NCBI RefSeq assembly: GCF_002113885.1 | Contig: NW_018407983.1 | Span: 1 to 64,000 of the forward strand | Direction of reading: 5' to 3' | DNA: 64,000 bases | Source: Mizuhopecten yessoensis | Taxonomy: Eukaryota | Part shown: in pieces, positions 1 through 64,000 of the stretch | How the letters are laid out: the number at the start of each line of letters is the position of its first letter | Numbering within the stretch: position 1 is the first letter of the stretch | The notes under the pieces: generated by a model | The model's input: the letters and a program-made list of their open reading frames with translations, nothing else | Database searches by the model: none | Told to the model about the DNA's origin: nothing | Made by a program: the position numbers and the translations under genes

Positions 1-492
1 TGTGCACAATACACTGATGCACTGGCTTTATCTAAGTAGCCCCATAGTTGATGAGGCTTGTCCCTGGCACGTTGAGATGATGTCACTTTGGCTTTAAAGG
101 CAACAAAGGGCGAGTCGTCAGATACTTGACTTGACTACAGGTAAACAGGTAAACATTACCGATACAAGCTTTTTAAATGATAATTAAACTGATTCATATG
201 CAAACAACACTTACTTGTATGCCTCTAATGACTTGTAGGCTTTCATCGAGTCTTTTGTGAAGATGGAAGGTGTGTCAATCAGATAAACATAAATATCGCC
301 GAAGGTCAAATCAGGCCAGGTGCTTGGGTTGGTGCTCCATTTGTCGGTCAAAACATAAGGATCTGGTAATGATTCTGTACCTAAACCATATAAAAGCTTA
401 GTCTGGTATCTCTGCTTAGCTTCTGGTGATAAGGAGTTGACATACGACGAGTATATTTGCTCAGGTGTGGTAAAAGATGTTTGGTCAGCCAT
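1..492 (-). mobile_element. 5' part of a SWIM-finger (YqaJ-associated) accessory ORF of an ISL2EU/Harbinger-like DNA transposon, running off the window start
   Basis: ORF 492-215 (LPDPY...WPDLTFGDIYVYLI...MKAYKSLEAY) ends at a GTAAGT donor (214). The downstream segment ~123-1 reads FKAKVTSSQRARDKPHQLWGYLDKASASVYCAH, the lead-in to a SWIM CxC motif. Family assigned from remembered motifs. Confidence 0.65.
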
Positions 493-678
493 AACGATGT
501 TTGGTCAGGCATTACGATTTTATTAATGGTTCTTGCCAACCAATTTCATGCGCATGACAAAAATTGCGTCACTTCCTGTTTAGTCGAAAATTCCTATAGA
601 CCCCCTGATGCAAATGTTGAGTACTGGACAAATTTAGATACAATTCTTGAAAATGCAACAAACACAACACTAGATATA

Positions 679-1262
679 NNNNNNNNNNNNNNNNNNNNNN
701 NNNNNNNNNNNNNNNNNNNNNNNNNNNNNNNNNNNNNNNNNNNNNNNNNNNNNNNNNNNNNNNNNNNNNNNNNNNNNNNNNNNNNNNNNNNNNNNNNNNN
801 NNNNNNNNNNNNNNNNNNNNNNNNNNNNNNNNNNNNNNNNNNNNNNNNNNNNNNNNNNNNNNNNNNNNNNNNNNNNNNNNNNNNNNNNNNNNNNNNNNNN
901 NNNNNNNNNNNNNNNNNNNNNNNNNNNNNNNNNNNNNNNNNNNNNNNNNNNNNNNNNNNNNNNNNNNNNNNNNNNNNNNNNNNNNNNNNNNNNNNNNNNN
1001 NNNNNNNNNNNNNNNNNNNNNNNNNNNNNNNNNNNNNNNNNNNNNNNNNNNNNNNNNNNNNNNNNNNNNNNNNNNNNNNNNNNNNNNNNNNNNNNNNNNN
1101 NNNNNNNNNNNNNNNNNNNNNNNNNNNNNNNNNNNNNNNNNNNNNNNNNNNNNNNNNNNNNNNNNNNNNNNNNNNNNNNNNNNNNNNNNNNNNNNNNNNN
1201 NNNNNNNNNNNNNNNNNNNNNNNNNNNNNNNNNNNNNNNNNNNNNNNNNNNNNNNNNNNNNN
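679..1262. other. Assembly gap (N run)
   Basis: Run of N. Confidence 1.
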
Positions 1263-1969
1263 AAATCTGATGTATGAAGATGCAGATTTTGGGAAAATGA
1301 ATATGTCTTTGAATGAAATAGACTGGCTAGCAATCTCACAAACAAACACTAAAGAATTTAATAATATACTTACTGAAGCTATTTCTGATCAAGTTGTTTA
1401 ATGTATACCTTCAAAATTGATAACTATCCGGCCAGATGACAAACCGTGGATGACCAATATAATAAGGCCGATATTAAGACAGAAAAATAGAATTCACAAA
1501 AAAGCAAAAAATATTTATAGTCAGACTTGTTGGGAAACCTTTAGACTAATAAGAAATGAAGCTATTGATATGATAAGAAATGCCAAGAAGTTTTATCTTG
1601 AAAATCTCCAAAAATCCTTATGTGATAAATCTGTACCACCTAGTAAGTGGTGGAAAGTTGCCAAATCTGTTTTAAACTTTAATAATAAACTGAAAAGTAT
1701 ACCACCAATATATGATGAAGGAATGAGCATTCAACACCCAACTGATAAAGCTGTGATTATACATTAATGATATAACAGACCAAGTTAATAATAATATTAA
1801 ATTATTTGCTGATGATACTTCCTTATACATAATTATTGATAATAATCCAATACAAGCAGCAGAAAGTCTAACAAATGATCTTCAGAATATAAGTACATGG
1901 GCAAAAAAAGTGGGACTTAAAATGTAATGCTGCAAAAACTGAATCTGTTATTTTTACTAGGAAAAAAGA

Positions 1970-2506
1970 NNNNNNNNNNNNNNNNNNNNNNNNNNNNNNN
2001 NNNNNNNNNNNNNNNNNNNNNNNNNNNNNNNNNNNNNNNNNNNNNNNNNNNNNNNNNNNNNNNNNNNNNNNNNNNNNNNNNNNNNNNNNNNNNNNNNNNN
2101 NNNNNNNNNNNNNNNNNNNNNNNNNNNNNNNNNNNNNNNNNNNNNNNNNNNNNNNNNNNNNNNNNNNNNNNNNNNNNNNNNNNNNNNNNNNNNNNNNNNN
2201 NNNNNNNNNNNNNNNNNNNNNNNNNNNNNNNNNNNNNNNNNNNNNNNNNNNNNNNNNNNNNNNNNNNNNNNNNNNNNNNNNNNNNNNNNNNNNNNNNNNN
2301 NNNNNNNNNNNNNNNNNNNNNNNNNNNNNNNNNNNNNNNNNNNNNNNNNNNNNNNNNNNNNNNNNNNNNNNNNNNNNNNNNNNNNNNNNNNNNNNNNNNN
2401 NNNNNNNNNNNNNNNNNNNNNNNNNNNNNNNNNNNNNNNNNNNNNNNNNNNNNNNNNNNNNNNNNNNNNNNNNNNNNNNNNNNNNNNNNNNNNNNNNNNN
2501 NNNNNN
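1970..2506. other. Assembly gap (N run)
   Basis: Run of N. Confidence 1.
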
Positions 2507-3219
2507 TTGATGATATAAATGCTTCTATACTTGAAAAGGTGTCAGTCTTTATCACTGATACAAAAAGATTCCTTAACCACCATTAGTTGTTTCTGTACTG
2601 TGAATAATAAAATTCATCTTGCTTACAAGTCTTTCTAAAAAAAAAAAAAATAGAAAAAAAAAATTAATATAATTCTTACTTTATAAATTGATAAAATAAA
2701 TTGATGAATGTAGGTGGTTGGATGATGATGAAAAAATGATGACTTCTGCTGAAAATAATTAACTATATACAAAATATGTACATTGTATTATCTCCTAGTG
2801 TTGCATGGCAAGGATCAAAGGTCTGCTGGGGTGAATGACCAAAGCCAGTGTATGGCTAAGGACTTTGTATGGTCAGAATCCCTAGTAGCTTATGGATCTC
2901 TTGCTGCCCATCACTGGGGGATCCTTTGTCTAAATAAATGAGGCATATATATATTTATTTAACTAAAACTTCTATGGGAGTTACTCCCCTTGCATCACTA
3001 TTTCTGTAACTATTTCATGTACCATTTCTTTCTATTTCTTTCTATATATAGTTTATATTTGTTTGTAATTCTGGCTAGGAGAGGACTTATATAGGCATAG
3101 CCTGTTGTCCAATCCTTTTGATTTTTCAATAAAATTTACTGAAATGAAAAAAATTAAATGATACTCTTCTATTCAATAGGAGAGTATCGCATTGAACACC
3201 ATTGGCTCGCGAAGTTGAC

Positions 3220-3298
3220 TTAACCCATTCACACCTTAAAATTCATAATGAACTATTCCGACCTTCGAATCGGAAGAGTTCAAATGTGTTTTCAGGGG
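3220..3298. mobile_element. Truncated TTAA-type MITE (same family as 23741-23830) joined to the lipoxygenase 5' region
   Basis: Matches the reverse complement of 23741-23830 but lacks the last ~12 nt of the second TIR. Confidence 0.7.
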
Positions 3299-3463
3299 CC
3301 ACAGAATGCGTCTTAGACTGTTTGATCTAGATCTAAAACTAAATGTAGACACAGTTGCTAACCTCTGTCATAACTTAACATATCGTTAACTTACATCAAT
3401 TAAATCAAAACATCATTATTTGTTTAGTTCGGACAATGATAAATGTCTATATCTTAGCAGAGA

Positions 3464-6400
3464 ATGGCAACTACACCAAATCGGGCATCAGGGAACGAAG
3501 CTCCGGATGGTCCAACAGCTAAAGGTAATTCAGAAATTAGATAACAATACATTACATTTACATTCTGCTTTGACCAATTGACGAAAATGACATTCATTTT
3601 TCCATAACACATGTGACCTCATCACTGCGTAGTTTTGTTATGCGGATATGATTAACATTAAAAGTGATTGGTTTGATTTAAAAGCTAGAATAAGATGTGT
3701 AAAGTACTTGATAATGATAAAATATATGACTTGCATGAATTATACGAATTAAATTTTTGAAAATGGAACTATTTTTTTATTTTGTTTTGTTGCCATGCTG
3801 TTGCTAGGACCCTGAGCGAAAGTTTTACATTTTCCCGCGAAACACGCTGTTCTCTCTGCTGCGTTGCCCCCATGCATAAATAGAAAAAAAAATGACTGAT
3901 TTTTATTTTATTTATGATTGCATCGGAAAATTTAAAGCACTTCAAAAGTGTAAATATAGGTCAGAACAACTTAAACGTAATATTCGTCATTTATCCCAAA
4001 AGTTGATTCATAACAGTTCATTTATCGCTTTCAAATATGATTATATTATTACTATTTAATGGAGACTGACAGGATTGGGACTTGTTATCATGACTATTAC
4101 TATAATTGATTTCCTCAACAAATATGTTATACTAAAAATTATTTAATTCCCTTCAAATGTTAGTGTATTATTTTTTGTATTATATTAATTGACCAAACAA
4201 CAATTAAATTGAAGAATAAAACTATTATAGATAATCTCCAGTCTGCGAAGGACGAGTATCAGTTGGTGGAATCCGTCCGAGGCCTTCCCTCTAGAGCAAG
4301 TATTTTACGCACTCGTTAGTTTATTATGTATATTCAATATTATGTATGCTTAGCAGGTCGACACTTTGTAATTTTAATTATTGTATCAAGATAAGAGGAA
4401 TATCACTGATGTCGACATGGTGGTTTTAAGGAGATTGTTTTTTTTTATTATATCACAATAACGACTATGTGGAGATCGGGCATGTTTCATCTTGAAAATA
4501 AATGTACCATGTTAACTGAATAGTATTAACGTATTTTCTTTTTACAGGTGAAAACACTGCCAAGACAAGAGAGGTTTAACTGTTTCGAGAAGGTTAATAT
4601 TTCATTCATTTTTATATTAAATTACATATACACGTATACAGACCAGCTAACTACTGTGAGTAGTTTCGGAAACTAGTAATATATAAACATACATGCACTT
4701 ATTGAGTGTAACTTTGTATACATATCCAATATACTAAAATATTATTCAAATACAAATGCAGTTAAAACAAGATTCGAACAATCAATCTTAAAATGTGTAC
4801 AGAATTAGTTTAAAGATTTTCCGTGCGTAGAGTTGTTGTTTTCAACGAAGCAGTGATCAAGAAAACGAAAATTTGAAATTTATTTTTCATGAATCCATTT
4901 CATGAAACAGAAACTTTATAAAATTTGGCATTTGTCCCTACTGTTTCTGCATTTATATCCTAAAGCAGCGATGTTTTTTTTCTTCTCAGCTTCGCGCCGG
5001 GGTTCTTCTTATTGTGTTGGGTATTGTCTACCTCATCGATAGATTTCTCACTCGGAGATGGGATAAATTGTCAGACCTTTTGAATGCGTATAGATGGATA
5101 GTTCCCAAACCTCCAACGGTAAGTACAGGCGGAGTTCATGTTTAATCATTTGCCGACAATCAAACAAATGTGACCATATTTCATCTCAGTCATTACAAAA
5201 TAGTTGTTGGTCTTAAATAATTAACTCAAAAGGATGAGTTACACAACCAATAACAACCTCGGTTGATTTTCAGTTGTCCAACGCTCGGCAGAACCTAACA
5301 AACACAGCTAAAAACCTCATCCCTCAAGTTTGAGATTTCTCTGTCCAATCAACTCTCTTTTGTATTAATTAACTATTATCTTCGGAATGAAACATTGATT
5401 TTTTTCAGCCTGAAATTTGGAGAGATGATGCGTTCTTTGGAAGGCAACGTTTAGTTGGTGTTAACCCGTTCGTCATCCGACTCTGTACAGCAATACCAGG
5501 GTAAATAATAGAACAATGATAACAAAGGAATTTAATTCACTTTAGAGCAACCTCAGAATAATATCAAAAACCTAGCAGATGGATACCTAATACCATCTTA
5601 CTACATCTACTATCATGGATAACATCTTATTACAAGTACTACCAAAGATAACATCTTTTTACAGCTACTACCATACCATCTTACTATATCTACTGCCAAA
5701 GATAACATCATACTATAACTACTAGCATAGATACCATCTTATTACAGCTACTACCAAAGATACCATCTTACTACAGCTATTACTATGGTTCCATCTTACT
5801 GCAGCTACTATCATAGATAACATCTTATTACAGCTATTACCATACCATCTTACTACAGCTACTATCATAGATGACATCTTACTACAGCTACTTCCAAAAA
5901 TAACATCTTACTACAGCTACTATCATAGATAACATCTTACTACAGCTACTACCATAGATAACATATTACTATAGCTACTATCATAGATACCATCTTACTA
6001 CAGCTACTACCTTAGATACCATCTTTCTGCTGTAACTGTAGTAAGATGGTACCTGATGTATTAGCTGAAATAAAATGGCATCTAAGATAGTACTTGTAGT
6101 TAGGCGGTATCTTAGGTAGTAGCTGTAATAAGTTTGTCTCTGAGGAAGTAGCTGTGTATTATGGGTTTTGTAACTGTAGCTGTAGGTTAATTAATGTACA
6201 GCTACAGTCTGTTGTCACGTCGCTAAATTAATTCCATTATAATTTTTTAAAATGATATTTAACCTTACATGTATTTCCTATTTTGCTGTTGTTGGTTTTT
6301 TATCATACTTTCACATTATGTAATGATTATAACCTTACCGTTAGACATTTGTTTTCAGAAACATGAAAGAAAACGTTAATAAACGAAGGGAATTCCTACA

Positions 6401-9400
6401 GAAGGTTTTACAACAGAAATCTGGGAAGACTGATTTCACCTTGGATACAGCCATCCAAGAAAATAGACTGTTCATTGTGGATTACGACATTCTAGACGGG
6501 ATGAAGGATACATTTGGAGTAAATAGTCTCGTCAAGATAATTTTACACGTTTTCACCTGAAAATTAGCATTGAAAAAACATATTTGTTTCTTGTAGTGCA
6601 AAATAAAATACATAAAATAAGATAGATATGTATTCTCAATATGAAATATAGTAATACAGGATTAATGACAATGTAATGCTTGACTGTTTTATTTTCATTC
6701 AGCTATGTTCTCCAATTGCATTGTTCCTGGTGGATGCTGAAAATGAATTAATGCCCATCGCCATACAGTTGTACCAAACGGGAGAAAATAACCCGGTAAG
6801 TTTTCCAAAGAAATCTTAATGGATCATTGACTTTGCTTATGGCAATATATATATCATTACTTAGCTGAGCCAACGCTCGAAACGCTTTACAATACCTATA
6901 ATGAGTAAAACCATATCGTTAAGTATGATGTCAATATTCAGTGTAAACTTATCTACAATCCATCAAAACAGCACAACATAACATAAAATATTGATTGACA
7001 AAAATCTTTTATGCAAACACACAAACTACGTAAACATAAGACAATACAACGTATATACAACGTCAAGTTAATACTAACGACGTAAACATGAATCAGCACT
7101 TACATTTATTTAAAAATCGACGTTGTTACAAAATCATTTTTTTTCCTGATTTATGTGATCACTCTGCATTATTTTTCAGATGTTTCTGCCCGAAGATCCA
7201 AGCTGGTTGATGGCAAAACTGTGGTTTAATCATGCAGACAGCTCCTACCAGGATTCGTTCTCTCACCTTGGTAAGCAATATACATAAACAGCTTTATTAA
7301 ATCGATGGCATTTACCATGTTTTTACAATATAGTATAAAGGCAGTTACAGTTATTTGTTTTACTTTGCATTCGATAAATTAAAGTCACTGTGTTAAATGT
7401 ATATAAAGTGATCGGTATATATATCTGACTTTCTATTTATCAAGATTACATTTTGCAGGTGTCACCCATCTACTGATGGAGAGTGTTGATGTAGTGACAC
7501 ATCGGAACTTAACAACGACACATCCTGTCTACGAAATCTTGGCTCCACATTTTCTTTATCTACTGGCTATTAACACGTAAATGAATACTTTTACGTAAAA
7601 GCATTCTAAAACCAGTATTCCGTCTTTTCATATTGCAGAGTTATCTGCTCTTGTGAGCAGGTATTGATTGTTACGTCATTAGTTTGTGCGAGAAAATTAC
7701 GTCGTTTTCTCAAAAATTGGTGACGTTACTCTCACAAACAAATGACGTAACAATCAATACCTGCTCACAAGAGCAGATAACTCAGCAATACGAAAAGACG
7801 TGATATTTCACAAAGCAACTTGTAATAAACGAATCACATATTATATTTTGACAACAAACATTTGGCCTCCATTTAATCAGAGGTCAGTAGTTTGTCTATG
7901 ATAAAAACTGCAGGGGATAGCAATACAAATGATTTAAAGCTGTCAACTAGTGATAATCTGTTCAGCATTGACGAAGTGATATTGTGCACAACTGTGATTG
8001 TGTGATATTGGCTATAGTTTTGGTTTAGAAAAGTTGTTTACATGATTATTTAGTAACATTGTTGACATGATTGTTTTAGTAATTTTGTGTACAACTTATA
8101 TATAGTCATATAATGTGCAAGTTAAATTGTATTAGTAATATTATAAATTGTGTGCTGCTTTGATTGTGTTATAGTGTGGACAGTTATTATTAAAAATATT
8201 GTGTATACCTTTGATTTACTAATACGGCGTTTAAATACTAAGCGTTAATTTCCTGAAAAGGTGTTTTGAAAATATACACTGTGACAGATACGTTCAGTCT
8301 AATATGCATTGTTATGTCTATTGTGGCCAGCACGCATGTGTGCAATTTACATTTCCAAGATATGTTAGGCATTTTATATAGTGACAGAAAACCAGACGAT
8401 TTGTAACAATAAATATTTCAAATTATTGCGTTTGTTATATAGAACAATTTAATTCCAAATTGTTTAACTGTAAAAGGAATTTCATTCTTAGGAAGGCAAG
8501 AGATTACCTGATCAATAAAAATGGAATCGTAGACGAGACTAGGTCGATCGGCAGAGAAGGAACGTTCGAGATCATCCGAAGACAGTAAAATCTTTTACCA
8601 TCGTTTAACAATATAAATCAGACAGTATTTATTCTGTAAATGATCAACTTACTTAATTGGGCATTTAAGCAGAAATTATCATAACAAATATTTATGAGGG
8701 TTTCATTAAAATCTTACATTCAATTTGGAATAATCACCAGTTTTGATGATATTAAACTATTTATATATTCTTTTTTCGAGTTTTTCAAGTTTTCGAGGGA
8801 AACACCATGAAAAAAACCTTTATTTATATAATTCCTTTTACATCAGATTGTTGAAATGGAGGATGGATGAAGATGGGACATTGCCACGGGATCTTGAGAT
8901 AAGAGGGGTATGATTATATATATATATCATTTCACGTGCTTCAAACACAATATTGATTTAATGTACTTGGGCTATTTACCGAGTATCTAACGTTACCACA
9001 AATAGTGAACATTATTTTATTCCTTGATAAATACATTGATGAACCCATTTGTGCACAAGTAACAACATAGTAGTCTTTCTTTGAGTTAAAAAGCTGCAAG
9101 AAGGTTAGCAAAATCTATGTTTGAACAACAACAAAAACTGCAGTTATCGGTGTTGATTTTTTCTATCATAAATTTCAAAAATATAAAAGCATGCAAAATC
9201 ACGTTGTAAAGAAAGGCATTGTCTTTAAACATATTATATGTGACAACTAGTTATTAAATGTACAGGAAAAATGAGCCTTTGAAGAAATCTGCTTGTGCAA
9301 AATCATACAAAAGAATGAAATTGAAGTAAGAATGTTTTAAGTCAAGTCATAGTTTCACTTTTCCCTCTCAACATTCAAGTATCCAATTACTTCCTTCAAA

Positions 9401-12400
9401 TGTATTATACCTTATCGTAATCCCTGTAATTTTAATTTAGAAATAGCATATAGCAGTAATCTATTCAAGGGGGAATAAATAGAACAAAAAACATATAGCT
9501 TACAAAATGTATGAAAGTCAAATACTTTATTCGAATAGTTATTTGATTGCTGAAATATGTAAACAGTGCGGTCAATTTTCATGACATAGGCGAAGATTAC
9601 AAACCATGTTAGCTTAAACATCCAATAATTTGAACTTTGCTCATGGTCCGTTAAGTTGGACTAATGCTAAATGATGAGCTAAACGGTTTTATAAAAAAAG
9701 ATACGTGTACATCGCTTTTCCTTTGATTTGGGTTATGCTGACATGTGCGTGTGTTTTAGGTGGAAGGGGAAGGTACTCTACCTGGCTACTATTACCGCGA
9801 TGACGCACTTCTCGTCTATGACGCTATACAGAAGTATGTCCATACATATATCCACGTTTATTATGATGGTAAGTACAAAACTTAATTATATAATTTCAAA
9901 AAATGCCGGACATATCATTTTAGGATTAATGTCAATAACTTATAGTTCAAAATATATGTTTCGCGCTGATGACCTTTTGAGTATGCAATTAAACTATATG
10001 AGTGTTGCTCGTTATTTACGAATTCAAATAATCAAACGATCATCTTTTTACGCATTGAGGTGAAAATGTGTTTTCCTAAAAGAAAAATGGATATTTAATG
10101 TGTCGATGTCTTCAAAATTGACACCAATTTACTTTAAAACCTTCTTCCTCGGTCCCTAATTATCGCGTGTTTTATAAAATGTTCATAGTCAGGAAATATG
10201 TTTTATTGGTATTTCATGTCTCGTTGTATTATCAAAATATGACATAATTAGGACAGATTAATTTGCTATTTATTTTGTGGGTAATTTTTTTCGCGAAATA
10301 TTCTTAACGCAAAAACCATGAAAATTATATCTACGCGAAAACAATTACAGTGATTAAGCTGCCATCATGTTTAAGGCACTTTAGTCTACAAATAATCAGA
10401 TTGATTCAGAGTTAACACTAAGCAAATGCACTTTATCTTTGATGGAGCGATATCAGACAAATGGCTTTTAATTTAACCATAATCTAATAATTTAGCAACA
10501 CCAGAATCTGAGAATGTTATTTATGCATGTATTGTATGTAAGTTGTCTTCGGTAGACTAGGTATTCACTTATACAAGATAGTTAACGTTTCGTTATGTGA
10601 ATCGCTTTTGAAAAAATGTTTGTTTTATGCCACAGATAAAAATATACGTTTTTGATATAAAATTTCAATCCGTTACATGTAGATGACGGTTATAATGGCA
10701 AACACCAAGTAAGTAATGATGCACAAATACAAGCCTGGGTAGCGGCACTGATTGCTAAAAGAGAACCTGTCAACGGTGGCTGTGAAATCAAGGTAAGTTT
10801 TTTCATCATAGTCCGATAAAAGGCCATTGCTTTCTTTAATTCTATGTATTATTTAATTTTTTAAATTATAAATTATTAAATATTTCGAATGACTCATTTG
10901 TTTAAAGTTATATATATGTATGAAATATGCATTCTTTAGATGCAATAACAATTTAATTCTTGCAGGGCATTCCATTAGATAAGAATGGTTCGACTATATC
11001 TACCTGTGATCAGCTGGTACAAATACTGACCAGCACCATATACATGTGCAGTGTGGGTCACGCCGTCACCAATTTCCCACAGTACGAACAGTACGGCTTC
11101 CAGCCAGCCTACCCCGCGGGCATGAGAGGGTCACCACCTCAAGATCCGGTACGGCTTAATATCCATATAGAGATTCAATTTATCACCTCAAAATTTTTGC
11201 CACAAATACATTTGACCATTTTTCTACCAAAAGAGAACTTAACATAGTAATGGCTGCTGTTCAATCCTATTCGTGTACCCGCCATCTGATCTTCCGCCAG
11301 TGTTGAATGCTCCAATGCACATTTACTTAACGGTCATGCATACTATTCTCTATTCAATTTTCTAATAGTATTACCAACACAGATACATAAATGTATTTCA
11401 CAGCTGCAATTGGAACCGACTTTTTTTTACTTTAACAACAAATCACGATACAATGCATACCAAAGTATTACGTTTATATAGATAAATCTTTGTACTCCTA
11501 TTGTATCAAATACATGCTTCAGATTGGAATAGAATTCTGAAGCATGTGTTTTGTTTTTTAAACATATTATCTTTATTTTAAACAAAGAACATCATGGTAA
11601 CTGAGACAGCCATCATCAAAGCGATTCCGCCCAAAATCACTTGCCTGTTGGAAATGGTCGTTATGAAGTTTCTGAGCACAAGGAACACCCGCTGCTTGGG
11701 AAATTTCATCACGAGAGATAGTATACCGCTTAAGGCAGACGATGCGGTGAAGCAGTGAGTATTTGTTTTTATACGCCCAAATTTTAGTTTCCGCAAAATA
11801 ACTTGCTTAAACATAGTTGGTTATTGATGAAACTAGGCATAAATATACATTATACGAAGAGTGAGGCTAAGTTCGAACTTGATCTAAATTCGCGCATAAC
11901 GAATTAGCATACTGTGCTTTGATTGGTCATTCTTAAATTAAGAATTATATTGTACATTATACAAAGTCTGGAGCTAAGTTCTGAGTTGAACAGATTACTA
12001 TACAATAGAAATATCTTTGGTTTTAAGGGTGCAGTATAAATCGATTATTGGCAAAAAGTGACATTTCGTGGTTTGAAATATGTACAAGGGACAGTTGCAA
12101 CGCTGTTTTTAAAATGCCATACTATGAAATATAGTATTTCTTCAGGGTAAGTTAGTCAAGAACAAAATGTTTTCTCCTCTTTCACCACATTCCAGGAATA
12201 GCTCTCAACTTAATGCAGAACCAATGTTGTTTCTTCTCCGTTCATTCCCGTTTTTTAGCATAATGCATCAAATGGATTTTAAGTATGTCAGATTGGTTTG
12301 GAACGGGCGAATATCATCCTGCCCTGTGGTACTCTTGTTAGATGTGTTGACAGTTGATATGTATTCTAGTCAGTATAATATAAAACGTGCAGTATGGACC

Positions 12401-13379
12401 ACGTGATAACGAACTTTCCAGACTAAGACAGCATGCTGAAGCTCGTCTATCCTTACTTCGAAATCCAAGGGTCTCGTTCTATCCTCTATCTTCTGGAATA
12501 TGTCATGCCAAATTCGATTAGTCATTTAATTGGTTCGAAACATGAAAAATCGACAGGTTGCTAGACTGACTCCTGTCTGCTAAAGATAACAAAGGAGTTA
12601 CTCACTAATCAAAGTTATGTTCATTTACCGTTATGCTGCTAGGCGATTTGTTTTGTCGTGTATCAAATATATCACAGTTATGCAAGATGTAACAGTTTTC
12701 AGACTAGTCAACTCGTGTAATTCGCAAGGGACCACTTACAGAACCTTCAATCGCGACATATAACAGGGATGTAAAGAATAGATGAAGAGAGGGAATCATG
12801 GATTTAGAAGATGATATATTTGGTGTTGCATAGGATTACTTTGTATAATGGTATTAGCTTCTGAGTAAAGCTTGGTGGTCAATTTCAACTATCAATCCCA
12901 TGGTGAACACTCAATCTCAAAAAGCCAAAAGTTCTTAATGTCAAATTTGTAGCAAAAGGTTTCATATCGTAGAACAAAATCTGAGATATAACGTTGTTAT
13001 GGATGTAGAGTGTGATTAATTTAATTATATTTGGAGAACTGTTCGCGGAACGAAATGATATTTTAAACAACATAAGGAAAATAACTTCATTAACTTGCGT
13101 TTTTGAACTATTTTAACGTTACTGAAGTGATTTTCGTAAATCACATTTACGATTTGACAATTACCAATATTGATAAAACGGTTCTTCTTTTTCGATAGAT
13201 AACATCTCCCTGAAAAACATTGTTTTATAATATGAGAAAATAATTTCAATATTTTTTATTTTAGGTTTAGGAAAGATTTGAAAAAAGCTGCTGTAAGAAT
13301 TGAGGAAAGAAATAGCACAAGAACTCATCCTTACCCTTGGGCAAGCCCCGACAACATTCCGAATTCTATCAGCATCTAG
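3464..13379 (+). CDS. Lipoxygenase (animal-type polyunsaturated fatty acid LOX, catalytic domain only), ~563 aa. Coding exons: 3464-3524, 4231-4295, 4548-4592, 4990-5118, 5409-5500, 6359-6518, 6703-6795, 7180-7270, 7459-7576, 8492-8584, 8847-8907, 9760-9868, 10683-10792, 10966-11148, 11588-11754, 13265-13379
   Basis: Phase-consistent splicing gives an open 1692-nt CDS. LOX motifs: [33 protein letters not shown], iron-ligand helix [45 protein letters not shown] (His/Asn ligands) and the C-terminal ligand IPNSISI*. Confidence 0.93.
5575..6185. repeat. ~29-bp minisatellite (ATACCATCTTACTACAGCTACTACCATAG) in LOX intron 5 that flips orientation at ~6030
   Basis: Tandem units 5575-6030, then degenerate reverse-complement units (GTAGTAAGATGGTA...TAGCTGTA). 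Confidence 0.85.
7620..7800. mobile_element. Palindromic MITE in LOX intron 9
   Basis: Near-perfect ~75-bp inverted arms: CGTCTTTTC..GAGTTATCTGCTCTTGTGAGCAGGTATTGATTGTTACGTCATT / AATGACGTAACAATCAATACCTGCTCACAAGAGCAGATAACTC..GAAAAGACG. Confidence 0.85.
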
Positions 13380-13539
13380 CTTCAACATCACCCCAAATTT
13401 CCTGGGCACCTACCACGACTACTGACGACGCTTTGTCGTGACTAAGCAGAAGTTTGTGTTGACAAATATAAAAGATATTAAATATAAATGAACTGTCACG
13501 ATCTAACGTAAATTTTGTAATTTTCAGTAGTATAACGAG

Positions 13540-13545
13540 AATAAA
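13540..13545 (+). terminator. Likely polyadenylation signal of the lipoxygenase
   Basis: AATAAA about 160 nt after the stop codon, followed by T/GT-rich sequence. Confidence 0.55.
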
Positions 13546-14176
13546 GCAGAGAGAATATAGTGAACATCATTGTTTATTATATTATTGTCTCGTCGACACG
13601 CTATGTGTTGATTACTCTGTTAATCTTCATGTAAAACGTCCAAGTACTCCTGTCGAGTTGTTCGAGGAAATCACAAACAATTCTGTCTCAGACTACTGCC
13701 ATGTGTGAACGACTTCTCCAAAACTAATGAACGAGGTTTGGATGATATTGTAAGTATTGTTTATCAACAGAAAACAGATATATTTGTTGTGTACTCGCCA
13801 AAATGCGAATCCACCAAAAAATTAATTGACGGTATTTTTTTATATTATTAGTTTGGTGTATGTAGTATAACAATACATAGGCTTGTATGAAAATATTTTT
13901 ACTTTAAAGACAAAAAGCAGAATTTGTGCAAAAACGAAACAAGTGACAGGTCATAAACTCCCTAAATGACATCAATGTAAAATTACAGTAAATGTTTTTC
14001 GAATATTGAGTGCTGTGTATTTTGAAAACTGTCTACAATTTAATATTATAAATAGCAATACACATACATTCAGTTGTATTTTTATACCAGTAAACAACCG
14101 AAATATTCTGATTAAATGAAAACACCTAATGAGAAAAAAATCTAAACTGATAGGCCAAGTTCGTTCAGACAATACC

Positions 14177-14348
14177 CAGGGGAAAATACTGGAATTTGAG
14201 TGCAGTGGGGCATTTCCAGCAGTTTTGGTCGATATCAAAATTAAGAGGGGCCAGTCTATGTACAATTAAAAGAAAATTGAAGAATAGAAGGGTTAATTTC
14301 AATTTTGAGGGGCCAATGGCCTCATGGCCCCCTCCAGGATTATTCTTG
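14177..14348. mobile_element. MITE with CAGGG-type ends and a 6-bp TSD (AATACC); same family as 31799-31962
   Basis: AATACC on both flanks; the internal sequence is the reverse-complement homolog of 31799-31962. Confidence 0.75.
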
Positions 14349-14989
14349 AATACCTATATAAACACATATCTACAAGACATGCGTTTGTTATCTCTAGTCT
14401 TAATCGTCGACAAAATGACCTGGATAGCGAAAGAAAAATTATAAACCTGCAAAAAACTTTCATTTGATGAGAAAACAAATCCTTGTCTGATTACCCTTGT
14501 CAGCAGCGCTTAATTAATTTCTTAGGGGTTGGGCCCATACGCGGTTTATATACAATAATTCTGACAATTACAAAAAGACCGTCTGTTTTTGGAAGACAGT
14601 GAGCCACACGAGCGTTCTCTAGAAACCATTCTATTTTCGGAATATATAGTAGATGGAACACGAACAGGTTGGGTTGGGTTGGGGCAATGAAAATGTACCA
14701 GGCACACATTATCCAATATTTTTATCGTACCAGTTTTATTTATTTATACGGAATTAATACTGTTAGATTTGTCAAACATATTTAGGTCGTGAGCGGAAAT
14801 ATGATTCCCACTTGGAGTCGAAGGCATACTTTGAAGCCCGGTCTATTTTCAAAGATGTCTACTCTCAAAATGGATATGACTGTAAGGAATCCAAAGCTTA
14901 TTCCTAAAACCAGCCCATCTTTTCTAATATGGCTTATTATCAAGATTTTGTAATGTACAATGTATTTAAGATATGATATGCAGGTCATG

Positions 14990-16450
14990 TTGGTAAGTAA
15001 TGTTATGGAATTTTTGAAAGAACCATGTGTGATCAACTGACTGCCTTTTTTAGTAATGTTTTTCATCCTTTGCTTGCAGCCTTCCGACCAGGATTTGGGT
15101 GTCAATCTACCCTGTTGCGACTTGTTGAGGATTGGCGTAGAGCCCTGGACAACCATGTGTATGTCGCTGCCATACTGATGGACCTGTCCAAGGCTTTTGA
15201 CTGTCTTCCTCTTAACTTGTTGGTCGGGAAGCTGGAGGCCTATGGCCTGAGCAAAGCCTCAGTTAACCTGGTGTCCAGCTTCCTGAGCAGCAGGGAGCAG
15301 CAGGTAAAAATTGGCTCCAAATGCGGTGACTGGCTGGAAGTGCTGAAGGGGTACCCCAGGGTTCTATTTTAGGACCCTTGCTTTTTAAAGTATTTGTAAA
15401 TGATATGTTTTTATATGCGACATCCTATAAATTATATAATTATGCAGACGACAACACTGTCAGCGAATCAAATAAAGACCCAGATGCTTTAAAACATAAT
15501 ATTGAAAATGACTGTCAAAATTTAATAGACGTGTTTAAATTAAACCAGATGAAAGCAGACCCTGATAAATTTCAGGCCATTTGTATAGGGAAACGTTCGG
15601 TAGATGCTATACCGTCTTTTAGTATTGGCGAAATATATATTGTTCCTGACAGTGTTGTCAAACTTTTAGGTGTGAACTTTAATTCATTTTTAAACTTTGA
15701 AGCTCATATCATTGAAATTTGTAGGGAAGCCTCAAGGCAATTGTCCATTTTAAAGCGAATTGGGAGTTTTTTAACCAAACAAGGTAGACTTGTAATTTAT
15801 AATTCATTTATTGTTTCAAATTTTAACAACTGTCCTTTATTTAGTCTGGCACTCTTGTTCCATGAAGAGTGTCAGAAAGTTAGAAAAGATACAAGAAAGA
15901 GCTTTAAGGTTTATACATAATGATCACAACTCATCCTTCAGACACTTATTCAGTATCACCAACAGCGACAGGCTTCATGTAAGGCGTCTGACGGAAATGG
16001 GCTGTGAGGTTTTTAAAATTATAAACAAAATTTCTCCTGAATATATTCATAATCTTGTAAATATTAAGATGTATAATTATGACTTCAGGAAAGAAAATAC
16101 TGCAAGTGCCCAGGGTCAACACTGTGAAGCATAGACATAAATCGTTTGCTTTTGAGGCCGCCCGGGTTTGGAACAGTCTCCCAAATGACTTCAGAAAAGT
16201 TGAAAACTTCAAAGAATTCAGGAGGCTGGTCCATTCCTGGGATGGCCCCATCTGCCTTTGCATTATCTGCAAAGAGTGATACTTCATACTGTGCCCTGGT
16301 TACCTCTGCCATCTGACATTTTGGATTGTGTGATACTTTTATTGTCTTATCTCATTTCTTATATGTTTTAAATCTGTTCTATAATTTTGCTGCATCTTAT
16401 TTGTATTTTAATTCCATATATTCTAAAAAGATTTTTTTTACAAAACTTGA
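14990..16450 (+). mobile_element. 5'-truncated, frameshifted CR1/L2-like LINE (reverse transcriptase and C-terminus)
   Basis: AFRPGFGCQSTLL, ILMDLSKAFD, GYPR/GSILGP frameshift, YADD, KLLGV, WNSLP and a terminal CLCIIC, spread across ORFs 15025-16279. Confidence 0.9.
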
Positions 16451-19400
16451 TAAATTTTGTTAATTGATTTCGGTATCATTTTTTATTCACACTATAATAG
16501 TGTATATTCTGAAAACATCATAAATCAAGCAACGTTACAAATGTTACGATTGTACATTTAAAACAAACCATTGCTCTGGAGAGCTGTGTAACAGCGAAAT
16601 GCCCTGAGAATCGGTCTTCTTGTGATACTTAAATATGTTAATTGCATTTTGGGATATAGGACACAGAACTATACTGATGTTTTTTTTTAATTTTGAATGG
16701 AAATATCTCCAATTTGTTTTTTTGAAATATATGTTTTGATTTGATAATTTTATAACCTCAAGTATTTTAAATCTGTGTATTTTAAAAAGATTAATTAAGT
16801 TATAAGCCTCTAGTTATGCACTTCTAATAGTATTATTAGCTTTTGATGATGTGACTTTATTTGATTATGTTGTAAGAGATAATTTGGAGTTGACATTTAT
16901 TAACTTCTATCTTCTGTCTTTTTCATATACCATATACGTATGTTATTCTTTCGAGAAGTGGCCATGGTGTAATGATGGCTATTTCAAATTGTATTTTCTT
17001 TCTGCCTCAGCTTCAACATCAATCATACAACAGGTTTAATAAAATACATAATAAAACAAAAGTCTGTGAAAATAAATCTGTTTTCATTTCATTTAGGAGA
17101 TATCAGAGATTTACAGGGGTGGTAATATTTTATTAAGATTGAAAATATAGTAAACAGGTTTTTATATTTGGGTGTAGTTTATCCACCTTTATAAGACATT
17201 GATCAATTAAATGGGTTTTTATATTTGGGTGTAGTTTATCAACTTTTATTAGGCATTGACAAATTTTGTTGGACAATCTACTTATCAAAAATGGAAAATT
17301 ATAAGTCAAAACTAAATTTTAACTAACCGACAGAATATATTTGCAATCTATTTGATCATTTGCTGTCACCTGAGTTGTGCCATCGGAGCCTACATATTTA
17401 AAAGCTTGTGAACAATAAATATAGCTCATGAACTGCCGAACAAAATTTAGTTCATATTCACATCATAGTATGGTAATATCTGATTCTACACTTGTATATA
17501 TTTTGTTGGGTCATCAGTCAAGGTTAGGCGTCTAGGGTCAAAGTCACACCACTTTTGAAATAAAAATATCATGTACTTGACATCTCACGAACCTCTATAC
17601 AAATTAACTTTATAGTTATACTATAGTATGCAAACATTGAGTGCTATACCTGATAAGGTGTTGGTGGTTATCTGTCAAGGTTAAAGGTCTAAGGTCACGG
17701 ACAAAGTGGGATATATATATATATATATGCGAGCCTCAGCCAAGTTTGCTTCAATTAACACTTTTTGATACGTGAAGCAATCAAAAGAATAGACCAAACA
17801 GGCTTACTGAATGTATTTAAAATTAAAGTTAATAACAAATTTTGTTTAATTGCAGAAACAAAACTATCTGAGTCTGCACGCACTAAATTCTTGTGAACTA
17901 GCTAATACAAGTCAGAATATAAACAATCTCTAAACGTAACGAAAATTGAGGTACGGCGTTTGCAAAATATACAAACCCAAATACATGTGCAGAAGGTTCT
18001 TGTGTCACCTTCACTGCAGAACATTTGTAGCTACACAAACGATTACTTTTCTTCGGCTAATGCCATTCATTCGACTTAAATCTTTTGATTCGTTTTCTTT
18101 TTCCTAATCTTCATAATTTATTATTGTGGTTTTCATCTAACTACTAAATACACATTGTAGAACTTTACAAATGATACAAAAATGATTTGTTTATCAAGTT
18201 ATTCTATTCCACTGGAAAAATGCTCCGATATATGTAATAGCAGAATAATTGTAATAACAACAAAACAAATGAATTATTTCATTTCATTTATTTGAATGAA
18301 ATTTGTGATGCACTTCATCTACATTTGATCACGCCTTACAGACAATATCCACGTATTTCTCTGGCTTTGCATTATGCCATGGCTTTCATACATCACTTCG
18401 ACCATAATTCAACCAGAACCTCCATATATCATCCCTAGATCAAGTTCCCAGTCCCCCTCCTATTTCAACCTGAAGGAGAGTAAAGACTGAAGAAGGATGT
18501 ATGGGGAACGTCAACATTCATACACACTTAGACACACTTAAATAAAATAGGATGCCACAGTAGGCTCTCTTACTGACATCTAATTATCATGGTTGTAACA
18601 GAAACAATTTAAAAATTTGAATGAATTGATAATAATGAAATTACATGTGAGAAATTGTCCTTTGCTGAATGACAATTTTATCATAAAATGCACATTTAAG
18701 TTAATGTAATAGGTGTACTGTCTAATTGAGTGAAGGGGAAAAAAACTTTGACAAAATGTACAAGATTGGGACTTTTTCTCAATCTAATGAATCGCAGACA
18801 CTAATTAATAAACCATGAATCTGTATTAAATCAATTCCATTAAACAACAAACACAGTCAAAGAGTTGCAAGCCATGCTTGAATGCACTCCATTGAATAAC
18901 AGTGATCAGGAAAATGTAGTGTTTATGAAACACAATAGTTCAATTCAAAATTGAAATCCCTGAATTATTTTATACGATTCATCAGAGACGGATCATGGAC
19001 GAAAACCAAAACAGCCACACAGCTATAGAGGACGAGGAGCCAAGCTTTGTAAAATGTACAATATCAGGGGTAAAACGGTCTGCTGCCAGCAGGTATTTAC
19101 AACTATACAAAATAAATATCAATTTACATTAGTTACAGGAATAAAATAAGCTACTATTGTTTTGATATAAAAATTCAGAAGAATCCAAATTTAAAACGTT
19201 TAAAGATTAAAGATCAGGTATTCTTTAAGAATGTACACACTATAAATAGCATAGACACTGGGCAGAAAGCCACATTTCATAAATAAGTTTGAATATTACA
19301 CATGTTCTCACTATGTACATCCGATCAATCGTACAAACATTTATAGTAACATACTGTACACAAAGCAAACTTGTTACATTGACTCATAAAAAAATCATTT

Positions 19401-22400
19401 CTTGGAATCTTTCTCCAGAATCTACATCAATGCTGCAAAGTTTTTAAGAAAAAACAGCAGTAGAAATGTCTATTTTTTAAGTTATAAGTTTCAGTTAAAA
19501 TTATGCATAGCCCACCAATTATTTCGACTATTACTTGAAAAACAGCAAATTTTCTGTCACACAAACATTAGTCATTATACAGTACATCATTACAACATAA
19601 CCATAAAATACCAAACAAACCTTAAGTTGGAAAGGACAACATTGATTATGCTTTTTTAACACTAATTTTGATACTTATATGTTGCTATGGTTGATAATAG
19701 CTCAACAATGACTCCGAACAAGTCCTAGAAAAGGTGTAGAGAATTTTTCTTTTCATTAAATTTAGCACTATCACTCACACTGTATTTATCAAACTTTTAA
19801 ACTCTGATCAAATGTGAACTCTTTATCCATCTGTTTCTTAATTCATAACTGGATTAGTTGTACTTGGTATATTTCTTTATTGGTCACAATTTACTTTGAC
19901 CAGTTACAATGGTATAGATCAATCGAGTGCGCCATGTAAATGTATGCTACTGCATACCAGGAATATTTTGCCTAGTGAAACTTTTGCCCTTTTCCCATCA
20001 ATTTAATTTTCTCCCAACATCAATTTCGTCATTCACATTAAATTACTATGTATATTTAGGGGATAACCTACTGCATTTTGAAATTTGCAGCAGTATAACG
20101 TGATTATAATATATACTGTCGCAAATTGAGTTTTACTGGTGACGCAGAGCAGAGCATGGTTATAATGTTGCAAATTATTTGGATTGACCAATCAAATCGC
20201 ATGTTTTATCTCAGATGAATTAGAATATGTTGTTTTTCTATATTCATTGTAATAATGAATTTTCCCTAGTTACAGAGGGCGGAAAAGGAGAAAATTGATC
20301 TGCAGCTAAATGTTCCTCGTATACAGTTTATTCAATGAAACCGTCATTGTGTATTTTACCGTTTTGTGGTTGCAGTGGAACTACAATTATTAGCAGTGAG
20401 TACATGAACCCTTTAACTGACTTAAGTTAAAATATACTGCTAAATTATTCTATTGTCAAAAAAGTTTTTCAACTTAAAACCTTAAGTACCAATGCGGTTT
20501 CGTTCCATACAGTTAATGACTTAAATAGAACAAGAAAAGAAAGCTGGTCTTCCCAACTGTTCTCCAGACAATTGCTAAATTGATATTTTCAGCGCACTGA
20601 CAATCATTATGTTTGAGACCTATGTTCAGGATGGTCCTCGTTACACACCTGAAAGATTAATTTTGCAGATGTCACAAAATCCACTGCTGCAGCTTTTTTG
20701 CCCAAACATGTTCTTGTTTAGGATTTTTTATAAAATATGTCAAGGATATAGGTTTCAATCAGACCGTACAGGTACCTGTCAAAGAAATGGTATCATAGCG
20801 AGCATCCAACTAGTGTATCGACTGTTGTAACACTAAAATGGTAGAAGGTCAATTCTTACATTATATATGTAATAATATAGACTCCTTAGTCAAAATTTTG
20901 ACAAAATTAGCTTCTCACTGCAGTTAATGCTACTGACGATTCAACTCACACCACCTGCATTTTATAATCACAATCAACTTAACAAATAAAATACTGTATA
21001 ATGGGAAACTCAGCCATTGAATGAAATGTTTGGCCTTCACCGGTTAAAACATATTCACACAGCGATCATTTTGACCTTCACATTTGAAACATTGTGTGCT
21101 GTACACCAACATCTGCCATCACAATAAACTTGCCCTCACTACGGAAATTATGGCTAAAAATTGGACTGTGGCGTAACATTTCCCTCTAAATACAATGCAA
21201 GAACAAAAGTTACCCTGTGAACAGATAGAGTAAAAGAAGCTTCTTCTGGCATTTCTATGACAGGTCTGCGTACTAATGAATTAATACATCAAATTTAGGA
21301 AATCATTTTAAACTTAAGAATTTCACTTTGCCTTCTCCAAATTAGCTGATAACACAGCAGTAAGAGAATTCTTAGTCTTTGTGGAGAAATATGGATTGCT
21401 TTGTACTGAAAGTTTTCATGGAAAACTTCTCAACTAAATGCTTAAATGATTTTGGTCAAATGAATGAATGGATGATAATGAATGAAGAGTGAATATTTTT
21501 GTTTAACAGAGATTCTGACATTTATTTTGTATAATTGTCACCATTATGCACATGTGAAACCGGACCTATTACCAGTAGATGCTTATTTCTATTCATTCTG
21601 AAGAAAAAATATGTTAGATGCTTTAACAAAAGTTTGGTGTTGAAGAACTTGTATATTCACAGCTCGCAGCACTTTCTTTAGTGGAAATAAAATTACTTTG
21701 AAACCCAAACATATATGAACACAAATAAAAAAAATAAGTGATGTCAAATGACTTTATACAGATATTTTTTGAAGAATTAGAACAAATTAATACACAAAAA
21801 CAAACTCTTTCTAAGTAATAAATATTAAATCTATAGTTGAACTGTGTCCACTTTGAAAAATTCATTAAAAGTATAATTTACTGTCTAAGTCTATCACCCA
21901 CAATCTCTTGATATTTTATTTCATTTACAGCAAAAATGTTATGGGAAAATTTAAACAATGTATCCCTTAATTTCACCCAGACAACCTGCAGTAGCATGCA
22001 TAATAAGACTGAGGCTGTGAAACAAGTACGGGAATGGGAATGACTAAGCATTGTTTAGTGGTATAAAGTAACCATCTGTCATCTACAGGATTTGGTCTGG
22101 CCACAGACATTGTGTATAACATGTTATGGCCACCTGAGATATGTCTGGTAAGGAATTCAATACCAACACTTAACACATGAAAGAGTGATGTATGTCTTAC
22201 TGCTCTGCTGCAAAATGTTTAAGGCTAACACTATTCTCCCTTGATCACTTCCTGCTACAAGTACTTCTGTAGAATGGTTACTTGGCACAGCCGTTTCATT
22301 TTACAAGCAGAATACAACTTTCTCTTGCCAATGCCACTGAGCTGTTTATCTTGTAGCTATTTCGCTGACTTGGACCATGTGTCTTGGATTCTCCATCAGT

Positions 22401-23740
22401 CACAGAAACCTCCTAGATTGGACCTCATCAATTCCCAGCTTTACCCTGCAGCACTCATCATGTAAATAAAGAAGAGTCTGCACTCTGTGAAGGTCTATAG
22501 CTTAGAGCCCACTTGACTCGTGATATTTAGTCCCTGTTGAAATCACAAGGTCATCAGGTTACACCTATGCAGCCATTATCTGTCAAGAAGCTCATGATCT
22601 TGCGTCGATGGGTTTTGTCAAGCCCACTTGTCGTAGCCAGGGAAGGCTGCCATTTCCTTGCTATCGTTCTCCTCATCTTCATCTTTTGATTCCGAAACAA
22701 CGAAAGTATTGAAAACATAATACAAAATGTAAGAAGGATTGCATGATAAAACCTAATTTTGTTGTTGATAACACCTGTGTAATGCTAATTGACAGATCAC
22801 TGATTTTTAACCCACCTAATCAGACAAGTGTAAACTAAAATATTTATAGCTTGCAAGCCATTTCAGGTAATCAGGACATCAAAATTGTTCTCAGTAATGT
22901 TGCAAAACAGTATCAAAATAACTCCGGTCAAAACCAGTGGCAGAGTGGATAAGCTGCCAGTCTGGTTATCAAGGATTCCGGAGAATGAATCCCAAATTCT
23001 AGATGATTCGGTATGCTATGGTTTCGGTACTAAGAATGAAATGTGTTGGTACTTTTTGGTAAAGAAAAAACAAAGCTTGAGAATCCTAGAATATGAAATC
23101 AGCAACACGCATGACACAAAATGCAAACAAATACAATGTTTAAACGTTGTTCATAAAGCTGAAAATCTTATAAAATAAGATATTAGAACAATTTTTGGAG
23201 AGGTCCAAATGTTTTAAACCAGAACTGAAACATCTCATTACCACAATGACAGTGTATTGAAACATCTGTAATCTTTAATCCCTGTAGCAGAGTCAATATA
23301 TTTCTTGTAGAAGAGAAAAATGTTAATTTTCACCGAGAATACTGATCATGCCATGGAAGTTTTGATTCAAAGCTTATCAACACCATTAAACTTACCTTCG
23401 TCGTCTATAAGTATATCTAATTTTTCTCTGAAAAGAAAAACAACAATGTATTAGCTATGTGTTCCTCCAGATGATAACAAGAGCTTCAACTTTAAAACCT
23501 ATCTGAAATAGCTCTAACATTTCACACAAAAATATATACTGCATACCTATATACAATGTTGTTAAAAACTGACCAACAGATCTGGGATTGGTACTTTTTG
23601 TGGTATCAAAATCTTCAACGTGAATGAATTTGAAAGAAGTCTGAACATGCACATGATTCTAATCTGAACTTTATGCTTATTAATTCAGTTTAACAAGAAA
23701 TATGTAACACTTTGTGTTCAACTGCTCCAAACTTTCCCTA

Positions 23741-23830
23741 TTAACTCATTCACCCATGAAGACACATTTGAACCCTTCCAATTCAAAGGTTAGAATGGTT
23801 CATTATGAAATTTCAGGGGTGAATGAGTTA
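23741..23830. mobile_element. Short TTAA-type (piggyBac-like) MITE
   Basis: TIRs TAACTCATTCACCC / GGGTGAATGAGTTA. Confidence 0.75.
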
Positions 23831-23915
23831 TGAGTTTGTAGAAAGCAAGAGTGAAGGGCAGTAGGTGACCTATTAACAGTTAACAGACAGCACTATACAG
23901 GAGATGGAATGTAAT

Positions 23916-24237
23916 GGCTGGTAAGGGACTAGACTTACTCTATATAGAGTTTACAGAAAGCACTGTACAAGACTTAATCTATGACAGCCGTAAAGGCACT
24001 AGACTTTCTCTGACGATGGCTGTAAAGTTACTAGACTTGCTCTATGACGGCTGTAAAGGGACTATACTTACTCTATGAGGGCTGGAAAGGGACTTTACTT
24101 ATTCTATTACGGCTGTAAAGGGACTTTCTTACTCTATGACAGCTGTAAAGGCACTAGACTTGCTCTATGACGGCTGTAAACGGACTAGACTTACTCTATG
24201 ACGGCTTTAAAGGGACTAGACTTACTCTATGACGGCG
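23916..24237 (-). repeat. 31-bp minisatellite made of an exon end plus GTAAGT donor
   Basis: Unit GACTTACTCTATGACGGCTGTAAAGGGACTA, about 10 copies, decaying away from exon 24291-24226. Confidence 0.9.
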
Positions 24238-24843
24238 GCAGCTTTTTTTTGAGACCATTGATCCTTTCTTGATTAGCGGCGAGCAGTTGCCCTGTAAAAC
24301 ACATAACCAAGCACAACTTCTGTTAACATGGAATATCTAAAGTCAACCACTACCAGTCATGATTCTGTGACTCTGATGACAGACACTGGTGGCTCATACA
24401 ATTTTTCAGCCATCAGAAGCACATTAAACTTTCACTTTGTAGCATCCAAATAAGCAAGTCTAATGTTGTGTTCTTTAATGAAACTACCCTGTGATAAAAA
24501 TGGTAGTTATGATTTCTGTGTACTTGCTCTGATTGGCCTTATACAGTGAAGGTCCATCATGAGTACATACTGCCGGCAGTACTGAGACGATTCCTTGTTT
24601 AAGTAGAATCACTGTATCAATGAATCAAGTCTACGTTTTGCAGTCAAAAAAGAAATTGCTGATCACTTTTTTTTAAACATTCAGCATTTAGGAGGAAAGC
24701 TAAATGTACACACATACGTACAGAGTTTGGAAATTGGTGAACTGAGATATCCACAATACATCCATCAGAGGAACCATATACATAAACTTCAGTAAGCACA
24801 ATGATAATTTAGAGCACTATTTAAAGTACAAAAGAGCAATTAA

Positions 24844-25903
24844 ATTGTTACCATACAGAAAATACCAGGTATGACACTGATTGTTACCTTACAGAAAATA
24901 CCAGGTATAACACCGATTGTTACCTTACAGAAAATACCAGGTATGACATCGATTGTTACCTTACAGAAAATACCAGGTATGACACTGATTGTGACCTTAC
25001 TGAAAATACCAGGTATGACACCGATTGTTACCTAACAGAAAATACCAGGTATGACAATGATTGTTACCTAACAGAAAATACCAGGTATGACACCGATTGT
25101 TATATTACAGAAAATACCAGGTATGTCGCTGATTGTTACCTTACAAAAAATACTAGGTATGACACTGATTGTTACTTTACAGAAAATACCAGGTATGACA
25201 CTGATTGTTACCTTACAGAAAATACCAGGTATGACACTGATTGTGACCTTACAGAAAATACTAGGTATGACACTGATTGTTACCTAACAGAAAATACCAG
25301 GTATGGCACTGATTGTTACCTAACAGAAAATACCAGGTATGACACTGATTGTTACCTTACAGAAAATACCAGGTATGACACTAATTGTTACCTAACAGAA
25401 AATACCAGGTATGACACCGATTTTGTTACTTAACAGAAAATACCAGGTATGACACTGATTGTTACCTTACAGAAAACAGAAAATACAAGGTATGACGCTG
25501 ATTGTTACCTTACAGAACATACCAGGTATGACACTGATTGCTACCATACAGAAAATACTAGGTATGCCCCCGATTGTTACCTTACAGAAAATTCCAGGTA
25601 TGACACTGATTGCTACCATACAGAAAATACTAGGTATGCCCCCGATTGTTACCTTACAGAAAACAGAAAATACAAGGTATGACGCTGATTGTTACCTTAC
25701 AGAAAATACTAGGTATAACACTAATTGGTACCTTACAGAAAACAGAAAATACAAGGTATGACGCTGATTGTTACCTTACAGAAAATACCAGGTATGACAC
25801 TGATTTTGACCTTACAGAAAATACCAGGTTTGACACTGATTGCTACCTTACAAAAAAATACCAGGTATGACTCTAATTGTTACCTTACAGAAAATGCCAG
25901 GTA
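24844..25903. repeat. 36-bp minisatellite, about 29 copies
   Basis: Unit GATTGTTACCTTACAGAAAATACCAGGTATGACACT; explains the repetitive ORFs at 25087-25870. Confidence 0.95.
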
Positions 25904-25984
25904 GGTGATAAACTGTACATATTTTATTTTACAACCATGTATTATAATCTTTATAAATTAAAGGTTTATATTCAGAAAGTCTAC

Positions 25985-28900
25985 TTTGTATAGTTGTGCA
26001 TAATTAGCTCTTGTGCGATACAATTTGATTATCTTCAGAGATCCTTTGGCCAGATATTCATGAATGGTTTTCACTCTCTCCCTGTATAGAAAAAAAAACA
26101 TGATGGTAGGATGTTAACTGATCTATACAGGCAAACAACCAGAATAGACATAAAACATTTCATCATATATTTGTATGTGATATGTGGTTGTTTTGCATGT
26201 GTGATACTACTAGCTGTTCATAGGCCATATCCCGCACCAGTCGTAACCACCCAGCATGTGTCATATCTGCCCGGCACACGTCATTTCCATTTAGTTTACA
26301 GTTCAACACTTTTCGGAAAGATCATACCTCAATCATCAGACAGTGAGTAAAACAAACAGGTCACAGATAAAAAAAAAATTGAGTCAGACTATGACTTCAT
26401 AATAATTATAGAGCAGTATACGATAGCATATCTACGTTTTTATCATATGTTGTCATATTTGTACCATATGAACACTTCCATATAATATGGAAAAAGTCAT
26501 ATCATAACCTCTAATAATAGCCACCCAGGTCAATATTGTCATTTCTTATTTCCTTTCTACTGAGGATGTACCAACTATCAATGTGAAATTCTGTATGGAA
26601 GTCAGTGTATCACTGATTTGATGTTTATAACATTGATTTCATTCAAACCACGAGCTCCAATGATTATCAAAAAAAGTTCATTTACGTAGTTTATTATACC
26701 CCCGCAACGAAGTAAGGGTGAAGGGGGGGGGGGTATACTGGAATCAGCTTGTCTGTCCATCTGTCTGCCGTAGAAAAAGTTTGTCCAGACAACTCCTTCT
26801 AAAGTAACCAAAACTATGTGGCCAATTTCAACAGAAATTTACAGATATGGTAACTGCCCCCTAATATTGTGCATCCAAGTATGTAGCATGTTTTCATTCT
26901 GACCCTTTAAGCAGAGATGCAAATAATATTATTTTAGCAGAGATAAGGAAATATCAAATTCTTTTGTACAAACAGAATGTATTTTTAGATATTATATTGA
27001 TGGCAGATTATTTGAAAATATAAGAGGCTTGCCTATACATACCTCAGTCGTTTAATTGTCTGGGCTTGCCTATGCATACCTCAGTCGTTTAATTGCCTGG
27101 GCTTGCCTATACATACCTCAGTCGTTTAATTGTCTGGGCTTGCCTGTATATACCTCAGTCATTTAATTGTCTGGGCCTGCCTATACATACCTCAGTCGTT
27201 TAATTGTCTGGCATGTCTGTAGCATGTTCTCCTGGAGTTTGTCTTGACGAGACATTGCCTGGAAAAACGCGTCGGACTTGGTCGATATTTGCTTGGCTAT
27301 GTGCACCTCTACTATATCTAAGTAATGACTCAACTGAAATAGAAAAAGGAGACATTATATAATTCAATTCAAACATCTCAAAATGGAGCACTCTATGAAA
27401 GAAATAAGTGTGTATGTCAACTGCACAATTATGAATTTTATGATACATAAATTGTATAATTTTGGACATGCTCCGACGGGTAAATACAATAAGCTAATCC
27501 TATATGGAAACATTTCCCCAATCAAAAACTTGCCTTTTACACAGGCACAAAACCTCTATTTGCCCAATGGTCAATTTGTCCTTTATATAGCCCTGATAAA
27601 TCTGCAGCTATTACAGAGGGCAAAACAGGCAATTTAGTTAAACTGTGACAAACAAAAATTAGGAATACATTATGTATTATGAAGGGTTCCTTTGATAACA
27701 CTTAAATGTGTAAGGAAAATATCACAATAAATCTGATTTTTCAACATACTGGACAATTGTTCTGTTCCAGGGTAATTAACATACAGGTAAATGCGTGTTA
27801 AGTACCAATTATTTTACTTGGCGTTAAGGTTACAATAGAATCCTTTTATCTGGAAGTGTATGGCACCATGAAAACAATTTAAGATAATTATGCTGTCCAA
27901 GGCATGAAATTCATCAACATACATGTACCAGAACTGACCAAAATATCACTTAGGTTAATACTATGTACCGGGAAACTCCTTCCCAGTTCGCCCTTCACTG
28001 GTAACATCTGTATTCTCCCAGTGCGAGTTTCACCCTTCACATGCAATTACTGTATTGAGTATGCAGTGTAGTAGTATTAACTGTCATGATAAATTTTCCC
28101 TCAAATCTCCAGGACAAAAAAGGCGGAAGTTAAACTGTGGTATACAGATTCCAGTAATGATTTGAGGTAAACAAGTTTGTCATTGAAAGGATAGATAACA
28201 ACGCCCTTTCATGTTTCAAACTGTGTCAGATTTAATTCATCGGTTTGCCTTCTACTTATAGCAACAGTTCTATAATTCTGAATGGATTATGTTTGTCATA
28301 CTCTCATAGCTGCAAATATTTTTTCTGTTGTTCCATTTTATCATTTTTTATTAACTTTGGTACACAGCTAGCAATTACATTAGATTAGGAGACAATTCAA
28401 CGTATCGTTGTTGTGAATTATAACAATAGCTTTGATTCCCTTTCGGTCAGACAGACATTCCTCACTCACCTTTTCCTGGAGGAGCTTTGACGACTGCGGT
28501 CCAGAAGATGTAGGACCAGAAGGCTTGGAATGATTTTTTGACTCAATCTGTTGCCATGGAAACACAGCATTGAAAGTATCACTATTTCCCAGTTCAAAGT
28601 TTGGTAAAAGGAAGAGCTGGAAGGATAATGACAAAACACAGTATCAATCCATGAATGACAGCAAAGTAATATCTATTCCTACTATAATCAACCTTTGTAC
28701 TTTTGTCTTGCTAGCCATGACTTATATTGTAACATTTAATATCATTATATATGTAATCGGTCTTTTCTGATTTCTGTAAATCCCACAAACCTTCAAAACA
28801 CCAGACAAATAAGTATAATTACCATATACTGCTTTAATGGAATTGTGGAATTAAACTTTTGAAAAAAAGTTGCGGAGAGTTTTTTTTAGAAAAGTTATGT

Positions 28901-31900
28901 ATCACAACCAGTAAGTGTTTTTATGTGACGTTTAGATGACTAGTACGATACGTACCCTACCACCTTCATAGGACAAATGACCAGTGAAGCGTATGTACAC
29001 AAAGGTGTAAAATATGTACGAGTTGGCAATATCAAATCAAAGTCAATTTGGATATGCAGAGAGTTAAGTCTGCACCAAACTACTTTCTACAAATGATATT
29101 TAAGTATGGTTTTCAAATGGTTAATAGTTTGGAGGATTTCAGAATTCCCTGTTGGTTTTATGTCTTTCAATATAGCAAAAAATCAACCCTCACTTTACAT
29201 AGTTATTAAACAGTATGTGCTTTAGTGCAATACACCACTTTGGTTTTCTTTAAAATACTTAGCAATCAAAGTACAGATTTGAATTCTGCAAGCAGTTTCT
29301 TTGCAGTGAAAGTAAAAGAATATCCCTGACACTCAATGTGTATGTGCAAATAACTTACTTTGGGTATCTGTTGTAACTCAGCTCTGTTCTTTTCTAAAAA
29401 AAAATATAAAAAATATTTATTAAATGTATTTGTTTGCATGCACAGGACACCAATGAAGTTAAAATCGAGATCTTCGTTATAAAACAAAACATGCATACTT
29501 TTTGTGTAACAAACAATACTAACTAAAACACAGTACAACTCTGTACAGTAGCATTATGATGATCTATTAATAACGGAAGGCACGAGTTTCTTCAGATATA
29601 TCTACAAAACTATTAAAGCAAATACATAGATTTGTTAATTGACAATGTATATTACAGATGAATATATAGAGGATATCTAATAGTGTCTTCATTACCATGG
29701 CAGGTAATGGATCTGATTATTCTTGGCAGTAAAATGAACTTATGTCTCAGACGGATTTTCTTGAGGCCTGCACATCATTAAGCTAACCAGGCTATGACCA
29801 TATGGACCACTTATAATTTTTCTCATGGTAGTTTGTAATCAGTGTCTTGATTGGTCAAATCAGTAAAAGCAATATTCTTTCATTAGTAAATTATCACTTT
29901 TCTAGAATACCGGGTAAGTAATTTTCGATATTTCACTGGTAAAAATGTAATAAAGACATGTATTTTAATCAGATTGATAAGTAACTGTGTTCTGGCTGTT
30001 GTGTTGACTTACCAAGCTGCTGTAAGAAGGTTTCCCCACCAGGAGACTCTTGAAGGAACTGAGTATATTTATGGACATGCTTCTTGTATCTCTGTAAAAT
30101 AAAGTGATCCGAATTCAGATCCTTGACTCAATTTCCTGTTGTAATATTGCCATTAATAAAAGTTTGCAACATATCTTTTCGATTTGCTTCTGCTGTTACT
30201 TTATGTATGGTGATGTATATCGTATCATCACGTTAATGTATCGTTGCAGCCATTAAGGGACCTACACATACAAAGATGGACAGAACGCACACACGGGTGA
30301 TGGTACCTTTGACATTTGGTTATAGATACAGTGTGCCAAATATGAATCACACCACATCATAGAGCTAACAAATAAGATCACCATCAAAGCAAAAGTTGTC
30401 AGTGTGATGTTAATGCGACCCGTTTACTTGACACAGGACACAGACACTAGGATGCCTTATAAGCAAGATTTAACAGTCAAAGTAAGCCTTTTTTACTGCC
30501 TCTGTAAATGTTCGACAAACTGTCACTTCTAAGTTATTTTAGATTATCTTCCCAAAGAAAAGTCTGAATATATTGATGCAGATTGACACATATAATCAGT
30601 TTGCTAGCACATCTGATGAAGAAGCACACTGTTACTCTTCAAATTCAAAATTCTTGGAATTAATATTGTATATTTGACAGCAGTTTTGTCTATGTATCTT
30701 TTTGCTAAGTTAGTTCGGCAATCATCAAGTTCGACTTTAGAGTTATAAACTTAAGTGAGTCAGCTAGTGCAGCGACAGTAATTACCCAATAAATAGGGCT
30801 GGAGGTTGTTACTCATCTTTGATAATAGGACTGGAGGTTGCTACTCACCTTTGATAATAGGATTGGAGGTTGCTACTCACCTTTGATAATAGGACTGGAG
30901 GTTGTTACTCACCTTTGATAATAGGACTGGAGCTAGGTTGCTACTCACCGTTGATACCAGGACTGGAGGTTGTTACTCACCTTTGATAATAGGACTGGAG
31001 GTTGCTACTCACCTTTGATAATAGGACTGGAGATTGTTACTCACCGTTGATGATAGGACTGGAGGTTGTCACTCACCTTTGATAATAGGACTGGAGGTTG
31101 CTACTCACCTTTGATAATAGGACTAGAGATTGTAACTCACCGTTGATAATAGGACTGGAGGTTGCTACTCACCTTTGATAATAGGACTGGAGGTTGTTAC
31201 TCACCGTTGATAATAGGACTGGAGATTGTTACTCACCTTTGATACTCTATGTCTATACTTCTGAAAATGCTCTCTTGAAATGTGAACCAAATATGGCGAA
31301 GGTGGAACCTCTGTTCTTTCATAAAAATCTTGACCCCAAGTTTTTGTGAAAAAGTCATATTCCCGCTTTGAACGCAGAGGATCATTAAGTGCCGCTGGAA
31401 GGTTCACAGAAGATTTGTATATTGTCCATTTGTGTTGATCTTGGACCACACTTGGTTCCTCTTTTTTGTGATTATCAGACACATGTAATGCCATCACTCC
31501 AGCACTGTCCTTTTGACCTGCAGTAGAAAATAAAGAATAATTTTTAAAACATCAGATAAAGATATATAATGTATCTTTTATAGTATACATGTACATTTCT
31601 CATACTTAATGCTTGAATGTTATAGCTAAATTTTACTCATTAAGATACAATTTCTATAACTACAAATGGCTTAACATAGGATTGTAAACATCAAATTTTA
31701 CTAGCAATAGACTGGAATACTATTCAACGTTTTTCAAACGCTCATTTTTGGAAAGATGTACGTATATACAAATGCAAGGAATCCAATTATCAATATCCCA
31801 GGGATAATCCTAGAGGGGGCCATTGACCCCTCAAAACTGAAATTGACCCCTCCATGTTCCAATTTTCTTTTTAATTTTACATAGAATGGCTCCTCTTACT

Positions 31901-32686
31901 TTTGATATTGACTGAAAATTGCTGAAATGATCCACTGCTCTCAAATTTAAGGATTTCCCCTGATATCCCTCATGGCTGTTAATTCCTCATTAAACATTCC
32001 GGAATTTTTTTTTGATGTTGATTCTACTGCTATTTTGAGGAATAAGTTCATGATAAGGTACTAATGACAGCCTTGCATATACAATGTAGCAAATGTCTTT
32101 GGCCTTTGATATGGAGCAAGATTACTTCAATACGTCTCTCTGACTTAATACATGTGCAACACGACAAGGAAAATGAACAGGTGTAATTTTCGATTTGACC
32201 CTCAAAGTCCATACCATGTGTATATTATATGTATATAATACACCAGAAGTGGTATGCAAATTATTGGAAGAAGAAATTGTGGAATGTCTAAGATTTCTAA
32301 CATAACGTGGGTTATGTTTTACTACTAACTTGTCGGGTATGAGAATTACACAACCAACAGCTACATGATGTTGACTTCGGTTATCTGATTTGTTACGTAC
32401 CTATACCACGTTGTTGATGGGAAAGGACATGGTCCCTAGCTATGTGGTTTTCATAGTCCATGTCACTCACCCCCTCTAACGGCAGGGAGGGACATACATT
32501 ATTCAGTCCATACCTGCAAACAAAAGAACCACCCTCTTTTGAACAGTGAAAATCTCTTAAATGACTCGTGAAATCCGCAGCTGATTTGAAAGGAAGTTGA
32601 CACAATAAACACTTTCTCCGTGGCCTGGCCCCGTGTCCCTCACCGGTTATGTTCGGATTTGAGATCGCATAATTTATGGTGGCCAT
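25985..32686 (-). CDS. VPS54: VPS54 (GARP complex subunit), N-terminal ~356 codons only. Exons: 32686-32401, 31517-31237, 30091-30013, 29393-29359, 28616-28470, 27333-27191, 26081-25985; apparently truncated
   Basis: WTIYKSSVNLPAALNDP...KREYDFFTKTWG, ELQQIPK|LFLLPNFEL...TFNAVFPW, SSKLLQEK|LSHYLDIVEVHIAKQISTKSDAFFQAM match the VPS54 N-terminal region. Exon 1 encodes a Cys/His zinc-finger-like extension. All splice phases are consistent. Confidence 0.88.
26688..26880. mobile_element. Helitron/Helentron-derived non-autonomous (HINE-like) fragment
   Basis: TTATTATACCCCCGCAACGAAG...GGGGGGTATACTGGAATC followed by a GTCT/GTCC microsatellite, the usual layout of such elements. Confidence 0.55.
27026..27211 (-). 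repeat. 37-bp tandem repeat (5 copies) of the VPS54 exon-6 end plus GTATGT donor
   Basis: Unit GCCTATACATACCTCAGTCGTTTAATTGTCTGGGCTT; the right-most copy is the real exon/intron junction. Confidence 0.92.
30792..31243 (-). repeat. 32-bp tandem repeat (about 14 copies) of the VPS54 exon-2 end plus GTGAGT donor
   Basis: Unit AATAGGACTGGAGGTTGTTACTCACCTTTGAT; the right-most copy is the real junction at 31237/31236. Confidence 0.92.
31799..31962. mobile_element. MITE with CAGGG...CCCTG ends and a 6-bp TSD (ATATCC) in VPS54 intron 1
   Basis: ATATCC on both flanks; homologous to 14177-14348. Confidence 0.75.
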
Positions 32687-32846
32687 AACGGCTTTAGATA
32701 CGATTACATTGCTGCTTCTACTGTTAATTCAAAAGTTTATGAATGCTGTAGGGGATCTGTGTTGCTAATAAGCATTGATAAAATTGTATGACTAGTAAAG
32801 TATCACTGCTATCTCCGAAATGAAGTTTGTACCCCTTTTCATCTGT

Positions 32847-32875
32847 CGCCATAATACATTTCTACGTACTTCCGG
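32847..32875 (-). promoter_or_regulatory. Housekeeping-type promoter motifs of VPS54: ETS (CCGGAAGT, 32875-32868) and YY1-like ATGGCG (32852-32847)
   Basis: Motifs lie 160-190 nt upstream of the VPS54 ATG. Confidence 0.5.
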
Positions 32876-33180
32876 TTTGTATAATTTGACGGCTAAGGGT
32901 TCCGCTGACTGGCAAAATGTTCCGGATATATTAAGTAAGACGACTGGTCGTGATTAGTTTTAAACTGCTACATACTGATGATAAGAGCATCCAGTTATGA
33001 TAGAATTAATGAATATATTCTGTTCTTCTTTTCTTCCTTCAAAATAAACTTTAAAGCATAATTGTGTTAACACCCACGAGTTACCTCCCGTTAAACGGTC
33101 ATCATGGTTTTCACATTTTAAAATAATGTCATGGGTACACTGAAGTTTCATACTAATAATCACACGAATGAAAACGCAAA

Positions 33181-33285
33181 CTAATTAAAATCATATCTTC
33201 ACATCGCTCCCGTTTATTGATATGTCAACGCGAGCCGACATATCAGTAAACGGGAACGATGTGAAGGGTTATAATTCTATATTAG
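33181..33285. mobile_element. Small palindromic MITE-like hairpin
   Basis: CTTCACATCGCTCCCGTTTATTGATATGTC / GACATATCAGTAAACGGGAACGATGTGAAG inverted arms, outer CTAAT...ATTAG. Confidence 0.75.
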
Positions 33286-34294
33286 ATTAATGAAAACGTT
33301 GCCGTTTATTTTTAATGCATTATTTTGAAATATCATTTCGTGTGACTAAGACCATTCAGACAAAAGAGTTCGTGCAGTTTCCAAAAGTATATTTCAAAAT
33401 TTGTTAGCGGGTTTTTATGGGATTTGCCAGAGGCCACTGGTAATTATATCAACAATAATTACCTCCAGACAACCAGTTATTGTTTAAATAATTACATTGT
33501 GCTGTATTTGCAAGTACAATTCTGGATATGTTTATCAATAAGAAAAACAAAATCGATGTAGTAAAAGCCATGAAATCTATATAGATGATGGAGCTCCGAG
33601 CGCAAAGCTATTTATAAGGGACAACTCGTACTTTTTTTGCATTTCGAAAGTTCCGGATTAGTGAAACCAACTTAAGTCTATGGGAAAAACAAAATATCCA
33701 TGCGATTTCCCGATTGTCCCAGCTACACAGCGACAACAAAATATAAAGTCTAAGGATTTTACGTTATGTGTTAATAAAATTCTTGCGGAAAATAGAAATA
33801 AAGATCAAAATGCAAGTGTACTTTCAAGCTTAGTTCAATCAAAAACATTCACAATTTTATACCCGCCCACTGAAGTGTATCTTTCAATCAATCAAGGTGG
33901 CGCCATTTTTCACAGCTAATCAGTTTCTCTCAAATCTGATTACAATCTAGAGCATGCGCATACATATGACTTGTCGGGAAGGAAGGCAGACATTTTGAAA
34001 AGATTGGAACAGTTGAAATTTGAAAGAAGAAAAAACAACAATATATAGTGTAAGAAGAGGAATAAAAGGTATAGCATAGGAAAAATCTTAACCAAGGTTT
34101 TCTCCAAATCGTTCGTAAAAAAATTCCCAACAATATCATGGATAGATATCAGCTCTTTGTTTTTAATTTCAGAACGGTTTTGAGTAATACATTTTCAAAG
34201 GTAAATTTAGAAGAAAACCGGCTAACCTAAGGGAATCATACCAAAAGAGAAACATTCAGCATGCGGTATCGTATACATGCATATATACACTTTA

Positions 34295-35437
34295 AACTGT
34301 TTCCGTGCGGTTTCACAAGATTTGTATCCCGTCAATATCCAACATCTCCGATTACATTGGGGTTCCACTCCAATGGCGGTCGTCTGCTACAATAGGGATG
34401 CGCGTCTTGTGACCAGACTGTACTGGAACAGTTCAGATCTCACGATATGTACTGTCTTGTCCGAGTTCCACTATTTAAGTTTGTTTCATGGGTCTGCATT
34501 TTATTTATGTAATTGAAATTTAAACAGCGCTGTCGACTCATTTTCAGAAGCGTTTCTGTTTGAAACGAGCATGGAGTAAATTGACATAAATAGATGTTTT
34601 TTGATTTCACCCTTGGAACATCAAATCTATACACATCTGCTTGAATAGTTTCCGGAAGTATATTAGATATAAATGTCCGTGAATAAATTTAGTATTTATT
34701 TTTCTTGAATGTATGCTCTTATTTGGGACCAAACTGTTTCCCTGCGGTTTCACAAGATTTGTATCCCGTCAATATCCAACATGTCCGATTACATTGGGTC
34801 TCCACTCCAATGGCGGTCGTCTGCTACAATAGGGATGCGCGTCTTGTGAACAGACTTTACTGGAACAGTTCTGGTTCCACTCTCAGCTGATGTATTATCT
34901 CTTCAGTGTTCCACTGACTTCATTGATGACAGAACGGTTCTCGACATCTGTAAGTTTAGCTCAAACACTTTACACACTTCGTTTGAAACCAACATCGTGT
35001 AAATTGACAACAGGAAATGTATTTCACTTTATCGCAGGGCGTCAAACCAATAAAGATTTTCTTCATTGAACTGTTTCCGTGCGGTTTCACACGATTTTTA
35101 TCCCGTCAATATCCAACATGTCCGATTACATTTGGTCTCCACTCCAATGACGGTCGTCTGCTACAATAGGGATGCTTGTTTTGTGACCAGACTGTATTGG
35201 AACAGTTTCACTCTCATCATGGGTATTATCTCGTCCGAGTATTTCAACGTTGTCGACATATGTCAAAGAGCAATGGCTCCACACACTCCGTTGCAAACCA
35301 ACATAGCGGAAGTTATTTTGTATTTTATTGCAGGGTGTCAAATCGATAAAGATATTTTATTCATATTTGTTGTTTGTAAATGTAATCTGTAAACTGTTTC
35401 CGTGCGGTTACACAAGGTTTGTATCCCGTCAATATCC
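34295..35437 (+). repeat. Repeat-spacer array of structured 139-nt repeats (34295-34433, 34732-34870, 35069-35207, truncated 35392-35437); candidate ncRNA or recombination-site array
   Basis: Three repeats of identical length and >90% identity with self-complementary ends, separated by diverged spacers of 298, 198 and 184 nt. Confidence 0.9.
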
Positions 35438-35989
35438 TTTTTAATATGTATGTTGTCGGAGATTCTCATGGATTCAAGGGAGTGAAAATTGAAAGACTGC
35501 AGTAGTGCTTAGACGATAGACAATGGTGAGTGATCGTTTAAGTGATTTAGCAATACACACCAATTTTTATTTTATTGAATAAATCAACCCTGCGTGTATG
35601 GGCCAATATATCATGTCATGCAGAGCGAATGCAACATTGTAAAAAAAGTACAAAAGGGGTATAACCCCCACCCCACCCCCACTCCCGAGTTTAACTTTTT
35701 AGCTTAAAATAAAAAATAAAAAAAAATTGAAACCAGTGTAGTTAAATGTTATTTAGTGCTATGAAAATAATTAATATTAGTATAAGAAAGATGTATCTGA
35801 CCTAGATATAAACAATTTACGTGTGTTTCAGGCAGTGAGTGAGCCATGTGACACATTTATTTGCCAGTAAGGAAGTTACATAAGTATAACCACAGACACT
35901 TGGATTTAGCCAATAGAAAGTAAGTGAAAAAAGGAAGCTCCGGAATATAACCCGCCTCTATACGTTTAATTAACCGTTTTACATAACGT

Positions 35990-38900
35990 TCGTAAGTCAA
36001 TGTCAACACATCATCCGAAAGTCAGTGTTTACACATTGTCCGGTTGTCACGTACGTCTACAAATTGTTTGTAAGTTATTCTCAACACATCGTCCGTCTGT
36101 CACTATCAGCACATAATCCGTTTGTCACTGTTTATACATCGTCCGTCTGTCACTCTCAACACATTGTCCGTCAGTCAATGTCTACACATCTTCCGACTGT
36201 CACTTCAGCGCATCGTCCGTCTGTCACTCACAACACATTGTCCGTCAGTCAATGTATACACATATTCCGTCTATCACTCTCAACACATCGTCCGTCTGTC
36301 ACTCTCAACACATCGTCCGTCTGTCACTGTCTTACCATTCTTCGACAGTCACTGTCGGTGAGTCATTGTGCACACATTGTCCGCCTGTCACTTTAAGACA
36401 TCGTCCATTTGTGATTGACAACATATCGTTCTGTGGTAACTGTTCACTGTTAAAAAATCATATGTCAGTCACTGTCACCACATCGTCCGTCAGTCCAAGT
36501 TAACAAACCATCCGTCAATCACTTAACTTATCGTCTGTCAGTCACATTCAAGACAACGTTCGAAAGTCACTGTCCACTCATTGTCCGCCTGTCACTGTCT
36601 AGTCTCTATCTACTCCTTTTCCGTTTGTTAGTGTCTATTTATCGTCCGTCTGTCACTGTTTAACAAACATCTGGTGCCTGTCACTTCCAGCTCATCGTTC
36701 AAATGCCACTGTTTACTCATCGTCCGTCAATCACCGTCAACAAATCGTCCGAAAATAAATGTCTACACTCCGCCTTTCAGTCATTCTCAACACATCGTCC
36801 GAAAGTCAATGTCTAACATCTCCCGATAGTTACTGTCAACATATCGTCTGCCTGTCACTAAAACACATCATCCGACAGTCACTGTCAGCTCATTGTCTGT
36901 AAGTTACTCTCAACACATCTTCAGTCTGTCACGATCAACACATCTTCCGACATCCACTGTATACTCATTGTCCGTCAGTCACCGTCAACAAATCGTCCGA
37001 AAGTTACTGTCTATACATCGTCCGTCCGTCACTGTTTTATACATCGTCTGTCAGTCGCTGTCTCAGCATCGCCCGTCAGTCATTGTAGATACATATGGTC
37101 CGTCTGTCAATGTCAAATTGTCAACACATTATCCGACAGTCACTGTCTTCATTTTGTCCGTCTGTCACTTTCAACATATCGTCTGTCTGACACTGTCAAC
37201 TCATTGTCTGAAAGTTATTCTCAACACATTGTCCGTCTGTAACTGTCAACACATCGTGCGACAGCTATTGTCAACATATGGTCCATCAGTCACAGTCAAA
37301 ACAACGTTCGAAAGTCACTGTCTACTCATTGTCAGCCTGTCACTGTCTAAACATCCGTCAGTCACTGTTTCAAACATCGTCCGACAGACACTGTCTCAAC
37401 ATACGCCCGACAGTCACTGTCTAAACGTCGACCGCAAGTCATTGTCTCATCTGTCGATACACATTGTCCGTCTGTCGCTGTCAAGTTGTCAGCACCTTAT
37501 CCGACAGTCACTGTCAACTCATCGCCCGTCTGTCACTGTCAACTCAATGTCTTACAGTTACTCTCAACACATTGTTCGTCAGTCACTGTCTAAACATCTG
37601 GTGTCTGTAACTTCCAGCTCATCGTCTGTCTTTGACTGTCTAAACATCGTTCAAACGCCACTGTTTTCTCATCGTCCGTCAGTTACTGTCAACACATCGT
37701 CCGTCTGTTACGGATTACAAATCGCCCCTGAGTCAATATATGTGCATTGTGTGGTAGTCGTTAATCACACATCGTCCGAAAGTCAATGTCATCCCATCAC
37801 CCAACATTAACGGTAAATACATCGTCCATCAGTCAATCTTAACATAACGGCTGTCTGTTACTGTCTATACATGTACACCGTCCGTTTGTCATTGTCTACA
37901 CATCGTAAGTCAGTAAATGTCAACAAATCGTTTGTAAGTCACCGTCTAAACATCGATCGCCAGTCATTGTCTCAACATTGTCCGACAGAAACTGTCAACA
38001 CATCATCCGACAGGCACTGTCTTCATTTTATCCGTCTGTCACTGTCAACATATAGTCCGTCTGACGCTGTCAACTCATTGTCTGTAAGTTACTCTCAACA
38101 CACCTTCCGTCTGTAACTACCAACATATCGTCCGTCAATCACCGTCTCAACATCGTCCGTCAGACACTGTCTACTCATTGTTTGTCTGTCACTGTCAACA
38201 TAAGCCGGACAGTCACTGTCTGCACATCGTCCGTCAGTCAATGTCTGCACATTGTGTAGCAGTAGCTAACTTCACATCGCCCGACAGTCACTGTCTTTAC
38301 ATCGTCCGTTTGTCACTGTTAACGCATCAACCGACAGTCACTGTCAAGACATCGTCCGTTCGTCACTGTCAACTCATCGCCTGTCAGTCACTGTCAACAC
38401 ATCGTCTGTCTGTCACGGTCCACAAATAGCCAATGTATGAGTCAAGCTATGTACATTGTGTGGCAGTCCTAGCTACACATCGTCCGAAGGTCAATGTCTT
38501 GCCATCGCTGTCGCATTCACTGTCTCAACATTGTCCGTCTGTCACTGTCAACACATCATCCGACAGTCACTGTCAAGACATCGTCTGTTTGTCACTGTCA
38601 GCTCATCGCCTGTCAGTCACAGTCAACACCTCGTCCGTCTGTCACGGTCTACAAACCGCCAATGTATGAGTCAAGCTATGTACATTGTGTGGCGGTCGCT
38701 AACTACACATCGTCGGAAGGTCAATGTCTTGCCATCACCCAACATTAACTGTCAATACATCGTCCATCAGTCAATCTAACATATCGTATGTCTGTTACTG
38801 TCTACACACCGTTCGTTTGTCATTTTCTACACATCGTAGTCACTGTCTACTCATTGTCTGTCATTGTCAACACATCATCCGACAGTCACTGTCTACACAT

Positions 38901-39170
38901 CGTCCAAAGGTCATTGTTAACACATCGTCAGTCAGACACTGTCTACACATCGTCCGTCTGTCACTGTCAACACATCGTCTGACAGCACCTGCTTACACAT
39001 CGTCCGTCTGTCATTATCACACTGTTTACACACCGTTCGTCTGTCAGTATCAGCACATCTTCCGTTTGTCACTGTTTACACATCGTCCGTTTGTCGCTTT
39101 CAACAAACACATCTTCCGTAAGTCACTGTCAACAAATTGTCAATCTGTCACTGTCAACATATCGTCGTTA
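35990..39170. repeat. Degenerate 25-bp satellite (GTCACTGTCAACACATCGTCCGTCT), block 1
   Basis: About 3.2 kb of tandem variants; source of the many Ser/Thr/His/Val-rich pseudo-ORFs. Confidence 0.95.
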
Positions 39171-39586
39171 TATTGATATAATAAATTCACATTATCTTAT
39201 TTTATTTTACCTGTATCATCATGTATCTACTTGTGGAAACCCGTTTATTACGCGTAGCACTGTTAAAGCACTTGTGGATTCATCAAACGACTGGTGGAAA
39301 CTGTATGTTTATGATAAAACCATTATGTTAAATAGTGGTATCTCATTGCAATCGCCTGTGGTAACCGTGGAATTCAACTTCAATTTGAAACAACTTATGC
39401 TTTTTGTAAAAATAATCGATTCCAATATAAAATCAAAAACTGATAAAACTCGTCTCGTTCTAATAATCCGTTATTTATGTGTCTTATACTGCTGCAACAG
39501 AAACAACAACTTGAAAGTAGAATGACATTTTACATTTATTTTATTACGTTCCCTGACATAGCATTGTTGATAGATATTCAGTTAAT

Positions 39587-40010
39587 GGTCTAGGTGGTGG
39601 AGTGAATAGCGCAGTCGCCTTTCACCAAGGCGGTCGGTGTTCGAGCTTAAGAAAATCGGAATAATGATATCATAATTATAATCGATCTACCATACAATTA
39701 TGATAGTATGATAGGATAGTCGGGTGGCACAGAGGATAGCGCGCTCGGACGTGAAAAAGGATAGTGTCGCCTGCCAAACTTTCAAACTTTTTTTATTTAT
39801 CTCAACACCTTTGAATTACAATGATATACAGAGATATATAAATACAAAGATTTTATGTACAGTAATTAGCCTGTCCGACCATGTGGGGTTTTCCGGATAC
39901 TCCGGTTTGCTCCCTCGCTAAGACCTACCGCGCGCTACCATCGGGGCCATTAATATTGACTAATATTAGTTGATATAATATTCTTTCATACTTGTTGTAA
40001 AATAATTTTT
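39587..40010 (+). mobile_element. Interrupted tRNA-derived SINE with V-like core (duplicate at ~52172-52595)
   Basis: A/B-box-like head (GGTGGAGTGAATAGCG...GTTCGAGC), core GTGGGGTTTTCCGGATACTCCGGTTTGCTCCC, tail TTGTTGTAAAATAA. Confidence 0.65.
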
Positions 40011-40749
40011 AATAAGTTTCAATAGAACATCCAATTAATACGATCATCGTTCGGCAATGAAATTATTGTGTTTTCAATAAGCATTTGGTTACGGTATTAA
40101 ATATTAAGGACTACTTTGAACATTAAAAGGATTAATTTCATTTATGAAAACGATATAAAAAGAAAATACAAGTTTTGAGAAGTTTCATTTAAAACGGTAT
40201 TGTTGAATGAATCTCTAAACTTAAATGTCCTTTTTTATTCACACATGGACATTTGGAATCCTAATCTGACATATCCTACGAGGAAAGCTCATACATTTCT
40301 ACGTCGATTGATTGCGTCTGTAAATGACAAAATTCCTTCAATTGGACATTATTATCTAATAACACATTCTGTCTTGTATCTTAAGTCATCACTCAACACA
40401 TTTTAACTAGACCATATCAAATCGGATTGCATATAGGCATACGGCCCCGATGTTAGCTTATATGAAATACACATCCATGTTCATTTTGCACAGACCTTTA
40501 AGAGATTTCATGACTCTTTACTACCACTGAAGACTACGTTAATTAAGCAGCAAACCACAACTTCTATGCTACCGCAAAAAGACAAAATACGAACTCAAAT
40601 TCGATAACATCGACAGAAATACCTCATTACCCCTATTACGTGACGCCATACAATTGTTATGACAGGAGAATACCCCGTCTTTACCCTAGGGTAGGACAGA
40701 CATATATTTCACTGGCCGGATGTGTGCATATCTCAGTCTGATGGAGAAT

Positions 40750-41835
40750 AATATAATCCTTCCCGTCCTTGATGGAACGATAGAAAAATCTAACCCCGAG
40801 GAGTCAGATCTCAAATGTCTAGCCCGAGGCTTTGCCAATGGCCTGACTTTTAAGAATCTTACACAGAGGTTTGAAAAGCTTCTGTCTTACTCCAAGAGTG
40901 AGGAATAGTGGTAATTTCATTAAATGTAAACGATAAATCACACCGGAAAAAAAGTGTGGATATACCTGTACAGGATAAGACAAATGTATATAATTCCTGA
41001 TCTACTGAAATGATCTATCTGTAGTATTTAAAACACAGCAGCATCCCAAGCGTCAGCGCCATAATGTCTATGTAGGATGGTTGCTGCTGCTGCTGCTGGC
41101 AGGGGAATATTTACCCAGCAGCAGCAGCACCCATCCTACATAGACATTATGAAGCAGCCGGTATATGCTGTATTTACCCAGCAGCAGCAGCAGCAGCAGC
41201 AGCAACCATCCTACATAGACATTATGAAGCAGCCGGAAAATCCGTGACGTCATCATAACGGTACCACCCGGTTAGGGTGGTGCTGCAGGGTGGTGCGGGG
41301 TGGTGGTAAGGATTATATAGGCTGGGGACTGCGCCAAAATCCTTGCTTTTGTACTACTAAACAGTGTAATACGCGAGATAATAGAAATGGTACATACATT
41401 TCTCCCACAATCACTATAGGTTTCCAACTCCCGATTCATTGGATAAACCTGCTAGGAGTTGGTAAACATTTTTGGTTACGCAATAGTGGGTAACACCCTG
41501 GACGTGATTTCATTGGTCAATTTTTTACTTATGACGTCACGTAACAATGCTTTGCGACGTCATCTTCCATTGTGACGTCATGATTTCCCCCATCGGAAGC
41601 CTACATAGTGTTTTTTCAAGGGAAACATATGGCTTTCCAGATAAGATACAAACGTGATGGGTGAAAAAGGATCCCAAACTCGTGATGATAGGTTATCATG
41701 TTTATCTAACTCTCGTTAGTTAATTTTAAAATTGTGAAAGACCCCTGGTAAACCTCGTGTCTTTATACAATTTGAAATAACTAACTCGAGTTAGATAAAC
41801 AGAAGAACCAACCATCAAACGTTGGGGAACCTCTA
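40750..41835. mobile_element. Non-autonomous DNA element(s) with hairpin-rich subtermini and CAG/CTG inverted repeats (duplicate at ~53347-54425)
   Basis: Palindrome at ~41670-41830, CCCGAGGCTTTGCC hairpin motif at ~40823, clustered TGACGTCA motifs and an inverted CAG block at 41060-41235. Superfamily not determinable. Confidence 0.45.
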
Positions 41836-42874
41836 TGTATATGAGTTTAAGTGACATGAAATATGTTATAAAGTCGAGATCTTGGTTTTATCTTACAGAA
41901 ATACAAAGCACACACTGCTAACAGACGAATTTGAATTTCAGTAGTTTATCCACCTATTAATAGTTATTTGTTATTGGGAAAAAGACTTCATCTACTTTGC
42001 TAGCCGGGAAATGCAACAGCATGTCTCCGAAATAACTATCGTGATCACTCATGTGTTCACAAACTGAAAAAAATCTGTTTCTTTGCCATGTAACATTTAC
42101 CTGTGTAATATACCCATACTTATACAGAGATATAAGAAAGCCGGAATCGTTATCGAAAACGGCTTTACACAAACAATATATCCGTCAAATTATTGAAACA
42201 TGTAAATTAACATCACTATCATAACGGTTTTTTTTTTCATTTACAAATTATTCCCGATTATGTTTTGCCGTAATATTTTTCTAAATGTTGACAGATTTAA
42301 GTTAACAACTTGAAATATTTCATAAATATATCCCTATTGAATTATCGTTTATGCTCACATCTTTGAAATAGAATTTTGTAAGAACAATAAACTGTTGGTG
42401 GAACCATTCAATGACACGTAGGAACAGTAAACTACAGCTAAAATGAATAACTTGAGGAACAATTCACTTACTTATGAAACGTTAATGAGTATATTGGAAA
42501 TATATTACTACATAAAACGGTGATCAATTTATTGCAAATTTTTCTGGCACCGGCTGAACTCTAATTAAATTAAAACTGAACATATAGAAAATGAACAGAT
42601 TCCCCCATGGGATAAAAAAAAAAAAAACATATAGCACCAATAACGTTTGCATTTTTATTTTACTTAAAACATACAACATTGCCTTAAGTAGATCGGAATA
42701 ACCATTTCATTATCACAATTGATCTACCATGTATTTATGATATTATAATAGTCGGGTGGCACTGTTGATAGCGCACTCGCTTTTCAAACAGATGGCCGGG
42801 TCTCGATTCCCCGATCGGACATGTACATGGGAATGTATCTGGTCACCTGCTCGACCACGCAGATTTTTTATGTT

Positions 42875-43430
42875 CCTGATTTTAGTACCCTGTACCCCGT
42901 ACCCCGTGCCCTGTACCCCGTACCCTATAGCCCATACCGTATACCCTGTACCATGTAACTCCTACCCTGTTACCCGTATCCCGTACCCTGTACTGTCACA
43001 GCACAATACTTTCTATACGATGTTCAGCGATGTAAATACTGTTCAAATATATCTTTGTTCGATCTGTTATACGTATTTTGTATCACTGCACAGTGGATAA
43101 CATCGTTTCTGGTGTTTAAAAAGGAATAAGTGAACTCACAAATCGAATTGATTTAAGAATTGATTGATAATACCCGCATTTTAAGTGTATTTCCCTATGC
43201 AGGCAAACACAATGTTTTGCTACGATACACATCAAAGTCTTGCATCTGTCTACGCTTTACCCTGTACCCCGTTCCATGTTCCCCGTATCCTGTACCATGA
43301 TTCATGTACTGATTATCTTCACGATACAATACGCATCACAGCAAAATGCATTCGATACGATATTTATCTTTATAAAAGGGAACGGGGTAAGGGATACACG
43401 ACACAGGATACGAGAATCGGGTACATCAGG
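42875..43430. mobile_element. MITE with (TACCCCG)n-like subterminal repeats inserted into a SINE remnant (duplicate at 55441-56003)
   Basis: Ends CCTGAT..GTACCC / GGGTACATCAGG; SINE head at 42750-42860, with the SINE core resuming at GGTTTTCTCCGGTTACTCC. Confidence 0.6.
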
Positions 43431-44002
43431 TTTTCTCCGGTTACTCCAGCTTAATACCATATGAATACCATAATAATCTTTTATTGTGTATACAATATGA
43501 ATATCGCATTACGAATATTTTTTTTATATCAAGTATTTTTTAAACGATATCTGAATATCAAAATTACACCGAATGTTATATTTTCCTTTAAACAAACAAT
43601 TTTCTTCACATTTGGTGAGAAGGGATATCCAAAACGATTTTGTTATTATTATATGAATCGCCGGTAGCTACTACCTTGATAATTTCCTTTCATGTATTTA
43701 AAGTTAAAACTTTAATCACAGGTTACGTCATGCATGGCCATTTCATTCGCGGGAAAAGATACACATTTCCTCGTCGATTGCCTGTATGTCTGAAGAAAAA
43801 TACATCTGACAAAATCTTTCACAGCATAATTTACTAGCCGAGAAATGCAACAACATTTCTCCGAAATAGCTATTATGTGTTCACAGAGATTAATGATAAT
43901 GAATAATGGTTGTGTAACCTACCTATATCTATCTATAGATATCAGTTGTTTATAACCGTGTATTGTTGGACGATAGACCATGAACGTTCATGTACATTCA
44001 AT

Positions 44003-45527
44003 TCAACACGCGAAATTCTTATCAAGCGTCTATTCGAATTCAACCTGTCTCAATTTAGTAGAGGTTTTGTTCCCGACATTGTTAATATTTTACAAAAATA
44101 CAATTTGTATCATGTTATTGATGAATTTTTGATGAGTGGTGTATTTCCAAACAAATGACAAATTCAATGGAAGCGTTGGGTCAATGACCATGTAAAAAAC
44201 TATGAACAGTTTAATTTATGTGAAAGAATGAACGCTGATAGGGACTTCTCTCGCTTCACTCTTTTACATAATAAGATACAACCGTATGCTATATGGAAAC
44301 TTGCTTTACGCTTTCCACAATACAGTCCATGTTTTAAGAAAGTTGTTAAACTTTGTGTTGAAATGCGCGATAATGAAAATATATATTTGTGTCATTACTG
44401 TGGATCTATGCACAAAGATACTATTATGCATAGTGTACTCGAATGCTCACACACAGAGCTATTACGAAACCAGCTCTGGTGTGTACTCAGTACTGTAAAA
44501 GATATAGATTTTGTGTTTAATCTTAATGTAATGTCTAATTACCATCTACTTCATGTTCTTCTTGGTGGTATTTTCAACTATGATTTATCTCCATATGAAC
44601 TGGAGGACTTTAGAATAAAATCCATTGTTATTATTACTAAAATTCTTCAATACAGTTGTATTATGTAATTTATCCTTAGATATTTGAATGTTGTATACTG
44701 AGAAATATGATCACAAATTTACTTGTGTGTACCTCACGCTTCAGCAAGATTAATACATGAAATACATATATTTTTGTAGTCATATTAGTAGGCAAGCATT
44801 CCCTACGTCTTTTCTGTTATACCATTGCACAATTGGGCTGCATGATTAGTGCAACTTACTACCATTCATAATATTGTTTGTATTGTATGAATTAATCTTG
44901 TGATATGTATTACTACAACTGAAATCATTGCATGGTTGACCTGTTTCTTCAAGTTAATCATTATATTGTATGTTGTGTATTTCACACCACTGTATGACTA
45001 TATTGTATGACTTCGTGCAACGGGTTCTACTCAATGTATGATTGTATTGTAAGACTTATGTTACAGTAATACTGTCTATAATAATGCTGTATGATTTATA
45101 GTGTGCTGCTTGTAATACTGTTTATTACAATGCTGTATGATTGCTTAGTACGAGAAGTGTATTACTGTCTATACTATCATATGATAATGTAGTTTGAGGA
45201 GTGTAAATATGTCTATTATATCAATGTATGATGTTATGTATGATTAGTGTTATACTGTCTATCATCATAATTATCATCGTATAATGACTGTAATAGTACC
45301 TATTATATCATTGTGTTGTGTTTATAGTACTTTATGGTATGATGCGGGTACTATTATTATTCTCTTATGTGTGTGTCTGTCCAGGTGCATGAGTGTGTCA
45401 CTATGTAAGGGTGTGACCATGATTGTGAATGCTCTTTCTTCTCTTTAAATAGTGTTGAATTGTACGTGTATTGTTCGTTATTTCTGTAAATCTTCATTTC
45501 TGGAGGAAATAAAGGAAATAATAATAA
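44003..45527 (+). mobile_element. 3' fragment of a non-LTR retrotransposon (C-terminal CCHC-type finger, long 3' UTR), copy A
   Basis: CHYCG...HSVLECS...LRNQLW...LLGG; tail GGAGGAAATAAAGGAAATAATAATAA; premature TGA at 44156-44158. Confidence 0.75.
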
Positions 45528-47460
45528 CATTATCTATCTTGTTTATATATATACCAATTTGAGGCATCGCTAAACATCTTACATTTGTATATATCGTAAT
45601 AAAGACGTTGAAGTCGAAATCTTTGATGTTGCACACTGCTAATGGATGCACTTAAAATTTAAGTATTTTTATCCACCCACTTAGTTATGGTGCTATTGTA
45701 AAAGGTGTTGGCCTAATTTACTAGCCGAGAAATGCAACAACATTTCTCCGAAATAGCTATTATGTGTTCACAGAGATTAATGATAATGAATAATGGTTGT
45801 GTAACCTACCTATATCTATCTATAGATATCAGTTTGTTTAATAACCGTGTATTGTTGGACGATAGACTATGAACGTTCATGTACATTCAATATTGTATGC
45901 ATTTGAAGGTTTAAAAAAATTCTATTTATATCTATATCCTGTCTAACTCACGGTAATTCCGCCGATCTTACCACGACAGTCGGACATGAAATCTGTCAAA
46001 CGCTGATTTCATGTGTTGACGAGCGATGCCAATAGAATGGTATGTAGAAAAGGGGATGGTTTCTTTCTTGTTTTCTTTTAAAGGGACACTGAGGAAATAA
46101 AGAAAACATCGCTGTATCCCACTGCATGTGTATCGTGAAAGGCGACTAATGTGGGGCCCCTGCAGAATCGAGTTTTTTTTCTGTGTCTTCTAATAAGGGG
46201 ACATGAACGGGGCCAAAATTGATCTGCTGCCCCCAATTGCAACACTTGGTTTAGTTTTCGTTTCCGATCTTTCCTGTCTTCTGCCTTTATCTTTCTACCT
46301 TTAGTTTCCGGCGGTGTCTCTCTAGGCAAACAAACTATCAGAAGGTTCTTTATTTACAAATTATTCTCAATCATTTTTGCAGTAAGTTTTTTTTTCTTAT
46401 AATTCAGTTTTAAGTTAACGAATGATTTCTTGACATATTACGTGAATAAATCACTACTATTTTTTATATTTGAGGAATTATAGTTTATCATCACAACTTT
46501 CGCGGTGCAAAAACTAGGATTTCATCATTGCGTAAAGACAGATTGACAAGTCATTTTGTAATATCATTATATTTCCCCTTATGTTCTCTTACCCTGACAA
46601 GCGTATCCACACGTTTTTCGGTGTGTGAACACTGATAAATAGAATCTCTCACCCTCCTTGGGGAAGTTTCTTAAATTGCCAAAACACGAGGCTTTGCCAA
46701 TCAAGGGGGTGAATGATTCTTTTTGTCTTGTTCACCTATGTTCACACATTGTGTCTCATAAACATAATGTATTGTTTACTTAATAGGCCAAATACATGTA
46801 TTGTTGAGGTGACGTCATTGTATTGTATACGAGACGTCACACAACTGTTATGAATAGGGGAATCCTGCTCAATATTGTATCCCTTGGGTTTTAATTACCT
46901 TATACATACCTCACATCAGGGATGGATTCTGTTACAGATGCTCTTCTAGTACAGTTATAACCTGTCCACTTAGAGTGTGACATCCATGTTTATGACAATA
47001 TAGTATGTGGATAGTGGTGGAAAATTCGTTTAAAATGATAACATATCTTAAAACCGAGATATGCTGTGGTGTATTTCCATTAAAGACATTTGAAATAACC
47101 AGTTTTGCCATATAAAAGTAATAGACATTTTCAATTAGTTAATAATTTCCAATTCAAAGGAACATTTTTTGCAGTTATATGTAGACCTAAATGTAGATTA
47201 AAATTTCCAAAAAAACCTCATCAAGTTCAGTTTTCTGATTGTTTAAGACAAGATACTTAGACTGGAAATTGATACTGGTACATAAATCTGAACTGGTCAA
47301 GTGAATTAGAGTCTATGATACATCTGTAACACACAAAACAAAACCATCAATCTTAACAGGTAGCGTCGACCACAGTGTCGATACACAGGGATAGGACATT
47401 AGTGTGAGACTGAGATCTTCAAAAAATAAAACCAACAATCTTAAAAGGTAGCGTCGACCA

Positions 47461-50400
47461 CAGTCACCGTTAACAAATCGTCCGAAAGTTACTGTCTATA
47501 CATCGTCCGTCAGTCACTGTTTTATACATCGTCCGTCAGTCACTGTTTTATACATCGTCTGTCAGTCGCTGTCTCAGCTTCGCCCGTCAGTCATTGTCTC
47601 AGCATCGATTGACATACACTGTCTACTCATTATCCGTCTGTCACTGTCAACATATCATTCGTCGTCCACTGTCTCAACATCGTCCGTCAGTCACTGTCTC
47701 AACATCTTCCGACAGTCACCGTGTACTCATTGTTTGTCTATCACCGTCAACATACGCCCGACAGTCACTGTCTTTACATCGTCAGTTTGTCACTGTCAAC
47801 TCATTGCCCGTCAGTTACTGTCAACACATCGTCCGTCAGTCACTGTTAAAAAATTGCACGTCTGTCACGGTCTATAAATCCCGAGTCAACGTGTGTAAAT
47901 GCATCGTCCATCAGTCAATCTCAACAAATCGTCCTTCTGTTACTGTCTACACACCATCCGTTTGTCATTGTCTACACATTGTCCGTCAGTAAATGTCAAC
48001 AAATCGTTCGTTAGTCACTGTCTACATATCGACCGCCAGTCATTGTCCCAACATTGTCCGTCAGACACTGTCTACTTATTGTCCGCCTGTCACTGTCTAA
48101 ACATCGTCCGTAAGTCTCTGTCTACTCCCTTTCCGTTTGTCAATGTCTGTTCATCGTCCGTCGGTCTTTGTTTTAAAAATCGTCCATCAGTCACTGTTTT
48201 ACACATCGTCCATCAGTCAATCTCAACAAATCGTCCGTCTGTTACTGTCTACACACCGTCCGCTTGTCATTGTCTACACATCGTACGTCAGTAAATGTCA
48301 ACAAATCGTTTGTTAGTCATTGTCCACACATCGATCTCAGTCATTGTCTCAACATCGTCCGACAGACACTGTATCAACATCGTCCGACAGACAATGTATC
48401 AACATCGTCCGACAGACACTGTATCAACATCGTCCGTCAGACACTGTATCAACATTGTCCGTTAGACACTGTATCAACATCGTCCGACAGACACTGTATC
48501 AACGTTGTCCGTCAGACACTGTATCAACATCGTCCGACAGACACTGTATCAACAGAGTCCGTCAGACACTGTATCAACATCGTCCGACAAACACTGTATA
48601 AACACCGTCCGTCAGGAACTGTCGATACACATCGTCCGTCTGTCACTGTCAACACATCGTCCGTCTGTTACGGATTACAAATCGCCCCTGAGTCAATATA
48701 TGTACATTGTGTGGCAGTCGCTAATTATACATCGTTCGAAGGTCAATGTCTTGCCATCGCCCAACATTGACTGTCAATACATCGCCCATCAGTCAATTTC
48801 AACAAATCATCCGTCTGTTACTGTCTACACACCGTCCGTTTGCCATTATCTACACATCGTACATCAGTAAATGTCAACAAATCATTTGTAAGTTAGTGTC
48901 TAAACATCGATCGCCAGTCTTTGTTTCAACATTGTCCGACAGACGCTGTATAAACATCGTCCGTCAGGAACCGTCGATCCACATCGTCCGTCTGTCACTG
49001 TCAAGTTGTCAACATATCATCCGACAGTCACTGTCTACAAGTCGTTCATCTGTTACTGTCAATTCATCGCCCGTCTGTCACTGTCTACATGTCGTTCGTC
49101 TGTCACTGTCAACTCATTGTCTTACAGTTACTCTCAATACATTGTCCGTCTGTCACTATCAGCACATCGTCCGTCTGTCACTGTCAATTCATCGCCCGTC
49201 TGTCACTGTCTACAAGTCGTTCGTCTGTCACTGTCAACTCAATGTCTTACAGTGACTCTCAGCACATTGTCCGTCTATCACTGTCAACTCATTGTCCTAC
49301 AGTTACTCTCAACACATTGTCCGTCTGTCAATATCAGCACATCGTCCGACAGTCACTGTCTACAAGTCGTTCATCTGTTACTGTCAATTCATCGCCCGTC
49401 TCTCACTGTCTACAAGTCGTTCGTCTGTCACTGTCAACTAATTGTCTTACAGTTACTCTCAACACATTGTCCGTCTGTCACTGTCAATTCATTGTCTTAC
49501 AGTTACTCTCAACACATGGTCCGTCTGACACTGTCAACTCATTGTCTTACAGTTACTGTCAAAACAGTGTCCGTCTGTCACTGTCAACTCATTGTCTTTC
49601 AGTTACTCTCAACACATTGTCCGTCAGTCACTATCTAAACATTGTCCGTCAGTCACTGTATAAACATCTGCTGCCTGTCACTTTCAGCACATCGTCCTGT
49701 TTGACAGTCTAAACATCGTTCAAATGCCACTGTCTACTCATCATCCGTCAACAAATCGTCCGAAAGTCACTGTTCTATACACCGTCTGTCAGTCGCTGTC
49801 TCAACATCGCCCGTCAGTCATTGTAGATACATATGGTCCGTCTTTCAATGTCAAATTGTCAACACATTATCCGACAGTCACTGTCTTCATTTTGTCCGTC
49901 TGTCACTTTCAACATATCGTCCGTCTGACACTGTCAACTCATTGTCTGAAAGTTCTTCTCAACACATTGTCCGTCTGTAACTGTCAACATATCGTCCGTC
50001 AGTCCCTGTTAACAAATCATTTGTCAGTCACTCAACTAATTGTCCGTCTATAACTGTCAACACATCGTGCGACAGCTATTATCAACATATGGTCCATCAG
50101 TCACAGTCAAAACAACGTTCGAAAGTCAATGTCTACTCATTGTCAGCCTGTCACTGTCTAAACATCCGTCAGTCACTGTTTTAAACATCGTCCGACAGAC
50201 ACTGTCTCAGCATACGCCCGACAGTCACTGTCTAAACGTCAACCGCAAGTCATTGTCTCATCTGTCGATACACATCGTCCGTCTGTTACTGTCAACTCAT
50301 CACCCGTCTGTCACTGTCAATTCATCGTCTTACAGTTACTCTCAATACACTGTCCGTCTGTCAATCTCAACACATTGTCCGCAAGTCACTGTCTAAACAT

Positions 50401-51775
50401 CTGGTGTCCGTCACTTCCAGCTCATCGTCTGTCTTTGACTGTCTAAACATCGTTCATACGCCACTGTCTACTCATCGTCCATCAGTTACTGTCAACACAT
50501 CTTCCGTCAGTTACTGTCAACACATCGCCCCTGAGTCAATATTGTGTGGCAGTCGTTAATTACACATCGTCCGAAGGTCAATGTCTTGCCATCGCCCAAC
50601 ATTAACTGTCAATACATCGTCCATCAGTCAATCTTAACATATCATCTGTCTGTTACTGTCTACACACCGTCCGTTTGTCATTGTCTACGTCAGTAAATGT
50701 CAACAAATCGTTTGTAAGTCACCGTCTAAACATCGATCGCCAGTCATTGTCTCAACATTGTCCGACAGACGCTGTATCAACATCGTCCGACAGACACTGC
50801 CAACACATCATCCGACAGTCACTGTCTTCATTTTATCCGTCTGTCACTGTCAACATATTGTCCGTCTGACGCTGTCAACTCATTGTCTGTAAGTTACTCT
50901 CAACACATCTTCCATCTGTAACTGCCAACATATCGTCCGTCATTCACTGTCTCAACATCGTCCGTCAGACACTGTCTACTCATTGTTTGTCTGTCACTGT
51001 CAACACAATATTGTGTGGCAGTAGCTAACTACACATCGCCCGACAGTCACTGTCTTTACATCGTCCGTTTGTCACTGTCAACGCATCATCCGACAGTCAC
51101 TGTCAAGATAACGTCAGTTTGTCACTGTCATCTCATCGTCCGTCTGTCACGGTCCACAAATAGCCAATGAATGATTCAATCTATGTACATTGTGTGGCAG
51201 TCGCTAACTACACATCGTCCGAAGGTCAATGTCTTGCCATCGCTGTCGCAGTCACTGTCAACACATCATCCGACAGTCACTGTCAAGACATCGTCCCTTA
51301 GTCACTGTCTACACATCGTCCGTCTGTCACGGTCTACACATAGCCAATGAATGATTCAATCTATGGACATTGTGTGGCAGTCGCTAATTACACATCCTCC
51401 GAAGGTCAATGTCTTGCCATCGCTGTCGCAGTCACTGTCTACGCATTGTCTGTCTGTCTGTCTGTCATTGCCAACACATCATCCGACAGTCACTGTCTAC
51501 TCATTGTCTGTCTGTCATTCTGTCATTGTCAACACATCATCCGACAGTCACTGTCTACACATCGTCCGAAGGTCATTGTCAACACATCGTCAGTCAGACA
51601 CTGTCTACACATCGTCCGTCTGTCACTGTCAACACATCGTCTGACAGCACCTGCTTACACATCGTACGACTGTCATTATCACACTGTTTACACACCGTTC
51701 GTCTGTCATTATCAGCACATCTTCCGTAAATCACTGTCAATAAATTGTCAATCTGTCACTGTCAACATATCGTGG
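47461..51775. repeat. Degenerate 25-bp satellite, block 2 (expanded; homogeneous sub-array CAGACACTGTATCAACATCGTCCGA at ~48350-48610)
   Basis: Same unit as 35990-39170, about 4.3 kb. Confidence 0.95.
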
Positions 51776-54700
51776 TAATGTTGTTATAATAAATTCACAT
51801 TATCTTATTTTATTTTACCTGTCTGATCATGCATCTACTTGTTGAAACCCGTTTACTACACGTAAAACTGTTAAAGCACTTGTGGATTCATCAAACGACT
51901 GGTGGAAACTGTATGATAGTGGTATCTCATTGCAATCGCCTGTGGTAACCGTGGAATTCAACTTCAATTTGAAAACAACTTATGCTTTTTGTAAAAATAA
52001 TCGATTCCAATATAAAATCAAAAACTGATAAAACTCGTCTCGTTATAATAATCCGTTATTTATGTGTCTTTTACCGCTGCAACAGAAACAACAACTTGAA
52101 AGTAGAATGACAGTTTACATTTATTTTATTACGTTCCCTGACAGAGCATTGCTGATAGATATTCAGTTAATGGTCTAGGTGGCGGAGTGAATAGCGCAGT
52201 CGCCTTTCACCAAGGCGGTCGGTGTTCGAGCTTAAGAAAATCGGAATAATGATATCATAATTATAATCGATCTACCATACAATTATGATAGTATGATAGG
52301 ATAGTCGGGTGGCACAGAGGATAGCGCGCTCGGACGTGAAAAAGGATAGTGTCGCCTGCCAAACTTTTAAACTTTTTTTTATTTATCTCAACACCTTTGA
52401 ATTACAATGATATACAGAGATATATAAATACAAAGATTTCATGTACAGTAATTAGCCTGCCCGACCATGTGGGGTTTTCCGGATTTTCCGGTTTGCTCCC
52501 TCGCTAAGAACTACCGCGCGCTACCATCGGGGCCAACAATATTGACTAATATTAGTTGATTTAATATTCTTTCATACTTGTTGTAAAAGAATATTTTAAA
52601 TAGTTTAAAAAAGTTTCAATAGAACATCCAATTAATACGATCATCGTTCGGCAATGAAATTATTGTGTTTTCAATAAGCATTTGGTTACGGTATTAAATA
52701 TTAAGGACAACTTTGAACATTAAAAGGATTAATTTCATTTATCAAAACGATATAAAAAAAAAATACAAGTTTTGAGAAGTTACATTTAAAACGGTATTGT
52801 TGAATGAATCTCTAAACTTAAATGTCCTTTTTTATTCACACATGGACATTTGGAATCCTAATCTGGCATATCCTACGAGGAAAGCTCATATATTTCTACG
52901 TCGATTGATTGCGTCTGTAAATGACAAAATTTCTTCAATTGGACATTATTATCCGATAACACATTCTGTCTTGTATCTTAAGTCATCACTCAACACATTT
53001 TAACTAGACCATATCAAATCGGATTGCATATATGCATACGGCCCCGATGTTAGCTTAAATGAAATACACATGCATGTTCATTTTGCACAGACCTTTAAGA
53101 GATTTCATGTCTCTTTACTACCACTGAAGACTACGTTAATTAAGAAGCAAACCACAACTTCTATGCTACCGCAAAAACACAAAATACGAACTCAAAGTCG
53201 ATAACATCGACAGAAATACCTCATTACCCCTATAACGTGACGCCATACAATTGTTATGACAGGGGAATCCCCCGTCTTTACCCTAGGGTAGGACAGACAT
53301 ATATTTCACTGGCCGGATGTGTGCATATCTCAGTCTGATGGAGAATAATATAATCCTTCCCGTCCTTGATGGAACGATAGAAAAATCTAAACCCGAAGAG
53401 TCAGATCTAAAATGTCAAGCCCGAGGCTTTGCCAATGGCCTGACTTTTAAGAATCTTACACAGAGGTTTGAAAAGTTTCTGTCTTACTCCCAGAGTGAGG
53501 AATAGTGGTAATTTCATTAAATGTAAACGATAAATCATACCGGGAAAAAAGTGGTGATTTACCTGTACAGGACAAGAAAATATATAGAGTTCCTGATCTA
53601 CTAAAATGATCTAGCTGTAGTATTTAAAACACAGCAGCATCCCAAGCGTCAGCGCCATAATGTCTATATAGGATGGTGGCTGCTGCTGCTGCTGGCAGGG
53701 GAATATTTACCCAGCAGCAACAGCAGCCATCCTACATAGACATTATGAAGCAGTCGGTATATACTGTATTTACCCAGCAGCAGCAGCAGCAGCAACCATC
53801 CTACATAGACATTATGAAGCAGCCGGAAAATCCGTGACGTCATCATAACGGTACCACCCGGTTAGGGTGGTGCTGCAAGGTGGTGCGGGGTGATGGTAAG
53901 GATTATATAGGCGGGGGACTGCGCCAAAACCATTACTTTTGTGCTACTAAACAGTGTAATACGCAAGATAATAGAAATGGTACATACATTTCTCCCACCA
54001 TCACTATAGGTTTCCAACTCCCGATTCATTCGATAAACCTGCTAGGAGTTGGTAAACAGTTTTGGTAACGCAATAGTGGGTAACACCCTGGACGCGATTT
54101 CATTGGTCAATTTTTTACTTATGACGTCACATAACAATGCTTTGCGACGTCATCTTCCATTGTGACGTCATGATTTCCCCCATCGGAAGCCTACATAGTG
54201 TTTTTTCAAGGGAAACATATGGCTTTCCAGATAAGATATACACGTAATGGGAGAAAAGGGACCCCAAACTCGTGATGATAGGTTATCATGTTTATCTAAC
54301 TCTCGTTAGTTAATTTTAAAATTGTGAAAGACCCCTGGTAAACCTCGTGTCTTTATACAATTTGAAATAACTAACTCGAGTTAGATAAACAGGATAACCA
54401 ACCATCAAACGTTGGGGAACCTCCATGTATATGAGTTTAAGTGACATGGAATATGTTATAAAGTCGAGATCTTGGTTTTATCTTACAGAAATACTAAGCG
54501 TACACTGCTAACAGACGAATTTGAATTTCAGTAGTTTATCCACGTATTTATAGTTATTTGTTATTGAAAAAACAAGTTGACCTACTTTGCTAGCTGGGAA
54601 ATGCAACAACATTTCTCCGAAATAACTACCGTGCTCACTCATGTGTTCACAGAACTGAATAATTTCTGATTCATTGCCATGTAACATTTACCTGTGTAAT

Positions 54701-56575
54701 ATACCCATACTTATATAGAGATATAAGAAAGCCGGAATCGTTATCGTAAACGGCTTTACACAAGAGCATATATCCGTCAAATTATCGAAACATGTAAATT
54801 AACATCACTATCAGAACGTTTTTTTTTTCATTTACAAATTATTCCCGATTATGTTTTGCCGTAAAATTTTCTAAATGTTGACAGATTTAAGTTAACAACT
54901 TGAAATATTTCATAAATATATCACTATTGAATTATCCTTTATACTCACAATTTTGAAATAGAATTTTGTAAGAACAATAAACTGTTGGTGGAACCATTCA
55001 ATGACACGTAGGAACAGTAAACTACAGCTAAAATGAATAACTTGAGGAACAATTCACTTACTTATGAAACGTTAATGAGTATATTGGAAATATATTACTA
55101 CATAAAACGGTGATCAATTTATTGCAAATTTTTCTGGCAGCGGCTGAACTCTAATTAAATTAAAACTGAACAGATTCCACCATGGGATAAAAACACACAC
55201 ATATAGCACCAATAACGTTTGCATTTTTATTTTACTTAAAACATACAACATTGCCTTAAGTAGATCGGAATAACCATTTCATTATCACAATTGATCTACC
55301 ATGTATTTATGATATTATAATAGTCGGGTGGCACTGTTGATAGCGCACTCGCTTTTCAAACAGATGGCCGGGTCTCGATTCCCCGATCGGACATGGGAAT
55401 GTATCTGGTCACCTGCTCGACCACGCAGATTTTTTATGTTCCTGATTTTAGTACCCTGTACCCCGTACCCCGTACCCCGTGCCCTGTACCCCGTACCATG
55501 TAGCCCATACCGTATACCCTGTACCATGTAACTCCTACCCTGTTACCCGTATCCCGTACCCTGTACTGTCACAGCACAATACTTTCTAAACGATGTTCAG
55601 CGATGTAAATACAGTTCAAATATATCTTTGTTCGATCTGTTATACGTATTTTGTATCACTGCACAGTGGATAACATCGTTTCTGGTGTTTAAAAAGGAAT
55701 AAGTGAACTCACAAATCGAATTGATTTAAGAATTGATTGATAATACCCGCATTTTAAGTGTATTTCCCTATGCAGGCAAACACAATGTTTTGCTACGATA
55801 CACATCAAAGTCTTGCATCTGTCTACGCTTCACCATGTACCCCGTTCCATGTTCCCCGTATCCTGTACCATGATTCATGTACTGATTATTTTCACGATAC
55901 AATACGCATCACAGCAAAATGCATTCGATACGATATTTATCTTTATAAAAGGGAACGGGGTAAGGGATACACGACACAGGATACGAGAATCGGGTACATC
56001 AGGTTTTCTCCGGTTACTCCAGCTTAATACCATATGAATACCATAATAATCTTTTATTGTGTATACAATATGAATATCGCATTACGAATATTTTTTTTAT
56101 ATCAAGTATTTTTTAAACGATATCTGAATATCAAAATTACACCGAATGTTATATTTTCCTTTAAACAAACAATTTTCTTCACATTTGGTGAGAAGGGATA
56201 TCCAAAACGATTTTGTTATTATTATATGAATCGCCGGTAGCTACTACCTTGATAATTTCCTTTCATGTATTTAAAGTTAAAACTTTAATCACAGGTTACG
56301 TCATGCATGGCCATTTCATTCGCGGGAAAAGATACACATTTCCTCGTCGATTGCCTGTATGTCTGAAGAAAAATACACCTGACAAAATCTTTCACAGTAT
56401 AATTTACTAGCCGAGAAATGCAACAACATTTCTCCGAAATAGCTTTTATGTGTTCACAGAGATTAATGATAATGAATAATGGTTGTGTAACCTACCTATA
56501 TCTATCTATAGATATCAGTTGTTTATAACCGTGTATTGTTGGACGATAGACCATGAACGTTCATGTACATTCAAT

Positions 56576-58100
56576 TCAACACGCGAAATTCTTATCAAGC
56601 GTCTATTCGAATTCAACCTGTCTCAATTTAGTAGAGGTTTTGTTCCCGACATTGTTAATATTTTACAAAAATACAATTTGTATCATGTTATTGATGAATT
56701 TTTGAAGAGTGGTGTATTTCCAAACAAATGTCAAATTCAATGGAAGCGTTGGGTCAATGACCATGTAAAAAACTATGAACAGTTTAATTTATGTGAAAGA
56801 ATGAACGCTGATAGGGACTTCTCTCGCTTCACTCTTTTACATAATAAGATACAACCGTATGCTGTATGGAAAATTGCTTTACGCTTTCCACAATACAGTC
56901 CATGTTTAAAGTAAGTTGTTAAACTTTGTGTTGAAATGCGCGATAATGAAAATATATATTTGTGTCATTACTGTGGATCTATGCACAAAGATACTTTTAT
57001 GCATAGTGTACTCGAATGCTCACACACAGAGCTATTACGAAACCAGCTCTGGTGTGTACTCAGTACTGTAAAAGATATAGATTTTGTGTTTAATCTTAAT
57101 GTAATGTCTAATTACCATCTACTTCATGTTCTTCTTGGTGGTATTTTCAACTATGATTTATCTCCATATGAACTGGAGGACTTTAGAATAAAATCCATTG
57201 TTATTATTACTAAAATTCTTCAATACAGTTGTATTATGTAATTTATCCTTAGATATTTGAATGTTGTATACTGAGAAATATGATCACAAATTTACTTGTG
57301 TGTACCTCACGCTTCAGCAAGATTAATACATGAAATACATATATTTTTGTAGTCATATTAGTAGGCAAGCATTCCCTACGTCTTTTCTGTTATACCATTG
57401 CACAATTGGGCTGCATGATTAGTGCAACTTACTACCATTCATAATATTGTTTGTATTGTATGAATTAATCTTGTGATATGTATTACTACAACTGAAATCA
57501 TTGCATGGTTGACCTGTTTCTTCAAGTTAATCATTATATTGTATGTTGTGTATTTCACACCACTGTATGACTATATTGTATGACTTCGTGCAACGGGTTC
57601 TACTCAATGTATGATTGTATTGTAAGACTTATGTTACAGTAATACTGTCTATAATAATGCTGTATGATTTATAGTGTGCTGCTTGTAATACTGTTTATTA
57701 CAATGCTGTATGATTGCTTAGTACGAGAAGTGTATTACTGTCTATACTATCATATGATAATGTAGTTTGAGGAGTGTAAATATGTCTATTATATCAATGT
57801 ATGATGTTATGTATGATTAGTGTTATACTGTCTATCATCATAATTATCATCGTATAATGACTGTAATAGTACCTATTATATCATTGTGTTGTGTTTATAG
57901 TACTTTATGGTATGATGCGGGTACTATTATTATTCTCTTATGTGTGTGTCTGTCCAGGTGCATGAGTGTGTCACTATGTAAGGGTGTGACCATGATTGTG
58001 AATGCTCTTTCTTCTCTTTAAATAGTGTTGAATTGTACGTGTATTGTTCGTTATTTCTGTAACTCTTCATTTCTGGAGGAAATAAAGGAAATAATAATAA
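56576..58100 (+). mobile_element. 3' fragment of a non-LTR retrotransposon, copy B
   Basis: Near-identical to 44003-45527, with a different premature stop (TAA at 56912-56914). Confidence 0.75.
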
Positions 58101-60227
58101 CATTATCTATCTTGTTTATATATATACCAATTTGAGGCATCGCTAAACATCTTACATTTGTATATATCGTAATAAAGACGTTGAAGTCGAAATCTTTGAT
58201 GTTGCACACTGCTAATGGATGCACTTAAAATTTAAGTATTTTTATCCACCCACTTAGTTATGGTGCTATTGTAAAAGGTGTTGGCCTAATTTACTAGCCG
58301 AGAAATGCAACAACATTTCTCCGAAATAGCTATTATGTGTTCACAGAGATTAATGATAATGAATAATGGTTGTGTAACCTACCTATATCTATCTATAGAT
58401 ATCAGTTTGTTTAATAACCGTGTATTGTTGGACGATAGACTATGAACGTTCATGTACATTCAATATTGTATGCATTTGAAGGTTTAAAAGAATTCTATTT
58501 ATATCTATATCCTGTCTAACTCACGGTAATTCCGCCGATCTTACCACGACAGTCGGACATGAAATCTGTCAAACGCTGATTTCATGTGTTGACGAGCGAT
58601 GCCAATAGAATGGTATATAGAAAAGGGGATGGTTTCTTTCTTGTTTTCTTTTAAAGGGACACTGAGGAAATAAAGAAAACATCGCTGTATCCCACTGCAT
58701 GTGTATCGTGAAAGGCGACTAATGTGGGGCCCCTGCAGAATCGAGTTTTTTTCTGTGTCTTCTAATAAGGGAACATGGACGAGGCCAAAATTCATCTGCT
58801 GCCCCCAATTGCAACACTTGGTTTCGTTTTCGTTTCCGATCTTTCCTGTCTTCTGCCTTTATCTTTCTACCTTTAGTTTCCGGCGGTGTCTCTCTAGGCA
58901 AACAAACTATCAGAAGGTTCTTTATTTACAAATTATTCTCAATCATTTATGCGGTAAGTTTTTTTTCTTATAATTCAGTTTTAAGTTAACGAATGATTTC
59001 TTGACATATTACGTGAATAAATCACTACTATTTTTTATATTTGAGGAATTATAGTTTATCATCACAACTTTCGCGGTGCAAAAACTAGGATTTCATCATT
59101 GCGTAAAGACAGAGTGACAATTCATTTTGAAATATCATTATATTTCCCCTTATGTTCTCTTACCCTGACAAGCGTATCCACACGTTTTTCGGTGTGTGAT
59201 AAATAGAATATCTCACCCTCCTTGGGGAAGTTTCTTAAATTGCCAAAACACGAGGCTTTGCCAATCAAGGGGGTGAATGATTCTTTTTGTCTTGTTCAGC
59301 TATGTTCACACATTGTGTCTCATAAACATAATGTATTGTTTACTTAATAGGCCAAATACATGTATTGTTGAGGTGACGTCATTGTATTGTATACGAGACG
59401 TCACACAACTGTTATGAATAGGGGAATCCCCCCTCTCAACCATAGGGTATCCTGCTCAATATTGTATCCCTTGGGTTTTAATTACCTTACACATACCTCA
59501 CATCAGGGATGGGTTCTGTTACAGATGCTCTTCTAGTACAGTTATAACCTGTCCACTTAGAGTGTGACATCCATGTTTATGACAATATAGTATGTGGATA
59601 GTGGTGGAAAATTCGTTTAAAATGATAACATATCTTAAAACCGAGATATGCTGTGGTGTATTTCCATTAAAGACATTTGAAATAACCAGTTTTGCCATAT
59701 AAAAGTAATAGACATTTTCAATTAATTAATAATTTCCAATTCAAAGGAACATTTTTTGCAGTTATATGGGGACCTAAATGTAGATTAAAATTTCCCAAAA
59801 AAACTCATCAAGTTCAGTTTTCTGATTGTTTAAGATAAGATACTTAGACTGGAAATTGATACTGGTACATAAATCTGAACTGGTCAAGTGAATTAGAGTC
59901 TATGATACATCTGTAACACACAAAATAAAACCAACAATCTTAAAAGGTAGCGTCGACCACAGTGTCGATACACAGGGATAAGACATTAGTGTGAGACTGA
60001 GATCTTCAAAAATTATACCGTCAACAAATAGAGACTATAATGACCTGAACGACCAAATAAAAGTGCAAATTGATAGAGACATAACGCACGTCTTAACAAG
60101 TAAAGTTATATAGAAATATATTAAAGTGTCACCAGAACCACACACAAATATGAACGACATGAAAAGAAAAAAGACTCTGATTTAAACTTGTTTCGTAATT
60201 GTTGTAAAATAAATAAAGTTTGTAGAA

Positions 60228-60840
60228 TTAACAAGTAAATTCACATGAGTTATACATGTACTGGAGCACGAAACCACACCACCATGTCTCCACAACATTG
60301 TCGCACCCAAGTCTCAAAATTACAGCTTCAGATATACAAACATTTTGGACATCCCACATGTTAAGACTACTACATACGGTATAAAATCCTTCAAATATGC
60401 AGCAGTCTGTCTTTGGAATAATCTTCCTGAAAACTTTAGGACCACAACAAATTACGGCCATTTTAAATCTTTAATATCCTCCTGGAATGGAACCAAATGT
60501 AAATGTGCATCCTGCAAATAATAAATACCCACATTATTCTAACCTCATCTTCTCTTTATCCAGCCTACAGTGTCTCCATTGAAAACTTTTGATTTCAAAG
60601 CCTTGTTTTAATTTAATTTAATTCAATTTATTGATATATGGTATATGGACTTTTGAGTGTTTTGAAACACTATAACTATTATCAAAGTAATATATGAACA
60701 ACATGTGTTTGATATTAGTAATTGATGTCTTAATGTATTGCATTTTATGTACCATGTATCTGTATGTGTATATGTATATGTCGGTCAAAAGCTCTTCAGA
60801 GCTTATGTTATTTTGTTATATACCCACCGACTTATTATCT
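60228..60840 (+). mobile_element. Extreme 3' fragment of a CR1/L2-like LINE with 3' UTR
   Basis: Reads ...YSFRYTNILDIPHVKTTTYGIKSFKYAAVCLWNNLPE...WNGTKCKCASCK*, paralleling the C-terminus at 16079-16279; terminal stem-loop GTCGG...CCGAC at ~60780-60831. Confidence 0.75.
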
Positions 60841-61454
60841 TACGACATTCTAGGTAAGGCTTATCTATTTCCATGTAGATTGTCTTTGTGAATAACAATT
60901 ATGCATTTAATGTCTTCAAACACAGTTTGGAAATCCGGTTCTTGTTCTCGGAATTGTCAACATCTAGAGACTCAAATTACCTGAATGACCAAATAAAAGT
61001 GCAAATTGATAGAGACATAACGCACGTCTTAACAAGTAAAGTTATATAGAATACGTATATTAAAGTGTCACCAGAACCACACACAAATATGAACGACATA
61101 AAAAGAAGAAAAAAAGTTTGGAAATCCGGTTATCACCTACCCACTCCTTAAATGGTTCTGCATTGTTAAGGAACCTATAAATGCCCAAGCACTTCGTGAT
61201 TTTTACGGACATTGCAAAAGTCTTCAAACCACAGCACAAGTCGCATAAACGTAAGTGAATATTTTTTTACCTTGTTAAGAATATATACTACTTTAAGCAT
61301 TGCTTTTTTTAACATTGTTTATCTCTTTTTATCTCATTCATTACAGTTTATATACTGCACATACAACTTTTCAATGTTCCTTTCAGATACGTTTTTTCTT
61401 AAAACGGATAAGGAGATATTGTGAATAATCTTTAACAATATACATATATAACTT

Positions 61455-61818
61455 GGGAGGCACGCTAGTCTAGTGCTAGGACGCTGGGCTCGTGACCGAA
61501 GGGTTGCGGGTTCGCGTCACGGCACGGCACTGTGTTGTACCTTGAGCAAGATACTTTACTCCGCTTGTTCCTGTCTAATCAGCTGTAAATGAGTACGTGG
61601 TTGGGCAGTGCTAGAATTGTTGAATGCTAGCTGTGAACGCAAAAATGGCAGCACCGGCTGTATGCTCCCCAGGGAGTTGAGGAAAATATTGGCTGGTTGC
61701 AAAGGCGTTATAACCACGGATAATAATTTGTGAACCACTTTGAGACGACCGACAAACTAGGTTGTGATAAAGCGGTATATAAGAACCTCAAATTATTATC
61801 ATTATTATTATTATTATA
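61455..61818 (+). mobile_element. Full-length tRNA-derived SINE with conserved central domains (CORE/Deu-like) and an (ATT)n tail
   Basis: A box TAGTCTAGTG, B box GGTTCGCGTC, CCTTGAGCAAGATACTT, GGCTGTATGCTCCCCAGGGAGTTGAG, LINE-like tail AAAGCGGTATATAAG, then (ATT)n. Confidence 0.8.
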
Positions 61819-62132
61819 TAAATTGAGTTAAATATATAACCACATTATCTATTCCAAATCTATTAATAATTAAAGATGTTGCTTAATATTTGTTCCAGTA
61901 TATATGTAATGCATATTGTCGATTAACGACTTAATTTCCTCGTCCTGGTTCGCAGCCACAGAATGCGTCTTAGACTGTTTGATCTAAATTTAGATTTAGA
62001 TCTAAAACTAAATGTAGACACAGGTACTTACCTCGGTCATAACTAAACATATCGTTAACTTACATCATTTAAATAAAAACATGATTATTTGTTTAGTTCG
62101 GACAGTGATAAATGTTTATAACTTAGCAGAGA

Positions 62133-64000
62133 ATGGCAACTACACCAAATTGGGCATCAGGGAACGACGCTACGGATGGTCCAACAGCCATAGGTAAATC
62201 AGAAATTAGATAACAATACATTATATTTACATTCTGCTTTGACCCATTGACGAAAATGACATTCATTTTTCCATAACACATGTGACCTCATCACTGCGTA
62301 GTTTTGTTATGCGGATATGATTAACATTAAACATGATTGGTTTGATTTTAAAGCTAGAATAAGATGTGTAAAGTATTTGATAATGATAAAAATATATGAC
62401 TTGCATGAATTATACGAATTACAGTTTTGAAAATGGAACTATTTTTTTATTTTGTTTTGTTGCCATGCTGTTGCTAGGACTCTGAGCGAAAGTTTTACAT
62501 TTTCCCGCGAAAACACGCTGTTCTCTCTACTGCGTTGCCCCCATGTATAAATAGAAAAAAATGACTGATTTTTATTTTATTTATGATTGCATCGGAAAAT
62601 TTAAAGCCCTTTAAAAATGTAAATATAGGTCAGAACAACTTAAACGTAATATTCGTCATTTATCCCAAAAGTTGATTCATGACAGTTCATTTATCGCTTT
62701 CAAATATGATTATATTATTACTATTTAATGGAGACTGGCAGGATTGGGACTTATTATCATGACTATTACTATAATTGATTTCCTCAACAAATATGTTATA
62801 CTGATTTTTTTTTAATTCCCTACAAATGTTAGTGTATTATTTTTTGTATTATATTGATTGACCAAACAACAATTAAATTGAAGAATAAAATTATTATAGA
62901 TAATCTCCAGTCTGCGAAGGACGAGTATCAGTTGGTGGAATCCGTCCCAGGCCTTCCCTCTAGAGCAAGTATTTTACGCACTCGTTAGTTTATTATGTAG
63001 ATTCAATATTATGTATGCTAAGCAGGTCAACACTTTGTAATTTTAATTATTGTATCAAGATAAAGCTTGAAGAGGAATATCACTGATGTCGACATGGTGG
63101 TTTTAAGGAGAATGGTTTTTTTATTATATCACAATAACGACTATGTGGAGATCGGGCATGTTTCATCTTGAAAATAAATGTACCATGTTAACTAAATAGT
63201 ATTAACGTATTTTCTTTTTACAGGTGAAAACACTGCCAAGACAAGAGGCGTTTAGCTGGCACGAGACGGTTAATATTTCATTCATTTTTATATTAAATTA
63301 CATATACACGTATACAGACCAGCTAACTACTGTGAGTAGTTTCGGAAACTAATAATATATATACATACATGCATTTAGCAGATTATAATTTTGCTGCTAC
63401 TTATTGAGTGTAAATTTGTACACATATCCAATATACTAAAATATGATTCAAATACAAATGCAGTTAAACAAAGATTCGAACAATAAATCTTAAAATGTGT
63501 GCATAATTAGTTTAAAGATTTTCCGTGCGTAGAGTTGTTGTTTTCAACGAAGCAGTGATCAAGAAAACAAAAATTTGAAATTTATTTTGCATGAATCCAT
63601 TTCATGAAACAGAAACTTTATAAAATTTGGAATTTGTCCCTACTGTTCCTGCATTTATATCCTAAAGCAACGATGGTTTTTTTTCTTCTCAGCTTCGCGC
63701 CTATGGTCTTCTTATTGTGTTGGGTAGTATTGGCTTCCTCATCGATAAATTTCTCACTTGGAAATGGGATAAATTGTCAGACCTTTTGAATGCGTATAGA
63801 TGGAAACTTTCCAAACCTCCGACGGTAAGTACAGGCTGAGTTCATGTTTAATCATTTGACGACAATCAAACAAATGTGACCATATTTCATCTCAGTCATT
63901 ACAAAATAGTTGTGATTTCTCTGTCCAATCAACTCTCTTTTGTATAAATTAACTATTATCTTCGGATTGAAACATTGATTTTTTTCAGACTGAAATTTGG
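62133..64000 (+). CDS. Second lipoxygenase paralog, 5' part. Exons: 62133-62193, 62900-62964, 63224-63268, 63693-63824, 63989 to window end
   Basis: Colinear and highly similar to 3298-5420, introns included; frame and splice sites intact. Confidence 0.9.

Follow-up and report, generated by a model that had tools for sequence, protein, structure and literature searches.

The window analyzed here, 64,000 nt of Mizuhopecten yessoensis DNA, contains a short array in which four or more composite noncoding units, each consisting of a 139-nt foldback module (H) and a 184- to 298-bp linker (S), follow one another head to tail. We interpret this array as a selfish or satellite-like repeat that lacks target-site duplications and in which copying, probably by way of single-stranded DNA, renews the hairpin module, and we give this reading a probability of about 0.5.

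Organization of the array

All modules and linkers are read on the + strand. The three full-length modules H1 (34295 to 34433), H2 (34732 to 34870), and H3 (35069 to 35207) are followed by the linkers S1 (34434 to 34731, 298 nt), S2 (34871 to 35068, 198 nt), and S3 (35208 to 35391, 184 nt), respectively, and a partial module, H4 (35392 to 35437), comes after S3. The coordinates, the module length of 139 nt, and the spacings of 298, 198, and 184 nt given by an initial annotation of this DNA were exact. When the 46-nt 5' arm of H was searched at up to three mismatches, it gave four matches in the window, which is AT-rich (∼34% G+C), compared to none in 100 shuffles. Neither blastn nor nhmmer found H or S copies beyond the array in the whole 64 kb.

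H4 consists of positions 1 to 46 of the module, that is, the 5' arm plus 10 nt, with two mismatches (nhmmer E value of 2.8e-11). It had been described as cut off just after the 5' arm, and the truncation is real, but it does not mark where the array ends, since a TTTTT filler and then sequence resembling the start of a linker follow it (S4 remnant, 35438 to 35480, by alignment to S1 and S3). Positions 35443 to 35478 align nearly in register to positions 11 to 46 of S1; with a fixed 40-nt window, the sequence following H4 resembled S1 (P = 0.001) and S3 (P = 0.022), while the unrestricted search was not significant. Because of this linker-like start, we read the fourth unit as one that probably lost H positions 47 to 139 and the first few bases of S by internal deletion, and we dropped the idea that cuts 5' of AAC bound the array on both sides, at H position 1 to its left and at 46/47 to its right. 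On the left side, the 40 nt upstream of H1 (34255 to 34294) weakly resembled the linker end of one of two contigs from other loci (P = 0.0135); the comparison with the second contig end was not significant (P = 0.20). Neither edge of the array is demonstrably sharp, and no terminus can be read from them.

The linkers are diverged copies of each other

Local alignment against shuffles gave z scores of 15.6 for S2 versus S3, which are homologous over most of the length of S2, and 9.8 for S1 versus S2, and the first 30 nt of S1 could be aligned to S3. The homology of S3 to the other two linkers was found by pairwise alignment as well as with a linker profile, which recovered all three linkers and nothing more in the window. 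The linkers share conserved blocks in the same order, and units 2 and 3 are 71% identical over 410 columns. No conserved open reading frame was found in S1 to S3. The spacers being diverged copies of each other, the real repeat unit is H plus S, with a length of 323 to 437 nt. The proposal of a constant scaffold with variable, CRISPR-like cargo therefore fails. A CRISPR array was also rejected on the length of the repeat (139 nt, compared to 23 to 50 nt in CRISPR), on the length and mutual homology of the 184- to 298-nt spacers, and on the eukaryotic context.

The two parts of the unit differ strongly in their divergence. The H copies are 92 to 96% identical with no gap, whereas the linkers are 48 to 55% identical with gaps counted, or ∼60% for S2 and S3 by arithmetic from the unit alignment, so that divergence is several times lower in H than in S. 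The three full-length copies, on which this analysis rests, differ by 14 substitutions in total, 8 of them private to H3, the most decayed copy. Ten substitutions fell at paired positions, where 10 were expected; 8 break the pair, 2 leave a G·T pair in place, and compensatory changes are lacking, which bears out the earlier remark that none occur among the copies. Since the substitutions take no account of the fold, H is decaying freely in the copies of this array, and we infer that H is not kept by selection here. What needs explaining is why the decay of H began so much later than that of the adjacent linkers.

H folds well on one strand only

RNAfold paired positions 1 to 36 of H with positions 101 to 139 and placed small hairpins in the middle; the two arms make up 34-bp imperfect terminal inverted repeats. 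The outer stem, taken from the three-copy consensus, contains 34 pairs, with G·T at seven (8/132, 13/127, 15/125, 18/122, 27/110, 29/108, and 31/106) and A·C at none. It is interrupted by two pyrimidine-pyrimidine mismatches, C10/T130 and T28/C109, and by a CCA bulge at positions 119 to 121, and the whole fold holds 8 to 10 G·T pairs. The structure drawn by hand in the initial annotation, with its bulge and its seven outer wobbles, was thus reproduced.

With RNA parameters, the z scores of H1, H2, and H3 were −7.1, −4.3, and −2.7 on the + strand and −1.6, −1.6, and −1.2 on the − strand, H1 being the best-folding copy (minimum free energy of −59.1 kcal/mol). Similarly, DNA parameters gave −2.9 and −2.3 for the + strand of H1 and H2 and −0.9 and −0.6 for the − strand, which folds no better than shuffles. 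The outcome of 7 G·T versus 0 A·C pairs (two-sided binomial P = 0.016) is unlikely under symmetric decay of a palindrome. Each of the seven wobbles, several of which lie at CpG, could reflect a + strand C-to-T change in a once-perfect palindrome. Such a reading would fit either a single-stranded + intermediate or the persistence of changes only where the + strand still folds. H is a discrete, sharply bounded, strand-specific fold, which argues for a single-stranded + state, as RNA or as DNA, at some stage and against a plain pair of decaying terminal inverted repeats. The preference expressed earlier for a folded + strand over the decaying inverted repeats of a MITE is supported by the strand z scores and by the P value of 0.016.

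H is a dispersed family with nearly unique linkers

Contigs of two DNA runs, from two individuals of different studies, were placed on positions 33500 to 36000 at a likeness of at least 85%. Summed contig depth, which is not copy number and is used here as an order of magnitude only, was ∼13 to 20 on the unique flanks, 18 to 39 on the linkers, and 125 to 1087 in the H bins of the two individuals. This corresponds to ∼10 to 70 times the flanks for H and to only 1 to 2.4 times the baseline for the linkers. The peak lay over the middle of H2 (bin 34760 to 34843, 873 and 1087), the copy with the highest summed depth from elsewhere among the three. In run X1, 153 contig pieces fell on the locus, where about a dozen would be needed, and their likeness to the window ranged from below 90% to above 99%.

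Contigs from other loci depart from the window at 34295 and 34434 and run into flanks that are only loosely linker-like. Five of their downstream continuations agree with each other at 0.69, and one upstream continuation has CTCTTATTT in common with the end of S1. Two H copies are joined within single DNA contigs, and in one contig of a further run, X15, 232 nt separate two H pieces. The family occurs as H-linker-H at several loci, which we know through contig summaries only, and tens of H copies are present in the genome. At a likeness of at least 85%, no sister copies of any S were found in the contigs, so that each linker is unique or nearly so, and no joint skipping or adding whole units was well supported in those of two other individuals. 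Position 59 of H is T in all three window copies and A in most of the family, which hints that homogenization may be local rather than genome-wide.

The initial annotation had set a dispersed solo MITE with target-site duplications against its own reading. H is indeed dispersed and multicopy, but it lies in arrays and lacks target-site duplications, and it is therefore not a solo MITE. Exact-pattern scans with two invariant 21- to 24-mers of H, one against metagenome and genome contigs and the other against metagenome and viral contigs, gave no match; these collections have little or no animal DNA and are silent on animals. A protein search with the open frame through H gave no candidate.

Transcription of the array

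Run X15 is probably RNA, its size fitting a transcriptome. Its contigs extend from the second half of S1 through H2 and S2 into the start of H3, and others among them come from further loci of the family. None lies on the unique flanks at 33500 to 33919, 34088 to 34255, and 35180 to 35767. Coverage of S1-H2-S2 but not of the unique flanks makes some transcription likely, and low-level transcription through the arrays is probable; a discrete 139-nt RNA does not follow from this coverage. In the raw RNA run X23, only 2 reads were found among 12.4 million records (1.87 Gb), in a type of library that under-samples 139-nt hairpins.

Searches for known families, signatures, and enzymes

In agreement with the statement that H is no recognizable structured RNA, Rfam 15 gave no match to H at E values up to 1 in 4 kb. 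At E values up to 10 over 161 nt, the sole row was a chance match to L21_leader (15.7 bits). H found no support as a discrete small-RNA gene: TTTT is first encountered 66, 187, and 109 nt beyond H, which leaves no T4 terminator at its 3' end; TATA-like hexamers stand at −13 and −64 of the first two copies and upstream of neither of the others, thus at no fixed distance; and the raw RNA run gave the 2 reads mentioned above. Neither C/D boxes nor a tRNA head was found at H. A polymerase III gene was rejected on the missing terminator, fixed TATA, and tRNA-like head, and a SINE on the missing tRNA head. An H/ACA snoRNA was rejected because the ACA 3 nt from the 3' end lies inside the terminal stem and because H forms one long stem rather than two hairpins. 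Only a single CUGANGA motif was present, in S2 and on its − strand, and Rfam gave no hammerhead match; a metazoan retrozyme or hammerhead repeat, with the hammerhead core in every unit, was therefore discarded. The unpaired stretch after the 5' arm agrees with a CRESS-type nonanucleotide at 5 of 9 positions (CAATATCCA versus TAATATTAC), and this resemblance was set aside.

The analogy to bacterial integron attC sites was not sustained, because AAC and GTT are the outermost stem bases of H, with complementarity running inward and not outward, and because the R''/R' boxes are missing. Indeed, none of the 7-mers ending in AAC (TTTAAAC, ACCAAAC, and ATTGAAC) fits RYYYAAC, and none of those beginning with GTT (GTTCAGA, GTTCTGG, and GTTTCAC) fits GTTRRRY. 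An attC site was rejected for the lack of these boxes and also because the linkers are noncoding paralogues. An integrase, an attI site, and a promoter of the integron type were not found in the window.

No direct repeat of 2 to 10 bp flanks the H copies (CTTTA/CAGAT, GACCA/CTGGT, and CATTG/TCACT), and with no copy showing a target-site duplication, H is not a classical MITE. The missing target-site duplications are consistent with a nonautonomous Helitron or Helentron. The left and right flanks of the array share no significant inverted or direct match, and no HINE-like (Helentron) subterminal inverted repeats were found. After GTT, the linkers start with TCAC or CAC, which is suggestive only, and the end of H is not CTRR. 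The CvA/pearl elements of scallops were discarded because they have a 156-bp core and a different organization (PMC5874043), and a literature search found no scallop satellite or MITE with the H-linker structure.

Among ten long open reading frames tested in the window, Pfam recognized no recombinase, Rep, transposase, or Cas-like gene, which agrees with the earlier note that no Cas gene or recombinase is visible, and no autonomous partner or enzyme for H was found. The sole recognized product was a LINE reverse transcriptase fragment at 15001 to 15917, 19 kb from the array, split across two frames (RVT_1, E values of 4.7e-07 and 6.3e-09).

Proposed renewal of the hairpin module

Three accounts fail on the data. 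Coduplication of H and S followed by drift is contradicted by the contrast in their divergence, selection on the fold at this locus by the substitution pattern, and burst transposition of whole H+S units by the uniqueness of S. Recent copying of H together with S would predict sisters of S at 85% or more, and these are absent. What remains is renewal of H only, templated by other H copies. We thus propose that H would be renewed either by gene conversion started at the palindrome or by templated, site-specific reinsertion, bounded in both cases by its own ends, with the linkers as decaying passengers. H would then be a cis-acting module for the propagation or recombination of the family. It would most likely act as a hairpin of the single-stranded + strand; its strand bias suggests that such a form arises in the course of renewal. 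Such an action would be akin to that of the terminal hairpins of rolling-circle/HUH elements (Helitron and Helentron) or of tyrosine recombinase elements, which, in general statements, are said to employ terminal hairpins (PMC10288648).

Bivalve genomes are rich in short, scattered arrays of satellite-like DNA that are connected with Helentron-type elements, and the junctions of a clam satellite lie within palindromes (PMC7492417, PMC5139131). At the same roughly even odds as for the renewal itself, we place the present array with these short dispersed arrays, the Helentron-tied ones and those with palindrome junctions. It is like Cg_HINE, CvA/pearl, and DTC84 in forming short scattered head-to-tail arrays (PMC7492417, PMC3879986, PMC5874043), in lacking target-site duplications, in having a palindrome within the element, and in its bivalve host. 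However, their monomers are ∼150 to 170 bp long and homogeneous, whereas the unit described here has 323 to 437 bp, and its 139-nt foldback is conserved far beyond the remainder. In addition, HINEs have a short palindrome, placed outside the repeats, and neither subterminal inverted repeats nor microsatellite flanks were found here.

The phBglII400 satellite of Ruditapes philippinarum, which we compared by description, has a monomer of ∼400 bp, an abrupt drop of identity at the junction from >90% to 45 to 50%, and junctions clustered at palindromes (PMC5139131). Its palindromes have 10 to 12 bp, compared to the 34-bp stem of H, and no strand-specific wobble bias has been reported for it. The hairpins of rolling-circle and HUH elements (Helitron, IS200/IS605, IS91, and Replitron) are recognized on one strand, and these elements likewise lack target-site duplications and can occur in tandem (PMC10288648, PMC7492417). 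Their hairpins have only 10 to 20 bp, however, and their defining 5'-TC and CTRR-3' ends or a Rep gene were not demonstrated for H.

Several observations speak against the proposed renewal. A 139-nt hairpin is far longer than the described 3' palindromes of Helitrons and Helentrons, no enzyme and no HINE-type subterminal inverted repeats were found in the window, and T at position 59 points to local homogenization. The probable transcription seen in run X15 leaves some room for an RNA role of H.

Alternative explanations

The array could be a plain satellite shaped by unequal crossing-over, in which the palindrome is a conserved box of the monomer, dispersal occurs by segmental or circular-DNA reinsertion, and no single-stranded role exists. 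We regard this as unlikely, even though it would account for the head-to-tail units and the homologous linkers, for a left edge that is not demonstrably sharp (P = 0.0135 with one of two contig ends) and an S4 remnant that fades on the right, and for the T at position 59 in all three copies against the family majority, and even though published mollusc satellites have conserved boxes and palindrome-associated junctions (PMC5139131). It leaves unexplained the 7 G·T versus 0 A·C pairs (P = 0.016), the drop of identity exactly at the ends of H, at other loci as well, and the tens of H copies next to unique linkers. An RNA gene also falls short, and we find it distinctly unlikely that H is a tandem RNA gene or the precursor of a hairpin RNA (5S, snRNA, or miRNA cluster-like) with linkers that are fast-evolving nontranscribed or precursor spacers. 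The exact length of H, the sharp limits of identity, a conservation far above that of the spacers, G·U pairs on the + strand only, and ordered conserved blocks within the spacers would all suit such a gene, as would the presence of the probable RNA contigs of X15 on the array and on family loci but not on the unique flanks. On the other hand, no Rfam family was found even at E values up to 10, no T4 lies within 66 to 187 nt of the 3' end, a fixed TATA and C/D boxes are missing, and the conserved block upstream of H stands at unequal distances from it in units 2 and 3. Moreover, 8 of the 10 affected pairs are broken with no compensation, and only 2 of the 12.4 million raw RNA records matched, although 139-nt hairpins are under-sampled in libraries of this kind.

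The remaining explanations treat H as a mobile or recombining entity in its own right. A 139-bp classical MITE, with imperfect terminal inverted repeats of ∼36 bp and moved by a DDE transposase, might have landed in an older tandem repeat S; its small size, inverted repeats, sharp ends, tens of copies, and apparent age below that of S are as expected of a MITE. This is nevertheless very improbable, because no target-site duplication of any length was found at any copy, because H occupies the same position in all four units and has S-like flanks elsewhere, which random DDE insertion would not produce, and because the mismatches between the arms are strand biased. Least of all do we favor H as an attC/VCR-like folded recombination site that, together with S, forms a cassette shuffled conservatively by a recombinase encoded elsewhere. 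The likeness in architecture is real: integron hairpins are imperfect and ∼120 to 140 nt long, fold better on one strand, have unpaired bases and AAC/GTT, and are repeated between unrelated or unique segments. The Vibrio cholerae superintegron has just this arrangement of near-identical ∼120- to 140-nt hairpin repeats between unique segments, and the strand-specific fold with its bulge, the multicopy H versus unique S, and the absence of target-site duplications go in the same direction. But the AAC and GTT of attC are the inner part of RYYYAAC/GTTRRRY boxes, whereas in H they are terminal bases outside any R''/R' box. The would-be cassettes are noncoding paralogues, the host is a eukaryote, the integrase, attI, and promoter are missing, no recombinase was recognized among the ten long open reading frames tested, and no joint skipping or adding a whole unit was well supported in two other individuals. 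This cassette reading would have much in common with the renewal that we prefer; boxes and enzyme are what it misses. A related version appears rather doubtful to us, though less so than either the MITE or the cassette: H as the folded single strand that is recognized and recombined by an animal mobile system making no target-site duplications, which would build head-to-tail arrays by site-specific insertion or overwriting of hairpin modules. Its HUH nuclease or tyrosine recombinase would be encoded elsewhere, and the system would correspond, in a eukaryote, to attC/VCR arrays or to hairpin ends of the IS200/IS605 type.

Significance

If the ordinary reading of H renewal within a satellite-like array holds, the family is one more bivalve repeat family, and the main value of recognizing it is its annotation as a repeat and not as a gene. 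What sets it apart is a foldback module that is uniform genome-wide while the remainder of the unit decays and whose arm mismatches all keep one strand folded. The H family could thus serve as a compact test case for palindromic modules that drive copying or gene conversion in satellite-like DNA. If an enzyme partner were found, it might also offer a handle on single-strand-based transposition in animals.

Surroundings of the array in the window

By the look of the translations of open reading frames, the array appears to lie within a repeat-rich stretch of ∼50 kb between two putative lipoxygenase paralogues, more than 20 kb from either flanking gene. Translations resembling lipoxygenase exons occur at 6345 to 11244 and at 63595 to 63836, on both sides of the repeat-rich region. 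Within it, 36000 to 39200 and 47400 to 51800 are long blocks of a 25-nt minisatellite (consensus ∼TCTCAACACATCGTCCGTCTGTCAC) with a strong C-over-G skew, and the long open frames in these blocks are repeat artifacts. The regions 39700 to 47000 and 52300 to 59700 form a segmental duplication with an offset of ∼12.6 kb and many near-identical translations. Two further tandem arrays lie at 30792 to 31244 and 24825 to 25900; one has a 32-nt unit in 14 copies (88%), and the frames of the other repeatedly read YLTENTRYDTDC.

Closer to the array, a separate multicopy stretch was found at 33920 to 34087 (contig depth of 57 to 90 compared to ∼16), in which 34003 to 34014 is an exact 12-nt match to the 3' end of H3, ATTGGAACAGTT, that may be due to chance or may be a stray H end. 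About 1 kb upstream of the array, 33197 to 33266 forms a near-perfect 30-bp hairpin with a 10-nt loop and RNA z scores of −10.6 (+) and −11.7 (−). It has a weak Rfam match to mir-7131 (36.3 bits, compared to a gathering threshold of 74; E value of 4.6e-05) and is a candidate for either a foldback repeat or a locus resembling those of miRNAs.
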